DNA from: Trypanosoma brucei
Lineage: Eukaryota
Length of the DNA stretch: 64,000 nt
Assembly: GCA_000002445.1 (NCBI GenBank)
Contig: CH464491.1
Location: 5,120,001 to 5,184,000, forward strand
Reading direction: 5' to 3'
In this document: positions 1-64,000 of the stretch, piece by piece
Layout: each line of letters opens with the position of its first letter
Position numbering within the stretch: position 1 is the first letter of the stretch
Position numbers and translations under genes: made by a program
The notes under the pieces: model-generated
Database searches by the model: none
Seen by the model: only the letters and a program-made list of their open reading frames with translations
What the model was told of the DNA's origin: nothing

Positions 1-1170
1 CGTTGCATCACCTAACTTGAAGCCAATCGTGATCTCTGCTAGTGGGTCAATGAATTTTTTTTGGATTGTCGAGTCGGTGTCCTCTAATATGTGTTTTGCT
101 GCTTTTGCTTTGGTCTCGGTGCCTGCCTCTGCTGCTGGTGTTGTGCCTGTAAGGGTATTTGCTATTTTTACCATAGCTGGGTCTTGTGCTAGCTGTTTCC
201 CTGTTTGTCTGCTTGGGGCTTGTTGTGTTGGTATTGTTACTTGTCTGGCCGCACATAGCAGACCCCCTAGTTCGCCTGCCCCTACGAAACCCCAGGGGTA
301 TTCATCCTCTTTTTCCTTACAATTGTGGTCAGTTCCCTTTGCTTTTACTACCGGTGTCTTTTGCGGTTGTTTTAGTTCCGCTAGCGTTTGTGTTTGGATT
401 CCCGCACCTGTTGTTTTGCTCCCCATCGAGTTGGCGTTCTCCGCACATGCTGGGCCGTCCGTTAGTGCTTTTGCTGCGCTGGCGACGTCGCCGATTCCGC
501 GCACTACTGAAGTTACAGCTGGTGCTTTAAACTCGTCATCGGCTGTGAATGGAAATTCCTGAGCTGCAGTGAATTCCGCTGCCGCATTCTGCTGTATGTC
601 TGGTGTTTCTGCTAATCCCTTGCATGGGTCATTTGCAGCTGCTTCGGCTGCTGCTGTTAAAGTGCACTGGAGAGTGTCGCTGGCTCCCAGCCACTTGTTG
701 CTTGGGTTGGCGTAGGCGGTTGCCGTTACCTTGAGTGGTTGTGTTGGCGTCCTGTATAGTAGGAGTTTCAGATTAGCGTTCCGGCACCTCAGCTTGTCTA
801 TTAAAGTCCTTATTCTGTTTTCTTCCTTGCTTATGTCGCTTTCTTGTTTCTGGAGCCTGCTTGTCGTTAGGGCGTGCAGCGCTGTGTACGTTAGCGCGGT
901 TTCTGGTTGACTTGCTCGTGCGGCTGCGAGTTGATAGACAAGCGCCTCTTTCCTCAGAGCTTGTGTGTCTCCTGTTGCTGCACTAAGCATGCTTTCGAAG
1001 TGATCTATTATCTTGTTGTTGTATTCTATTTACTTGCATGTTGTGGACGCCGCTGTTACTGCCTTGTCACTCGCATCAACTATCCCTTGCGACCTTATAA
1101 GCAATGCCACAATTATTGCGATTGGGGCTTCTGCCTTTTGGCGAGTATACATCCGTTTCGCTACCTATGT
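1..1170 (-). pseudogene. VSG: VSG pseudogene, partial (runs off window start); N-terminal domain with signal peptide MYTRQKAEAPIAIIVALLI, then in-frame stop (TCK*) and frame changes
   Basis: Manual minus-strand translation gives VSG N-domain-like text (…ALTYTALHALTT…CKGLAETPDIQQNAAAEF…DHNCKEKEDEYPWGFVGAGELGGLLCAA…). The plus-strand ORFs here are antisense artefacts. Confidence 0.55.
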
Positions 1171-2015
1171 CTACCCTGTTATTTTCTTCTGCTTAACGTC
1201 TTATTTGCCCTTTAGGTCCTTGCGTTTAATCTTCAGCAGGTGACAGTGTGGAAGTTGCGCTGGCAACAATTATACTGCGTCGCATTGCACTGCTGTTATG
1301 ATGGTTGGTCATTCTGGACATTTAAGCTGGTAGTCGTTCCATTTAGTATTTCCCTGATGTTGGCTGGCGTTGAACTGTTATAGTGCCGTAGTTGCAGTGT
1401 TACAATGACAACATTTTAAAAATAACCATAAATTTTAACCCAACACCCTCTCCCCCTTTCCATTTTTTCCTTTTCATTCTGTCTATTAAGTAAAAATCCC
1501 TGTACACTCTATTAATCACTTGTTACTGTCGTTGACGTTCCACTTCCAACTTGAATTCAACATAAGGCTAATAACCACGGATTCAACAATCATTTCAGCC
1601 GTAGCCTCTACCCTTTTCTTTTTGAAATATAGGACACAATCCTCTCTTCTTGAGCAACCATTTTTCTTGTTGTCTTCTTTGCCGTGTACCAGTTGTTTCC
1701 CTCAATTTTTTCCTTTTGTTATGTATTTTTACTATTTTTTGAGGATGACTCGGCGCCATTACCTGGTTTACAAGCTGCACTCCGTTTATACAGCACTACA
1801 ATTTCATTAACTACATTATATCATGGTTGTCTACACTATTATCGTGTTTAAATTCACGCGTATTCAATCGTCTTCTCTCTTATTTTCTCTTTAACCGTTA
1901 GCACATGTAATATTCCTTATTTACTATACCCCCTCTCATTCACTTACTCCATTTGTACCCTTGCTATTGTTTTCACTGCTTAATTTTACCAACGCATTTG
2001 GTTTTAACCACAACT

Positions 2016-2082
2016 CTCATTATACTATTTGTATATACACACTCACGACACACTCTTTTATCATTATTATCATAACTTTAAC
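2016..2082 (-). repeat. 70-bp repeat unit (degenerate), upstream of VSG pseudogene 1-1170
   Basis: Plus strand: tatttgtatatacacactcacgacacactcttttatcattattatc, the reverse complement of the GTTGTGAGTGTGTATATAC…TAA-rich 70-bp repeat core. Confidence 0.6.
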
Positions 2083-2386
2083 AAATTTCCATTAAAAAAT
2101 AAATAACCAAGGCATAAAATTAGAATAGGACTCATTTTCCATGCCCCGTCGCCATACTACTTTACACCCATATTTCACTTTCATACAGATTTTCATAAAA
2201 TTTTATAATTTTTAAAATTGTACATATTCATCAATAAGTGCTAAAATATATAGCACATTTTATTAATTTTATAAAAATTTTTTACAATAGCAAATCTCAT
2301 AAAATTTAGATAAAATCTTTTAGAATTCTCAGAATGCCATCGAACTCACAAAAAGTAGCAGCCATACTCAGAGCCAATTTTGTTAT

Positions 2387-3853
2387 TTACAAGGAAACTG
2401 GAATCTTTACACTTGCTATCACCCCATTTGCAGTTTTCAGTGTATTTTTTCTGTTGTTTACCTTTCTACCTGAAGAAGTTTGTGTCTTTCCTGCTTCCCC
2501 TGTTTGAGTTGGTTGTTCTTCTGCTGTCGTATTCAATTTGCAGTGTTTTCCATCCTTGTCATCAGGTCCTTTCCATTCGCAGGTTGGATTTGCTTGTTTA
2601 CATGCTGCTGCCGTTTGTATTGCTTCGCAGTTTGTCTGCGCCTTTTTAGCCTCTGAATTTTTGTCTCCGCTCGCGGTGTTGGTTGGGGTTGGGACACTGG
2701 GGATCAGTTTCGACAGCTTGGCCTGTGCTTCATCTAGGTTTGTAAGTTTTGTCAATTTTTCTGTGGTGACTGTAGCTTTCTGATTGTATTCGCTACGACT
2801 CCTCAGTTGAATCACTACTGCACTTAGCTTCTCGATCCATTTTACTTTGTCTTTTGTTAGTTTGCTGTCTCTGGCCGCAGTCGCAATTTTTACGCAGGCG
2901 GCGTTGGCATTGCCGTTGCAACCAGTGCTGTTATATGGTCCAATATAGGCGTCCGTTCCTTTCACAGTTATTGCAGTTTTTGCTGAATCTAGTGCTGTCT
3001 CGATTCTTGCCGCTGTTACTGGTGCGTTTTTTATAACCGGGCATGCTATCCGGACGTTTTTCCAGTTTACCGTTGAAACTATGCCGCCCGCCTGCCATTT
3101 AGGTTGCGTCGTCGTGTCGGCGCCGCAGGGGTGGACAGAACTTTTGGTGTTCGCTACTCCTCACACTCATGCGAAAGTTGCTGATACAGTTAATGTGGGA
3201 TTGGTCGCAGCACCACAGCCGCACACCGTTCTGTAGCCTGCTTTGCTCCCCGTTTACAGTTTGTTACCCTCTGCCGTGTCGTCATAGTCTTCTGAACCGC
3301 CATATAGCGCTGTTAAAAGTTCACCTTTAATTTTGCCGTCTTCGTCTGGGGCCTTGTTATTGGCTTTTTAAAAGTTTGAGTAGATTTCAAAAGCCGTTTC
3401 TGTGTACGCTGCAACTGCCGCCCGTATTTGGCCTTTGGTCGCTTCGGTAACGTGTTGAAGGCCGAGGCGATCCATGAGATTTTTTTCTGCTCCATTTTCC
3501 TGCAGTACCTTTTCTGCGTCGGCCCAGACTTGCCCTTTGTCTGTCCACTCAACCGGGAAACTTTCGCTTGGTTTGGCTTTTGGTTTTTTGGCCGCTCCTT
3601 CGCCTTGTGGTGTGAAAAGTTTCCGCCAGGCTGGGTCCGCTAGTGACATGTTTAATTTGTAGAGTTCTAGTGGCGGCTTCGGGGCGTCAGCGAGGGCTGG
3701 TCTGAATGTTACAGGTGCATCGCCTAGTCGGAGGGAGGGGCAAAGTAGCGCTCCGAACACGGCGTTTTCGCCCGCATCTACAGCGGCTGCTTGTCTTGAC
3801 AGTGTGTCAGTCGGTACGAAAAACGCTATAGCCAAGATCGCCGCTTTTTGCAT
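2387..3853 (-). pseudogene. VSG: VSG pseudogene (frameshifted; N-domain ORF 3368-3853, C-terminal ORF 2387-2965, degenerate GPI tail CKDSSFLVNNKIGSEYGCYFL*)
   Basis: Two minus-strand ORFs with VSG N-domain (signal peptide MQKAAILAIAFFV) and cysteine-rich C-domain (CEWKGPDDKDGKHCK) in different frames; canonical tail only after a frame change. Confidence 0.75.
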
Positions 3854-5454
3854 TTAAGAGTTTCTGGTCTTGTTGTTTTATTTCTTTGGTTGTGGTTTAA
3901 AAATAACCGATTGATAGGGGCTATGGGGGGAGTATGTTGTTTTTGTTTATGGCTTTGTGTGTCACCATCACTCGGGTACTTGCGAGAATGTTTTCGGGGT
4001 TAAATAGTGTGTTTCAGCTAATTCAGTTGTCTTGTCAAGTTTAGTTGGTATTTGCTTTATTATACAACGACCTTCGCTGCATTTGTTGCTGAACTTTTTC
4101 ACCTTTAGTACAGCCACGGTTTTACAGTTTTTCAGTTATTAGACTGCGCTGAACTGTTGGGGGATACCCATGAACAGCAATCACCTCCTAATTCCCTTTG
4201 TGCATCAGATTGTTAAATTTTGTTGCAACTCTTTTGGAGTCTGCTTTTCTTTCACTTACTGCCGCTGTTTCTTGCTTCCTCCCGTTAAAGTTTTATTTGG
4301 TTTACGGTTTTTCTGAGTGTTTTAACAAACTTGTAAAAAAGCACGCACTACTGCCGAATAAAACGCAACATTTATTCCAACCTATACCATTAAACATATT
4401 TATATAAAACACTTTTCATTTATGGATTCAAATAGATTCCATATGTCGCTAACTTGCATACTAGACTTTGAGTTGAAATAAACAAGTTTGTCCGTTTTTA
4501 CCCGTGTTCACGATTGGCATATTACTGCTGCTCAGCATTACATCCAGATGTATTTTGGCGCTTGAGTATTGGTAATTTAGAGTCAGCTTTCACGTTTTTC
4601 GTCTATTTAGACTTCTTTATTGTTTCCATTGAACAATTACCTGTCTTTCTCCTAATAGTTAGTGACTTGTCACTACTTGTAGGTTGTACGGTATCTCTAT
4701 GCAAGATAATAATTTTGAGGGACCAGCCACTACTTCTCTCTACTTAATAAAGACTTTACAAAAATTAGTATATGTGCTATTTTAAGAAGTTTCCGTGTGT
4801 TTATACTAATTTTTCTTCCTGAGGTACACAAATACTTGTCTTAGTATTAAAATAATCTCCTGATATTATTATATTATATCCAAAAAACTTTGTCTGTTAG
4901 TATTACATCTGAGAAGAAAAATTTGATATTAATTTTCACTTAAAAATTCCCTCCTCTTTTTCTTTTCTTCCTCAGCTTCTTAATCACAGTTGGATATTAG
5001 GATTCTCAATCACGTTAAAAATTACAGTCCCAGTCAATAAAGCTGCTTCTAGTCTAAAAATTTTTAAACGAAACACGTAGCAACACCGGATACTTTCCGT
5101 CTTCCTAATTTATTACTTTTTCTTTGCTGCGATACCGTGTATTCTGTCATTTTGTTCCTCGTTATGTTTCGAATTTTCTATACTCTGTTGTTCTATCAGA
5201 AAATGGCTTAGCTAATACAGTTTAGTTGTACACTGCATTCTGTCTCTTTCTCATATACCTATTCATAGTATTGTCGTGTATGATGTTCCACACATCTTCT
5301 TTGTGCTTGAAATTAAGAAATCCTACCTTCTCTTTTTATTCGTCTATCCGCACTTCCTTTCATATTATTTCTAGTTCTCTCCCACTCCCTTTCTCACCCA
5401 CTCACTTACTCTTATTTCACCTTGTCATTGCTTTAAGTGATTCTATCTTGTCAG

Positions 5455-5552
5455 TCTACTGGGTTTTAATTACGACTATTATAATATTCGTATATACACA
5501 CTCACAACACTCTCTCCTATCATTATTATTATTATTATTATTATAACCCTAA
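5455..5552 (-). repeat. 70-bp repeat with short (ATT)n tract
   Basis: attataatattcgtatatacacactcacaacactctc…(att)8 on plus strand. Confidence 0.7.
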
Positions 5553-5808
5553 CAATACCCATGAAATAAACGGAATAGTAAATAAACCGAATTAGAATAG
5601 CATTCATTTTTCACGCCCTCTCACACTAATAATTTATATTTATAGATCACTATTATGCAAAACATTTATATTTCAAATTCTTAAGAATGTATCTATTTTT
5701 TTCATATTCACCACAGAAATCTCAAAATATATTAATTTTAAGAAGATTGTAGCAAATGTTACAAGAAGTTTTCATGAAATTGAACAAAAAACATTTTTAA
5801 AAACTTAA

Positions 5809-7455
5809 TTATAGAAGAAAAAATGCAGACCAAAGAGGTTCCTTAATCACAACAGCATTTATTCTTGTGGTATTTGTATTTTTTCCACCTCGATTTGCTG
5901 CATCTTCTTGTCTTGGTGTGTAATTTGGATCCACTACGCACTTTTTATTTTCGCCTGTGCCCTCCCATTTGCAGCCATCTTTGCACTCCCCTTCAGTTTT
6001 CTTTTCGGAGCACTTTGAAGTGGACTCTCCTGCTGTTGTGGCTTTTGATGTGTTACCTTCGAATTTGCTATCTTTTTCATTATATTTGCACCCTGGGGTG
6101 TTGTTGCACTTCTCTTTCTCGGCTTCACCTTTGCAAACGTCTGTCACCCCTGGTTGTAGCTGCTTTTGCTTGTTTTATGCTGTGGCAGGGCTTCTATGAA
6201 TTCTTGCAGTAAAGAAGGCCAGAGTGTGCGCGAAGTTTTTTTCTTTGGAGAGTTCGGAAATCGGCCCTGTGGCTTCTTGGTCCCCTATTTTTATTGCTGT
6301 GCTTCCTTCGCTTAGGGGTTTACAAAGTTCTGTTCTAGAGAGTCTTTGCTGCTGCCGTAAGCTTGCTTTAGAATGGCGAGTGTGTTGGCTTCGGTTATGT
6401 CCACTTCTTTGTTTACAGCTTGGGTTTCCAGTAAAATTGCCGTAATTCTTTGCATTTGAGGGTCTTTGCTTAGACTTGCAATCGTTTCTTTAGTGACTTG
6501 TTTTGGCGAGTGGATCTTGATGCCCCGTGCTTTACAGACCGTATAAGCGAGGCGGGCCTTGTTGACGGTGAGTGCCGTGGTGTCGGTTGGTTCCCCGCCG
6601 CAGTCGTCCCCCGCTTCCGAATTTCGTTTGACATCTTGGTTTACGAGATCTGTGTCCGCCGCTGTTGTGAAGCTGAGGAAAGCGTTTAGGCCGTTGGATG
6701 CATAGCTGCTTGTGGCGCCGGTTATGCCGCACCTGCCGTCGTTTGTTTTTTATCCGCTGGCTGTTGTTGGTGTCCCTTTTGCTTCTTCTTTGAGCGTTTT
6801 GTCCCGGCGGCGGAAAATTACATCCTTGGCCACTTTGATCGTTGTTTCGGTTTCCATTTTTACCACGGCATTTGCGAGGTCCTGTTTGTTTTGCAGCTCC
6901 GCCGCGCAAGCGGTGTTGTCACCAGCTTTTTCTGGTGTCGTTAACGTACAGACTTCAGTTGACCCTCCGTACGTCCCAGCCGCGCTTGCGAAACCGGTAC
7001 CTCGAAACCCTCCATACCGGTGGCTGTGCTGCGGTTACTGCTTGCACCGCCTGCAGTTGGTGGACCCTTTTGCGTATTGTTTCTGCTGCTCTTTCCCGGC
7101 GTGCTCTTGTTGTCTTCAGTGCAGCTGCAGCCGTTAGCGTCCGCACTGTCGCCAGTGCTGTTAATGCAGCATACACTGCGTATTTGGGCCCTTGCCAGCT
7201 TGCCGCTGTCGCCAGCGAAAGCATCTGTTGGTTGTCAGTTAGTTTTTTTAGGTTTTCTTCTGCTGTTGTTACCCTATTTTCCAACGTCGCCGCAATGTTA
7301 AGAATGTATTGGACCTTTGAGCAAATGTCGGTGACAGCTTTTGCCGCGCTGTCTGCTGGACTACCTCCTTTTACCGCCGTCGGTACTGCCAATAATATCG
7401 TGAGGGACGTTAAGAATCTTACCACGTTGCGGTGTCGTTCGTTTACTGCTGCCAT
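5809..7455 (-). pseudogene. VSG: VSG pseudogene (N-domain ORF 6955-7455; frame-shifted middle; C-domain ORF 5809-6147)
   Basis: N-terminal ORF with signal peptide (MAAVNERHRNVVRFLTSLTILLAV) and A-type N-domain text; C-terminal ORF with CKDGCKWEGTGENKKC and hydrophobic tail; the middle is only open in other frames. Confidence 0.7.
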
Positions 7456-8149
7456 GTTTGAGTAAAAGGGTCTACGGTTTCCAGCTTTAAACGAGGTGTG
7501 ATGAGGGGAGGTTTAATTTTGTTGCTAATTTGCTCTAACTGTTGTCTTATTCTGTTTTTGTATTTTAGTTTCATATTTTTTTACAAACGCTGACCTGAAC
7601 TCACCCACATTTTGCAAATTGCCGTTATCCTTTTCTCCATTTTACCAAAAATAACATGGCGTGGAGGTGAAAACCACGCCACAACCTTTCCGCTTAAAAT
7701 AAAGAACTGCCCCAGATTAAAAAACACAGTTGCTACCATCTGCACTTAAGCGTCTATCCATATCTGTGCTAGCTTTTGAGCGCAAATTCTTTTTCCTATA
7801 TTTTATTCTGTGGTGTGCTTCGACTTTTGGCCCTGCATTAAATATGATCTTTCATTCTCTTTCATCTTTTATTACCTCTTTTGTTGATGATTTTTGACTT
7901 GTTTTGGCCTCTCTACTGCAATTTTCCTTCACTATTTTCCCCATTATTATCTAAGTGTATGATGATGCTCATTGTCATGCTTGTTTTTAAAATTGAACAT
8001 GTTACATCTCCTTCCAGTTTTCCCTTTCTGTGTTTTCACTGATTATATTCCTCCTACTCTCCCTACCACTCACTTAAATAATATCATTTAATCTCCGCCG
8101 TCGTTTAAAATACTTCTATTTTTGCCTTTCGTACAGTAGCCACCACTAC

Positions 8150-8351
<202 letters not shown>

Positions 8352-8669
8352 CTAACCAATATACATTAAAGAAACAAAAAATCAAATTTCATAATTTCAT
8401 TCATATTTCAAACCCTATCACCATACTAATTTGCAACAAAACCTACTATCATGCATATTTTACAAAATTTCATTTTTTAAATATTCCTCATACATTCACT
8501 AATTTGTGTATTTTTACAAATAGGGAAATTTCATAAAATTTCATAAGTTTCATAAAATTGAGCAAATATTATTAAAATACTAAAATGTCATCAAACTCCT
8601 AATGGAATAAGAAATCAGAGAAAAATTCTTATTGAAAGGGAAAATGGAATCCTTGCATTTGTTTCCTTC

Positions 8670-10091
8670 CTACTTACAATCCGGAGCCTTGCAATCTTTC
8701 TCTCCTTTCCCTTTGCATTTATCTGTTGCTGTTTCTGCCCCTCCTGTTTGAGTTTGTGGCAACGAAACTCCACTTTTTTCCGCTTTTGTCGCATTATATT
8801 TGCACTTTTTGGTGCCATCGCTTTCTATTTCATAACTACATTTCGGATCAGCATTGCACTTTTGTTCACTATTTAGTTTGTTACAAGCTTGTTCTGCACT
8901 TTCACTAAGTTCTTTGTGCTCATTGAGTCGTTCCGCTGCCGCGGTCCCATCAGGCAGAGCAATGCCTATGACTGCTGCATTGCGTAAGCTGGTGGCCTGC
9001 TCTTTCAGAGTTGCTAGCTCGGCATTGATTTTCCCCGCTTCGGCGTATGCAATTGCTGCTCGTCTTAAAATCGCGGCCGCCACTTCCAGGTGGTTGACCC
9101 ATGGAATGCCGTTGCCGCCGTTTTGTAATTGCAGTTTGTAGTTTACGCACTGTGCGTTCGATGATCCCTGGCATCCGGTACTTTGAGCCTCGCCGAGGAC
9201 AAATCTGACGGCTGCATTGCTGTGGCTGCTTGGTAAACTGCCGATGTGCGAGAAAAACGTCGCTAGTTTTGCTTGGATGAGGGCTTCTGATAGCTCTTGC
9301 TTCGCTTCTTTCTTGGTGCATGCTGTTTCGAGGGCTGCTGCTGCGGTGTCGGCTCCGGTGGTGTCGGCTGTCACTGTTCCCATGCCTTTTTCGCCGCATG
9401 CTTTGTCGGTGTCGGTTGCGTCCGCAGTGCAAAGGCAGATCATGTCATTTAGTATGCTGTAACCGACGTTATTGTGGCCGCTGTGGCCGTTGCCGCACAT
9501 GTTTTCTTTTGTGCTATTGAAAGTTGCAGCTTCGAATTTGTCCTTGCCTTCGCCGTATATCGTGTCGAGGATCTTCCTTTCTGCTCTCGCTGCCGCCGTT
9601 GATACTTCTTTGCTGGCGGCTTCGAAGGCTGCTTTTTTGGTTTGTGCTATGTTATACAAGTCGTGAATCTGTCTGTTCGCCAGGGCTTTGTATGCATTGT
9701 TGGCTATCTTGGCGTACGGGCCCAGCTTTCCCGGTGCCGCACCCTGCTCCGTCGCCTCTTTGACTCGTTTAACCCAGTTTGCTAATTTGGTAGCACGCTC
9801 GCTGCCGTCTGAGACTCCTGCGAATTCTCCGTCTTTGTGTTCTAACCACGTATCACTTGCGGTACTGATGTTCAGATTGTAAATGGCAGTTATTAAATCA
9901 TCTGCGTTATCAAACTGCCTTGTCCATAGTGTCTGTGGTTTAGCATGCTTAAGATTGTAAATGTCACACAAAGTTGCGTACGCCGGTGCGTTTACGCCGT
10001 TCGAAGTTGCGGCTTCTGCTAAATTCGACAAGACTAGCGACAACACTGCTATGGTTAATTGGTGCCTTGAACACCTTGAGATCTGTGGCAT
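8670..10091 (-). CDS. VSG: VSG, long ORF (473 aa from MPQISRC… signal peptide), but in-frame TAG immediately before a degenerate GPI-signal region (…DCKAPDCK* EGNKCKDSIFPFNKNFSLISYSIRSLMTF*); no 16-mer in 3' flank; probably non-functional as is
   Basis: ORF 8670-10265 minus; VSG N-domain motifs (CDIYNL…, CLCTADATDTDKACG), C-domain cysteine spacing; same-frame continuation after the stop resembles CKDSS…LLF tails. Confidence 0.8.
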   Translation of the reverse strand: MPQISRCSRHQLTIAVLSLVLSNLAEAATSNGVNAPAYATLCDIYNLKHAKPQTLWTRQFDNADDLITAIYNLNISTASDTWLEHKDGEFAGVSDGSERATKLANWVKRVKEATEQGAAPGKLGPYAKIANNAYKALANRQIHDLYNIAQTKKAAFEAASKEVSTAAARAERKILDTIYGEGKDKFEAATFNSTKENMCGNGHSGHNNVGYSILNDMICLCTADATDTDKACGEKGMGTVTADTTGADTAAAALETACTKKEAKQELSEALIQAKLATFFSHIGSLPSSHSNAAVRFVLGEAQSTGCQGSSNAQCVNYKLQLQNGGNGIPWVNHLEVAAAILRRAAIAYAEAGKINAELATLKEQATSLRNAAVIGIALPDGTAAAERLNEHKELSESAEQACNKLNSEQKCNADPKCSYEIESDGTKKCKYNATKAEKSGVSLPQTQTGGAETATDKCKGKGEKDCKAPDCK

Positions 10092-10429
10092 TGCGCAGTT
10101 TTGAATCTTTCTTTTAAACTTGCAGCTTGACTGCCTTGCCTTTGAAGCACAGTGAAATTGGAATAAGACACGACTGACTCCCGTTGGAGGCTGTGTGCGT
10201 TTAAACAACTCACTTTTGTTAATAATGAAAATCAGGAATTCTCTGTTTCCAATGACTGTATTCACACTTTCTTGTGGCTTTCTCTCTATTTTTCAGGTAC
10301 GAACAGAGCACCTTTTACAGTATATTGCTACAAAAAAAATTATACCTTACGCTCACTTTTTCAACGTATTAAAAAAATGTTGTTAGTGGCTTTGCCGTTT
10401 TCAACCTTTGACTTTACACTAGAAATTCA

Positions 10430-11100
10430 TTATTCCAAGTAAGATTTTTCATAATCAGTCTTGCTTTCTCTTCCCATGCAATTGGCTGACCAAAAGAAAA
10501 TGAATGAATGGGGCTTCTCCAAACTCTCCACTAGTTGGAATAGAAAAAAACTCTTATCATAATCCAATCCAATCATTCCTCTCTTCAAAACAAATCTCTG
10601 TCCAACAGCTTCTTCCTCAATCACACTCCAAATTAGTAAAGTTTTGAAAATACTCTCGCTATTAAGCTACCACTTTTACTAAGAAAAGTTTTTCCACTAG
10701 GATGTGATTTTAATAAATGAGGTAGCTTCTTCTCTTTCCCTTTTTTATAATAAAGATCAAAAACAGTAGCATTTCTCTATATCCTCTTTATGAATATCCT
10801 CTTCTCTAAACTTGTCTTTATTTCAGCAGTATTTTGTATAAAATATTGTACAGACTTTTCATATTTATGACGATCACAAACAATACCATCAGCTCCGTCA
10901 ACAGTTATTACAATATCCTCATCAATTGAATTATGTCTTTCTAAAAATTCCAAAATTCACTTAGGTATTTTAACTTAGCTATACAAACTTCTTATCGAAA
11001 TTGTAATAATTTTAACATGGCTTAGTTTGGCACTCAAAATGAGTTTACGCTATCCTTGAATTGCATGAGTTTGAATTACAGAAACAGATACTCCTCCTTT
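10430..11100 (-). pseudogene. Degenerate fragment of the same secreted-protein family as 38803-39899 and 62731-63832 (tentatively ESAG3-like)
   Basis: ORF 10430-10624 (…QEEAVGQRFVLKRGMIGLDYDK…) aligns to 38803-39210; DNA at 10680-11060 is homologous to 39540-39780. Confidence 0.45.
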
Positions 11101-11564
11101 CTTATACATATCATGTGTTATATTTTTTATATTTTCTGTTGTGTTCTTTTGAGGAGTTACAGAGCTTGAATACACTAAATGTAGTAGTAGCGGTAACAGT
11201 AAATTTCTCAACGTACGGAATTTTAATATCCAATTTTTCTTAAATTTTTTGAGAGAGTAATAAGGGAAAACTTAAAAAACATTAGGAAAATAGGAGATTC
11301 CATAAAAAATTATATTTGAATTTTAACAAGTTTTGAATTTCCATAAAAAAGCATACAGCTCTGTTTCTAAATCTAAAACATAAAAATATATGGTTCTTCG
11401 TGGAACTTTATCACTGCACATGGCTTGGCGCGATAATTTGGCCTATACACTGCAGAGTGTCTCTTCCTCACTATACCGTCCATCATATTCTTGTGTATGA
11501 AGATACCAATCTGAATGTTTATGTTTGAAACTTAGCATATTCCATCATCATTTACTTTTTATTC

Positions 11565-11760
11565 CTCCGTTTGCCTTAATAATATTCGTATTTACACACT
11601 CACAACAGTTTCCTATCTTAATAAGAATTATTATTACAATCACTATTATTACTATTACTGCTCTTATTATATATTCGTATACACACACTCACAACACTCT
11701 CCTATCATCATCATCATTACCATTTTTATTATTATTATTACTATCGTTATTATAGCTCTA
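11565..11760 (-). repeat. 70-bp repeats (about two units)
   Basis: Two copies of …attcgtat(t/a)cacactcacaaca… separated by TAA/ATT-rich tracts. Confidence 0.85.
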
Positions 11761-11989
11761 ACTAGTATCCATAAAATAATTCAAAATAAACTAAATTTAA
11801 AAATTAAAATATAACTAATTTTCTTACCCTATCGCCATACTTCTTTAAACCCATATGTCACTTTCAGCAAAAAATTTATATTTTAGAGTTTTTCAAAATT
11901 TCGCATTTTCATGAAAAAGTGTTAAAGTATTTAAAAATTTCGTTAATTTTATAAAACTGAGCAATAATTCTTAACATGCTACCGAACCG

Positions 11990-12300
11990 ATAAAAGCAGC
12001 CATACTCAGGGCAAATCTCTTGTTTACTAGAAAACTACCATTTCGGCACATTTCTTTTTCGGGTTCGGGTTCACCCTCTTTAAACTTCCTCCATGCACAA
12101 TTTTGCTTCTCGCCTGTTTTGTCACTTTCACAATCAGGTTGATATTAGTGCCTTGCACACCCAGTTGAAGCCGCTGCTCCATGCAGCTCCATCTCCAGCT
12201 CCTGCTTTAGGTTTGCATTCCTGTGTTTTTGTGCCATAGTCGCAGTCAGCTTATTGTCATTCTTCTGCAGTTGTGTTTTTTAGTTTGCATTTATTTTGTT
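11990..12300 (-). pseudogene. VSG: VSG C-terminal domain fragment (…EQNKCKLKNTTAEE…) with GPI-tail remnant, downstream of conserved block X (12300-12720)
   Basis: Minus-strand translation matches fragment 35926-36377 (EEQNKCKLKNTTADECPSEHC…); nucleotide homology to 36000-36640. Confidence 0.6.
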
Positions 12301-12817
12301 CCTTTACTGTTAGCTTGCCCCTTTGTTTTTGCAGTGTATTTTCGGAATTGGTGATTATGGGGACATTTATTAATATCTTTGGGGGCTGCCGCCGGATTTT
12401 TCGGGGCATGGCGTTGCGCTTGCATTGCCCTGCTGACACTGCAGTTAACTGCTCGCCGCCTCCTCTTTCTTTGGCTGTGTTGCTGTGCTGCACCACGACC
12501 GGTCCAGGCTGCTATGTCGACTGGCTTTATCTGCCGAACATCATATTCTGACGCTTCCAAGGTTAAGATTTTATCGTTAGCGCCTCTTGAAAAGTAAATC
12601 GTCTCGTGCAGCGAAGCTTCCGCGTGCCAGCGTAAAAAGAAAAGGCACGTGCAGCGCTATATTCCACGATCCAGCCCTTTTTTAAAAAAAATGTTTTAAA
12701 GCCGCGCACAGCATAAAATGAAGAGCTGAGCTTCGAAAAAGCAACAAGAGCGAAAATGTAAATTGCAGCTTAAAATAAAAGTAAAAAATAAAGCACGGAC
12801 GTCGGTGGTGTGAATAA

Positions 12818-12975
12818 GGGTTAGGGTTCGCGGCAAAAAAATAGCCGCTGCATCATTAAGAAAAAGGTATAAGTCGCCACGCATCACTGCTAATAAAAAT
12901 ATCAAAAGGAAAATTAAAACCATAACCCTAACCCTAACCACCTAACCCGAAACACCTTAACCCGAATCACCGCAT
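12818..12975 (-). repeat. Interstitial telomere-like module A: GGGTTAGGGTTCGC + AGCCGCTGCATCATTAAG + (CCCTAA)n on plus, i.e. (TTAGGG)n on the VSG coding strand
   Basis: gggttagggttcgcggcaaaaaaatagccgctgcatcattaag … aaccctaaccctaaccacctaacccgaaacaccttaacccg. Confidence 0.85.
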
Positions 12976-13389
12976 TTGCCGCTCCGAACAAAAAGGGGCG
13001 CTGACAAAAAAAACGATGCCGGGTTGTAACAAAAAAAAATCAAAAACGAAAAAAATCTGAAAAATGTCGAAAACTAAAAAGCAAAAAAAAAAAAGAGAAT
13101 GTAAAAAAAATGTAAGCTAAAAACCGTTAAAAATTCAAAAAAAATGTAAAAAAAATGTAAAAAAATGTAAAAAAACAAAAACTCGGAAAATAGAAAAAAC
13201 TGAAAAAAAATTTAAAAGAAAAATCTAAACTGGGGCCCGAAGGAAATTAAAAGAAAGTTTAAAAAAGAAAGTGTGTGCTGTAAAATGTGGTAAAAAAAAT
13301 TAATTTTTCAAAAAAAAAGTGAGCAAAAAAAGGTCACGAAAAAAATTAAAATTAAAATTAAAAAAAGGTGCGTTTGCGGGAGGCGTGCG

Positions 13390-13570
13390 TGGGGGGGGGG
13401 GGAGGAGGGTTAGGGTCCGCACAATCAACAGCTGCTGCATCATTAAAAGAATTTAAAAAATGAATTAAAGAAAAAAGAAAAGAAAAAAAGTAACCCTAAT
13501 CCTAAGCCTAATCCTAAGCCTAATCCTACCTAACCCCATAACTAACCTAACTAACCTAACTACCCCCAAT
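13390..13570 (-). repeat. Interstitial telomere-like module B: poly-G13, GGGTTAGGGTCCGC, GCTGCTGCATCATTAA, then degenerate CCTAAT/CCTAAG/CTAACCTAA hexamer tract
   Basis: gggggggggggaggagggttagggtccgcacaatcaacagctgctgcatcattaaaag … taaccctaatcctaagcctaatcctaagcctaatcctacctaaccccataactaacctaactaacctaac. Confidence 0.85.
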
Positions 13571-13719
13571 TCCTACTTATCCTCTCTACCACTTGCACAA
13601 AAAGTTAAAGTTAAAAATTCAACAGGAAAAGAAAAATTTTTTTTAGTTTCCAGAAAAACAATTTTTTACAGAATCAGATTTTTTTACAACCAACAAAAAA
13701 TTCTCGAATGAATTTTTAG

Positions 13720-13735
13720 GTGTTAAAATATATCA
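13720..13735 (-). promoter_or_regulatory. VSG 3'UTR conserved 16-mer (TGATATATTTTAACAC), preceded by TTGCTACTTGAAAACTTC
   Basis: Plus strand gtgttaaaatatatcagaagttttcaagtagcaa is the reverse complement of the canonical VSG mRNA 3' end. Confidence 0.85.
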
Positions 13736-13797
13736 GAAGTTTTCAAGTAGCAAAAATTTTTAGCAAGGAAAACTTTAAAAAGAGGGGGAAATTTTGT

Positions 13798-15378
13798 TTA
13801 GAAAAGCAAGGCCGCAAATGCAGCAGAAGCCACGCCGAGGGCGAATTTCTTGTTTACTAGAAAACTACCATTTCTGCACTTTTCCTTTTCAGGCTCATCT
13901 GTTTCACCCTCCTTACCCTTTCTCCATGCACAATTTTGCTTGTCGCCTGTTTTGTCATTTTCACAAGCGGTTTTATCTTTGTGCCCTGTGCACCAAGCTG
14001 CAGTTGTTCCCCCCTCTTTTGTTGTGCCTTCTGTTCCTGCTGTTTCCGGTGTTGCCGATCCTGGTTTAGATTTGCATTCCCCCTTTCCATCTTTTTCTTC
14101 CCATTTGCAGTTAGCTTTGATGCAAGTCTGGTTTGTTGTGTGAGTGCTACAGTTGGTCGTCGTCTGCCCTATTGTATGCTGTTTTTGAGTTCCTCCTTTG
14201 ATTTTCTCAAGTGCAGCGGCCGTAGCTTTTGCCGAGTCTACAATAACAACTGCATCTTTCTTTAGTTTTTTGATCTGTTCTATTATCTGTAATCCGCGTT
14301 GCTTGTTGCTTTCAAGTGTTTGAAGGCCTAGCGCTAGGTTTTTTAGCGGGGGTATCCAGGTTAGTTGTTCTACTATAGGCTGTGCCTTGCTTGCGAAGCC
14401 GCTGAACTCTAAGCATACGCCTTGCGCTTTGTTGCCGTCACATTTCGAGCTTGCGAACTGTCCTAGGTATGCGTTGCTGGTGTCTTTGTGTATGAGGTCG
14501 TTGAGGTTAGCTATGGCGGCTAGTATTTCTGTGCCGGTTATTTGTCCTGCGTCAAACGGACATGATTTTGCTAGCTTGCCTAGGTTCGCTGCCGTTACCC
14601 CGGTCGCGAATGTGCTGGCGGCTTCCCAGGTGCCGCCGTCGGCCGCCTGTACGCAAACTGCTGGGTCTACATTGTTTGTGCCTCTAAAGCAGACGCATGT
14701 GAGGGCTTCCAGGGCTGTTGCCGGGTTGCCGTTGCCGCCTGCAGCTTTGCATACCGAGTCCCTTGTGCCTGTTGTTGTGCCTGTAAAAACCTTTGATGGG
14801 TCTGGGTTGCTTGCTGGCTTTGCATTTTCTCCGTATACGGCTGTTGCTATGGTTTCTTTTGCCGTGTTATCCTTGGGTGCGTCGGACGGTGGTTGTATGC
14901 TCTGCAATTCTTTCGCCAGCTCGTGCGCTCTTGTTCTAATGTGCTTTAAGTGATCCCGGGCTAGAGTTTCTTGGTCTTCGGTTAGTTCCATTATGCCCGC
15001 CTGGTTTTTTTGTCCCCCCGTCGTTGCTTCCAGTTTTTTGGCGGCGATCTTTGTCCACCGAGGCCAGTTTTCTTCAAACCCTCTGCCATCCTGGCCCGCT
15101 GATTTTGGGTTATCGTGCGTTTTCTTCGCAGCTTTGTCGCTGTAAAACATTTCTTGCCAAGATCCTGTTGCTGCTGAAAAATTTACCATGTGTATGTAGT
15201 CCAGGTCGTCTTCTGGCATAGCCGGTATGGTCGGTATCTCTACTTCGCGCGGTGCCATCGCCACGAATTTGCACAAAGCCGCGTGTTCCTGGCGGTTGGC
15301 TCCGCCCACAATGTCTGTCCCTTCTGTTTTCGTCACTAACCAAAGCACAATCGTCATTGGTAGCATTATTGCGTACAT
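13798..15378 (-). CDS. VSG: VSG, intact (526 aa; signal peptide MYAIMLPMTIVLWLV; C-domain …CKWEEKDGKGECKSKPG…; GPI signal SFLVNKKFALGVASAAFAALLF)
   Basis: Uninterrupted minus-strand ORF with full VSG architecture and canonical 3'UTR. Confidence 0.9.
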   Translation of the reverse strand: MYAIMLPMTIVLWLVTKTEGTDIVGGANRQEHAALCKFVAMAPREVEIPTIPAMPEDDLDYIHMVNFSAATGSWQEMFYSDKAAKKTHDNPKSAGQDGRGFEENWPRWTKIAAKKLEATTGGQKNQAGIMELTEDQETLARDHLKHIRTRAHELAKELQSIQPPSDAPKDNTAKETIATAVYGENAKPASNPDPSKVFTGTTTGTRDSVCKAAGGNGNPATALEALTCVCFRGTNNVDPAVCVQAADGGTWEAASTFATGVTAANLGKLAKSCPFDAGQITGTEILAAIANLNDLIHKDTSNAYLGQFASSKCDGNKAQGVCLEFSGFASKAQPIVEQLTWIPPLKNLALGLQTLESNKQRGLQIIEQIKKLKKDAVVIVDSAKATAAALEKIKGGTQKQHTIGQTTTNCSTHTTNQTCIKANCKWEEKDGKGECKSKPGSATPETAGTEGTTKEGGTTAAWCTGHKDKTACENDKTGDKQNCAWRKGKEGETDEPEKEKCRNGSFLVNKKFALGVASAAFAALLF

Positions 15379-15542
15379 TTCAGCGGTCTCTGTGGTGAAA
15401 CCTTGTGTTGTTGACCTTTATTGTGTCCATATAATATGCAGATGTTGTTGTTAAAAAAATCAGCTTATCTTTGGGGTATACTTTGTCTTAAACAGAAAAG
15501 TAATTAGCGTGGTCACCTAGCCGTGCTCTCGACCCTTGGTTG

Positions 15543-16731
15543 TTAACAGCTACACTCGTGCCAAAACGCTGTTATTTCTTTTATTTTGACTTTATTTTGT
15601 GACGGTGCCGAGATCAGCGCTGGTAGTGTGCTCACCAACCACATGTACTCATCCTCAGCAATGTGGTGTAAAACAATAAGGTTAGGATTACTTTCTAAAA
15701 ATCTATCTAGTGGCCTTTGTAAATGCATGACATAACGACAATCTTGCATATACACTGTTAATAAACTTTCAAATTTCAATTTACTCCTTATAACATCTCC
15801 AACTATAATATCTTCATTAAGTGCTCTAAAATCGATATAGGTTTTGAAATCTCTGAATTTAATTGGTGACTTTATTAATTTTTTCAGTGCTTCATAATCA
15901 ACAATTGCCATAACTACATACCTAGATAAAGTGGACGCATAACCTATCGTGTGCCATGTAATTTCATCACTAAATTCTTTAGGATATCCAACAGCTCTCC
16001 CCATATTCAATTTTTCTCTTGGAAGCAGCTCTAGATATTTTAGATACAGTGGCACTCTCATAAAAATATCATCATCTGCTTTCATAATATAAGGATTAGT
16101 TGTTTTGAATATTTCAACTTCAAATTTGAATTACAAATATGTATTTCTACTCCTAGTGAGTTCTGCCTCCCAGCCCCAATTACCCGCATCTCCAACTTCT
16201 TTATCTGTTGTAGGGTTCACATCGCACACGGGTAAAATAATAACATCCTGATATAAATACCCTTCTTCTCCAAGAACTTCTCTTAGCTCACAATTGTTAT
16301 TTGTGTGAGGTGAAAGAGCATATATTACAAGAAACTTTCCAGTAAAATTATTTACCTTTCTCGCCACTTCGGGATAACTCCAACACGTGTCTCTCTGTAA
16401 ATTCCTTCTTCTGAACCTTTTATCATTATCTATCGAAGGTATTCCAACTACAACCAAATAATCTTCAGTTTTCCAAATCCTCCTAACATCTTGCGAAATA
16501 AATTTCATATACTTATCTTCAACAATATCTAGTGAAATGGATTCACCTTCATTGAACAAGCCATAGAGTGACACACACAAACTGATGCACATAAAAATAA
16601 AAGGTAAACAACATACTGCTGCATAGATACATCTTATATAATTCAGAAAGCACTATTACCATACTAACGGAAACTTTGAAATACTTACTAAATGATAAAA
16701 ACCTGAGAATATGAAGTCGTTTGCAGCACAA
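15543..16731 (-). pseudogene. UDP-Gal/UDP-GlcNAc-dependent beta-1,3-glycosyltransferase-like (T. brucei GT67 family) pseudogene. In-frame TAA at 16128-16130 inside the catalytic domain; N-terminal membrane-anchor region in another frame
   Basis: ORFs 16131-16592 and 15543-16085 are in the same frame, separated by one TAA. Motifs RRRNLQRDTCW (R-x-x-I/L-R-x-T/C-W), DVIILPVCD and MKADDDIFM (K-x-DDD DxD) are typical of beta3-glycosyltransferases. Confidence 0.6.
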
Positions 16732-17439
16732 AGGTGTTTACATAAGTAATACCTTGATATACTTATGATATGGCTATTGAACGGTGTATGCTCAGTGCCT
16801 GCAGCTTACGGTTGAGCACGTGTGTACGGTTTCTTTTTCAGTCGTAAGATGCGGGCACATCTATGGAGTCACAACTACTTTCATTCCGCAGTTTTTTGTA
16901 TACATATTTCTATTCTATACGCTGTTATGTGAATTTTTGTAACCAGTTACACCGATGTGTACAAAGGATAGTAAGAATTTTACCAACATCCTGTGATAAC
17001 TACCCTATTCACCGTATTTCATTATCAAAATCTTTTCACCTTAGATAGATAAACTACAGTTACTACTATTTCTTCCACCATTTCTGCAGTTACATCAATC
17101 TGCTTTTTTGTAAAATGCGCGCATGATCGGTTTATCATGTATAACTTTCTTTTTCACTGGCCTCTTTCACATTCTTTTGATTCTCTGCTATGCTTTCCTT
17201 CATTTTTTGAATACTGCTCCCCTCGCTGCGGATAAGTTAGCGAGTTTATTTGGCTTATACACTGGACTATTTCCAACTATGATTGTCGACTCTGTCATCT
17301 CCTTGTGTATCATCATGACCCTCCTCATATTTGCGCATAAAACTGCGTATATTCCCTTCCCCTCTTTTCCTCACTAACCCGCTTTGCACCCTTGTCACTG
17401 ACTTAAGTGCATCCATTTCGGCAAGTCATTTACTCATCA

Positions 17440-17515
17440 ATACTACCCTTTTTATAATATTCGTATATGCACACTCACAACACTCTTATAATATTATTAC
17501 TATTAATATCGTGGT
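17440..17515 (-). repeat. 70-bp repeat
   Basis: ttataatattcgtatatgcacactcacaacactcttataatattattactattaata. Confidence 0.8.
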
Positions 17516-17946
17516 AACATCTTTAACTATCTTCATTATTTTTATTTTGATTTTGAACCTAAATTATTCCCAATATCCAGAAAATATACAAAATAAACCA
17601 AATTGTAATAGCACTCTTTTTTATACCTTTCTCCCAATTGTTTCACACCCATAGGCCACTATCATACATATTTCATATGTTTAATATTTTTTAAATCTTC
17701 ACAATTTTCAACGTTTTTCGACATTTTGCAAATTTTTTATCAAAAGTTGTTAAAATATATCAAATTTTATAAAATTAAGAAAATTCTTACAAAATGGCAA
17801 ATTTTCATATATTTCATAATAATGAGCAAAAATACTTATAATAATACCAAACTCGCAGAATCAGAAGCCGTACTCAAAGAATTTTTCTGATTGACGAGAA
17901 AAATGGAATCTTTGCACTATTTTCAATCCCACTTGCAGTTTACAGT

Positions 17947-19353
17947 TCAATCTTTCTTTTGTTTATCTTTGCAATCTATGCTTGTCTTTCCATCATTCCC
18001 TTCTGTTTCTTGGTTTGCTTTTTCTGCTTCTTTTTTGGCATCCTCACTCAATGTGCACTTTTTCTTGGGATCTTTTGCTTCGGCGTTCCATTTGCATTTT
18101 GGGGTGGCTGTGCATTCTGGCTCTTTGTCTATGTTATTGCATTTTGCTTCATCTTCTTCTTGTTTCTGCTTGGGGTCAGTTTTGGGGAGTTGGTTTATAA
18201 TTTTTTTTGCACGTAGCTCAAGCTCTTCTTCGGCGCCAATGTATTGCTGCCATGCCTGTTCTTGTAAGATTTGTATGTGATGCTCGTAGCTTTTTATTTC
18301 GTTTTGTTTGGCGTATCCTAGCTCAAGTTTCGTTGCGGCATCCTCAAATTCCTGTATCCGCGGTATCTGCTTGGTTCTGCCATCTAGTATGCCGGTGTAC
18401 TTGACGCAGCTGTTCCCGGCGTTTGCCATGTCGCATGTCCCTGCGTTGGCGGCTTTGCCGAAAATATTCTTGTGGCTTGCTGTTGTGCCACTAGGTTCGC
18501 CGCGTCCGAGTATCGCGGCAAATTTGCTTACGGCCCCCCTGATTTGCTGCGGCGTCAGTTGTTGTAGCGGCTTGAGTTGGGGGCAGGCCGTCGCTACTTT
18601 TTCCCAGGCCTGCTTGGCGCTGTCGCCGCTTTGCAGGTCGCTTAAACTGGCTGTGCTCGCGTCCGTCCCGCACGTTTTGCCGCTCGCATCGCTTGTGCTG
18701 CAAATGCAAATCGCGTCGTAAGCTAGGGCTTGTCCTAGGCCGCCGTAGTCGCCTCCTACGTTGGCGTGTCCGCAGTTGTTGGTTAGGGAGGTTTTCAGTG
18801 GCGCCTTGTCAAAGGCTTTGTGGCCTTTGCCGTACAGTGCGTTAGTGAGGTGACCCTTTGTTTCTTTAAAAGCTGTTTTAGCTGCTTCCACAGCTGCTGA
18901 GTGCTTAATTTTGACAGCTTCCGCGGCCCTGCTTATCCGATCCAATTTTTTGTTGGCTGTTAGCTGCCATTCTTGGACCGGCAAACGCTTGTAAATTTTT
19001 TTGCCGGTTGTGTCGGTGGCTTCTGTAATTTTTTTTTTCAGGTTGTCCCATTCGGTCTTAAGCGCTTCGTCTATTTTCCCGTCGCTTTTCTTCAGTTTGC
19101 CGTCTTTGTCGTTGTACCAGCTGCTTGTCGCTGTCGAGAGGTTCAGCAAGTTTATGTCCTCAAGCGGCGTGGTAATGTCTTCCGTTGTTGGTCCGTCTGG
19201 AATTGCCGCCGCTGCGTCTACTAGTCGTTTTAGTTCACAGACAACAAGGTATTCGGCCACATTGTCGCCTGCGGCGGACTCCGTGCGCTGGAGGACATTA
19301 GTTAGTAGTACGGCCAATCCCACAACCAGCTGCCGTGCGGTAACTTCCTTCAT
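17947..19353 (-). CDS. VSG: VSG, long ORF (signal peptide MKEVTARQLVVGLAVLL), but in-frame TGA before a degenerate GPI-signal region (…DCKDKQKKD* …CKDSIFLVNQKNSLSTASDSASLVLL*); no 16-mer
   Basis: ORF 17947-19398 minus; VSG N-domain motifs (CGHANVGGDYGGLGQALAYDAICICS) and C-domain (CTATPKCKWNAEAKDPKKKC). Confidence 0.8.
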   Translation of the reverse strand: MKEVTARQLVVGLAVLLTNVLQRTESAAGDNVAEYLVVCELKRLVDAAAAIPDGPTTEDITTPLEDINLLNLSTATSSWYNDKDGKLKKSDGKIDEALKTEWDNLKKKITEATDTTGKKIYKRLPVQEWQLTANKKLDRISRAAEAVKIKHSAAVEAAKTAFKETKGHLTNALYGKGHKAFDKAPLKTSLTNNCGHANVGGDYGGLGQALAYDAICICSTSDASGKTCGTDASTASLSDLQSGDSAKQAWEKVATACPQLKPLQQLTPQQIRGAVSKFAAILGRGEPSGTTASHKNIFGKAANAGTCDMANAGNSCVKYTGILDGRTKQIPRIQEFEDAATKLELGYAKQNEIKSYEHHIQILQEQAWQQYIGAEEELELRAKKIINQLPKTDPKQKQEEDEAKCNNIDKEPECTATPKCKWNAEAKDPKKKCTLSEDAKKEAEKANQETEGNDGKTSIDCKDKQKKD

Positions 19354-20909
19354 TGTTTTTCTTCGGGGGTTGGGTTTTAATAGAAATATAAATTTCAAGA
19401 AGACTGAATGCCAGTTGTAAATTCATCATTGTTATTCTGTGAGCTGAGAAACTAATGAATATTGAAGTTTGTGGTATAGAAAGGGAACCTCTTGGATGTC
19501 TCCATACCGACATTGCTTCCACATTCTACCTTTGCTAAAGACTTTTCGTAAAGAAACCGTATCATATAAATTTTATCGTTTAAATATTAGGTGTTTTGGG
19601 CTTTGAACCACAACCTCCGTCGATGAAAATTGTAGAATCTCTTTTGTAAATGCAATAACTATATTTTACACTTTAAAGGGCCTGAACCTTTATGGCAACA
19701 ACCGAAATACAGTTTTTTTCGCAAGTTTACAGTTTTAAATCATTCCACTTCCGTCTATATCTATTGAATTTATCTTCTTAAAATTATGTTTATTGCGCCT
19801 TTAAAATATTATTTTTATAACTACCATTGAAACTTCAAAGTTTATGCTTTGTTATTGATTCTGTTTGGCGACAATTCATACAGGGTATGTCGGCATAATA
19901 ACCATGCAGCACTGCTTCTTGTCAAGAAAAATTTTCTTCGCCTGGTTGTGCTTAAATCCTGCCTGATTATATACCTTTCACGCTTTAAACATGGTCATTG
20001 TGGTGTTGATTACATTTGTAAAGTCTTTTGAGTGCCCTTAGTCACTGCAGTAAGGCTTAGTCACCTCTTACCTATATGAAAATTATTCGGTCCTTGAATG
20101 GCGTCAATATGTCACCTGTATACGATCAAGGAATTGGAAGAATGACGTCATTGGTTCTCACTACTTTGTAGAGATCTTCTATCAACTCACTTATGGGCTT
20201 TTAAAAGTACTTTCCGCGTTTTTTAAAGTTCTTTGTTTTCTTTCCATTGTAATATATTAGCACTCCTAGTTTAAAATATTTCATTCTGATAATATTATAT
20301 TGGGTGACACAAATGTTAGTGCTTGTTATACCATCTGATGAGAACTCGACTTTAACATTACCTCATACTTTCTCAATACATTCTCACTATTATCCTTCTT
20401 GTTCCACTTCTTCACAAATAGACGTTAGAATCCACCCTTAGATTTAAAATCATAGTCGACAGCTTAATCTTTTTAGTAGTATCTTTCCACTTCTATATGA
20501 AAAACAGAGCACAACATCCTTCAGTGTCTTTTTTCTGCATTCTGCTACCCTGCATTCTTTTATTTCACTCCACATTTTGTTTTTTAACCTTCCTTTTCTA
20601 CCGTCGTTTATGCGGACACCGTGGAAACTCTTTTTCCACAAAAAGTGCACTCTATCCGTGTGTGAATGTTCCTTCCATCACGCTCTTTCGTACAATGATG
20701 ACCATCCCCATGTTTTTATTTTTCACCGTTCATATTACATCTCCTCCGCTTCTTCTCTTTCTGCATTTCATTTAATAATATTCATACACCTCTCTTTCAC
20801 TCCCTGCAACTTCCTATGAGACTCATTGTCCTACTCAATACCTTACTTTCATTACACCATCACCATTTTTAAGTGTGCCTGTTTTTGGCTTAGTGCTTAC
20901 TCTCCATCA

Positions 20910-20985
20910 ACCTTCACATAATAATAGTATATACACAATTACAACACTCTCCTATCGTTATTATTATTACAATTAAAACAATAAA
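20910..20985 (-). repeat. 70-bp repeat
   Basis: ataatagtatatacacaattacaacactctcctatcgttattattattacaatt. Confidence 0.7.
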
Positions 20986-21239
20986 TTATTGCTAATATCC
21001 ATGTAATAAGCAAAATAATCCAAAATAAAATAGCACCCTATTTTCATATCCTTTTACGCTACAACTTTACATACATAAACTACAGTCACACACATTTTAT
21101 TAAAATTACAAATTTCCAAATGTTCACTAATTTGTGCATTGTTTTTCAAAAACAATTTAAATATATGAAATTTTCACAAATTTCATAAAATTGAGCGAAA
21201 AACTTTTACCAATAATTCTTAAAAATGTTATTCTAGAAG

Positions 21240-21330
21240 CAAAACAGCAAGAGAAAAAGGGGCTTTAATTACAAAAGAATACCACCCTGTGGTATTCAAA
21301 GTTTTGCCGTCTTTGCATTCTGTTTTTTTG
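21240..21330 (-). pseudogene. VSG: VSG 3'-terminal remnant (…NTTGWYSFVIKAPFSLAVLLLE*); the rest of the gene is replaced by ingi-1
   Basis: Minus-strand translation gives a GPI-signal-like tail; the 3' flank and 70-bp repeat follow, as for other VSGs. Confidence 0.5.
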
Positions 21331-21577
21331 ATTGTTTTTCAACATACACGCTGAACGTGCACTTTTTACATCTCCTTTGAGTTTAAAAACGAAACAGTTT
21401 TTCTCCTTTTTTCCCCCTATATCCTTCTTTATTGTATTCTTTCTCTTTCTATTCTATGCAGAGAGTTATGCATTTAGAGTTAGCTATCGATTTCTTTAAG
21501 TCATAGTTTTTTAGCACTATGTCTCCTCCTCTTTTTGCCTGATATTGTTCTAAGATAACACGAAGGTGGGTTATATC

Positions 21578-24500
21578 TTTAATATACCATGCGATTTCGG
21601 CCATCTCAGTATTGTGCCATGGTCCAGTATGCCGTCTCATCGTGGGAAGCCAAGAGCCAGCAGCGTTCCTTTCATGGGGGACACTGCTGTGCTCCGGCAA
21701 CGGCATCATACAGCACAGGGATCAGCAGCGTCTTGCTGGGACACCGTTCTTCATTTGTCGGTCCCTGGGCACGTGCCAGCGTGCAATCAGCAGTATCATC
21801 CGCACTAAGATGCTGCTGTCCGGTGATGTGGAAGAGAATCCCGGCCCGTCGTTGCGCGGGATGCAGTGAAACTGCACCTGGCTATCTCAAGGAAAGAGAT
21901 TAGCACTCCACAAAACCCTTGTTGATGAGCGGATCGCCTTTTGTCTGTTGAGCGAGACAAGGATGACGCCTGGAGAGGCGGCTTGCTTTAGCGTTGCTGG
22001 CTACCAATATCACGGAATAGCTCGTAACTGCAAAGGAGGTGGTGTATCAATACTAGTGAGGGGGGACCTACCAGTCGAGACCGGTATGGCCGTTGTTGGT
22101 CGCATTGAACAAGTTCATGCAACAATTCACCCTGCACGTGGAACGGCGCTGACTTTCACGTCGGCATACATCCCACCAAAACATACCTTCACGGCAACTG
22201 ACCTAGATACGCTTCTGACAACTGACGGTGCCCAGCTCATCGGTGCAGACGCTAACGCACAGGCGTTGACATGGGATCGCGCGAGCGCAGTAAATACCAA
22301 GGGTGAAACCCTCACACAGTGATGCATTGACAACCAGCTTCTGGTCTGCAACACTGGTGAGTGCACCAGGTACGCGCGCCACCACGGGGAGTCCACCCCT
22401 GATGTGACGCTGTCAAGGAATTGCACAGTGTACACGTGGACATCGCTGTATTCTCCCGATAGCGATCACCATCACATATTTTTCGACGTTATCGTTGGAG
22501 ACGACACAGATGCACTGAGTTGCCCGCGGCTTCAAACACCCATGTACGCATGGCTAAAAGCTGACTGGAGGAATTTCCGTCTCAAGGTTGACGAGCTCTG
22601 CAGGAAAATTAATAGAGAGAAGAACGTCAACACCCTGGAACAGAAATTGAGCTCCGCCATCCGCATTGCGACGAAGGTCTCCGTCCCCCGTGGCTGCAGA
22701 GCAACGCCACCACATTGGACATCTGAGCTCGCGAAACTCGATGAATAGATCGCTGTATGCGGACCCTCCCACCGAAGGGAAAAGTTTATAGCCACGCATA
22801 AGCAGATCCTGGACCGTACCACAAAGAAGAAATGGAGCACGCTATGCTCCAGACTTGCGGTGTCAGACCGCTGCAGTTGGCACATTGTCAAGAAGGTATA
22901 TCCGCCACGACCACTAACCACACCGGCGGTACTTGTTGATAACGCGGCCATCACGGACTACCGTCAAGCTGAGAGGTTCATTAAACTGTACTCGTCCCGC
23001 GCAAGAAGGCACCCCGACTCACACCCACCGACACCCATAAAGACGACAGCGAGTGAGTTTAGTCCCACCACGATGGCTGAACTACGAAGATCGATCAAAC
23101 TGCTACCGAGTGGATCCGCAGCCGGACCTGATTGCTTATACAACGATTCACTACAACATCTCGGTAGAACAGCGCTGAATGTTGTTCCGAGGCTATTCAA
23201 TGAGAGCCTACGAAAGGGAGTCGTGCCGCCTGCATGGAAGACTGGTGTTATCATCCCCATCCTGAAGGCCGGAAAAAAGGCGGAGGACCTCGATTCTTAC
23301 AGGCTTGTGACGCTCACGAGCTGTCTCTGCAAAGTCATGGAGCGCATAATTGCCGCGAGACCTAGAGACACTGTTGAGTCCCAGCTGACGCCGCAGCAAT
23401 CAGGCTTTCGCCCCGGATGCTCAACGCTCGAACAACTCCTGCACGTCCGCGCTGCCCTCTGCCGTCCCACGCACCAACCTCGTACGGGTGCTGTATTCTT
23501 CGACTACGCGAAGGCATTCGATACAGTAGACCGCGACAAAATTGCGAGGGAAATGCACAGAATGAAGGTATCACCCCACATTGTGAAGTGGTGCGTATCA
23601 TTTCTGGGTAACCGAGCTGGCAGAGTGAGATTCAAGGAGAAGCTCTCCAGAAGCAGAACATTTGAGCGAGGAGTGCCACAAGGAACTGTCCTTGGCCCAA
23701 TCATGTTCATTATTGTCATGAACTCGTTGAGCCAACGCCTTGCAGAAGTGCCGTTACTGCAGCACGGATTCTTTGCAGACGACCTGACGCTACTTGCGAG
23801 GCACACAGAGAGGGATGTCATCAACCACACGCTGCAATGCGGCCTAAACGTGGTGTTACAGTGGTCAAAAGAGTACTTCATGTCTGTCAACGTAGCGAAA
23901 ACAAAGTGCACACTCTTCGGGTGTATAGAGCGCCACCTCCTTACATTACAACTGGACGGCGAAAGAATAGGAGCTGACAGGACACCGATGCTTCTAGGAG
24001 TAACATTCCAGTGTCTGCAGGGGATGGCAACACATGCGGCCGAAACGAGACGCAAGATGGACTTCCGACTACTGCAGATAGCAGCCATCTCAGCTTCTAC
24101 ATGGGGGCCAAGACGACAAGTACTGAGAGGTTTTTATCTAGCACTCGTACAGGCACACACCATGTATGGCATTGAGGTATGGTACTGGGACGCTTCGGAA
24201 CGAAGTCGGGACCTACTTGCAGCAGCGCAACACAAGGGTAGTCGCATCATAGCCGGTATACCGCATGGGACGCGCAAAGAGGACTCTCTGCTGGAAGCAA
24301 AACTCCTGCCACTCAAGACGACCACTCTTGTGCGCAGAATGAAGTTCATGCTGATGTGTGAGTCACGAGGCGGATGTTTGCGCCGCAGTGCTGAGGAAGT
24401 ATATCACAGCAAACACCTAGTCACAGCCCTATATTCCCGCATCATGCGGTCCTACCCCCACCTCCTCATTGAGCCACGGGAGCACCCACTAGAGACATCG

Positions 24501-26832
24501 ACGCTCCGCCACAGCTGCCGACCGATATTTCACACGCAGATAAAGCCTGTGTGCGCTGATGACCCTGACGATGTCAAAAGGGAGGCTTCCGAAAAGTGGA
24601 TTGAACGGCATTTTGCACGGAGGGGGAAGGAGCCACCGCGGCGAGAGCACTACGAATTGTGGACTGATGGATCCGTGTCCCTCGGTGAGAAGTCCGGAGC
24701 AACTGCCCTGCTCTATAGAAACAACACGCTGATTTGCGCACCCAAAACCGGAGCAGGGGAACTCTCATGCAGTTACAGAGCGGAATGCGTAGCATTAGAG
24801 ATAGGACTGCAACGGCTTCTGAAATGGCTTCCGGCATACAGAAGCACAACGAGCAGGTTGTCCATCTTCTCTGACTCGCTGTCAATGTTAACAGCACTGC
24901 AGACAGGCCCCCTAGCCGTAACGGACCCAATTCTAAGACGACTATGGAGGCTTCTGTTTCAAGTTCAGAGAAGGAAGATACGTATCCGACTGCAATTTGT
25001 GTTTGGCCATTGTGGCGTGAAACGGAATGAGGTTTGTGACGAAATGGCCAAAAAGGCCGCAGATTTACCACAGTTGCGAGACACATGGATCCCCAACATC
25101 ATTGCTTATGCGAAGCGAGTGCTTAGGTCGGAAGAAGTCTATGAGAACACTCATAGGTTTGGTATCACGGGCAACCACTTTCCAACAAAACCTAAGAAAG
25201 AAGAACTGACGAGGGAAGAAGAAACGGCACTGGCACGCTTTCGGGTTGGGTCTTCAAGACACTATGGATGGATGTTGCGAAAGATCAACCCGAGTGTGCC
25301 TCCACAGTGCCGATGGTGCAACCCGCAACATGCAGAGATAGGGCCAACAATACAAACGGCCCCACCTATTGCGACACGCACTCTTCAGAGAACCTCCTAA
25401 CCAACTAAATGTACGGAATGTGATTCCACATACCAATGCCGCTCGAGTGCTGTAACGCACATGGTAAACAAACATGGCTTTGTGCGAGCTGATGCCCTCC
25501 GGAGGATCAAATACGGCGATGCAACACCTGCAGTGGACATCCCCCCGGAGCCCCCTCCAGTGGTGGCGATCGTTCCTCTACCATCGAGCACACGAGTCCC
25601 GATGAGACCGCAGGTGCTTCATTGTACCATCTGTGCCTCCAAATTCGCAGTTCCAGGCCGACTATTACACCACCTTAGAACAATACATGGCATAGGTAGC
25701 GGTAGTTGCCGCGTGAAAAGGGGGCTGAGAGAACGAGGACTCAGTGCAAGGAGATGTTAGCGCCCCAGCAGCGCCAGCCCCTCAGGATACACGGAAGCTG
25801 CCGTTTCAACGTGACCTGTGCGAGGCGAGCTTCGGTACACGCCCTTCCCTGTCACTACACAAGAAATTCAAACATAAGAGCATAGTGACGGAGGACGGTA
25901 CCGTGGTGTTGGTGCAATTCCCTCGTAAGCGTGCCCGTGAGGGAAACGTTGACGTCCCGGGGAAAGGCGAGGTGCAGTGTGGTGTGTGCCAAAAAGTGCT
26001 CAGTTGCAGGGACTCCCTCATCCGACAATGTAAGGCATTTCACAAAGGTGAGGGAGTCGAGCTTAAATGCAGCAAAAGCACAAAATTGTGTGCCACTGAT
26101 TCCCCGCATACAAACGCATTCATGTTGGTGTGGCCGACATGCGGAAGGCAGTGTGCTAGCAAAAGTGGCCTCACCCTACATCAAAAGAAGATGCACGGTA
26201 TGAAGGTAGAGCGCACTGTTACCAGCCAACGCGGCGACTGCGAAGAAACGTCGCTGCACTTGATGAGCTGTCCCGGTTTGAAGGAGTTACGTGTCAGGTT
26301 TGCGGTAGAAGGTGTGTGTGTGTGCAGGATATATGCTTCTCCAAAAGGCTGGCGCAATTTATCATTGCGGTTGAACGGAGCCGGCCGCAGGTGAAGTCCT
26401 CACCTAAGGTATCAGTCATACAACCCACTCTCCCTTCTGCAACTTCCCCCCTTATTGCCGAGTGTGGAGCTAGCAGGAAAAGCACCGGACACAGAAATAG
26501 CCCAGACACCCTCAGAGACAGAGAGGGTATGCAGTTAACAAGCAACAAAAACAGAAAGAGGGAGAGAGAATAATAAACGAATAACAAAAATCAAAATAAA
26601 AGGATTGCTAATTGACATCTTTGGGAGAGTCCGGGGTGGGGGGCTTGTCGCCCCATCTGCTGTATTCCGTTCAACTGCGGAGCTACAACAAAAATTATAG
26701 AGAGTGTGTTAGGCTGAACAAAAAAGGGAGACTCTGCCACAGTCGCCAGACCGATAGCATCTCAGGGCTCTACGGTGATGGCTGATGGCCGCGCCAGTGG
26801 GAGGAAACTCTCACGAAGGCACGAAGAAAAAA
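21578..26832 (+). mobile_element. ingi: ingi non-LTR retrotransposon, full length (~5.25 kb), degenerate. Diverged 5' end; ORF broken into 21948-22322 (APE), 22404-22748, 22860-25400 (RT/RNase H), 25461-25760 and 25744-26394 (C2H2 fingers); 3' A-rich end
   Basis: 5' end homologous to RIME/ingi Pr77 (…ggtccagtatgccgtctcatcgtgggaagccaagagccagcag); 2A peptide LLSGDVEENPGP at 21813-21848; RT motif FADD; near-identical to ingi-2 over most of its length. Confidence 0.9.
22860..25400 (+). CDS. ingi-1 reverse transcriptase / RNase H region (846-aa ORF; element ORF otherwise broken)
   Basis: LTSCLCKVMERI, GFRPGCST, FFADDLTLL RT motifs; ELWTDGS RNase H-like region. Confidence 0.85.
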   Translation: MSDRCSWHIVKKVYPPRPLTTPAVLVDNAAITDYRQAERFIKLYSSRARRHPDSHPPTPIKTTASEFSPTTMAELRRSIKLLPSGSAAGPDCLYNDSLQHLGRTALNVVPRLFNESLRKGVVPPAWKTGVIIPILKAGKKAEDLDSYRLVTLTSCLCKVMERIIAARPRDTVESQLTPQQSGFRPGCSTLEQLLHVRAALCRPTHQPRTGAVFFDYAKAFDTVDRDKIAREMHRMKVSPHIVKWCVSFLGNRAGRVRFKEKLSRSRTFERGVPQGTVLGPIMFIIVMNSLSQRLAEVPLLQHGFFADDLTLLARHTERDVINHTLQCGLNVVLQWSKEYFMSVNVAKTKCTLFGCIERHLLTLQLDGERIGADRTPMLLGVTFQCLQGMATHAAETRRKMDFRLLQIAAISASTWGPRRQVLRGFYLALVQAHTMYGIEVWYWDASERSRDLLAAAQHKGSRIIAGIPHGTRKEDSLLEAKLLPLKTTTLVRRMKFMLMCESRGGCLRRSAEEVYHSKHLVTALYSRIMRSYPHLLIEPREHPLETSTLRHSCRPIFHTQIKPVCADDPDDVKREASEKWIERHFARRGKEPPRREHYELWTDGSVSLGEKSGATALLYRNNTLICAPKTGAGELSCSYRAECVALEIGLQRLLKWLPAYRSTTSRLSIFSDSLSMLTALQTGPLAVTDPILRRLWRLLFQVQRRKIRIRLQFVFGHCGVKRNEVCDEMAKKAADLPQLRDTWIPNIIAYAKRVLRSEEVYENTHRFGITGNHFPTKPKKEELTREEETALARFRVGSSRHYGWMLRKINPSVPPQCRWCNPQHAEIGPTIQTAPPIATRTLQRTS

Positions 26833-27419
26833 CGTAAAAAATGTTATGTAAGTATCTTTTCAGTAAGGGCGATGCTATTTCATGCTTTTTTTGTGATAGT
26901 GCTTAAAGGATAAAATTCGCTTTTATATATCCGTATTTTAGCTGCAGCAGCCCGTCCACTTGCTTTTTTGTAGGTCTGGTATCACGGGAGCTACTAATAA
27001 AGTCTTGTATACAGTTTTGTGCGACGTGTTGTCGCGATGATTCTTAGCAGTTCCAATGCTACAACCTTAACGGTCAGTTCTATTATCATGTCTTTATGCG
27101 CAAGTACCGGCTACAGGCGTTACGTTGCGTTGTTGTTACCAAGAGTTGCGCAAATATACTTTGGTTCTCCGTTACTTCTGGTGCTGATTTCCGCCTTTCT
27201 ACGGACTCATGTGCAACAGCTTCTACTTTCCTTGGAACCAAATTAGTCTTAAATGTTTCTGTTTGTGTTGCTTACCCTTTAAGCGACATATGGCTCCTAT
27301 ATAACGAGTTTGATAGAGATATAATTAATATATTTTCTTTCTTACGTCTATTGTACCATGGGTGCTTCCCAATTGTTTCTTTTGTCTTCACTATACCTGC
27401 CATTTCTGGCTTACAATAA

Positions 27420-27480
27420 CTGTTCTTACAATAATCATGCACACTTACAACAATCTTCTATAAGTATCATTATTTTTTTA
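27420..27480 (-). repeat. Degenerate 70-bp-repeat-like sequence
   Basis: cttacaataatcatgcacacttacaacaatcttctataagtatcattattttttta; weak match to the core. Confidence 0.3.
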
Positions 27481-27779
27481 TAACCATAAATTACACCAAT
27501 TTTTATAAAATAAATCAAATACATTTAATTATAATATTTAATAATACCATTTATTTTCCATACAATATCACAATTTTACTCTACACACAGAGGTAACAAC
27601 CACGTACATTTTGCGAATTTTTACATTTATACAACAAATTGTTAAAATATGTCAAGAGCTAACATTTTAAACAATCTCTTTCAAAATAAAAAAGAATTCA
27701 TAAATTTCTTAAAATTGAGCAAAAAGTTTTTACCAATAATTATTAAAATTTTTATGCTATAAGCAAAAATGCAAGCAAA

Positions 27780-27945
27780 ATTGGGTTTCTATCACAAAAG
27801 AATTTATCCCTCTGGCGTTTGTTTTCCCTCTTGATTCGGTCCATCTACCTGTTTTAGTGTGTAATTCGGATCTTTTACGCACTTTTTATTTTCGCCTGTT
27901 TCCTCCACTTTGCAGCCACCTTTGCAGTCATCTCCTGTTCCTTTT
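27780..27945 (-). pseudogene. VSG: VSG C-terminal fragment (…GDDCKGGCKVEETGENKKCVKDPNYT…)
   Basis: Minus-strand translation resembles the C-domain of 5809-6147; position analogous to the fragments at 11990 and 35926. Confidence 0.5.
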
Positions 27946-28076
27946 TTTGAAAGTTTCGTCTTTTTCTATTATTTTTTGCGGTTGTGCGTTGCCTCTTTGT
28001 TGCCGCTTCGTTGCACGTGCGTGGTAACGAAAAACCTGAGGTGCCCGAAAAAAGCTTAGCTCCCGCGTAAAAAAAA

Positions 28077-28268
28077 GACGCTGCATCGCTAATAATTTAA
28101 AAAATTGTGAATTATAAAAGAATAAAAAAAGAAGTAAATTAAAAAACAATCCCCAAAATTAAAAACCCTAACTCTAACCCTAACCGAGTAACCCTAACCC
28201 TAACCCTAACCCTAACCCTAACCCTAACCCTAACCCTAACTAGCCTAACTAACCTAACTAACCTAACG
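28077..28268 (-). repeat. Interstitial telomere-like module C: GACGCTGCATCGCTAATAA motif plus (CCCTAA)~9 perfect repeats (28190-28238) and CTAACTAACCTAA variants
   Basis: aaccctaactctaaccctaaccgagtaaccctaaccctaaccctaaccctaaccctaaccctaaccctaaccctaactagcctaactaacctaactaacctaac. Confidence 0.9.
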
Positions 28269-28414
28269 ACCCCACCCCCTCGCCATTTGCAAAAAGAAAA
28301 ACTCAAAAAAAAACGGGAAAAAGAAGGAAAAAAAATTTTACTTGCCAGAAAATATTTCTAGACAATCAGACAGTCAACTTATAAACACAGTTCAAACTTT
28401 CGGGAAACTTTGGG

Positions 28415-28430
28415 GTGTTAAAATATATCA
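28415..28430 (-). promoter_or_regulatory. VSG 3'UTR 16-mer, with poly-C13 tract (plus-strand poly-G at 28476-28488) in the 3'UTR
   Basis: ggtgttaaaatatatcagaagttttcaaatagtaaaa; ttgaggggggggggggggaag. Confidence 0.85.
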
Positions 28431-28489
28431 GAAGTTTTCAAATAGTAAAATTTTAGCAAAGGAAAAAAGTTGAGGGGGGGGGGGGGAAG

Positions 28490-30010
28490 TTAAAAAAGCA
28501 AAAATGCAAGCAAAAGAGGGACCTTAATTACAGCTGAAATAAAAACCGTTCCCTCTTTGACTTTGCACTCATTCTTTTCCTTGTTCCAAGTGCATTTTGT
28601 CGTGTCACAATTAGTTTCGGACGAGGCTTTGCAATCAGCTGCGCTTGCTTTATTATCCCCGTCTTTCTTTTCTCCTGTTGCTGCTTCCGGTGTTTCCGTT
28701 CCTGGTTTGGATTTGCACTCCCCCTTTCCACCTTTTTCTTCCCATTTGCAGTTAGCTTTGGTGCAAGTCTGGTTTGTTGTGTTAGTGTTACATTCCACTT
28801 CTGATTTTGCTTTGTCTTTGGCTTGACTGTGTGACGGTTGGTTCGCTAGTTGGTGGATTTGCCTCGCTGCATAAGTGGCTTCGGCGGCTGTTCTTAAGGT
28901 CTTAAGGGCCGCTGCTGCCGTCCGTAGTTTTTCTTTTTTTTCTTTTCTTTCATTTAGCAGTCGCGCAGCTATTTCGAGCTGCTGCATCCACTTTATTCTT
29001 GTTGTTTTGGGCGTCAAGTCCATGTTATAGTAGCTTTCGTAGTCTACACAAATGTGGTCATCGTCTCCGCTGCAGTGGTTGGCGGTTGACTTCCCTAGTA
29101 TCTGATTTTTTGCTGTGTCGCCGTGGTACCTGCCTATCATTTGCTCCAGGTTCGCTATTGCCGATGCTATGTTCGCTGCCGTGGCTTCCGGCTGCGATAC
29201 CTCCGCGCAATTGTCGAGCAGTTTCTTCGCGGTTTGTTCTACGTTTGTTGCGCCGCTGGTCCAGCCTGTCGTTAGCTGAGTATGTGTGCAGCCTTTGCTT
29301 TCTGCTGCTGTTTTCCCAGCGCAAAGGCAAAGGACGTCATAGGCTAGGTTGTCGCCGACGTTGGTTCCTTTGCAGTCGTCCTGCCCGCATTCCGCTTCAT
29401 TCGGTGGCTTTAGCGCCGGAAGGCCCTCGCCGTCTTTTTGTTTGTCACCATACAGAGCTGCGCGCAGTGCTGTTTTTATCGCCTTTAGTTCTCGACCGTT
29501 GGCAGCGGTGATGCCCTCCGTGTAGGTGCGCGCGAGAGCGGCTGCCTCTTCGGCGTAGACAGCTAGTTGCTTCGCCGTTTTGGCTTGCGCCGGGCCCTGT
29601 TTAGGTGGTGGGTTTTGTTCTAGCCATTTTTTGTTAGCAGCGTTCGGATATGTTGCCTTTTCTGTTTTGAGCCAGTTTGGCCATTTTTGGCCCCAGTATG
29701 ATTCAAATTCTTGGTTTGTGAAATTCCCTTTTGAGGCTTGCCAGTCGTGGCTTGCGCCACCGCCGCCGAATTTGGTGCGCCATTCAGCGCTGGCTGCTGT
29801 CATGTTAAGTTTGTCGATCTCGAATGCGTCACTGGCAACACTGTCGTCGGATTTTAGCGGTTCTGGATCTGACTGCGCTAGTCTTATTAGCTTACAAAGC
29901 GTCCTGTATTCGGCTGCTGATTTTCCAGCACTTGTTGCCGCTTCTGCTCCTGGCATCAAAAGTTTTATAACATACAAAAAAGTTAAGAAATACCTTGTGT
30001 AACTTCGCAT
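28490..30010 (-). CDS. VSG: VSG, intact (506 aa; signal peptide MRSYTRYFLTFLYVIKLLMPGAEA; GPI signal TVFISAVIKVPLLLAFLLF)
   Basis: Uninterrupted ORF; C-domain CTKANCKWEEKGGKGECKSKPG; canonical 3'UTR. Confidence 0.9.
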   Translation of the reverse strand: MRSYTRYFLTFLYVIKLLMPGAEAATSAGKSAAEYRTLCKLIRLAQSDPEPLKSDDSVASDAFEIDKLNMTAASAEWRTKFGGGGASHDWQASKGNFTNQEFESYWGQKWPNWLKTEKATYPNAANKKWLEQNPPPKQGPAQAKTAKQLAVYAEEAAALARTYTEGITAANGRELKAIKTALRAALYGDKQKDGEGLPALKPPNEAECGQDDCKGTNVGDNLAYDVLCLCAGKTAAESKGCTHTQLTTGWTSGATNVEQTAKKLLDNCAEVSQPEATAANIASAIANLEQMIGRYHGDTAKNQILGKSTANHCSGDDDHICVDYESYYNMDLTPKTTRIKWMQQLEIAARLLNERKEKKEKLRTAAAALKTLRTAAEATYAARQIHQLANQPSHSQAKDKAKSEVECNTNTTNQTCTKANCKWEEKGGKGECKSKPGTETPEAATGEKKDGDNKASAADCKASSETNCDTTKCTWNKEKNECKVKEGTVFISAVIKVPLLLAFLLF

Positions 30011-30221
30011 AGTCTTGCTTCTATAATTGAAAAGGGGAAATAAATTGGTGTTTTCTCCTGATTTTGTTTCCTGCTGCCCCTATTTTGCCGAAAAGGAATG
30101 TTAAGTTTACTTCTGTCGTTTTGGTCTTGGTTTTTAAATCAGAGTTTTGGGGACAGCAAAGGCAAAATAGAACGTTTGGCATGGCCGCTCGCTTCAAGCG
30201 TCTGTGCTTTTACTTTCTATT

Positions 30222-31334
30222 TTACTGCAATTTGTGGCAGCTAAACTCTGACCATGTGCTGTCGAGTCGCTCGAGTTTGAACAGTACTGTGCTGTCCTTA
30301 TTTTTTTCTTTTAGTTGGCTTCTCAACTGAATGTATTCATCTATTTTTACGTGGTGGAAAACAATAAGGTTGGGATTTTCTTCTACAAATTTGTCGAGTG
30401 GCCTTTTCACATTCATTACATAATGACAATCTTGCATATCGACTGTCAGTAAACCATCAAGTTTCAATTTGGTCCTTATAACTTCGCCAATCATAATATC
30501 CTCATTAAGTGCTCTGAAATCCATATATGATTCAAAATGTCTGAATTTAAGTGGTGACTTTACTGAGTGTTTCAAAGGTTCATAATCAACAATTGCCATA
30601 ACTACATCCCTAGATAAAGTGGACGCATAACCTATCGTGTGCCATGTAATTTCATCACTAAATTCTTTAGGATATCCAACAGCTCTCCCCATATTCAATT
30701 TTTCTCTTGGAAGCAGCTCTAGATATTTTAGATACAGTGGCACTCTCATAAAAATATCATCATCTGCTTTCATTATATAAGGATTAGTTGTTTTGAATAT
30801 TTCAACTTCAAATTTGAATTACAAATATGTATTTCTACTCCTAGTGAGTTCTGCCTCCCAGCCCCAATTACCCGCATCTCCAACTTCTTTATCTGTTGTA
30901 GGGTTCACATCGCACACGGGTAAAATAATAACATCCTGATATAAATACCCTTCTTCTCCAAGAACTTCTCTTAGCTCACAACTGTTATTTGTGTGAGCTG
31001 AAAGTGCATATACTATAAGCAACTTCCCAGTAAAATTATTTGACTTTCTTGCCACTTCAGAATAACTCCAACACGTTTCCCCCTGTAGATTCCTTCTTCT
31101 GAACCTCTCAGCATTATCTATTGAAGGTATTCCAGCTACAACCAAATAATCTTCAGTTCTCCAATTTTGCCTTACATCAGTGGTAACAAATCTCATATAC
31201 TCATCCTCGACAATGTCAAGTGAAATAGTATCTCCTTCACTAAACAAGCTGTATAGCGAAACGAGTAGATTAATCTCCATAACAATGAAAGATAAGCAAC
31301 CTACAGCCGCATAAATACATCTTATACACTTCAT
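30222..31334 (-). pseudogene. Second GT67-family beta-1,3-glycosyltransferase-like pseudogene; same in-frame TAA (30816-30818) as copy 1
   Basis: ORFs 30819-31334 and 30222-30773 are in the same frame, separated by TAA; ~440 bp (about 30590-31030) nearly identical to 15890-16330 while flanks are ~80% identical. Confidence 0.6.
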
Positions 31335-32214
31335 AAGATACTATTAACATACTAATGAAAATGTTAAATATCTTATAAAATCGTAGAGTTTATTAAAAGA
31401 GAAGCCAGTTGTGCCACTAAGGTGTTTATTTGAGAAATTGTGTTTACATTTATATATAATGCTTCAATACTGTTATGATATAGCTGTTGAATAGTGTATG
31501 TTCAGAGTGTATATCTTATATGTTAGCACAAACGCATAGTTTGCCGTTATAGATGGTATTTTCCTCTAATAAACCGGTGACTCACGCTTCTTAATTCTGC
31601 TACTTAAGTGAATACACATTTTCTCTTGTACACTATTGTGGAAGTTACAGCTGCCATTAGCACAGATTCTTTTAGATATACTATTTATTTTACTACGTAT
31701 TTGTGATACCCACCCCGGCCATCAGTTCTTATTATGAAAAACCCGTGAATATTGCTTCATGAAATACATGGTACTGTTTTTTCTAAAAGTTTCTGTGCAG
31801 TACCGTCTGGTCAGTTGCGTGTTAAATGTAGAGCAGCATCTCTGCCTGTACCATTTCGCTCTGTGTTTTATGAACGGTATGGAGCCTGTTGACTCCGTAT
31901 TTTTTTGCTTTGTTTGTTGCCATTGTTTCTGCTTTTTCGAATAACGTTAGGAGGCCCATTGGATTACACACCGGACACTGTTTGCCCTCATTATATCCAC
32001 ATCATTCTTTTTTACAAGATGATTCTGTCTCTTCTCAGCTCCTCTTTTGAGAGTACTTATAATCTTGGCCCCTGTTTTGCTTTCGTTTAATAATAATATG
32101 CCTGTTCCACCAGCGTTAGCCTGTCATATTGCCTTAATGCCACATAAGACTTTTCATTTTTCAAGTACTTTTCTTTTAGTCGTGGATCTATTCACACCAC
32201 CACGTTTATTTATA

Positions 32215-32405
32215 TGCCGGAAAATAAACACTCACAACATTCTTCTGTAATTATCATTATTATTATTATTATTACAATTATTATTATTACTGCTCTTATT
32301 ATAATATTCGTATAAACACACTCACAACACACTCTCATCATTATTATTATCATTACAATTATTATTATTATTACTGCTCTTATTATAATATTACTGTCAT
32401 AACCC
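32215..32405 (-). repeat. 70-bp repeats (about 2-3 units)
   Basis: ctcttattataatattcgtataaacacactcacaacacactctc … repeated with (att)n tracts. Confidence 0.85.
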
Positions 32406-32639
32406 TTATATTCACAAAGTAAACAAAATCAACAAAATTGTAGAGTAGCATTTTTTTAAATACCATGTCACACTATCACTTTTCACTTATAGGTCACTAT
32501 CACACTCAGTTTTATAAAAATTTTAGACTTTCAAGTGTTTCAAATTTTCATAAAAAAAGTGTTAAAGTATAACAAATGGTTGAAAATATATTAGAAAGCT
32601 TTATAAATTTAGCAAAATTGAATACGAATCTTTAAAATG

Positions 32640-34237
32640 CTTGAATGATACCAAACTCATAAAAGAAGCAGAAATCAGTGAAATTTTTTTATTGACAAGA
32701 AAACTGGAATTCATACATTTGCCTTCGATCCATCCACAAGCAGCTTTTTCATTTTTCGGAATTTCACCTTTCACTGCAGCACATTCTTCAGGGGTTTTGC
32801 TTGGCCAAACTTATCTGTTTTTTGTTTCTCCATTTCCTTCAGCTGTTTCTGCCTGTGTTGTTTGTTGTGCTACGTGTGTGCCGTATTCAATTTGCAGTAT
32901 TCTCCATTCTCGTCATTTTTACCTTTCCATTCGCAGATTGGTTTCTTTCCTTTGCACTCAGTTGCCACTTTTATCGCTTAGCACTGTTCTTTTTGCTTTT
33001 GCTCTTGTGCTTTACTTCCTGTTGGTGATGGGTTTGGTGTTGTCGCCGGTGCTAGTGTTGTCTCATCCTCGTCGAATAGTAGGTTGGTGGAATCATTGAG
33101 TAGCTGTAAACTGCGTGTAATGGCTGTCATTTCCTTATTGGCGTCTGCCGCTGCTTCTTTGGCTAACGCCGCGTCGCGTAGATTTCTAAGCCACTCTATT
33201 TCTTTGGCTGGGCCGGTCACATCTGACTCTTTGTACTTCACGCACCTGCCGCCATTGCTATCTTTATTTCCTTTGCAGCCTTCGCTTCCGTCGCCTCTTA
33301 TTGAGCCCAGTACATATTTATGAGTTTTCGCCGTTGCCGGCGTTTGTCGCCCGAGCAGTTCTGCCAGTCTGAGTCTGATCGCTTCTACGGCTGCCAGAGT
33401 TAATTTTACCTGCGTTTTCCTCTTCTGACAAGCGGTCTTCAAAGGTGTCCAGTTTGCTTGTGTCTTTGAGTTTCCTCCACAGTTATCGTTGCTGCCGCTC
33501 CCGGTAGCTGCTGTGTCTGTCCCGCACACCTTGGCGCCATTGGTCGCGTCACCATTGTCATATGCACAAAGGCAAAGAAGGTCTAGTTTGAGTGAGCTCC
33601 CTGCTTTGAGGTGAGTAGGCGTTGTTGTCCCCTAGCAAATGACTGCGCGGTTGCCTGGCCCATAGTTTGTTGTTGCTTCTGTGTTGCCCGCTCCGAAGCC
33701 GGCGTTATTTAAAAGTGTCAGAATGTTTGTTTCCTGGGCGATTTTTAGTGTTGTCTGGGCCGCTTTGTAAAATTCAAAGGCCCTTTCGGTGTTCAAACGT
33801 AATTTCGCGAGCTGGCCCTTGCTAAGCTTTTTCGTCGACCACTTTGCGTAGTCGGCTTTGTTGGGGTCTGTTTCGATTGCATTCTTATATTTTTTCCAGA
33901 AGGTATAGTATTTTTCCCACCGTCCATTTTCGGTTCCTGTTTTGGGTACGGCAGGTTTGTCTTGCAGTTCACTTAAATCCTTTGTGTGGTCGATGTCGGC
34001 TTTAAAAGTGCTGGCTGCAATTGACATGTTTATGGAACCTATGTTAATTGCTACTGCACTAGCGCTGTCTGTTGCCGGTGCTAGGTCGGGTGCTGCTGTT
34101 GCTGTGTGAAATGCGTCGCATAGCAGAGCGAACTCTTGAGCGTTTTCGTCGGCTTGCGAATTTGCCGCTGTCTGGTGCGGTGTCTGGAAAGTCGTCGGTA
34201 GTAACACAAATACCGCTACTTTTAGCATAGAATACAT
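32640..34237 (-). pseudogene. VSG: VSG pseudogene (N-domain ORF 33632-34333 with signal peptide MYSMLKVAVFVLL; C-domain ORF 32978-33529; degenerate GPI tail CMNSSFLVNKKISLISASFMSLVSFK in another frame)
   Basis: Two VSG-like ORFs in different frames; C-domain CKGNKDSNGGRCVKYKESD. Confidence 0.75.
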
Positions 34238-35584
34238 GGCTTGAATCCTTGTGTCTTCCTTAATCATGTAAGTGAGTAAACAGTTATGCGACTCGCCTTT
34301 GCGTTGCAGCGATTTATCTGGTTGCCTCCCCATGTCAGTTCCAGAAACAAGCTCGTAGACTTCACATCGTTGTCATATGTCTGGATCTTTTGCCTTTAAA
34401 GCAACATTTGATTATGTGGCCGTGGTGTTCTTCCTTTCTATGCTGTGGCGACGTTAAATTCCGCCACTCCATTTATATAAATTTTCAACCAAGGATCGGT
34501 CTCTATATCGCTGTCAGTTTGGTGAGTGCACAAAACAAAATGATAAAACCGCTGCAAACAAGTGAATAGCATGTATTAAAAGAAAAAAACGCAAAATAAA
34601 AAAATTGGCATAAAGATATACATACATATGTAAATTACCACACTAAATGGTATCGTTTTTTTACGTGTTTAACTTGTAAAAAGGTTAGTTCCACCGTAGA
34701 AAGAGGTGAAAATTCTAAAAACGTTTAACGTAAATTTTGTTTTTTGCTAATGTCTTTTGCTAATTTCAACCTATATCATACTGTGTTCATTTATATAGTT
34801 CTTTCATACACGACTAGAATTTTCTTTCTGGCATTCTTTAAAATACCGCAGATTTTGGCATACCTAAGACATTTTATATTTGTGTTTTTAAATGTCTTCT
34901 ACCATCTAGTAGTTTCAATGTATCCTCATGACTCCGAGTGACCAGACACCGCTGTTGCTTAACTTTGAGTCGGACGGTGTTGTGCTTCTTTTTTAGATCT
35001 TTTAGTATGGATATGGTTCACTTTTTCTTAAGACTTGGAATTTTGGAGAAAGAAAGTGCTTTCCTTACTGCTTCCACCTTGTTAATACGATACATTATTT
35101 TTGCATCAATCAAAACTCTTACGTTAATTATTCGTTTCTTGAGAGGTCTTAATGTCTGGCCTTTATACATGTCTTAAATTTGTGGAGTATCAGCATTGAT
35201 TGTCTTTACTTAATATAGATCCTTCATTATTTCATATACGTGTGTTCTTCTTCTTATATCGCCGGTCTTTACTGGATCTTTAGTCAGCTTTTTCTTTTGC
35301 TTCATTTCCTTTCAGTTTCTGACAAAAAAGTAACTCAACTACTTTTGCAAGGTTTACTTTTGTCATTAATGATTTACGTATCCTTCGTTTTGTGTGTAAT
35401 AATGTACATTGCCTTTAATGTGTTTGAAACTTTGCATATTCCATCTTTTTCCATTTGTCTTTTTGCATTTCCTTTCATAACAATATTCCTCGCGCTCTCT
35501 CGCTCATCCACTGCCCCACTCACACTGCACCACTGTCGTTGTCTTAAGCCCTTCTATATTTGTCATCTATTTAGTCTCTACCAC

Positions 35585-35645
35585 TAACCTTACTATAATA
35601 TTAGTAAAGACACACTGACAATACACTCCTATTGTTATCACCTTT
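35585..35645 (-). repeat. Degenerate 70-bp repeat
   Basis: ccttactataatattagtaaagacacactgacaatacactcctattgttatc. Confidence 0.5.
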
Positions 35646-35925
35646 ATAGTCTCAATTGACATCTATAAAATGAAGAATAATAAACAAAAATTAACTAAAT
35701 TAGAATAGCACTCATTTTCACACCACATTACCTTACTTTGTTACATCTTTGTTCCTAGAGGTCGCTTTCGTATAAAAATTACGTATTCATTTAAAAACAA
35801 TTCATTATTTTTCATATTTCGCAAAGGTTTAAAAAAAGTGATATAATATATTAAATTTCATAAAAATTTAACAAATCCTTTCAACATAGAAGAGTTTCAC
35901 AAAATTCATGAAATTCAAAAAATCA

Positions 35926-36380
35926 TTAAAGTACTATAATTTTATAATTATAGAGTGCAGCCAAACCCGTCAAAGCAGCAGCTATATTCATAGCCGATTT
36001 CTCATTGACAAGAAAAACTGGAAGAGCGGCACTCGGACTTGAGAAGCTTTCCCGTACCATCAACACGGTCAATTCATCAACATACTGCTTTCTGACCCGG
36101 TTTGGCATCCTTTTTTTTTTGCCTCACATGCTTTCTGGGATCGGTGTTTATTTTAATCTACCACAGTGCTTGTCTCTTTCGTTCCTGCTGCTGTATTTTC
36201 TGCTCCTGGTTTGGATTTGCATTCCTCTTTGTTGCCGTCATAATTGCAGTGCTCGCTTGGGCATTCGTCAGCTGTTGTGTTTTTTAGCTTGCATTTATTC
36301 TGTTCTTCTATTGTTGGATTGTTGCTTTTTTTTTTTTGCGGTGGATTTATGCCCGTGGTGATTATGGAGCCCTGCATTAA
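35926..36380 (-). pseudogene. VSG: VSG C-terminal fragment (EEQNKCKLKNTTADECPSEHCNYDGNKEECKSKPG…; GPI tail …AAALTGLAALYNYKIIVL* in a shifted frame)
   Basis: ORF 36153-36377 plus tail ORF 35926-36108; homologous to 11990-12300. Confidence 0.65.
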
Positions 36381-36589
36381 GGTGCTTTACATCTGCTGCC
36401 GGAGCTGTTGCGGCATGGCAATGTGCACGCATTGGCCTGCTGACACACAAGTTAACTGCTCGCCGCACCCGACTGCTTTGGCCAGGCTGCTATGTCGGCT
36501 GGCTTTAGCCGCCAAACTCCATATTCTGCCCTTTCTAAATATTAAGATTGTTTTGCTAGCGCCCCTTGAAAGGAAAATTGTATACCGGA

Positions 36590-36890
36590 GCGAAACTGCC
36601 ACAAGCCAGCGTTTAAAATAAATTTGAAGTCGCGCGCAGTGCAAAATGCAGAGATGAAATTCACCAAAGCAGAAAGAGTAACAAACACCACTGCGCGGGT
36701 AGTTTCTGAATATAAAAGGAGCCGCTGCATCACTGAAAAAATTAAAAAAAACAATGTGCTGCAAAAAAAAAAACAGAACAGCCGCTGTATCATTAAGAAA
36801 ATTGCAAAGAGAAGCAATCCAATACGGAAGAGCTGCGTAAAAAAAATGTAACCCTAACCAAGTAACCCTAACCCTAACCCTAACCATTCC
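36590..36890 (-). repeat. Interstitial telomere-like module D: two AGCCGCTG(C/T)ATCA(C/T)T motifs (36721, 36781) plus (CCCTAA)n 36850-36887; conserved block X at 36380-36660
   Basis: taaccctaaccaagtaaccctaaccctaaccctaacc; gagccgctgcatcactg…cagccgctgtatcattaag. Confidence 0.85.
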
Positions 36891-37029
36891 TACCTACCCC
36901 CAACTTCCACAAAAACTCAAAAAAAAACGGGAAAAGAAAAAACAAATTAAGTTATCAGAAAATCAAAAAAATTACAGAATCAGACAGTCAATTTACAAAA
37001 ACAGTTCGATTTTTTCGGTTAAATTAAAG

Positions 37030-37045
37030 GTGTTAAAATATGTCA
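37030..37045 (-). promoter_or_regulatory. VSG 3'UTR 16-mer variant (TGACATATTTTAACAC)
   Basis: gtgttaaaatatgtcagaagttttcaagtagcaaaaa. Confidence 0.8.
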
Positions 37046-37106
37046 GAAGTTTTCAAGTAGCAAAAAATTTTAGAAAAATTAAAAAAAAAAATTGAGGGGG
37101 AAAAAT

Positions 37107-38651
37107 TTAAAAAAGCAAGGCCACAAATGCAGCAGAAACAATGCTGAGGGCGAATTTCTTGTTTAGGAGAATAGAGGAATCCTGGCACTTTCCTTCAATC
37201 CAACCGCAAACAGCGTTTTTGCCCTCCTTCTTTTTTCCTGGGGCCTTGGCGCATGTGTCGGGGTCCGTATACTGGCCACAATTAGGGTCTTCTGCCCCTC
37301 CTGCTGCTGCTGCTGTGTTTTCTGTTCCTGCTTTAGGTTTGCACTCGTTTTCCTTTTCGTCATGTTCGCAGCCAAGGCTTTTGCATTCTGTTGCGGTTTT
37401 CTTTGCTGTGTCGCTGCAGTTGCTGTTTGTCGGCTGTTTTTCCTCGGTCTTGTCTGCTTGCTGCTTTTGTTCCGAGGCTGGGCTGTGTCTTTCATCGGTG
37501 ATGGCTGCCGATTTTAGTGCGTAGGCTGTTTTCGCCGCTGCCGCTATGGTCTGCTCCACGGCTGCTAGTTTCGACAGAGCTTGTTCGTGTTCATGTAGCA
37601 GCTTGGCTGCTGTCTGCAGTTGGCTTAGCCATGGGTGAGTTGCTAGAGTTTCCAGTTCCTGCTTTGTTCCTGCTTTGTACATCACGCAGATGCCTTGGTT
37701 CGATTTCCCTGAGCAACCTGTTCCGGTGTAAAAGCCGTAGTAAGTGTCTTTGCCTTTCTGTTGGAATGCGTTGATTAATGCTGTTGCTTTTGCCTGTACT
37801 TCGGCTGCCGTGGCTGGCGTTTTGGGCGATGGTTGTGGGCACTTGCTTAGAAGATCTTTTAGAACTTGCTCCGGTGTGCTGCTCGGGTTGAATGCCGTTG
37901 ACGACTGACTGCTTTCGCAGAGCTTGTTGTTGTCGGTGCCGTCGACTCCGCAAACGCACAGCATAAACTGTGCTATTGTGTTTGCTTTGGCGTCAGTGTT
38001 TGGGGCTCCGCACAGCAATTGTCTGGTCGTTCCGGTGCCTCCCTGGCCTTTGCAGTCGGTGTCTTTCGCACCGGCGGGGGTAAAATCGTCACGGCCGTAG
38101 GCGGCGATCTTCAGCGCTTTGAGTGCATCGTTTGCTTTGTCCTTTTCGGGACCGGTCGCTAGTTGTGTGACGTGTTGCAGCGCTTGAAAAGCGTGTTCCG
38201 CTATCGGGTTTAGCTGCCTTCTGTAGTTTGCTAGCTGTTCTTCCGTTACGTCGGCCAGTCCCGCGGTCTGTAAAATCTGTCGTCTTGTATCGCTGTCTTT
38301 GACCGCGGCTGCTGCTTGTTTCCAGTACTCTTCTCTGGGGTCCGGAGCTGCTGGCTGTGCGGGTGCTGATGCGATCTGTTGTTTGTGCGCCGCTCCCTCG
38401 GTTTTGCTTGCGATTGTGTCGCGCCAACTCTGCGGTGCTACGGAGGCGTTGAGCTTCGCAATGGCCAGATAAGAAACCTGCGCTTGTGCATCTGTGATTT
38501 TTGCCGGAGCTGGTCGCTCTGCTAGGTTGACGAGCTCGCACAGCTGTCGGAAAAGGTGGCCGTGCTCGCCGTCGTCCGGGGCGCTGCTGGCCAGATAAGC
38601 TAGCGTCGCGACAATCGCAGATACTCGGATAAGGTAGCTTGTTTTGATCAT
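37107..38651 (-). CDS. VSG: VSG, intact (514 aa; signal peptide MIKTSYLIRVSAIVATLAYLASSA; GPI signal SSILLNKKFALSIVSAAFVALLF)
   Basis: Uninterrupted ORF with VSG N- and C-domain features. Confidence 0.9.
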   Translation of the reverse strand: MIKTSYLIRVSAIVATLAYLASSAPDDGEHGHLFRQLCELVNLAERPAPAKITDAQAQVSYLAIAKLNASVAPQSWRDTIASKTEGAAHKQQIASAPAQPAAPDPREEYWKQAAAAVKDSDTRRQILQTAGLADVTEEQLANYRRQLNPIAEHAFQALQHVTQLATGPEKDKANDALKALKIAAYGRDDFTPAGAKDTDCKGQGGTGTTRQLLCGAPNTDAKANTIAQFMLCVCGVDGTDNNKLCESSQSSTAFNPSSTPEQVLKDLLSKCPQPSPKTPATAAEVQAKATALINAFQQKGKDTYYGFYTGTGCSGKSNQGICVMYKAGTKQELETLATHPWLSQLQTAAKLLHEHEQALSKLAAVEQTIAAAAKTAYALKSAAITDERHSPASEQKQQADKTEEKQPTNSNCSDTAKKTATECKSLGCEHDEKENECKPKAGTENTAAAAGGAEDPNCGQYTDPDTCAKAPGKKKEGKNAVCGWIEGKCQDSSILLNKKFALSIVSAAFVALLF

Positions 38652-38802
38652 TTCCTTTGTTTAGCCCTAGTGCGGATGGTTGATGGCAGACACCTTGTGT
38701 CGGCAAGGATTGCAACATATGCTGGTGGCTCTTGCGCCTGCATAAGTAAGGTGTTTTTTGGTTGCCTTTCTTCATTGCTTTGTGTAGGTCTTTGTTTATC
38801 TA

Positions 38803-39899
38803 TCACGTTTTATTAGCTTTAAACAAATACCCTTCTTTAAACGCGTCCCCACAAATTCTTTCATATCGAAAATGCCAATTCTCTCCGGACACTGCATAAG
38901 TTTCTATTTTCCCCATATCCTTCGAATTAAATTCTCCTCCTTTCAACCTTTTATACCAAGTAAGATTTTTCACAATTAACTTCGCTTTTTCCTCCCATGC
39001 AATAGGCTGTCCGGGAAAATGAATGAATGGGGCTTCTCCAATCACACCACTACTGGGAATAGTAAAAAATATCTCTTTATAATCCAATTCAATCATTCCT
39101 CTCTTCAAAACAAATCTCTGTCCAACAGCTTCCTCCTGTGTAACACTCCATATTAGCAATGGCGTATAGATACTCTGCTCTGACCACCACTCCTCGCTCC
39201 CTTTAAGCAATTCTCCAAAAGCATATTCAAATTTCTTAAATGCCCAAACTCTTGCGATTATATTACCACCTCCAAGGTAAGGTTTTCCGCTAGGAGGTGA
39301 TTTTAGTAAATGGGGTAATTTTTATCATATTCTTTTTGGTAACCAACATTAAAAAACCAAAAACATCTCTGTACATGCTCCTTGTGATCTGAGTTCATGA
39401 GCAAGTTCAACTGAGGAGCATAACACTCCGGAGTTGCTATAAATAAAATAGGGGAAATATGCTTCTCTTTTACTGTATCCTCTTCACTAAACTTCTCTTC
39501 ATTTTCCGCAGTATTTTGCATAAACTATTACACAGCATTCTCAGACTTCTGTTAACTAACAATAACATCAGATCCATCTGCAGTTATTACAATATTCTCA
39601 TCACTTGCATTCTGGTTTTCTAAAAATTCCATAATCAACTGCGGCCTCTTAACATGCTTATACAAACCTCCCATCGCAATTGAAATAATTTCAACATGGC
39701 TTAGTTTAGCACTCAATATGAGGATACACCATCCTTGTGTTGCGTGAGTTTGAACGGCAACCACAAATACTCTATGTTTCTTATTATTATTCTTTGTCAT
39801 ATTTGTTATGTTATTTGTCTCATTACCGTCATGAGATATTGAGTATAAACACACGAAGTGCAGAAAAGCCAGATAAAGCCCACATAAACTATATTTCAT
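38803..39899 (-). pseudogene. Secreted, N-glycosylated subtelomeric family member (tentatively ESAG3-like), frameshifted pseudogene (ORFs 39552-39899, 39303-39521, 38803-39210)
   Basis: Signal peptide MKYSLCGLYLAFLHFVCL, NETNNITNMTKNNNK sequons, three consecutive ORFs in different frames; paralogue of 62731-63832. Family name is from recollection, not from a search. Confidence 0.5.
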
Positions 39900-40334
39900 T
39901 TGCTGATAAAACTTTAAAATTTAAATGGATTATGAGGAAAATTTAAAAAAAACTTATGAAAGAAGATTTAAGCCCAAGAAGAATTTTAAATTTCAACAAG
40001 ATTTGAACCTCAACTGCAAAACATACCACTCTTAATCTAAATGTAAAATCCAACCATTTAGCGTTGACAGTGGCCTCTACCATTGTAATTAATATAGAGA
40101 TCCCATAAGCCTTGCTTACTGGACTATATCTAAATCTTATTATCACATCCATAGTACCGTTTTTTATCATTATGTTGACTGTTTTTTTGTGTTTGAACTG
40201 GGCATAGTTTATTTCCTCTCTCCCTCTTCTCTGCCTCTCTTTTAAAAATATTTTTGTTCTGCCAAACAGTGCCATACCTACACCGCCACCTTGCTATTCT
40301 ATAAAGCGTGTCTGGTTTGTGTTTTCATATAGTT

Positions 40335-40425
40335 TTTACTCCTCTTATTATTATATTCGTATATACACACTCACAACACTCTTCTATCATTTTGTCATTA
40401 TCTTTGTTATTATAACCCCAAATTA
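40335..40425 (-). repeat. 70-bp repeat
   Basis: cttattattatattcgtatatacacactcacaacactcttctatc. Confidence 0.8.
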
Positions 40426-40689
40426 CTCCTAATTTTAATGACATAATCAAAATGAACAAAATACACCAAATTAGAGTAGCGCTAATTTTTCATGCCCTAT
40501 CAAGATTCAACGTAACATGCATAGGTCATAACTATGCATATTTAACTCGAGTTTTTATACTTTAATTAAAAAATCGTAAGTTGTATAAAATTTTAGAAAA
40601 AATTAGCAAATTCTCTCAAAATAGAACTTTTCATAGATTTCAAAAAAATTAAGCGAAAATTCGTATTATCCTTCGAACTCTTAAATTCT

Positions 40690-41767
40690 ATGAAGCCCAG
40701 AAAAGTAGCAGTCATACTCAGAGCCAATTTCTTATTTAAATTAAAGCTACCATTACGGTTCTTTTCTGTTTCCTTTTCATCTTCACCATATTTTTCCTTT
40801 CTCCATGCACAATTTTGTTTGTCTCCTTTTTTGTCATTTTCACAAGCTGTCTTATCAGTGCCTTTCTTTGCACAACTAAATGCTCCTGCTGTCTCTATTT
40901 TTCCACCCGTTCTTGCAGATGCTCTCTACGGTTTTAGCTATGCACTATTTTTTGGTGTCACATTCGCAGCCCGCGGCTGTGCATCCTTCTGCTGTTTTGT
41001 TGGTGGCAGCCTTGCATTTATTCTGTTTTTCTGCTGTTGGTTGCTTGTTGACTGCTGTTTCGACTGAACTTTGAGCTCGTTCTAACAAATTTCTCAGCAT
41101 CAGAGCTACTATCATTTGTTGCTCCAGATCGTTTGCTGCACTTACCAACGCCGTCGCTTTCTGCGTTATATAATGTATTTCACCTAGCTTCGCGACTACT
41201 GTCCGCGCCGCTTCCACCAAAGGTATGCCAGTCTGGCTTCCCAGAAACTTCTTGTGGTTGACGCAGATGCCTTTGCTCGCCGCTCCTATTACATCCCTAT
41301 TACTTTGAGTATCAACGCAGTCTGGTTCTCCGTTGTGCAGTCCGTGTGCCACCAGAATTGTGTTTGATACGCTTCCCGATTGTGTTTGCGCGTTAGGGGC
41401 CGTTTCCGAGATTATCGCTCCTTTCCCTCGGCTGGCGAAGATTATGCTGATCTGATTTTCCACTGTTTGTGCGGTGAGCGCGGGGTCCTTTTCATTGATG
41501 CTTTTGATGCATTCGCCGTGTATTTTTGTTTTCCAGTCGTTGGCTGCAGCTGTTTGTGTGCCTCCTGTTGTTAGGCCGCTTAATGCCGCTGAGAAACAAA
41601 AGTTTGCCGTTTGACCCTTGCTTCCTTCGCATAGGCATACAATATTCGTTGCAAGGCAGCCGCCGCCTTTGCCCGGTTTGCCGTCCGCTGCTGATCCTGC
41701 GCAGGTGAATGAATGCTATACTGCTGCTAGCCACAGAAAATCGCTCTCCGCCGGCTATTTTGCCTAG
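40690..41767 (-). pseudogene. VSG: VSG pseudogene, 5'-truncated at the ingi-2 5' junction (C-domain …CKDKTACENDKKGDKQNCAWRKG…; N-domain TCAGSAADGKPGKGGGCLATNIVCLCEG…)
   Basis: ORF 40945-41463 plus manual translation of 41470-41700; VSG reading frame ends ~70 bp from the ingi 5' end; no signal-peptide region present. Confidence 0.7.
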
Positions 41768-41770
41768 GGT

Positions 41771-41847
41771 CCCCTGGCGATGCCGGCCACCTCAACGTGG
41801 TGCCAGGGTCCAGTACCCCGTATCATCGGGGGAAGCCAAGAGCCAGC
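41771..41847 (+). promoter_or_regulatory. Pr77-like 5' hallmark of ingi/L1Tc (internal promoter / ribozyme region reported for L1Tc)
   Basis: First ~77 nt of the element match the conserved ingi/RIME 5' end as I recall it. Confidence 0.6.
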
Positions 41848-42134
41848 AGAGTTCCTTTCATGAGGAACACTGCTGTGCTCCGGCTACGGCATCATACAGC
41901 ACAGGGATCAGCAGCGTCTTGCTGGGACACCGTTCTTCATTTGTCGGTCCCTGGGCACGTGGCTAGCGTGCCATCAGCATTGTCACCCGCACTAAGATGC
42001 TGCTGTCCGGTGATGTGGAAGAGAATCCCGGCCCGTCGTTGCGCGGGATGCAGTGGAACTGCGCCGGGCTATTTTAAGGAAAGAGATTAGCACTCCACAA
42101 AACCCTTGTTGATGAGCGGATCGCCTTTTGTCTG

Positions 42135-42509
42135 TTGAGCGAGACAAGGATGACGCCTGGAGAGGCGGCTTGCTTTAGCGTTTCTGGCTACCAACATCAC
42201 GGAATAGCTCGTAACTGCAAAGGAGGTGGTGTATCAATACTAGTGAGGGGGGACCTACCAGTCGAGACCGGTATGGCCGTTGTTGGTCGCATTGAACAAG
42301 TGCATGCAACAATTCACCTTGCACGTGGAACGGCGCTGACTGTCACGTCGGCATACATCCCACCAAAACACACCTTCACGGCAACTGACCTAGATACGCT
42401 TCTGACAACTGACGGTGCCCAGCTCATCGGTGCAGACGCTAACGCACACGCGTTGGCATGGGATCGCGCGAGCCCACCAAATACCAAGGGTGAAACCCTC
42501 ACACAGTGA
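42135..42509 (+). pseudogene. ingi-2 AP-endonuclease domain N-terminal part (cut off from the rest by in-frame stops)
   Basis: Same frame as 42591-46757; the SDHHHI motif follows after two stops. Confidence 0.8.
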
Positions 42510-42590
42510 TGCATTGACAATTAGTTTCTGGTCTGCAACACTGGTGAGTGCACCAGGTACGCGCGCCACCACGGGGAGTCCACCCCTGAT

Positions 42591-45500
42591 GTGACACTGT
42601 CAAGGAATTGCACAGTGTACACGTGGACATCGCTGTATTCTCCCGATAGCGATCACCATCACATATTTTTCGACGTTATCGTTGGAGACGACACAGATGC
42701 ACTGAGTTGCCCGCGGCTTCGAAAGCCCATGTACGCATGGCTAAAAGCTGACTGGAGGAATATCCGTCTCAAGGTTGACGAGCTCTGCAGGAAAATTAAT
42801 AGAGAGAAGAACGTCAACACCCTGGAACAGAAATTGAGCTTCGCCATCCGCATTGCGACGAAGGTCTCCGTCCCCCGTGGCTGCAGAGCAACGCCACCAC
42901 ATTGGACACCTGAGCTCGCGAAACTCGATGAAGAGATCGCTGGATGCGGACCCTCCCACCGAAGGGAAAAGTTTATAGCCACGCGTAAGCAGATCCTGGA
43001 CCGTACCACAAAGAAGAGATGGAGCACGCTATGCTCCAGACTTGCGGTGTCAGACCGCTGCAGTTGGCACATTGTCAAGAAGGTATATCCGCCACGACCA
43101 CTAACCACACCGGCTGTACTTGTTGATAACGCGGCCATCACGGACTACCGTCAAGCTGAGAGGTTCATTAAACTGTACTCGTCCCGCGCAAGAAGGTACC
43201 CCGACTCACACACACCGGCACCAATAAAGACGATAGAGAGTGAGTTCAGTCCCATCACGATGGCTGAACTACAGAGATCGATCAAACTGCTACCGAGTGG
43301 ATCCGCAGCCGGACATGATTGCTTATACAACGAGGCACTACAACATCTCGGTAGAACAGCGTTGAATGTTGTGCTGAGGCTATTCAATGAGAGCCTACGA
43401 ACGGGAGTCGTGCCGCCTGCATGGAAGACTGGTGTTATCATCCCCATCCTGAAGGCCGGAAAAAAGGCGGAGGACCTCGATTCTTACAGGCCTGTGACGC
43501 TCACGAGCTGTCTCTGCAAAGTCATGGAGCGCATAATTGCCGCGAGACTTAGAGACACTGTTGAGTCCCAGCTGACGCCGCAGCAATCAGGCTTTCGCCC
43601 CGGTTGCTCAACGCTCGAACAACTCCTGCACGTCCGCGCTGCCCTCCGCCGTCCCACGCACCAATCTCGTACGGGTGCTGTATTTGTCGACTACGAGAAG
43701 GCATTCGATACAGTAGACCACGACAAAATTGCGAGGGAAATGCACAGAATGAAGGTATCACCCCACATTGTGAAGTGGTGCGTATCATTTCTGAGTAACC
43801 GAACTGGCAGAGTGAGATTCAAGGAGAAGCTTTCCAGAAGCAGAACATTTGAGCGAGGAGTGCCACAAGGAACTGTCCTTGGCCCAATCATGTTCATTAT
43901 TGTCATGAACTCGTTGAGCCAACGCCTTGCAGAAGTGCCGTTACTGCAGCACGGATTCTTTGCAGACGACCTGACGCTACTTGCGAGGCACACAGAGAGG
44001 GATGTCATCAACCACACGCTGCAATGCGGCCTAAACGTGGTGTTACAGTGGTCAAAAGAGTACTTCATGTCTGTCAACGTAGCGAAAACAAAGTGCACAC
44101 TCTTCGGGTGTATAGAGCGTCACCCCCTTACATTACAACTGGACGGCGAAAGAATAGGAGCTGACAGGACACCGAAGCTTCTAGGAGTAACATTCCAGTG
44201 TCTGCAGGGGATGGCAACACATGCGGCCGAGACGAGACGCAAGATGGATTTCAGACTACTGCAGATAGCAGCCATCTCAGCTTCTACATGGGGGCCAAGA
44301 CGACAAGTACTGAGAGCTTTTTATCTAGCACTCGTACAGGCACACACCATGTATGGCATTGAGGTATGGTACTGGGACGCTTCGGAACGAAGTCGCGACC
44401 TCCTTGTATCAGCACAACACAAAGCCAGTCACATCATAGCCGGCATACCGCATGGGACGCGCAAAGAGGACTCTCTGCTGGAAGCAAACCTCCTGCCACT
44501 CAAGACGACCACTCTTGTGCGCAGCATGAAATTCATGCTGATGTGTGAGTCACGAGGCGGATGTTTGCGGCGCAGTGCTGAAGAAGTATACCACAGCAAA
44601 CACCCAGTCAGAGCCCTACATTCCCGCATCATGCGGTCCTATCCCCAACTCCGCATTGAGCCACGCGAGCACCCACTAGAGACATCGACGCTCCGCCACA
44701 GCTGCCGACCGATATTTCACACGCAGATAAAGCCTGTGTGCGCTGATGACCCTGACGATGTCAAAAGGGAGGCTTCCGAAAAGTGGATTGAACGGCATTT
44801 TGCACGGAGGGGGAAGGAGCCACCGCGGCGAGAGCACTACGAATTGTGGACTGATGGATCCGTGTCCCTCGGTGAGAAGTCCGGAGCAACTGCCCTGCTC
44901 TACAGAAGCAACACGCTGATTTGCGCACCCAAAACCGGAGCAGGGGAACTCTCATGCAGTTACAGAGCGGAATGCGTAGCATTAGAGATAGGACTGCAAC
45001 GGCTGCTGAAATGGCTTCCGGCATACAGAAGCACAACGAGCAGGTTGTCCATCTTCTCTGACTCGCTGTCAATGTTAACAGCACTGCAGACAGGCCCCCT
45101 AGCCGTAACGGACCCAATTCTAAGACGACTATGGAGGCTTCTGTTTCAAGTTCAGAGAAGGAAGATACGTATCCGACTGCAATTTGTGTTTGGCCATTGT
45201 GGCGTGAAACGGAATGAGGTTTGTGACGAAATGGCCAAAAAGGCCGCAGATTTACCACAGTTGCGAGACACATGGATCCCCAACATCATTGCTTATGCGA
45301 AGCGAGTGCTTAGGTCGGAAGAAGTCTATGAGAACACTCATAGGTTTGGTATCACGGGCAACCACTTTCCAACAAAACCTAAGAAAGAAGAACTGACGAG
45401 GGAGGAAGAAACGGCACTGGCACGCTTTCGGGTTGGGTCCTCAAGACACTATGGCTGGATGTTGCGAAAGATCAACCCGAGTGTGCCTCCACAGTGCCGA

Positions 45501-46757
45501 TGGTGCAACCCGCAACATGCAGAGATAGGGCCAACAATACAAACAGCCCTACCTGTTGCGACACGCACTCTTCAGAGAACCTCCGAACCGACCAAATGTA
45601 CGGAATGTGATGCCACATACCAATGCCGCTCGAGTGCTGTAACGCACATGGTAAACAAACATGGCTTTGTGCGAGCTGATGCCCTCCGGAGAATCAAATA
45701 CGGCGATGCAACACCTGCAGTGGACATCCCCCCGGAGCCCCCTCCAGTGGTGGCGATCGTTCCTCTACCATCGAGCACACGAGTCCTGATAAGACCGCAG
45801 GTGCTTCATTGTACCCTCTGTGCCTCCAAATTCGCAGTGCCAGGCCGACTATTACACCACCTTAGAACAATACATGGCATAGGCAGCGGTAGTTGCCGCG
45901 TGAAAAGGGGTCGAGAGAACGAAGACTCATTGCAAGGAGATGGTAGAGCTCCAGCAGCGCTAGCCTCTCAGGATACACGGAAGCTGCCGTTTCAATGTGA
46001 CCTGTGCGAGCCGAGCTTCGGTACACGTTCTTCCCTGTCACTACACAAGAAATTCAAACATAAGGGCATGGTGACGGAGGACGGTACCGTGGTGTTGGTG
46101 CAATTCCCTCGTAAGCGTGCCCGTGAGGGAAACGTTGACGTCCCGGGGAAAGGCGAGGTGCAGTGTGGTGTGTGCCAAAAAGTGCTCAGTTGCAGGGACT
46201 CCCTCATCCGACACTGTAAGGCTTTCCACAAAGGTGAGGGAGTGGAGCTTAAATGCAGCAAAAGCACAAAATTGTGTGCCACTGATTCCCCGCATACAAA
46301 CGCATCCATCTTGGTGTGCCCGACATGCGGAAGGCAGTGTGCTAGCAAAACTGGCCTCACCCTACATCAAAAGAAGATGCACGGTATGAAGGTAGAGCGC
46401 GCTGTTACCAGCCAACGCGGCGAATGCGAAGAAACGTCGCTGCACTTGATGAGCTGTCCCGGTTTGAAGGAGTTACGTGTCAGGTTTGCGGTAGAATGTG
46501 AGTGTGTGCAGGATGTATGTTTCTCTAAAAGGCTGGCGCAGTTTCTCATTGCGGTTGAACGGAGCCGGCCGCAGGTGAAGTCCTCACCTAAGGTAACAGT
46601 CATACAACCCACTCTCCCTTCTGCAACTTCCCCCCTTATTGCCGAGTGTGGAGCCAGCAGGAAAAGCACCGGACGCAGGAATAGTCCAGACACCCTCAGA
46701 GACAGAGAGGGTATGCAGTCAACAAGCAACAGAAACAGAAAGAGGGAGAGAGAATAA
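42591..46757 (+). CDS. ingi-2 main ORF (1388 aa): APE C-terminal part, reverse transcriptase, RNase H, five C2H2 zinc fingers
   Basis: FADD RT motif; C2H2 units CTECDATYQCRSSAVTHMVNKHG, HCTLCASKFAVPGRLLHHLRTIHG, FQCDLCEPSFGTRSSLSLHKKFKHK, QCGVCQKVLSCRDSLIRHCKAFHKG, CPTCGRQCASKTGLTLHQKKMHG. Confidence 0.9.
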   Translation: MTLSRNCTVYTWTSLYSPDSDHHHIFFDVIVGDDTDALSCPRLRKPMYAWLKADWRNIRLKVDELCRKINREKNVNTLEQKLSFAIRIATKVSVPRGCRATPPHWTPELAKLDEEIAGCGPSHRREKFIATRKQILDRTTKKRWSTLCSRLAVSDRCSWHIVKKVYPPRPLTTPAVLVDNAAITDYRQAERFIKLYSSRARRYPDSHTPAPIKTIESEFSPITMAELQRSIKLLPSGSAAGHDCLYNEALQHLGRTALNVVLRLFNESLRTGVVPPAWKTGVIIPILKAGKKAEDLDSYRPVTLTSCLCKVMERIIAARLRDTVESQLTPQQSGFRPGCSTLEQLLHVRAALRRPTHQSRTGAVFVDYEKAFDTVDHDKIAREMHRMKVSPHIVKWCVSFLSNRTGRVRFKEKLSRSRTFERGVPQGTVLGPIMFIIVMNSLSQRLAEVPLLQHGFFADDLTLLARHTERDVINHTLQCGLNVVLQWSKEYFMSVNVAKTKCTLFGCIERHPLTLQLDGERIGADRTPKLLGVTFQCLQGMATHAAETRRKMDFRLLQIAAISASTWGPRRQVLRAFYLALVQAHTMYGIEVWYWDASERSRDLLVSAQHKASHIIAGIPHGTRKEDSLLEANLLPLKTTTLVRSMKFMLMCESRGGCLRRSAEEVYHSKHPVRALHSRIMRSYPQLRIEPREHPLETSTLRHSCRPIFHTQIKPVCADDPDDVKREASEKWIERHFARRGKEPPRREHYELWTDGSVSLGEKSGATALLYRSNTLICAPKTGAGELSCSYRAECVALEIGLQRLLKWLPAYRSTTSRLSIFSDSLSMLTALQTGPLAVTDPILRRLWRLLFQVQRRKIRIRLQFVFGHCGVKRNEVCDEMAKKAADLPQLRDTWIPNIIAYAKRVLRSEEVYENTHRFGITGNHFPTKPKKEELTREEETALARFRVGSSRHYGWMLRKINPSVPPQCRWCNPQHAEIGPTIQTALPVATRTLQRTSEPTKCTECDATYQCRSSAVTHMVNKHGFVRADALRRIKYGDATPAVDIPPEPPPVVAIVPLPSSTRVLIRPQVLHCTLCASKFAVPGRLLHHLRTIHGIGSGSCRVKRGRENEDSLQGDGRAPAALASQDTRKLPFQCDLCEPSFGTRSSLSLHKKFKHKGMVTEDGTVVLVQFPRKRAREGNVDVPGKGEVQCGVCQKVLSCRDSLIRHCKAFHKGEGVELKCSKSTKLCATDSPHTNASILVCPTCGRQCASKTGLTLHQKKMHGMKVERAVTSQRGECEETSLHLMSCPGLKELRVRFAVECECVQDVCFSKRLAQFLIAVERSRPQVKSSPKVTVIQPTLPSATSPLIAECGASRKSTGRRNSPDTLRDREGMQSTSNRNRKRERE

Positions 46758-47589
46758 TAAACGAATAACAAAAATCAAAATAAAAGGATTGCTAATTCAC
46801 ATCTTTTGGAGAGTCCGGGGTGGGGGGTTTCTCGCCCCATCTGCTGTATTCCGTTCAACTGCGGAGCTACAACAAAAAATTATAGAGAGTGTGTTAGGCT
46901 GAATAAAAAAGGGAGACTCTGCCACAGTCGCCAGACCGATAGCATCTCAGGGCTCTACGGTGATGGCTGATGGCCGCGCCAGTGGGGGGAAACTCCCACG
47001 AAGGCACGAAGAAAATTTGAAAAATATTTCTGTGTCTTCGTCTTTTCCTTTTTTATTTTGTGTTTTTTCCGTCGGTGATGTAGAGATCGTTTTACCGGTA
47101 GATTTTGTAGGTACATACGCTCGGTTGCCGTTGTGATCTGTTTCGTAATACTTACAGCATGTATGCTTATTGTTATTATGATCATTTTTCCATTTGAGCG
47201 TTTAAAATTGCATATAATCAATAAACATTCCTGTTTTTATGTTAATCGTTATCACTAAATTAAGATTGTTACGAGTTCACTGTTGTTTACGTGCTTTTTT
47301 GTTCTATCATTCGATTTCTCCTGCTTCTTTTATAATTATATTAATATGTAATGAAAACACGCTCCTCTAATTATTACGGTTACTATATTATTATAACGCT
47401 ACACAATATCCACAAGGAAAATAAGTCATGTTCGAAAATGTTTTCTAATTTACACTTTATATGAAAAACTATTGATATTTATCAAGTGTGAGTAATTTTA
47501 GAAAGTTCTTTCAAAAACGAAAACTTTCATAGTTTCCACAATTTTCATATAATTTAGCAAAAATCTTTTAAAAATAATTCTTTAAAGTG

Positions 47590-49071
47590 TTATACTATAA
47601 TAAAAAATGCAAGCAAAAAAGGGGCATTATTAATTAAAAGAAAATTGCTTCCTGTGTTGTTTGTTTTTCCATCTTTATCTTCTTGGTTTGCTTTTTCTAG
47701 TGCTTGTTTTCTTTCCTTGATCAATGTACACTTTTTGTCCTTCTCGCCATCTTTGTTGAAAACGCACTCCTTATCCTTTAGTTTTTCGCATGCTTCTTGG
47801 TCATCTCCTGCTGCATTGCAAACTTTCTCCTTGTCTTGCACACTTGGAACTTTGCACTTAGAATTTTCCGTTGCCTTTTGTAATTCCTTGCCCTTCGCAG
47901 CTAGCTCCTGAACTCTTTGTCTCTCATAGTGCGTTAATATTAGGTTTAGTTGCCTAAGCTCTTTTATCTTACCGAGTTCTGTGTTTCCGTCTTTTTGGTC
48001 TGTGAATAGGCTATTGGGTATTGAGTTGCTGTCAATTGTGGCCCACAATTTGGCTAGGTCATGTTTTTTCGTTGCGCCGTACGTATTGGTAATTGTGTTT
48101 TCCGCTGCAGTTTTGTGGCTGACGTCGCTGTAGTCGTCGGTGTTGTTGAGCAGGCTGTCGTGCACTGCGGCTTTCGTTCGCTTACTTCTTTTCAAGTTGC
48201 TAATTTCTGTTTTTTCTTGCGTGCTGAGCTGTAGCATTCTGCTCTGCAGGTGTTCAGCCAGTGCCTTTCTGGCGTTAAAGTAAAGCACCGGTGTGTTTGA
48301 GGTTGCCTGTTTGTCGAAGGTTTGTAGGTCTTTGGTTGAAAGGTCGGCGCCGTTTGGCGGCAGTTCAAAGAAACCCCCGGCGTAAGGTACGGCCGCGGCT
48401 GTCTGTCCGCCGTTGGTGATACCGCCGCCGCCGGTTTGCCCTTTCGTTAGGGCGCAGTTTTTGCTAGCGTCTGTGTGGCCGCCGGCGGCGCCGGTTATTC
48501 TAGCGGCTTTGAAAAGCGCTTCTGGCGTGTGGCCGTAGTCTTGGGGCGGTTCTGTCGCTCCTTCCGTAACAGCCAGCTTGCATTGCCCGAGGTTGGCCGC
48601 CCCTTGGGTTGCGTCGCCCGTCCCGGCCTCTATAAGACAGCCGTGCGTACCGCTGGACGAATGAGCTTGTGCTGCTATTGTTAGAAATTCAGTTATTCCG
48701 CCGTGAAGGAAATTTGAGTGCGCAGTTGACTTGATTGCCTTGTCTACGCCATCTTTAAGGTCCGCGATAGAGGTCCCTTGTAGTTCGTCTTGAGCTAGCA
48801 GAATTGGAAAGAGCTCCAGTGCTTGTTGCGCCGGCTGCCTGGCTACGTATATGCGCAACTTTAAGTCGGCCACCGCTTGGTTATGTAACTGGTCGAGCTT
48901 GCTACTGACGTCGGCTCGTACTTTCTGAGTCAGGCCTGCCAGCGTCGCTGAAATGTCGCAAAGGGGCTTCCACGCCGCTGCTGAGATGCCGTTGCCGCCT
49001 GTTGCTGCACCGCGCCTGGTCGCTATACCGAGCACTAGCGCAGTTGCTACCATCGCCTGGTGCGGCTTCAT
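47590..49071 (-). CDS. VSG: VSG, intact (493 aa; signal peptide MKPHQAMVATALVLGIATRRGAA; GPI signal GSNFLLINNAPFLLAFFIIV); no 16-mer in 3' flank
   Basis: Uninterrupted ORF; C-domain CKVPSVQDKEKVCNAAGDDQEACEKLKDKECVFNKDGEKDKKC. Confidence 0.85.
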   Translation of the reverse strand: MKPHQAMVATALVLGIATRRGAATGGNGISAAAWKPLCDISATLAGLTQKVRADVSSKLDQLHNQAVADLKLRIYVARQPAQQALELFPILLAQDELQGTSIADLKDGVDKAIKSTAHSNFLHGGITEFLTIAAQAHSSSGTHGCLIEAGTGDATQGAANLGQCKLAVTEGATEPPQDYGHTPEALFKAARITGAAGGHTDASKNCALTKGQTGGGGITNGGQTAAAVPYAGGFFELPPNGADLSTKDLQTFDKQATSNTPVLYFNARKALAEHLQSRMLQLSTQEKTEISNLKRSKRTKAAVHDSLLNNTDDYSDVSHKTAAENTITNTYGATKKHDLAKLWATIDSNSIPNSLFTDQKDGNTELGKIKELRQLNLILTHYERQRVQELAAKGKELQKATENSKCKVPSVQDKEKVCNAAGDDQEACEKLKDKECVFNKDGEKDKKCTLIKERKQALEKANQEDKDGKTNNTGSNFLLINNAPFLLAFFIIV

Positions 49072-49934
49072 GTCGGTCGTGTCGGGCTGTTATTTTTTTC
49101 GCTTGCTTGTATTTGCTGTTAGTTTTGCCCTTCAAGTAAAAAGACTTGCGGCTGGCCTGCGCATGCCGTGAACCATTAGGTACGCCGTTTGTTTCCGAAA
49201 TGTATATTAAAAGAATAAAAATATATAAAAACAGCTATTTGACATCCACTTTGCTTCGTTAGCTACACATTTCCGTCATTTTTTGCTTTTCCCTGTATAC
49301 ACGCCGCTTGTCGCTTGAGTTTGAACAAACACTCACATATTGCCGATCTACTACCCTTCCTTTTGTACATTCTCAATAATGTTTTAACTTACCCATAAGC
49401 CCCCGCTTAAACCCCCGAATTTTTTACTCCACCTTGTCTTGCTGTTTCAACCTTAACCAGACTTACAGAGTATGTGCTGAGTGCCTGTGGCTCTGCTGTC
49501 CGCTTTTTAACGTTTGTACTGACGCCTGATTAAAAACCGCAGTTATTATCATTATCTCGCCAATGAAATTTGTCAATTTGTAAGTGAAATTTGAGGCACA
49601 ATATCCTCATGTATTATTATCTTCTTTGCCGAGTTTTTGCAAGTTCTGCGGTTGCCTTATATGTCCCCTTTTTTTACCTGTCGCTTAACTCGCTACAATT
49701 AGCGGAGCTCCGTCGCCTTACTTTCACACTGCAGCCTCCGCCCTCATTACTCCCACTTCAAAGATTATACTTGACACCTCACAAATTTCATATATATTTT
49801 CCTCTGTGTTACTCTGCGGCATCGTCCCTAATAGTCCTTGCACCTGGTGTTCCACATAGTATTAGTTACTCATCTTCGTTGTTTACTGATCATTCAGCTT
49901 GTCGTTTCGACATTCAGCTGCAGTGTTACCTTCC

Positions 49935-49981
49935 CTACTGAATTTATTATATTTGTATATACACTCTCACAACAAACTCCT

Positions 49982-50058
<77 letters not shown>

Positions 50059-50065
50059 TTTATCC
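49935..50065 (-). repeat. 70-bp repeat with long (TAA)n tract (about 49984-50055)
   Basis: tttgtatatacactctcacaacaaactcctattatcattatc(att)~23. Confidence 0.85.
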
Positions 50066-50254
50066 CAATTTTATTTTAATAGTCATGAAAAATGAATTGA
50101 ATAAAATAAAAAACCGTTCATTTTTCATGACTATTACCATATTAATTTGCACCCATAGGATACTATCATACGAATTTTACTGAAATTATAATTTTTTAAT
50201 ACTTTTAAATTTCTCAAAAAAGCAAAATTTAACACATTTTTTATCATCTAAGCA

Positions 50255-50480
50255 AAACTGCAAGCAAAAGATGCACCTCATTAATTACAAACGAATTACT
50301 TCCTGTGGTGTTTGTTTTACCTGTTGTCCCCGTTGTCCCTTCCACTTTAGCCTTGCACTCCCCATCTTTGAATTCACAGCCATCCTTTTCGTTGCATTTA
50401 GTTTCGTCTATTCATTCCTTGCATTCCTTGTTCTTTGTCCGTGTTTTTTTTGCGTTTGATTCAAATTTATTCTGCGCTTT
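50255..50480 (-). pseudogene. VSG: VSG C-terminal fragment (CNEKDGCEFKDGECKAKVEGTTGTTGKTNTTGSNSFVINEVHLLLAVLLR*)
   Basis: Manual minus-strand translation. Confidence 0.65.
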
Positions 50481-51930
50481 CTCTTTTCTGTATTAGTCTC
50501 CTAAAAAAAACCCCATTGCCCAAGCGTAGTCTCTGCATGTACTTAATGAGATTAAACCGCTGCTAATTTTTTTACTGCTGATTTAGAAGTCCATCTTGTT
50601 GTCTTCCAGCTCTTTTAAAAATCTTTCATTCACTGTACCATCGGTGGAGCCCAGGAGCTCCTAGACAGCTTTCTTCAAGGCTTTACTTTGAAGTGCTGAT
50701 TCTTGTGGCCGAGCTGTTATTAGAAACGCCGCCGTTGCAACATCTACTTCTCTGTGTAGGTCCCCTAATTTTTGGTGGATAACTTGTCTAGTAGATTTAA
50801 GGTTATGATCTTGCCTGTGCATATTGCGAAGGCTGATGCTTTTTGGCTGACATACGATTGTTTGTCTTTGGTTTCGTCGTGCTAGCAAGCCACGCCAGCG
50901 CCGGTTGGTCTGAGTTCTAAACGGCTGACAGTGTCCCAGGCCGCCGTTCTCGTTAGCGGTTATAGCAACAGGCCGTCTTCGACCCTGCTGATGTCCGCCG
51001 CGCCGGTTTGCGCGTATGCCGCGTTGTCTGGCGTTTGTGGGGTTATTGCGGTGCCGAATTTCCCTATCGTAAAAATCTTGGCTCTCAGCCCTGTTTGCCT
51101 GAAGCCTTCATCTTTTACTGCTACGAAGTGCGTCAGTGTTGGTGATTTGTCCGCATTCTCTTTTTTTTGCATCGGTTGAGGGTTCATCGGCGCAATTGTG
51201 TGGTATGGGTGCTTTCCGGCTGATTGTTACCGTGCAGAGTTTACCTGCCGCTCCTCCGATGTTAGAACCGCTTGGTACGCTGCTCGCATGGGTCAGCTTT
51301 GACGTTGGTGAAAACTGCAGACCACTCGCTGCTTTAAGCTGTGCGATTCTGACATGTACTCTGTTTATCGTCGATTGTAGATTTGGTTCCTTGTCGCTGA
51401 CATCTTGTTGTAGCCTGTTCTCCCGTCTTGTCGCTGCCGCCGCGAGAGCGGTCCGCATGATTTTATTTTTTCCACTGCTGGCCAGACATGCCGCCGCTTG
51501 CTACGCCACTGCTTCCTGCTGCAATTCTCTGGCGCGCTAATCTGCGGCGCTTAGCCGCGCTTGGAAGTTCGTTTCGATGTGCTCTAGGAACTTGATTTTT
51601 TGGCAGCCATTCGTTTCCGCTTTTGCAGCAGTTTCTGAACCTTGTGATCGATGCATCAGAAAAAATCAGCGTGACGAAGGCGATTTTCAGGAAATTTTGC
51701 TGTCTAGCGGCTTATCCATGTTTTAAGCTTTGGATTTCGGTCTTATTCCTCTGTCTTAGAGCAGACAATTTTAGAAGAAACGTTGCTCCGACTTTCCGTG
51801 CTACGGTTTCTGTAAGGCCACCAAAGCCGCTGGCTTACTTACCTTATTCAATTACCTCGGTTGTTGGTTCTTTGCTGGTTTCGTATTCTACTGCTATGCG
51901 CTCGAGGTTCTTAGTGTTTGCTTTGCTGGA
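50480..51930 (-). pseudogene. Degenerate VSG-related sequence (possible N-domain remnants, e.g. …QLKAASGLQFSPTSKLTHASSVPSGSNIGGAAGKLCTVTISRK…)
   Basis: ORFs 51108-51458 and 50960-51187 minus are only weakly VSG-like; a VSG is expected here from array periodicity. Confidence 0.3.
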
Positions 51931-53039
51931 GGTTTAAAACGTGAAAAAAATGGAAATAAGTTAAGACACAGAATCTCCATTTTAAAACTCAACCAATATC
52001 ACCCCACATTTATATGTGAAACAAGTAAAATTTATGTTTGGTGTGTTCCTCTAATGTGTCTCAACTCGTGTTGTGTTGATGTATCATCAATAACTATATA
52101 ACAGTGACGCTTTGTCTTTACGAATGAGCTTGAGTATTTCACGCAGCCTCTCTGACTGTTTTTTGCCTCTTTAGCTTCCTTGTCGATCACCGGGGCCCTT
52201 TTTGCAGTGATTCTCTTTTAATTTGTTGTTACAGTCCTTTACTGCCGTATCAGGGTATATTTTAACGTTAATTAGTTGTTAATTGAAAGGCTGGAGCGTC
52301 TATTCTCTGTATCAATGGAGCGCGGATAGAGTGCAATTTTCAACACTCTGCACTTCATACAAAGTTCGCCAGAAACTGCATATATGAGCAATTCAAAGCA
52401 TTGTCCGAGTTCTCTTTCCTCTTTTTCTCTGCACTGTAATCCATTTATATTTCCGTTATAAAATGTCCCACATGACTAAATTATATTGTGTTCCATAAAT
52501 GGTATACATTATTACAATATCTGATGGAAGGATAAATTAGACGTTACCTCGTATTTACACAACACTTTTATGCGTTAGCTTCTTCGTTTCTGGACATTAT
52601 GGCCCGCCATCACATTAACAAACTACAGTTGTCAACATCTCCGCTGTTGAATCTCTCCATCTTTGGGGAAAATGTAGAGCACAACATCCTTCCGTATTAC
52701 TTCTCCGCTACACTACAGCTCATCCTGTTACTTCACTCTGCATTTTCTTTCCTTTATCGTTTACTATTTCTAGTTCTGAAAATAACGTAGTGACTCGATT
52801 TTGTCTGAACACTTGTTTTAACTCTAAATATTTTTTCATACCTCCATCAGCTCCATATGTGTGATTTTGGGAAGCTTCATGTTTTATGTTGGAAAATGCG
52901 CATATGCTATCTCCTCCACCTTTACTCTACTCTTTCTTTCAAATTCTTCTCATGCCTTCACTTCCCACTCAACAGCTGACACACATACTCACAGTACACC
53001 TCGATGTTGTTCTAAGTGCTTCAACTTTGTGCTTCCAGT

Positions 53040-53115
53040 TGTTTTCCACCACCGCTCTTATTATAATATTCGTATATACACACTCACAAAACTTTCCTAT
53101 TATTATTATAAACCT
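53040..53115 (-). repeat. 70-bp repeat
   Basis: ctcttattataatattcgtatatacacactcacaaaactttcctattattattat. Confidence 0.8.
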
Positions 53116-53379
53116 AACTAATATGTATAAAAGACTCAAATTAATAATAGTAATAATTTTGCTAACACTAACACCTTGTTTCTATACACGCACAGGCCAC
53201 AATTTTACACATATTACTTTTATTATTCAAAATTTTCAAAATTTCACATTTTAATCAAAAAGTGTAAGAATATGTCAAATTGTATCAAATTATCCAAAAT
53301 TATCTTAAAATAGCAATTTTTGATAAATATCATAAAGTTTCATTAAATTGGGAAAAAATACTTTAAAGTTCTTAAATGC

Positions 53380-54803
53380 TGCCAAAACTAACGCAGCAAA
53401 CACCTGAGGAAAAAACTCTCAAATTACTAAAAAACGACTTTTCAGCTTTTTTGTCAGTTAAAACTTTAGGAAAGCATTTCGGGTCTTTTTTCTTATCAAA
53501 ATCACAGCCTTTTTCATCCTTGCAGGGTTTTTCTGTGGTATGTTTTTTGCATTCGTCTGCTGTTTTGGTTGGGCAAGAGAAACTTTCCTGTTTTTAATTC
53601 TTTTTTTCTTCTTCGACGATGAGGCTTTTGACAGTGTGATAAGTTTGAGCTGCCGCTAGTTCTTTGGGGTCAGTTATTGTTGACAGCTGCTTGTTTCCAT
53701 CTCTTCCAACTGCCGCTTTTGCGGGTTTTAGGTCGTTCAGTTCTTTGATTATTGTATTTTTAACAGCCTCGTTATTATTTCCGAACGCTGATTTAAGGAA
53801 TGCGTCGACTTTTGGTGTTTTTTGCTATCTGAGTATGTTGCGTCGTCACCGTCAATCGCCTTGGCTATTAGTTCCTTTAGTTTCTGCTCAGTGGCTAACG
53901 TTGTAATCGGTGTTTCTGTTGTTGCAGCTTCTAGTGCCGCTTCTGCGTTTTGCATCTTTAATATTTCTGCCAGTTCCATTTTTATTGTTTTCGCTGATGG
54001 GATCGCGGTTTTTAATCCGACTTCGCTGTAGGCCTGGGTGCCGCCTCTGGCTTGCAGCTTCACCTCTACCTGCTGATTTTTGAAGAGCTTGCCGCCTTTA
54101 ATGCCTATCCCGGTTGCTGTTCCCGACGTACAGCGGCTCCTACCAGTTACACTGCCGCTTGTGCTGCCCTTCCCCACAAAGTTAGGTCGTCACAGGCGTT
54201 AGTGCCGGGCGTCGCTTCAACTGCTGTGTATAAGATGACTGTTGGCTGTGCTGGAGCAGGCGTGTCGGCGAGTGTTGTAGCCGCTCTTGCCTCTTCGTTT
54301 TTCATCCACACTCCATGGGGTTGCATGCTGATATGTGGTGTTATCTTGGTGTCTGTGGTGTCCGTTACCGCCGCACTTGCCGTTTTCAAGGCGGCGTCTT
54401 GTATCTTGGCGTTGCCAATTTCTTGCAATGTCTCCTGGCTGCAGGCTAAGTTCCCTGCCGCTATAAGCCCTGACAATATTTTTCTAGCGTCAGCAGCAAC
54501 CGCCTTCATGATCTTTTGTGCCTCACGTTGCTTTGCTTGTGCTAGGATCGCTGCGCCGGCGCCGTAGTAACCAGAACGCGTTGCTGCTATTACCTGTAGT
54601 CGGCTTGCCTCCTGAGTTTGCCTTAGGGCTGTGGTTAGGGCATTGGTTAGCAAGGTTTCCGCAGATTTGGCTATCTTCCTCAGTTGTGCCGTCGCATCGC
54701 ATGGCGTGACTGCCTTCAGCTTCGCCGGTTTCGCCTCGACGAGAGTATGCAGCATTGTTGTTAGCAGTACCGCTAGAAATACTACATTTTGCACCTTTGC
54801 CAT
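53380..54803 (-). pseudogene. VSG: VSG pseudogene (N-domain ORF 54147-54803 with signal peptide MAKVQNVVFLAVLLTTMLHTLVEA; ORF 53749-54177; C-terminal part frame-shifted, …ADECKKHTTEKPCKDEKGCDFDKKKDPKCFPK…)
   Basis: Consecutive VSG-like ORFs in different frames. Confidence 0.75.
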
Positions 54804-56134
54804 CGCTTTTTCGTTGTTTCTATCTACTGAACGCTTTCTTGATTTAGCCTTTGGAGTTGTATAAGCCTTTTTCCTGACCCTGTCATAATTTTTATGGGGG
54901 TGCGAAGAAATGTTGTGTTGCTCCCTTTAGTTGTTCGGTATGCCCCGTTGGTTCTATTTTATGTATTCCAATCTATGCGTCCGCACCGGCAGCAGTACAT
55001 TATTATGGTGTTGAAGAGCGTGGATGCCGCTTGGCGAATATCGCTTTAATCTCTGGCCTGTCTTTTAGTATCTGAAAGTACAAATCTCATCTGGGAGCCT
55101 ACCTGTCTCTTGCTAGCTATTATCAAAGCGGCTGCACAACCCGACATTTTGCTTGCAACCAGAATCAGCTTGTGCACCTACATTTACTGGGTTGGTTTCC
55201 CTTGAGTTTTAGTGCAATCCGCGGTTCATTCTTCTAAATTTACTTGATTTAGTCTTACTATCGGTCTTATGCATCTCAGTTGAGAGTTATTGAGTTTGCA
55301 TCTATTACTACGTAAATCCAGTCCTACGATCCTTTGAAAGAACATTCCTCTCTCTTCCCTTGGTGTTCCCGTGGTTGTCAGCCCTCTGCAAAACTTTCGA
55401 AACTTTGTTATGTGGTTGATACGCTCTATCAAATGTGGCTTGGACTTGGTTTCGATATGGATTACTGGTTCGTTGAAATCTCATAGTCACTGGACAGTAT
55501 ATATTCACAATTGATGGCATATTCTCATTGATCTTCTCCACTTTGTATGGATTATCCATTAGTTTATATATTTGTTATTTTAAGCATTTTCAGATTTGTT
55601 TTTATTTCCATTTTTAATTACACAGTAATCAAATAGTCTCAGTTTTAAAATTCTCCTCCCATAATATAATATTGTTTCACCCAAATATTGACAACTTTTA
55701 CTATAATCAATGAGAGTATAATTTTAATAGTACCGAAAATTTACACAATCCTTTTCATTTCTTTGTTCTACTTCAGCGCTGGACACTAGGATTCACCATA
55801 AGATTAAAAACCACAAATACCACCAATATCTCGGCTGCAGCACTTATCCATTTTTGAGTTAAATACGGCCCACAATGCCTTCTTCCTCTACTATTTTCTT
55901 TTGTACCTGAAGACGGCGCGCTACTTAGTAACTCTATTTGGCAATCAAATATTGTCCTCTCCACCATCTCCTTGTGTGCGGTAATGGCCATCAATATGTT
56001 TATGTTGATCACCGTGCACATTCCATCTCTACTTCTCTCTTTTACCCTCTCCCACTAATTTACTCGATCACTCTCGTTTCGCCTTTTCTATTATTTTAAC
56101 TTCTTTTATTTTGGGATTGTAATTCGTTATCACC

Positions 56135-56215
56135 ACCACTTTTATTATAATATTCTTTTATACACACTCACAACACACTCTCCTCTTCCTTATTATTACT
56201 ATTTCTTTTTAATAT
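56135..56215 (-). repeat. 70-bp repeat
   Basis: cttttattataatattcttttatacacactcacaacacactctcc. Confidence 0.75.
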
Positions 56216-56463
56216 TCATAAAAGAAAAAAAAGAAACATAATTTAAATGACACTTATTTTTCATACCCTCTCACTCCACTACTTTACATCCATAAGCCAT
56301 AATTATGAACATTTTAGTAAAAATTACATATTTTAGAGTTTTTATATTTCCTAAAGATTTTACAAAAGTATGAAAATGTATCATATCTTATGTAATTTAG
56401 AAAATTGTCTCAAAATAAAATATTTAATTGTTTTCATAAAATTGAGTACAAATCTTTATAATT

Positions 56464-57957
56464 CTAGAATTCTACAAGAAAAATCATGACAAATATATGA
56501 ATAACAAAAACTCTCAAATTACTAAAAAACGACTTTTCAGCTTTTTTGTCAGTTAAAACTTTAGGAAAGCATTTCGGGTCTTTTTTCTCATCAAAATCAC
56601 AGCCTTTTTCATCCTTGCAGGGTTTTTCTGTGGTATGTTTTTTGCATTCGTCTGCTGTTTTGGGTGGCTCTGACGCTTTTCCTGCATTGGATTCTGTGGT
56701 ATATGGCTGTTTGTCTGCTTGAGATGTCGACTTCTGGAAGCTGTCGGTAATGTGTTGTACCATTATTCGCGTAGCTAATCCTATGCTGTCAACGTCCTTT
56801 AGCGTCATCTCTTTCTTTTCTCCAAGGACTGTTGCTGGCACTTTCAGCTCCTTAATTTCGTCCCAAATCTTGGTTTTGAAGTTTTCTTGTTTACCAAAAT
56901 TGTTTGTGATAAGGTTGGATACTGTATTTTTTTTCCTCTCCCGTTTCTTTGTCTCGGGGTAAATTGGCGTAGATGCTTCCGACAGCCGCTATGAAGTCGT
57001 CATCGTTTATAAAGCTGTTTAGATCGTCAGGGTTAAACCTGCTCGCTGCTGCTCCTAGTGTTGTAGCTGCTGCTGTGATGTCGATTGCCGCTTGTTTTAA
57101 ATAGTGATCTTGGTTGGTTTCGTTATAGCTTGCCAGTTTCTTTAGGCCGTAGTCGCCTGCTTGACCTGCGTCTAGGGACGTTTGTGTTGCTTGAAATACT
57201 TTACCGCCTGCTATGCAGATATTGTCGTTGCTTGCTACTGCTGCTGCCACCGCTGTGCCGCCTGCCGGAGTGCACGTGTTAGTGGAGTTCTGTTGGCCGG
57301 CTCCTACCGCCGGCGCCCTTGTTGCGCCCCCTGCTGCATCTGCTACCGGCGACGCTACGAAAATCGTGAATTTCTTAAGTTTTGCTGGTGTTGCCCAACT
57401 TCCGAACTCTGCTGCATTCTTGGCGTTTACTGAGCGTTGACAGGTTGCGAGGCCGTTTTTTTGTAGTTTTTGAAGTTTATTGAGCCCGCTACACCGGTGA
57501 TTGATGCTGCAGCGGTCTGCCACGCATCCGCTGTTTTTATCTCTAGTTTTTCTACTGAAGCCGTTGCCAGCTGGTGGCCTGTTATATTTGCAGCGGCTAC
57601 TACGCCGCGAATGGACTGCCGTGCGTGTTTCAGGCTGGTAGCAGTGGCCACCTGCAGTTCCCTCTGTAGAGTGGGTAGCATGGCCCTTGCGGCCTTGGCC
57701 AGGGACGGGTTATAGGGTTGAACAACAGCCGCTGTCGCCTGCTTCGTCCTTTTTAGCAGTAGCTCGTTTTGTGTTAACCGCGTTGTGAGCTTCCCCTCTA
57801 ATTTTGCGATGATGACATTCAGAACTGATGCTGAGGCACAGGCATCTGTTGTTTCGCTGCTGAGTTCGTTGGAAGCTAGGGCTTCTGTCGGTTTCAGCAG
57901 CAAAAGTAATAGTACTGCGGACACTGTTGTAGTTTTAGCCGCTTTCTTGCTTAGCAT
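56464..57957 (-). pseudogene. VSG: VSG pseudogene (ORFs 57427-57957 N-domain with signal peptide, 56891-57523, 56464-56841 C-domain with hydrophobic tail), frameshifted
   Basis: Three overlapping VSG-like ORFs in different frames. Confidence 0.75.
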
Positions 57958-59699
57958 TGGTTTCTTCCTTCGTGTTATACATAGCTGAGCTACTGTTTTG
58001 TGGGTTTCAACAAGTATTTTTCTTTTGAAGCTTATGCATTACATTTCTAGCTGCTGCCGCGGTAAATCTCTGTTGCGCACGTCATGTGCTTACTATTATC
58101 AAATACACCTAAAAATCAACACGAGAAATTTTACACTATCCCGCCTGCACCTGTATGTGAAATACACTCAGTCCGTGCCACTTTCTCTTCGAAGTACTGA
58201 TGGAATACCTTTTGCAGTTACCATTTTTCTGAGTAATAGTATCCAAACGAGTTAAGCTTCTCAGGTTACCCAGTGCTAAATAACGTACAGCTGCTTTCCA
58301 GTTACCTGTATTGCTATTCTCTTGTTCACTTGGAGCTCCCAGGCTCATGCTGGATCCAACTCTACAGTTAGCTGTACCTCATATATTGTTTATATTTTGA
58401 ATTCACTTTGACTTCATATGCTATTGCTGTCGTGTGTGATACTGATGCTGGACTCCTTTTCATATGTTTCTTACCGTCGAACCAATAGGTGGAAGATTAC
58501 GTCTTTTTTTTTGTAATTTAAACTCCAATGTACCTCACTTTATAAAAATCTAACCCTTCTTCATCCATATCTATCTATGAAGTTCCCATTTGTGCTCCGG
58601 CATTCAAGCACACCCTGTGTCTAAATTATTAAAGAAACTTTTTACACCTTAAAATTTAATATTTATGTCTATTACTCCGTTCTGTTTTTTTACACTTTCA
58701 TATATGCTTGCATTTTCTGGAATAACAAAGTAACAGTGAACTTTTTACAGGTGGTGATTTCTTTTCTGCCTGTGACCTCAATCATTTTTCGTCTGTTTAG
58801 CTCTTTATCGTTTAACGCTTAGTAATTCCAGATGTAGAAGTGGCCTTCTTGCAGTTTTTCTTTGTTAATTTTTGCTAGTTTTCTTTTGTTAGAGACTACA
58901 TTTATATGGATTGTTCGTTCTTTGAAAGGTGAATGTGTCTTGCTAGTATATAAACAAGGCATTTTTGGTGTATCACTGCCAATTCTATCCACTTCAAAGA
59001 ACAACCCAACGTTTCATACATGGGATATTTTAAACAAATTTTCGCATTTTTATCAATCTTCTATTCATCACTGTAATCCATTGGTTCTCCCAGCTTTAAA
59101 ATCATTTGCCAGATCCCATCATATTGTTTCATACAAACATTAGCGTTCATTATTACTATATATATATAATTAGAAGCTTTAGATGTTACCTCACATTTAC
59201 CCAATCCCTTCTCACTGTTGACCTTTTTGTTGTCTTTCTTTACATCTGGTTATTAATATCTACAATAAGATCAAACACAACGGTCTATACATTCATCTAT
59301 ACAGTAGTATACATACATTTTAAAAATCAAATACGGGGAAGCATTGCCTTTCCTCTTCATCCTTCTAACGTATTATTGTTCTCTTTGTTATGCTGTTATT
59401 CTGTTTTGTGTTCATTTGTTCGAATCTTTATTTTTCTCTCTTCTTTTTTGTCTACTACTAGTGCTACTAATTACGTAACAACACCATTTAGCTAGGAAAA
59501 TGACGTTTTGTTCTCCCTAATTTTTTTCTCCTCGCGCACAATGATAGAGGTTGTCATAACTGCGTTTATAACTGCGCATATTCGATTTATTTCCATTTCT
59601 TTTCCTTTCTGTATCTCCTTTACTAATATTCCTCTTTTTCCCTCTAGCTACCTATAACTGATAATACAATCTTTCGATTGTTTAAGTGCTTTACTTTGG

Positions 59700-59770
59700 G
59701 TCACAACTCTAGTCTTTATTACTTCACTTAGTATTATATACACAATTACAATACTTACGTGCCTTTATTA
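59700..59770 (-). repeat. Degenerate 70-bp repeat
   Basis: cttagtattatatacacaattacaatacttacgtgcctttattatcatc. Confidence 0.45.
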
Positions 59771-59929
59771 TCATCAATAAAATAAACAAAATAGGAACTT
59801 TTATGATGGTACTATCTTTTTAACCATATCACTATACTATAATACACCCAAAGTCTACTTCCACATAAAATTTCGTATCCTAGATTTCTTTTTAAATAAT
59901 TTAAATATATTTTTCATCCTTAAATAAAA

Positions 59930-60000
59930 AATTCAAGCAACAGAGGGGCATTAATCAAAGCAGAATTGCTTCCTGTGGAGCCTGTAGGGTTTCTATCATT
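59930..60000 (-). pseudogene. VSG: VSG 3'-terminal remnant (…PTGSNSALINAPLL…)
   Basis: Minus-strand translation of 59935-60000. Confidence 0.45.
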
Positions 60001-60279
60001 TCCACCAGTTCACTTTTTTTTTTTACTTCCTTCTTTGTTTTCTTACTCAATGTGCACAGTTTACCCTAGACGGCTTTTGGGTTAAAAACGTACCTCCGGA
60101 AGTCTAGCACCTTTGGATGGTGGGTGCCAAAGACAGAGTGTGTAGCTACTCCTTAGTTGCTTATTTTAATTAGCGGCTATCCCCTAAATATTAGTATATT
60201 TCCTTAATTTCCCCCTTTAAAAAACAAACCGCGTTCAAAACCATAGGACACGCGCCAGCTTTTTAAAAGAATTTAAGAG

Positions 60280-60640
60280 TCGCACAGCGCAAAATGCAGA
60301 GATGAAATTCACAAAAGTGTAAAAGTAAAATTATAACAAATCTGCAGAGAGGTTGAGTCGGCAAACTTAAGCAAAGATGTTTGTCGCGTAAATAAGGGTT
60401 GGGGTCCGCATAACAAAATAGCCGCTGCATGACTATAAGAATAAAAAAGCATCAACCAGGTACAAAAAAAGCATAATAAATCGTATCACCAGCGGCGGGG
60501 CACATAAAAAAAAAGGAGCCGCTGCATCACTAAAAGACTAAAAAAACAAAAAAAGAAAAGGAGAAAAAATTAACCCTAACACACTACCCCTAAGCATAAG
60601 CCGGAAAACCCCCTAACTAACTAACCTACCTACCCACAAA
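60280..60640 (-). repeat. Interstitial telomere-like module E: conserved block (gtcgcacagcgcaaaatgcagagatgaaattcac), GGGTTGGGGTCCGC, two AGCCGCTGCAT(G/C)ACTA motifs, degenerate CCCTAA/CTAACTAACCTA tract
   Basis: taagggttggggtccgcataacaaaatagccgctgcatgactataag … ggagccgctgcatcactaaaag … ttaaccctaacacactacccctaagcataagcc…ccctaactaactaacctacctaccc. Confidence 0.8.
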
Positions 60641-60759
60641 AACTCCAAAAAACGGGAAAAAGGAAAAAAATTTTAGTTGCCAGAAAAACACAAAATATTT
60701 TTACAGAGTCACAATTTTACAAACTTACAAAAACAGTTCAATTTTTTCGGGTAAGTTAC

Positions 60760-60775
60760 GTGTTAAAATATATCA
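60760..60775 (-). promoter_or_regulatory. VSG 3'UTR 16-mer
   Basis: gtgttaaaatatatcaaaagttttcaaatagcaaaaa. Confidence 0.8.
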
Positions 60776-60834
60776 AAAGTTTTCAAATAGCAAAAATTTT
60801 TAGCAAAAATTTAGCAAGAAAAATAGGGGAAAAT

Positions 60835-62265
60835 TTAGAAAAGCAACACTGCAATCAAAAGAGGAGCCTTGTGAATGACAAAAGAATTGCTTCCTGTGGT
60901 GTTTGTAGCTTTGGCATAATCCCCATTTTTCTTGTCGTCTTTGCTCTTTTTCGGAAAACATTTTGGCGTTTTGTTTTCATCCAAATAACAGCCTTCTTTT
61001 TGACAGTGTTCTGGGGTTGTTTGGCTTCCACATTGTTGTGGTTTTTGTGTGGAGGTCTCTGTTTTACAGCTAGGCTTGTTTTTTCTTTGAGAGGCATGGT
61101 ATGCTAAAACTAATCCTCTGTTAGTGTCGGTAGAAAGTTGTTCGATTTTGCTGTCAATGTCTGTTCCCGCTATTTTCTGCTTTACTGAGTTTGCCTTCAC
61201 CTTCTCCCATATCTTAGCATTGAATTCTGTCTCAGTGCCTCCGAACATGGCTTTTATGCCGTCTGTTATGGCTTTCTTTTGCGAATCACTGCTTGCGTCG
61301 TATTTGGCTGCCGGGCCTTGTAATTCTATCAGAACTGCTTTTCTCACGCCTTCGTCGTTTTGTACAACTGCCATGTTACGGACTGAGGCCATATCTGCGT
61401 CGCATGGTTTGTTTTTGAGAAAGTCGTAGAGGCGGTGTTCTATGCTCGTTTGGTGTTTCTCCAATTCTTTTTTTAGTCCTTGCGGTGTGTCTGAGCGTTT
61501 GGGCTTAGCGTCGGTTGTTTTCACCGCTAGCTGCGCAAGTTCTCCTGCCTTAAAAAGTGTTGCTGCCGCTGATGAAACTTTGATGTTGGTCTCGGCTGTG
61601 CTGCAGGCAGCGCCTACACATGCGACCTGGCAGACACCGGCGGCGGTGTCTGCGGTGGTTTTGCCTTCCAGTTTGTGTATTCTGATCGACTCTAGCTGCC
61701 GCGTGTCTGGGTCGTTATCTGTATTTGCCGCCGTCGCCGTGTATGTCTTTGCACATGAATCGTCGGTCAGTTTGTCCAGTTTTAGGTGACCTGAGACTGA
61801 CTGCCCTTGGCCGGTGTTTGACATCGCCTGAGCTGTCCCTGTCGCTGATTTGATTTCCGTTGCAGATGATAGCGCCAAGTTTTTGCCGGCTTCGATGTTG
61901 AGCGTTCGTGTTAGTTGGCTTACTGCTTGCGCGCACGTTACAGCCGCTTTTGCTAAAGTCGCTGTGCGCCTTGATGCGTATTCTGACAGCCCGGCTATTG
62001 CTGCGTTGGCTGCCCCCGTATCTGTTGTTGCTGCGTAGACCTCAAGCGCCCTGTGCTCATCTACCGCTTCCGTTGTTTTCTCCAGCAGACTCTTCAGTTT
62101 CCCCTCCGCTGCCGCAGCGAGCTTGATTAGGTAATGCGCCGATTTGCATGGCGTGTCTTGTTTTGTGAGTTCCGCTGCGGGGTCAGCTTGTGTGCCGCGA
62201 CTTAGCAGCAGTGTTGCCACAACTAAGCCAATAAAAGTCGCAATTATATTGCTAACTGCGGTCAT
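60835..62265 (-). CDS. VSG: VSG, intact (476 aa; signal peptide MTAVSNIIATFIGLVVATLLLSRG; GPI signal GSNSFVIHKAPLLIAVLLF)
   Basis: Uninterrupted ORF; C-domain CQKEGCYLDENKTPKCFPK. Confidence 0.9.
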   Translation of the reverse strand: MTAVSNIIATFIGLVVATLLLSRGTQADPAAELTKQDTPCKSAHYLIKLAAAAEGKLKSLLEKTTEAVDEHRALEVYAATTDTGAANAAIAGLSEYASRRTATLAKAAVTCAQAVSQLTRTLNIEAGKNLALSSATEIKSATGTAQAMSNTGQGQSVSGHLKLDKLTDDSCAKTYTATAANTDNDPDTRQLESIRIHKLEGKTTADTAAGVCQVACVGAACSTAETNIKVSSAAATLFKAGELAQLAVKTTDAKPKRSDTPQGLKKELEKHQTSIEHRLYDFLKNKPCDADMASVRNMAVVQNDEGVRKAVLIELQGPAAKYDASSDSQKKAITDGIKAMFGGTETEFNAKIWEKVKANSVKQKIAGTDIDSKIEQLSTDTNRGLVLAYHASQRKNKPSCKTETSTQKPQQCGSQTTPEHCQKEGCYLDENKTPKCFPKKSKDDKKNGDYAKATNTTGSNSFVIHKAPLLIAVLLF

Positions 62266-62730
62266 TTAAGTCCTTTCGGCTCTTTCTGTTTTTGCGTTGG
62301 TGGTGGTTTCCGCTCTTTATTTTGCACTCCTTCTTTTGCTTTTGCCTAGAGTTGAGTGTTTAGTCAGGTATAAAGCCAACTGTGTGAAAAGTGTGACAGA
62401 CGTTTTGTCGATATTATGTTTAATTTCGCAATTGTGCTCGGCGGTTGCGGCGTAACAATAAATTGAGGTTTTTACGTCAGTTACCTTTCTCCGTTTCAAA
62501 CTCGCTCCTTGTGTATTCCATCTGTCGCTTATTTCCCAAAAGAGACACTATATGCATTAAAAGCATAAACATGTTGTGAAATAAACTTTTTCGATACCAC
62601 TGGGTTGGGAAATTGTCTGGTCGCACCTGTTGTGATATTGCAAGAGATGCAAGAATTCTCCGAAGAGTGTATTAAAAACTATAAGCCGCACTTTGCGCCG
62701 CCGTTAGTCAGTTGTATTCGGTGCTTCGTC

Positions 62731-63832
62731 TCACAATTTCTTTGCTTTAAACAAATCCCCGTTTTTGAAAGCATCGCCACAAATTTTCTCATATACAAGG
62801 CTTAAATATTTTCCATTTATTGTATAGACTTCTGTCGCCCCTAAGTTAGAAATAGTAAAATTAGATTTATTGAAATTTCTGTAACAACCGAGGTGCTGGA
62901 ACAGCTGCTTTGCAAACTCCCGCCATGCCAGTGCGATGCCAGGGAAGTGGATGAAAGGCGCATTTCCAGGTACTGGCGCGGTCGGCACCGAAAAAAATCT
63001 CTCGTTATAGTCCAAGGAAATCAAACCCCTGCGTAAAATAAATCTTTTACTGATGCTTCCTTCCTGAGTTACGCTCCACAACCACAAAGGCATGAAAATA
63101 CTTTGATCAGACCACCAGTCGTCACTTGTTTTCAATAACTCATTAAATGCTACGTTTAAGCTCCTGAATGCCCAAACTCTTGCGATTATATTACCACCTC
63201 CAAGGTAAGGTTTTCCGCTAGGAGGTGATTTTAGTAAATGGGGTAATTTTTTATCCTCCTCTTTTTGGTAACCAACATTAAAAAGCCAGTAGCATCTCTC
63301 CACATGTTCTTTGTGATCTGAATTAATAAGCAAATCCAATTGAGGTGCTGTGCAATCTGGGGTTGTGATAAACTGAACCGGAGATATTTGATTTTCTTTA
63401 ACTATTTCATCTTCCCTAAACTTACCTTCATTTGCCGCAGTATTATGTATAAAATATTCCACCGCATTTTCATATTTTTCTCTGTCAGAAACAATAACAT
63501 TAGATCCGCCTGAATGAATTACAATATCCTCATCACTGCCATTCTGTCATTATAAATATTGCATAACCCACCTAGTTCCTCTTAACATGGCTGTACAAAC
63601 CTCCTATTGCAATTGTAGTAATTTCAACATGGCTTAGATTGGCGCTCAGTATGAGTCTGCACCATCCTTGAGTTGCATGAGTTTGAACTGCAACGACAAA
63701 GACCCTTGGGTCCTTACGGTCTGTCTTTGTCATATTTGTTATTCTATTTGGCTCATCCCCATCAAGAGACATTGAGCCTAAACACACGAAATGCAGAAAA
63801 GACAAATAAAGTTCACATAAACTATATTTCAT
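62731..63832 (-). pseudogene. Third member of the secreted N-glycosylated family (tentatively ESAG3-like), frameshifted (ORFs 63572-63832 and 62731-63462)
   Basis: MKYSLCELYLSFLHFVCL signal peptide; VFVVAVQTHATQGWC shared with 39552-39899; same position relative to the downstream VSG. Confidence 0.5.
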
Positions 63833-64000
63833 TTCTTAATATGACTTTAAAATTTGAATGCATTATGAGGAAAAATGAAAAAAACTTAGGAAAGAAGTGA
63901 GCAGCACAACGTATATTTTTATTTTCGATAAGTTTAAAAATTCAATTTCAAAACACACCTTGTTGTATCTAAAGTAAAACATCAACATTTAGCGGTGTCA

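What the first reader, a model, noticed from the sequence alone, without database searches (positions are those of the whole stretch)
11990..13797. Intact, 16-mer-bearing VSGs are each followed by an interstitial telomere tract and a conserved junction module ending in a truncated VSG C-terminus (unit 1 of 4)
Read on the coding (minus) strand, VSG 13798-15378 is followed by its canonical 3'UTR, then degenerate (TTAGGN)/(TTAGGTTAG) repeats, then a short (TTAGGG)n tract, the motif CTTAATGATGCAGCGGCT, an inverted GCGRACCCTAACCC, a conserved ~400-bp block X, and a VSG C-terminal fragment. This is the order expected at a telomere (VSG then TTAGGG), but here unique subtelomeric DNA continues. The same architecture recurs at 27780-28489, 35926-37106 and 59930-60834, always behind a different full-length VSG. 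The three intact or long-ORF VSGs without a 16-mer (8670, 17947, 47590) lack it. Block X and the fragment are near-identical between 11990-12700 and 35990-36640 although the adjoining VSGs differ. This pattern reads as a scar of telomeric VSG cassettes captured into an internal array, by break and fusion or by long conversion tracts that carried part of the donor telomere.
Basis: partly seen in the sequence, partly recalled or inferred. Interest (0 to 1): 0.75.

Follow-up and report, generated by a model that had tools for sequence, protein, structure and literature searches.

The report
Fossil telomere flanks behind array VSGs
In this Trypanosoma brucei surface-antigen gene array, each of the four fully intact genes still carries the downstream sequence normally seen next to a chromosome end, including a short telomere-repeat tract, which suggests that working antigen genes were copied from chromosome ends back into the silent archive.

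Summary
The window is a subtelomeric VSG array of T. brucei brucei TREU927, on a 5.26-Mb record that I take to be chromosome 11.

Four intact VSGs (13798, 28490, 37107, 60835; minus strand) are each followed by:
- an expression-type 3'UTR with the 16-mer;
- a conserved spacer of about 150 bp;
- TTAGGG-like variant repeats that grade into 1-8 perfect TTAGGG;
- a conserved motif or core;
- the 3' stump of an older VSG with an array-type flank and the next 70-bp repeat.

None of the 14 or more other VSG 3' ends in the window has any of this. Two intact T. equiperdum VSGs show the same layout.

- Block X is 68% identical between units 1 and 3, not near-identical.
- VSG 17947 does have a 15/16 16-mer.
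- The "junction module" is not a private scar. It is a conserved repeat (a GC-rich core of about 75 bp containing CCCTAACCC, plus 330-400 bp of T-rich DNA with phased T-tracts). It is colinear in all copies and tandemly duplicated in unit 1.

Best reading: these are relics of telomere-proximal VSG flanks placed into array slots. At least some then spread by duplication, with the VSG exchanged.

Origin from independent breaks is only partly supported. I found no published description.

Interest is moderate.

The parts
13798..15378 (-). Intact B-type VSG of unit 1. It is 526 aa and ends in the canonical GPI signal ...AAFAALLF.
   Evidence: ORF. Pfam VSG_B (E = 4.8e-72) and Trypan_glycop_C (E = 5.2e-28). 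100% identical to the TREU927 VSG P0001.
13720..13797 (-). Expression-type ('T-type') 3'UTR. It contains ...GCTACTTGAAAACTTC and the perfect 16-mer TGATATATTTTAACAC (13720-13735).
   Evidence: Mean pairwise identity of this UTR among the six T-type units is 75%.
13567..13719 (-). Conserved post-16-mer spacer. It is pyrimidine-rich and ends ...TTTTCCTGTTGAATTTTT...GTG.
   Evidence: The nhmmer profile hits only the four window units plus L001 and L003 (E = 2e-28 to 9e-36). Mean pairwise identity is 71%.
13492..13566 (-). TTAGGG-like tract 1. Variant repeats occur in a fixed order (TTAGGTTAG, then TTAGGA/TTAGGC) and end in TTAGGGTTAC.
   Evidence: TRF rows 13491-13528 and 13539-13562. The same order of variants is seen in L003.
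13372..13462 (-). Full core 1: TAATGATGCAGCAGCT, then 9 nt, then GCGGACCCTAACCC, then TCCTCCCCCCCCCCCC-ACGCACGCCTCCCGC (GC-rich, about 78 bp).
   Evidence: Core profile hit with E = 6e-20.
12985..13371 (-). T-rich spacer, 59% T on the VSG strand, with T-tracts spaced 10-11 nt apart.
   Evidence: Composition. TRF periods of 10-11. Repeat families D1-D4 with spacing 10-11. Colinear with the T-rich regions of L001 and L003 at 59-61% identity over 420-465 bp.
12918..12966 (-). TTAGGG-like tract 2. It runs from degenerate to perfect and ends in TTAGGGTTAGGGTTATGG.
   Evidence: It is a direct duplicate of tract 1 at a spacing of 568 bp (D6 and D8).
12787..12878 (-). Full core 2, the 'terminal type': CTTAATGATGCAGCGGCT, then 11 nt, then GCGAACCCTAACCC-TTATTCAC.
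   Evidence: Core profile hit with E = 5e-20. It duplicates core 1 at a spacing of 587-589 bp (D12 and D13). The same variant occurs in unit 4.
12434..12786 (-). Non-VSG half of block X. It includes TTCAT.T.T.C.TTTTATGCTGTGCGCGGCT... and is shared with units 3 and 4.
   Evidence: Unit 1 against unit 3: 68% over 466 bp. Unit 1 against unit 4: 66% over 173 bp. No Pfam or VSG match.
11971..12433 (-). 3' stump of an older VSG: hinge, C-terminal domain and GPI signal ...SFLVNKRFALSMAAFIGSVAC*, with frameshifts and stops.
   Evidence: blastx to VSG residues about 367-516. Trypan_glycop_C with E = 5.7e-15. Translation.
11595..11970 (-). Array-type ('A-type') 3' flank of the stump, followed by two 70-bp repeat cores (11684-11697 and 11595-11608) that start the next cassette.
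   Evidence: Homologous to the A-type flank after the stump in L001 (68% over 234 bp).
27757..30010 (-). Unit 2. VSG 28490-30010; 16-mer 28415-28430; tract about 28164-28275 with (TTAGGG)8 at 28192-28239; degenerate core 28061-28095; VSG stump about 28030-27757.
35975..38651 (-). Unit 3. VSG 37107-38651; 16-mer variant 37030-37045; tract about 36848-36900 with (TTAGGG)3 at 36866-36883; motif copies at 36780-36797 and 36720-36737; block X about 36700-36423; VSG stump from about 36422.
59930..62265 (-). Unit 4. A-type-N-domain VSG 60835-62265; 16-mer 60760-60775; degenerate tract about 60565-60640; half core 60512-60538; full core 60361-60450 (GCGGACCCCAACCC); X-like DNA; GPI-signal stump about 60010-59930.

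Best explanation
What the units are:
- Each unit is an expression-competent VSG cassette that kept the 3' flank typical of a telomere-proximal VSG.
- That flank consists of the short UTR with the 16-mer, a conserved pyrimidine-rich spacer, a fossil subtelomere-telomere junction, and a telomere-associated repeat.
- In the fossil junction, variant TTAGGG-like repeats in a fixed order grade into a few perfect TTAGGG.
- The telomere-associated repeat is a GC-rich core of about 75 bp containing an inverted CCCTAACCC, plus 330-400 bp of T-rich DNA with phased T-tracts.
- This block lies inside the array. It replaces all but the last 25-150 codons of a resident array VSG, whose own array-type flank and 70-bp repeat follow.

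Inferred history:
- A telomeric VSG and its downstream flank were copied into an array slot. The 5' end was set by homology in the upstream region or the 70-bp repeat.
- The 3' end was set by an illegitimate or microhomology join in the hinge/C-terminal region of the resident gene.
- The resulting unit then spread by cassette duplication. The VSG was exchanged by gene conversion bounded by the upstream region and the telomere-type flank.
- Because only a telomere-type flank brings a complete UTR, these are the array genes that are intact and directly expressible.

Shown versus inferred:
- Shown: the architecture, its strict link to the flank type, its homology between copies and between two genomes, and the stump with its array flank.
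- Inferred: the direction of transfer (telomere to array), the joining mechanism, and the number of events.
For: - All six telomere-type flanks with visible downstream DNA carry the tract and the core. These are the four window units plus T. equiperdum L001 and L003.
- None of the 14 or more array-type 3' ends in the window carries them, nor do L002, L004, L006 or L007.
- The tract runs from degenerate to perfect in the VSG sense direction, as at a real chromosome end.
- Published data fit. TTAGGG-like repeats are the recognised mark of telomere-proximal VSGs (PMC3708902). In expression sites the telomere repeats begin 200-1590 nt after the VSG (PMC2567434).
- By my own arithmetic from the coordinates, the tract here begins about 210-235 nt after the stop. 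The telomere-type DNA runs about 430-1365 nt before the stump.
- Every unit ends in a VSG C-terminal stump followed by the same array-type flank that ordinary array pseudogenes have.
- Upstream blocks are shared with array-type cassettes.
- Units 1 and 3 share block X and a homologous stump at 68% identity, yet their VSGs are 24% identical. This shows duplication of the unit with VSG exchange.
- Unit 1 has a second degenerate-to-perfect tract after the T-rich DNA. This suggests that the T-rich repeat normally sits next to telomere repeats.
Against: - No true chromosome end could be fetched. It is therefore not shown that the core and T-rich repeat occur between a telomeric VSG and its terminal array.
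- The direction of transfer is inferred. Array cassettes with an internal tract could instead be the source of telomeric flanks, by breakage and healing.
- The sample is small: six loci from two closely related genomes, with the T. equiperdum loci chosen by homology to one window VSG.
- The stump always being the last 25-150 codons is not explained by random joining.
- Copies are only 60-79% identical, so the events are old and their number cannot be counted.
Confidence: 0.6

Rival explanations
1. Independent captures. Each unit is a separate break-and-fusion or long conversion event. Each event carried a different length of donor telomere-proximal DNA into a different array gene. On this model the conserved core and T-rich repeat belong to the donors.
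For: - The telomere-type DNA has a different length in each unit. My arithmetic from the coordinates gives about 430, 590-700, 685, 1245 and 1365 nt. All fall within the published VSG-to-telomere range of 200-1590 nt.
- It ends on different kinds of stump in units 2 and 4 and in L001.
- The V13798 and V28490 cassettes share an upstream block at 88% identity but a downstream flank at only 70-72%. That fits a flank that arrived together with each VSG.
Against: - Units 1 and 3 share block X and a homologous stump, so at least that junction is inherited rather than independent.
- Unit 4 shares the terminal-type core and the start of X with units 1 and 3.
- No real telomere was available to show that the core repeat belongs to donors.
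Confidence: 0.25
2. A selected functional element. The internal tract plus core is kept behind intact array VSGs because it does something. Candidate roles are downstream homology for conversion into an expression site, a seed for telomere healing that turns an array VSG into a telomeric one, or a binding site for TRF/RAP1 or base J that silences the gene.
For: - The spacer beyond the UTR is almost as conserved as the UTR itself (71% against 75%), while array-type flanks are at 60%.
- The link with intact genes is strict.
- Internal TTAGGG repeats have been suggested as possible TbTRF sites (PMC8191777).
Against: - No functional data were available here.
- Expressed cDNAs derived from V37107 (AGQ50265 and relatives) match it to about residue 445 and then switch to another C-terminus. 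In that case the 3' crossover lay inside the coding region, not in the flank.
- In units 1 and 4 and in L001 the perfect TTAGGG runs are only 1-2 repeats long.
- Conservation of the spacer may simply reflect the polypyrimidine signal needed for VSG polyadenylation. That is my inference.
Confidence: 0.1
3. An artefact, or a simple insertion of telomere repeats. Either the assembly is chimeric (telomeric reads collapsed into the array), or telomerase added the repeats during repair of an internal break.
For: - Repeats of this kind do break assemblies. L005 ends at the 16-mer and L003 ends in the poly-C of a core.
Against: - The same ordered architecture occurs four times in this window, each time continuing into a different stump and the next cassette.
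- It also occurs in an independent T. equiperdum assembly.
- The tract is embedded in a conserved flank with a fixed order of variant repeats, not a clean run of perfect repeats at a break.
- It is not a head-to-head telomere fusion either. Only 1.5 C-strand repeats are present, about 75-210 bp from the tract by my arithmetic from the coordinates. What follows is not an inverted VSG flank.
Confidence: 0.05

Closest known systems
3' flank of telomere-proximal VSGs in T. brucei (Aline & Stuart 1989 as cited by Hall 2013; distances in Hertz-Fowler 2008)
   Same: An intact VSG with a canonical 16-mer UTR is followed after about 200 nt by TTAGGG-like repeats in the VSG sense orientation.
   Different: Here the repeats stop after 1-8 perfect units. 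Non-telomeric DNA, a VSG stump and further cassettes follow, so the VSG is not at a chromosome end. The field uses these repeats as a marker of telomeric or minichromosomal VSGs, and these loci would break that rule.
Interstitial telomere tracts at boundaries of subtelomeric duplicons (yeast X-Y' and Y'-Y' junctions, human subtelomeric TTAGGG-like islands). From my own knowledge; not checked here.
   Same: Short, partly degenerate telomere tracts in head-to-tail orientation are retained between copied subtelomeric blocks. They are read as relics of former ends or of end-copying recombination.
   Different: Here the tract is tied to one gene class (intact VSGs) and one flank type. It is followed by a specific conserved core repeat.
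Plasmodium knowlesi intrachromosomal telomere-like repeats next to SICAvar/pir islands (mentioned in PMC9131526)
   Same: Antigen-variation gene families lie internally and are associated with telomere-like repeats.
   Different: The organism, the repeat and the gene family are all different. No gene-by-gene flank architecture, and no link to gene intactness, was described in the passages I read.
Minichromosome subtelomere of T. brucei (Weiden et al. 1991). I recall telomere-derived repeats and 74-bp G+C-rich direct repeats separated by about 155 bp of bent A+T-rich DNA. This is recalled from memory and could not be read.
   Same: A GC-rich core of about 75 bp alternates with AT-rich DNA carrying phased A/T-tracts, next to telomere-like repeats.
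   Different: The spacing here is 411-589 bp, not about 230 bp. No sequence comparison was possible, so this is a lead only.

Membership tests
Telomere-proximal VSG locus | Full-length VSG with the expression-type 3'UTR (conserved 16-mer) | tested here: met
   Four intact ORFs with VSG domains. The 16-mer is perfect in units 1, 2 and 4 and matches 15/16 in unit 3.
Telomere-proximal VSG locus | TTAGGG-like repeats a few hundred nt 3' of the VSG, G-strand in the VSG sense direction | tested here: met
   By my arithmetic from the coordinates, the tracts start about 210-235 nt after the stop in all four units and in L001 and L003. Published range: 200-1590 nt.
Telomere-proximal VSG locus | The repeats continue to the chromosome end as the terminal array | tested here: not met
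   At most 8 perfect repeats are present. They are followed by unique DNA, a VSG stump, 70-bp repeats and further VSG cassettes.
Array VSG cassette | 70-bp repeat(s) 1-2 kb upstream of the VSG | tested here: met
   70-bp cores lie at 17470, 32227-32330 and 40366, upstream of V13798, V28490 and V37107. The upstream end of V60835 runs off the window.
Array VSG cassette | Array-type 3' flank running directly into the next 70-bp repeat | tested here: not met
   The intact VSGs have the telomere-type flank instead. The array-type flank follows only the stump.
Interstitial telomeric sequence (subtelomeric relic type) | Telomere repeats at a non-terminal site, with degenerate variants, at a boundary between copied blocks | tested here: met
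   The tract lies between the VSG cassette and the remnant of an older cassette.
Short telomere insertion by telomerase at a repaired break | A clean run of perfect repeats inserted between otherwise contiguous unrelated flanks | tested here: not met
   The tract is part of a 300-440 bp flank that is colinear in six loci, with a fixed order of variant repeats. An empty orthologous site could not be examined.
Head-to-head telomere fusion | (TTAGGG)n abutting (CCCTAA)n, followed by an inverted subtelomere | tested here: not met
   Only CCCTAACCC (1.5 repeats) is present. By my arithmetic from the coordinates it lies about 75-210 bp from the tract, behind a conserved motif. The downstream DNA is T-rich, not an inverted VSG flank.
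Minichromosome-type telomere-associated repeat (Weiden 1991) | Sequence identity of the GC-rich repeat and the bent AT-rich spacer | not testable with these tools
   The paper and its sequences were not retrievable. The resemblance rests on repeat size and phased A/T-tracts only.

The most novel reading that the evidence does not exclude
Behind every directly expressible array VSG lies an internal telomere seed plus a telomere-associated repeat. On this reading these slots are two-way docks.

- VSGs that have been tested by expression at a telomere are deposited back into the archive with their telomeric flank. This would renew the stock of functional genes.
- A chromosome break distal to such a slot can be healed at the seed, which instantly creates a new telomeric VSG.

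Flank type would then be a genomic determinant of the VSG activation hierarchy.
Probability: 0.2. Interest if true: 0.75.

Novelty: new variant of a known kind. Interest (0 to 1): 0.5.

Why it matters
- How the silent VSG archive keeps any intact genes, despite fast decay and no selection on silent copies, is an open question. A telomere-type flank behind the intact array genes would be physical evidence that functional VSGs flow from chromosome ends back into arrays.
- It would give a simple sequence marker (flank type) to test against activation order.
- It also warns that 'TTAGGG-like repeats downstream' is not a safe criterion for calling a VSG telomeric or minichromosomal.
- These elements break short-read assemblies, so such cassettes are probably under-counted.

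Tried and rejected
Searches and look-ups that led nowhere:
- Rfam scan of 11800-13900. Only one sub-threshold miRNA hit, so there is no telomerase-RNA-like or other RNA family.
- Pfam on three frames of block X. Only the C-terminal stump matched. The 5' half of X is not recognisably VSG or anything else.
- Exact-protein look-ups of TREU927 VSGs. Not indexed, so no neighbouring TREU927 sequence or other T. brucei strains could be fetched. Only T. equiperdum OVI contigs were reachable.
- One homologue search was wasted on an invented consensus C-terminus.
- A metagenome scan for the core found nothing, as expected.
- Ten literature searches and about a dozen paper look-ups. No description of telomere tracts behind array VSGs was found. 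[quoted passage not shown]
- Marcello & Barry 2007, Cross 2014, Wickstead 2004, Weiden 1991 and Aline & Stuart 1989 were not readable. Prior description there cannot be excluded.

Ideas considered and rejected:
- Retroposed VSG mRNA. The conserved flank extends well past the 16-mer and is followed by T-rich DNA, not A-rich DNA.
- Head-to-head telomere fusion and telomerase insertion (see the membership tests).
Full report
**Source and context**

VSG 13798-15378 is 100% identical to a T. brucei brucei TREU927 VSG on a 5.26-Mb record. VSGs 28490, 37107 and 60835 are XP_829791, XP_829792 and XP_829794 of the same record.

The window is a subtelomeric VSG array with all VSGs on the minus strand. 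It holds about 15 VSG genes, pseudogenes or fragments. These are separated by 70-bp repeats. Two reverse-transcriptase-bearing retroelements lie on the plus strand.

Read on the minus strand, each of the four intact VSGs is followed by these elements in order:
- a short UTR with the 16-mer;
- a conserved pyrimidine-rich spacer;
- TTAGGG-like variant repeats that become perfect TTAGGG (1-8 copies);
- a T-rich stretch of about 50 bp;
- the motif YTTARTGATGCAGCGGCT, and in units 1 and 4 GCGRACCCYAACCC;
- further DNA;
- a VSG C-terminal stump with a GPI-signal remnant.

The telomere repeats and the motif are far above chance and occur nowhere else in the 64 kb. Profile HMMs of the spacer and of the core find only these four places.

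Three details need correcting.
- Block X is 68% identical between units 1 and 3, not near-identical.
- VSG 17947 carries a 15/16 16-mer.
- Unit 1 contains two tract-plus-core modules about 570-590 bp apart.

**Two kinds of VSG 3' flank**

The intact genes have what I call the T-type flank, described above.

All other VSG ends have an A-type flank. That group includes the stumps at the end of each unit. The A-type flank is a longer AT-rich stretch with at best a degenerate 16-mer, and it runs within 250-400 bp into the next 70-bp repeat.

Each unit therefore reads as follows. An array slot begins with a 70-bp repeat and an upstream block that is shared with A-type cassettes. Most of the resident VSG in that slot has been replaced by a different VSG together with a T-type flank. 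Only the resident's last 25-150 codons and its A-type flank remain.

**The same thing exists elsewhere**

Only T. equiperdum OVI contigs could be fetched.
- Two intact VSGs there (L001 and L003) show the same order of elements. L001 also has the stump, the A-type flank and the 70-bp repeat.
- Four VSGs with A-type flanks (L002, L004, L006, L007) have none of it.
- One T-type UTR (L005) is cut off at the 16-mer by the assembly.

The tally is 6 of 6 T-type flanks with tract and core, and 0 of about 18 A-type ends. The link is partly built in, because the UTR, spacer and tract form one contiguous conserved block.

**The 'junction module' is a conserved repeat, not a private scar**

All six copies are colinear over the first 300-440 bp after the stop codon. 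That includes the distal end of the tract (GGGTTA[AC]TTTTTTTCTC), a half core (motif only) and a full core.

The full core is about 75 bp and GC-rich: motif, about 10 nt, GCGGACCCTAACCC, a C-run, then ACGCAC...CTCCCGC. It alternates with 330-400 bp of DNA that is 55-60% T, with T-tracts spaced 10-11 nt apart. The core recurs in tandem at intervals of 411 bp in L001, 472 bp in L003 and 587 bp in unit 1.

In unit 1 the T-rich DNA is followed by a second degenerate-to-perfect tract. This suggests that the repeat normally lies next to telomere repeats.

Units 1, 3 and 4 share a variant core (CCCTAACCC-TTATTYAC), a box TTCATCTCTGCATTTTGC and the start of block X. The 3' half of X is simply the hinge and C-terminal coding region of the old VSG. 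The stumps of units 1 and 3 are homologous, while the VSGs in front of them share 24% identity. That unit was therefore duplicated and its VSG later exchanged.

**Comparison with the literature**

- 'TTAGGG-like' repeats 3' of telomere-proximal VSGs are established, and Hall 2013 used them to flag minichromosomal donors.
- In 17 expression-site clones the telomere repeats begin 200-1590 nt after the VSG.
- By my own arithmetic from the coordinates, the tracts here begin about 210-235 nt after the stop. The telomere-type DNA extends about 430-1365 nt before the stump, which is inside that published range.
- I found no description of such tracts behind array VSGs. Several key older papers could not be read.

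**Mechanism**

The degenerate-to-perfect gradient in the VSG sense direction, the expression-type UTR, and the retained stump with its array flank point to one history. Telomere-proximal VSG cassettes were copied into array slots, followed by duplication and VSG exchange.

Two questions remain open. One is whether the core repeat came with the donors, which would allow several captures of different length. The other is whether it marks one old junction. The shared stump of units 1 and 3 argues for inheritance. The different stumps of units 2 and 4 and of L001 argue for several joins. So does the contrast between the 88% identical upstream blocks and the 70-72% identical flanks of V13798 and V28490.

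A present-day function is not shown. Expressed cDNAs derived from V37107 switch to a foreign C-terminus at about residue 445. In that case the 3' crossover was inside the gene, not in the flank. The conserved spacer may simply be the polypyrimidine signal needed to polyadenylate a VSG that has no downstream gene. That is my inference.

**Verdict**

This is a real, reproducible and apparently under-described architecture. The notions of unique scars and of a near-identical block X are not correct. It is a new variant of known kinds (telomere-proximal VSG flank; interstitial telomere relics in subtelomeres).

Interest is moderate. It would rise if a genome-wide census shows that intact array VSGs generally carry this flank.

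Noticed in passing
window 62731-63462 (-); 38809-39524 (-); 10497-10776 (-); L001 425-1064; L003 1143-1670: A conserved ORF or pseudo-ORF ('ORF-X', 243 aa in its best copy) lies between the 70-bp repeat and the VSG in several cassettes. These include four of the six telomere-type cassettes and one array-type cassette. Copies are 43-65% identical at the protein level. It has no Pfam match.
   Followed up: partly
window 16693-15663 and 31381-30351 (-): The cassettes of V13798 and V28490 share an upstream block that is 88% identical over 1032 bp and ends about 300 bp before the ATG. Their VSGs are 27% identical and their downstream flanks 70-72%. The different parts of one cassette therefore have different histories.
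   Followed up: partly
window 22860-25400 and 25744-26394 (+); 42591-46757 (+): Two retroelements with reverse transcriptase and RNase H domains lie between cassettes, on the strand opposite to all VSGs. The larger one has a 1388-aa ORF and a zinc finger, and looks ingi-like.
   Followed up: no
window 37107-38651 (-): Four expressed VSG cDNAs in GenBank (AGQ49853, AGQ50059, AGQ50074, AGQ50265; 519 aa) match V37107 almost perfectly to about residue 445 and then carry a different C-terminal domain. This array gene has evidently been expressed as a 3' chimera or mosaic. I think they belong to Hall 2013 (possibly Set_88, donor Tb927.11.17440), but neither the attribution nor the set was verified.
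   Followed up: partly
L003 4620-4666; L005 2225-2240: T. equiperdum OVI contigs end exactly in the poly-C run of a core (L003) or at the 16-mer (L005). These flank elements break short-read assemblies, so cassettes of this type are probably under-represented in draft genomes.
   Followed up: no
window 8197-8345 (-): A long uninterrupted (TAA)n run of about 150 bp lies in the 70-bp repeat downstream of VSG 8670. It is much longer than in the other 70-bp repeats of the window.
   Followed up: no
window 5810-7455 (-): A further VSG pseudogene with frameshifts and stops was missed by the ORF list and by my first tblastn pass. Its C-terminal region is 78% identical to the stump of unit 2 (27791-27929).
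   Followed up: partly

What the first reader, a model, noticed from the sequence alone, without database searches (positions are those of the whole stretch)
15543..16731. Pair of GT67/GT31-type glycosyltransferase pseudogenes sharing an identical in-frame TAA and a ~440-bp near-identical tract: recent gene conversion between array positions 14.7 kb apart
Copies 15543-16731 and 30222-31334 both sit between a 70-bp repeat and an intact 16-mer VSG. Both carry the R-x-x-I/L-R-x-T/C-W, DVIILPVCD and KADDD motifs of beta3-glycosyltransferases. Both are interrupted by the same TAA between …LTRSRNTYL and FKFEVEIF…MKADDD. Nucleotide identity is nearly 100% across about 15890-16330 versus 30590-31030 but about 80% outside. 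The N-terminal anchor region is in another frame. This is a patch-like conversion tract, showing that ectopic recombination operates on non-VSG genes embedded in the array.
Basis: seen in the sequence. Interest (0 to 1): 0.5.

Follow-up and report, generated by a model that had tools for sequence, protein, structure and literature searches.

The report
Gene-conversion patch between two glycosyltransferase pseudogenes
Two dead copies of a sugar-transferase gene sit 14.7 kb apart in a Trypanosoma brucei surface-antigen gene array, and they share a roughly 400-bp near-identical patch carrying the same stop codon, which is a clear but unsurprising case of copy-and-paste recombination between neighbouring gene copies.

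Summary
The window is T. brucei brucei TREU927 chromosome 11, inside a VSG array. Two GT67/beta3-glycosyltransferase-superfamily relics lie on the minus strand: A at 15543-16646 and B at 30222-31334, in an ungapped register 14,688 bp apart.

A 403-bp core (15891-16293 = 30579-30981) differs at 2 sites (0.5%). The coding flanks differ at 20-22% (Fisher p = 4e-28). Both copies carry TAA at the same codon (16131-16133, 30819-30821). That codon is TGG in two T. equiperdum DNA homologues. The residue is Trp in 20 of 26 family proteins and is never a stop.

Selection cannot explain the patch. Synonymous divergence is 0.012 in the core against 0.63 in the flanks, and both copies are only 77.7% identical to an outgroup across the core.

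The best reading is one short-tract gene conversion, or conversion of both copies by a third, that carried the nonsense codon with it. Donor and direction are not determined.

- The N-terminal anchor is in frame in both copies.
- A has CTG where B has ATG.
- The tract is about 403 bp, not 440 bp.

Subtelomeric GT pseudogenes and segmental conversion are both well known in T. brucei, so this is an ordinary new instance.

The parts
15543..16646 (-). GT67-family glycosyltransferase pseudogene, copy A. It has CTG at the start-codon position and an in-frame TAA at codon 172. Its C-terminal ORF is annotated as Tb11.1840 / CAJ17163.
   Evidence: Translation and lesions. Homology to TREU927 UDP-Gal/UDP-GlcNAc-dependent GTs. 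Annotation.
30222..31334 (-). GT67-family glycosyltransferase pseudogene, copy B. It has ATG at 31334, and the in-frame TAA at codon 172 is its only ORF-breaking lesion. Its two halves are annotated as Tb11.0730 / CAJ17049 and Tb11.0740 / CAJ17050.
15891..16293 (-). Conversion tract in copy A: 403 bp with 2 mismatches to B, at 15920 and 16086.
30579..30981 (-). Conversion tract in copy B, the counterpart of 15891-16293.
16131..16133 (-). Shared nonsense codon TAA in copy A. It replaces the family-conserved Trp (TGG).
30819..30821 (-). Shared nonsense codon TAA in copy B.
17433..17512 (-). Single 70-bp repeat, about 790 bp upstream of copy A. It marks the upstream edge of the VSG cassette that contains A.
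32225..32400 (-). 70-bp repeats (about 2.5 units), about 890 bp upstream of copy B.
13798..15378 (-). Full-length b-type VSG (EAN80677 / XP_829789) downstream of copy A. The 16-mer lies at 13720-13735.
28490..30010 (-). Full-length b-type VSG (EAN80679 / CAJ17051) downstream of copy B. The 16-mer lies at 28415-28430.

Best explanation
A and B are old paralogues of the trypanosome GT67 (beta3-glycosyltransferase-superfamily) family. Each lies inside a silent VSG cassette, in the order 70-bp repeat, GT, VSG, 16-mer, in the chromosome 11 array of T. brucei TREU927.

Their coding flanks diverged to about 20% under purifying selection. Recently, a homologous-recombination repair event copied about 400 bp of the catalytic core from one copy into the other without reciprocal exchange (short-tract gene conversion). 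The likely steps are a break, resection, strand invasion of the ectopic paralogue 14.7 kb away, and synthesis-dependent strand annealing.

The tract carried a TGG-to-TAA nonsense codon and other derived substitutions. At least one of the two copies therefore acquired its inactivating stop by conversion rather than by its own mutation. Two point substitutions have accumulated in the tract since.

Shown: the mosaic identity pattern, the shared stop, the sense codon in relatives, the selection signature in the flanks, and the exclusion of regional conservation.

Inferred: the repair mechanism, the non-reciprocity, and the idea that A (which also lacks ATG) is the older pseudogene and the donor.
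For: Divergence in the tract against the flanks:
- 2/403 mismatches in the tract against 56/251 and 71/353 in the flanks. Fisher p = 3.8e-28. The 207-bp identical run was never reached in 1e5 permutations.
- dS is 0.012 in the tract and 0.63 in the flanks.
- Flank dN/dS is 0.27. Flank mismatches by codon position are 44/22/61, chi-square p = 1.2e-4. The flanks therefore diverged under coding constraint.

Outgroup comparison:
- The T. equiperdum homologue L001 is 77.7% identical to both A and B across the tract, similar to the flanks at 72-80%.
- Triplet site patterns are 89 AB|E against 1 and 1 in the tract, and mixed elsewhere.

The stop codon:
- TAA lies inside the tract.
- The codon is TGG in L001 and L002.
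- The residue is Trp in 20 of 26 family proteins.

Other support:
- The tract carries 14 amino-acid states shared by A and B but differing from the nearest paralogues, so it is not an invariant region.
- Non-coding DNA upstream is only about 58% identical, and downstream homology stops near the GT stop codon. The loci are therefore not recent duplicates.
- The neighbouring VSGs are only 26% identical.
Against: - Only two copies are in the window, and the rest of the TREU927 genome could not be searched at the DNA level. A third copy that converted both cannot be excluded.
- Direction is undetermined. A-specific and B-specific substitutions in the flanks are balanced at 22 against 25.
- The outgroup L002 is somewhat more similar to A and B in the core (86%) than in the N-terminal flank (77-79%). 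The core does evolve a little more slowly, but nowhere near enough to explain 99.5%.
- No read-level data were available to verify the assembly.
Confidence: 0.8

Rival explanations
1. A third donor. An unseen GT67 pseudogene elsewhere in the genome, carrying the TAA, independently converted both A and B, or converted one of them, which then converted the other. The A-B identity would then reflect a shared donor rather than a direct A-B exchange.
For: - The family has many subtelomeric fragments. At least one more TREU927 ORF of the same subgroup, P0161, also starts at MKADDD just after the stop position.
- The family shows older mosaicism. A's N-terminal 175 bp groups with the T. equiperdum homologue rather than with B (31 AE, 12 AB and 12 BE sites).
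- The literature reports concerted evolution of subtelomeric UGT lineages.
Against: - It needs two events with virtually identical end points on both sides, whereas a single A-B event explains the shared boundaries.
- P0161 differs from A and B at 6 of 68 residues in the tract portion, so it is not the donor.
- None of the five closest annotated paralogues shares the 14 derived tract residues.
Confidence: 0.1
2. Recent duplication with later erosion of the flanks. A and B would be recent duplicates, the 403-bp core would be what remains of that duplication, and both flanks of one copy were later overwritten by conversion from other paralogues.
For: A's N-terminal region is 87-93% identical to the T. 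equiperdum homologue over about 16553-16613, but only 65-77% identical to B. This shows that flank segments have been exchanged with other lineages.
Against: - It needs at least two additional conversion events, one on each side, instead of one.
- The non-coding DNA around the genes is only about 58% identical or not alignable.
- The adjacent VSGs are unrelated beyond family level, at 26% identity. No trace of a recent larger duplication exists.
- The 3' flank shows a star-like pattern (12 BE, 11 AE, 6 AB) rather than affinity of one copy to a foreign lineage.
Confidence: 0.06
3. Assembly or consensus artefact. Reads from one copy would have been used to build the consensus of the other, creating a false identical patch.
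For: Subtelomeric arrays are repetitive and hard to assemble (noted for GT genes). No reads are available here.
Against: - Two mismatches persist inside the tract, and the boundaries are clean.
- The two copies were submitted under well-separated protein accession numbers (CAJ17163 against CAJ17049-51). This suggests, by inference, separate BAC entries.
- A 400-bp repeat flanked by 80%-identical unique sequence is easily resolved by Sanger reads (established knowledge).
Confidence: 0.03
4. Selective constraint. The core would be kept identical by purifying selection on the catalytic domain or on an embedded functional DNA or RNA element.
For: - The tract covers the catalytic DxD region.
- The core is slightly more conserved against L002 (86%) than the N-terminal flank is.
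Against: - Both copies are broken by a stop inside the tract.
- Synonymous sites are equally identical (dS 0.012 against 0.63).
- The outgroup L001 is only 77.7% identical over the tract.
- No Rfam family matches anywhere in the window.
Confidence: 0.01

Closest known systems
Segmental (mosaic) gene conversion among silent VSG genes and pseudogenes in T. brucei subtelomeric arrays (e.g. Hall et al. 2013, PMC3708902, listed; general knowledge of the field)
   Same: - A short, sharply bounded patch is transferred between diverged (about 80% identical) paralogues in the same silent arrays.
- It presumably uses the same homologous-recombination machinery.
   Different: - The substrate is a non-VSG passenger gene, and both partners are silent array copies.
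- No expression-site selection is involved.
- The outcome is homogenisation and spread of a nonsense codon rather than new antigen diversity.
Concerted evolution and subtelomeric expansion of trypanosomatid UDP-glycosyltransferase (UGT / GT67) lineages 1 and 7 (Silva Pereira and Jackson 2018, PMC5853035)
   Same: - Same gene family and same subtelomeric setting.
- That paper notes species-wise clustering of paralogues (concerted evolution) and transposition between subtelomeres.
   Different: - That study never mentions pseudogenes.
- It reported that T. brucei genes 'rarely recombine' and that expansion 'is not driven by ... gene conversion'.
- Here a specific conversion tract is seen between two pseudogene copies.
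Pseudogene-to-gene conversion that transfers inactivating mutations (e.g. human CYP21A1P to CYP21A2; from general knowledge, not tested here)
   Same: A nonsense mutation travels within a short conversion tract between tandemly linked paralogues.
   Different: - Here both copies are now pseudogenes.
- Which copy, if either, was functional before the event is not known.
- No phenotype is implied.
Annotated T. brucei GT67 enzymes (TbGT3, TbGT8, TbGT10, TbGT11, TbGT15; Duncan et al. 2021, PMC8477195)
   Same: - Same superfamily by sequence.
- Shared features: the DxD motif (KADDD), the N-terminal RRxLQRxxW motif, the C-terminal EDxxxG motif, and type II anchor architecture.
   Different: - A and B cannot encode a full-length enzyme.
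- They are excluded from the 19 putative functional genes, which are counted 'excluding predicted pseudogenes'.

Membership tests
GT67 / beta3-glycosyltransferase superfamily (trypanosomatid UDP-Gal/UDP-GlcNAc-dependent GTs; GT31-like Pfam PF01762) | Significant sequence homology to annotated family members | tested here: met
- tblastn confirms both loci.
- The wider family spans T. congolense, T. cruzi, T. theileri, T. equiperdum and T. b. gambiense.
- The literature places these genes in CAZy GT67.
GT67 / beta3-glycosyltransferase superfamily (trypanosomatid UDP-Gal/UDP-GlcNAc-dependent GTs; GT31-like Pfam PF01762) | DxD metal/nucleotide-sugar binding motif | tested here: met
   MKADDDIF is present in both copies. 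K189 and D191-D193 are invariant in the 27-sequence family alignment.
GT67 / beta3-glycosyltransferase superfamily (trypanosomatid UDP-Gal/UDP-GlcNAc-dependent GTs; GT31-like Pfam PF01762) | Flanking beta3GT motifs: an N-terminal RxxLQRxxW-type motif and a C-terminal (E/D)DxxxG motif | tested here: met
   - RRRNLQRDTCW in A and RRRNLQGETCW in B. B has Gly at the nearly invariant R85.
- NEDIIVGDV in A and NEDIMIGEV in B, aligned with HEDVMVGR-type motifs in the family.
GT67 / beta3-glycosyltransferase superfamily (trypanosomatid UDP-Gal/UDP-GlcNAc-dependent GTs; GT31-like Pfam PF01762) | Pfam Galactosyl_T (PF01762) match above the gathering score | tested here: not met
   - A scores 16.2 bits against a cutoff of 23. 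B has no hit.
- Intact or less damaged homologues pass at 23.1-32.1 bits.
- The family profile matches the solved GT31 enzymes B3GNT2, B3GALT6, C1GALT1 and B3GALT5.
- The sub-threshold score fits degraded pseudogenes (stop plus a K-to-N change in the matched segment). It does not indicate a different family.
GT67 / beta3-glycosyltransferase superfamily (trypanosomatid UDP-Gal/UDP-GlcNAc-dependent GTs; GT31-like Pfam PF01762) | Type II membrane topology (N-terminal hydrophobic anchor) | tested here: inconclusive
   An in-frame hydrophobic stretch is visible: IYAAVGCLSFIVMEINLLVSLY in B and IYAAVCCLPFIFMCISLCVSLY in A. No transmembrane predictor was run.
GT67 / beta3-glycosyltransferase superfamily (trypanosomatid UDP-Gal/UDP-GlcNAc-dependent GTs; GT31-like Pfam PF01762) | Uninterrupted ORF encoding a full catalytic domain (a functional member) | tested here: not met
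   - TAA at codon 172 in both copies.
- A also has CTG in place of ATG.
- They are family-derived pseudogenes, not functional members.
Gene-conversion tract (segmental, non-reciprocal homologous transfer between paralogues) | Sharply bounded block of much higher identity than the flanks, beyond chance | tested here: met
   99.5% against 78-80%. Fisher p = 3.8e-28. The run of 207 identical bases was not reached in 1e5 permutations.
Gene-conversion tract (segmental, non-reciprocal homologous transfer between paralogues) | Homogenisation includes synonymous sites, so it is not explained by protein-level selection | tested here: met
   dS is 0.012 in the tract against 0.63 in the flanks.
Gene-conversion tract (segmental, non-reciprocal homologous transfer between paralogues) | The region is not intrinsically conserved in an outgroup, and phylogenetic signal switches at the tract edges | tested here: met
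   - A-E and B-E identity is 77.7% in the tract.
- The tract has 89 AB|E sites against 1 and 1. The flanks show mixed or AE-dominated patterns.
- The second outgroup, L002, is 86% identical in the core.
Gene-conversion tract (segmental, non-reciprocal homologous transfer between paralogues) | Identified donor and recipient; non-reciprocity | not testable with these tools
   - T. brucei genomic DNA outside the window could not be retrieved.
- Lineage-specific substitutions in the flanks are symmetric at 22 against 25.
Silent VSG cassette of a subtelomeric array | 70-bp repeat upstream, VSG ORF with N- and C-terminal domains, and the conserved 16-mer in the 3' UTR | tested here: met
   - 70-bp repeats.
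- VSG_B plus Trypan_glycop_C domains.
- Exact 16-mers at 13720 and 28415, with 0.01 matches expected by chance.
- The VSGs are exact matches to TREU927 chromosome 11 proteins.

The most novel reading that the evidence does not exclude
The GT relics may be more than passive passengers. They could be recurrent, conserved components of a subset of VSG cassettes, lying between the 70-bp repeat and the VSG. The same order is seen in two T. equiperdum contigs. In that position they would provide about 1 kb of upstream homology that pairs distant cassettes and channels recombination between them. In that reading the 403-bp tract is a footprint of cassette-to-cassette pairing. Nonsense mutations would spread through the GT67 family by conversion from array pseudogenes, and this could erode functional subtelomeric paralogues.
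Probability: 0.12. Interest if true: 0.45.

Novelty: new member of a known kind. Interest (0 to 1): 0.2.

Why it matters
This is a clean, datable example of short-tract ectopic gene conversion acting on a non-VSG sequence inside a silent VSG array. It shows an inactivating codon being propagated by recombination rather than by independent mutation. It modestly qualifies a published statement that T. brucei UGT genes rarely recombine (PMC5853035), a study that never mentions pseudogenes. It could also serve as a neutral marker for measuring tract length and rate of array recombination without the confounding effect of immune selection. It does not reveal a new mechanism, gene family or element.

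Tried and rejected
- **Retrieving TREU927 DNA for the other family members or for the window's own genes.** The look-up of encoding contigs found nothing for the window VSG or for P0001, P0002 and P0161. A genome-wide search for a third donor copy was therefore impossible. Only two T. equiperdum loci could be fetched.
- **Inferring the donor from asymmetric decay.** A-unique and B-unique amino-acid changes in the flanks are balanced at 22 against 25, so this is uninformative.
- **An embedded RNA element as the cause of conservation.** There are no Rfam hits at gathering score in the whole window.
- **Selection on the catalytic core.** Rejected by dS and by outgroup identity.
- **A larger segmental duplication carrying GT plus VSG.** Rejected: the VSGs are 26% identical, upstream non-coding DNA is about 58% identical, and the downstream spacer is not alignable.
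- **Direct Pfam assignment of A and B.** Sub-threshold or absent. Family membership had to be shown through homologues.
- **Literature search for the old gene identifiers Tb11.0730, Tb11.0740 and Tb11.1840.** No papers found.
- **The first protein search.** The word-indexed search missed the exact-match fragments P0129, P0019 and P0130 (one search compared), so negative results from that tool were not relied on.
- **Structure prediction.** Not run, because it would not bear on the recombination question.

Full report
**Source and setting.** Five VSG ORFs of the window are exact matches to T. brucei brucei TREU927 proteins (EAN80677, 80679, 80680, 80681, 80682) on a 5.26-Mb contig, chromosome 11. 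The window is a typical silent VSG array. VSG genes lie on the minus strand. Conserved 3'-UTR 16-mers are present: 5 matches against 0.01 expected. 70-bp repeats sit upstream of each VSG. Two ingi-like retroelements lie on the plus strand.

**The observation.** Two glycosyltransferase-like sequences lie on the minus strand. Copy A runs from its stop at 15543-15545 to the start-equivalent codon at 16644-16646. Copy B runs from 30222 to its ATG at 31334. tblastn with family proteins finds only these two in the window. They align without gaps at an offset of 14,688 bp.

- Core (15891-16293 = 30579-30981): 2 mismatches in 403 bp, at 15920 and 16086.
- 3' coding flank: 56 mismatches in 251 bp.
- 5' coding flank: 71 mismatches in 353 bp.
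- Both edges are abrupt.
- Fisher's exact p is 3.8e-28. The longest identical run is 207 bp, against a maximum of 107 bp in 100,000 permutations of the mismatch positions.
- Both copies carry TAA at codon 172 (TTA on the plus strand at 16131-16133 and 30819-30821), inside the core.

Each copy lies 790-890 bp downstream of a 70-bp repeat. Each lies 165-210 bp upstream of a full-length b-type VSG that has its 16-mer.

- The N-terminal hydrophobic anchor is in the same frame as the rest of the ORF in both copies.
- Copy A has CTG where B has ATG, with stops immediately upstream, so A has two lesions and B one.
- The tract is 403 bp, not about 440 bp.
- The N-terminal motif reads RRRNLQ(R/G)xTCW.
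- A third family motif, NEDI(M/I)(I/V)G, is also present.

**Is TAA a replaced sense codon?** Yes.
- The five closest TREU927 homologues all have Trp there, in the context TYLWFKF.
- In a 27-sequence alignment spanning T. brucei, T. congolense, T. cruzi, T. theileri and environmental relatives, the column is W in 20, L in 2, T in 2 and Y in 2. It is never a gap or a stop.
- Two T. equiperdum DNA homologues (L001 and L002) read TGG.
- TGG to TAA needs two substitutions, so independent origin in A and B is very unlikely.

**Is the block conversion or conservation?**
- Synonymous divergence is 0.012 in the tract and 0.63 in the flanks.
- The T. equiperdum homologue L001 is 77.7% identical to both A and B across the tract. 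This matches its 72-80% identity in the flanks.
- L002 is 86% identical in the core and 77-79% in the N-terminal flank.
- Among triplet-informative sites, the tract has 89 that group A with B, and 1 for each alternative. The flanks are mixed.
- The tract encodes 14 residues shared by A and B but different from the nearest paralogues, including K168N at a nearly invariant Lys.

The region is therefore not intrinsically invariant. The identity reflects recent common ancestry of that segment only.

**History of the flanks.**
- Flank dN/dS is 0.27.
- Flank mismatches by codon position are 44/22/61, chi-square p = 1.2e-4. Most A-B divergence therefore accumulated under coding constraint.
- Upstream non-coding DNA is only about 58% identical. 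Downstream homology ends near the stop codon.
- The adjacent VSGs are 26% identical.

The two loci are thus old paralogues, not a recent duplication. Because the stop lies within the tract, at least one copy received it by conversion. B has no other ORF-breaking lesion while A has also lost its ATG. That makes A-to-B transfer attractive, but it is not proven: copy-specific substitutions are symmetric at 22 against 25.

[quoted passage not shown] The literature places this T. brucei family in CAZy GT67, derived from a beta3GT ancestor, with 19 genes 'excluding predicted pseudogenes'.
- Pfam PF01762 (Galactosyl_T, GT31) passes its cutoff in less damaged homologues.
- It does not pass in A or B.
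- The family profile matches solved GT31 enzymes: B3GNT2, B3GALT6, C1GALT1 and B3GALT5.

A and B are family-derived pseudogenes. Their ORF halves already exist in public databases as hypothetical proteins Tb11.0730, Tb11.0740 (B) and Tb11.1840 (A).

**Context in the literature.**
- Subtelomeric GT pseudogenes in T. brucei and T. evansi, and their variability between strains, are documented.
- Silva Pereira and Jackson (PMC5853035) describe subtelomeric expansion and concerted evolution of UGT lineages 1 and 7. They report that T. brucei genes rarely recombine and that expansion is not driven by gene conversion. Pseudogenes are not mentioned in that paper.
- No paper mentions the three old gene identifiers.
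- Segmental conversion among silent array VSGs is a well-established process (papers listed; general knowledge).

**Mechanism.** The most likely cause is one short-tract, non-reciprocal homologous-recombination event between the two paralogues, in direct orientation 14.7 kb apart. The partner could be on the same chromatid, the sister chromatid or the homologue. Two point mutations followed. The pattern is shown. The repair pathway (a break, strand invasion, and synthesis-dependent strand annealing) is inferred from general knowledge.

Rivals:
- A third donor converting both copies (about 0.10).
- A recent duplication with both flanks later overwritten (about 0.06).
- An assembly artefact (about 0.03).
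- Selective constraint (about 0.01, effectively refuted).

**Extra observations.**
- A's N-terminal 175 bp is closer to the T. equiperdum homologue than to B (31, 12 and 12 informative sites). This indicates older mosaicism in the family.
- The order 70-bp repeat, GT relic, VSG recurs in T. equiperdum contig L001. A GT relic followed by a VSG fragment recurs in L002.

**Verdict.** It is an ordinary new instance of a known process in a known gene family, and of low to moderate interest.

Noticed in passing
window 21591-26830 and 41777-47015 (+ strand): Two copies of a 5.2-kb ingi-like non-LTR retroelement, 96.6% identical and 20.2 kb apart, on the strand opposite the VSGs. The second copy has a 1388-aa ORF with reverse transcriptase, RNase H and a C2H2 zinc finger. 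The first copy's ORF is broken into pieces of 846 and 216 aa.
   Followed up: partly
window 16471-16646 versus L001 about 5310-5490: The N-terminal anchor and stem region of copy A is closer to a T. equiperdum GT pseudogene than to copy B. Identity to the T. equiperdum copy reaches 87-93% over about 16553-16613, and informative sites split 31 AE, 12 AB and 12 BE. This looks like an older mosaic or recombination event in the same gene family.
   Followed up: partly
L001 4449-8240 and L002 998-2990 (T. equiperdum OVI contigs CZPT02000575 and CZPT02000975): The same cassette layout recurs in another Trypanozoon genome. In L001 a 70-bp repeat is followed by a degenerate GT67 pseudogene with frameshifts, then by a b-type VSG 300-470 bp downstream. 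In L002 a GT relic is followed by a VSG fragment. GT relics therefore seem to be recurrent passengers in the region between the 70-bp repeat and the VSG.
   Followed up: partly
window 14038-14151 versus 28679-28792: The two VSGs downstream of the GT copies are only 26% identical overall. They nevertheless share a 114-bp stretch at 92% identity in the C-terminal-domain coding region (protein ...TNQTC.KANCKWEEK.GKGECKSKPG...). No other VSG in the window has this stretch. It could be a second, older exchanged patch between the same two cassettes, or simply a shared C-terminal-domain subtype.
   Followed up: no
P0161, P0019, P0129, P0005, P0025, P0032 (database proteins): Many annotated 'Hexosyltransferase' entries of TREU927 and T. 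equiperdum are 177-203-aa C-terminal fragments that start at or near MKADDD or MSRKTYLW. These annotated proteins are therefore likely pseudogene ORF remnants. P0161 belongs to the same subgroup as A and B, and its gene could not be inspected for the TAA.
   Followed up: partly
window 39064-40069 versus 62992-64000; 53047-53572 versus 56131-56667: Further diverged (74-76% identical) duplicated segments of 0.5-1 kb lie in the array. Judging only by their coordinates relative to the window's VSG ORFs and 70-bp repeats, the first pair probably lies in cassette sequence upstream of VSGs.
   Followed up: no
window 33632-34333 (-): A 233-aa ORF with a partial VSG_B domain (profile positions 6-182 of 352), probably a VSG pseudogene or fragment within the array.
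   Followed up: no
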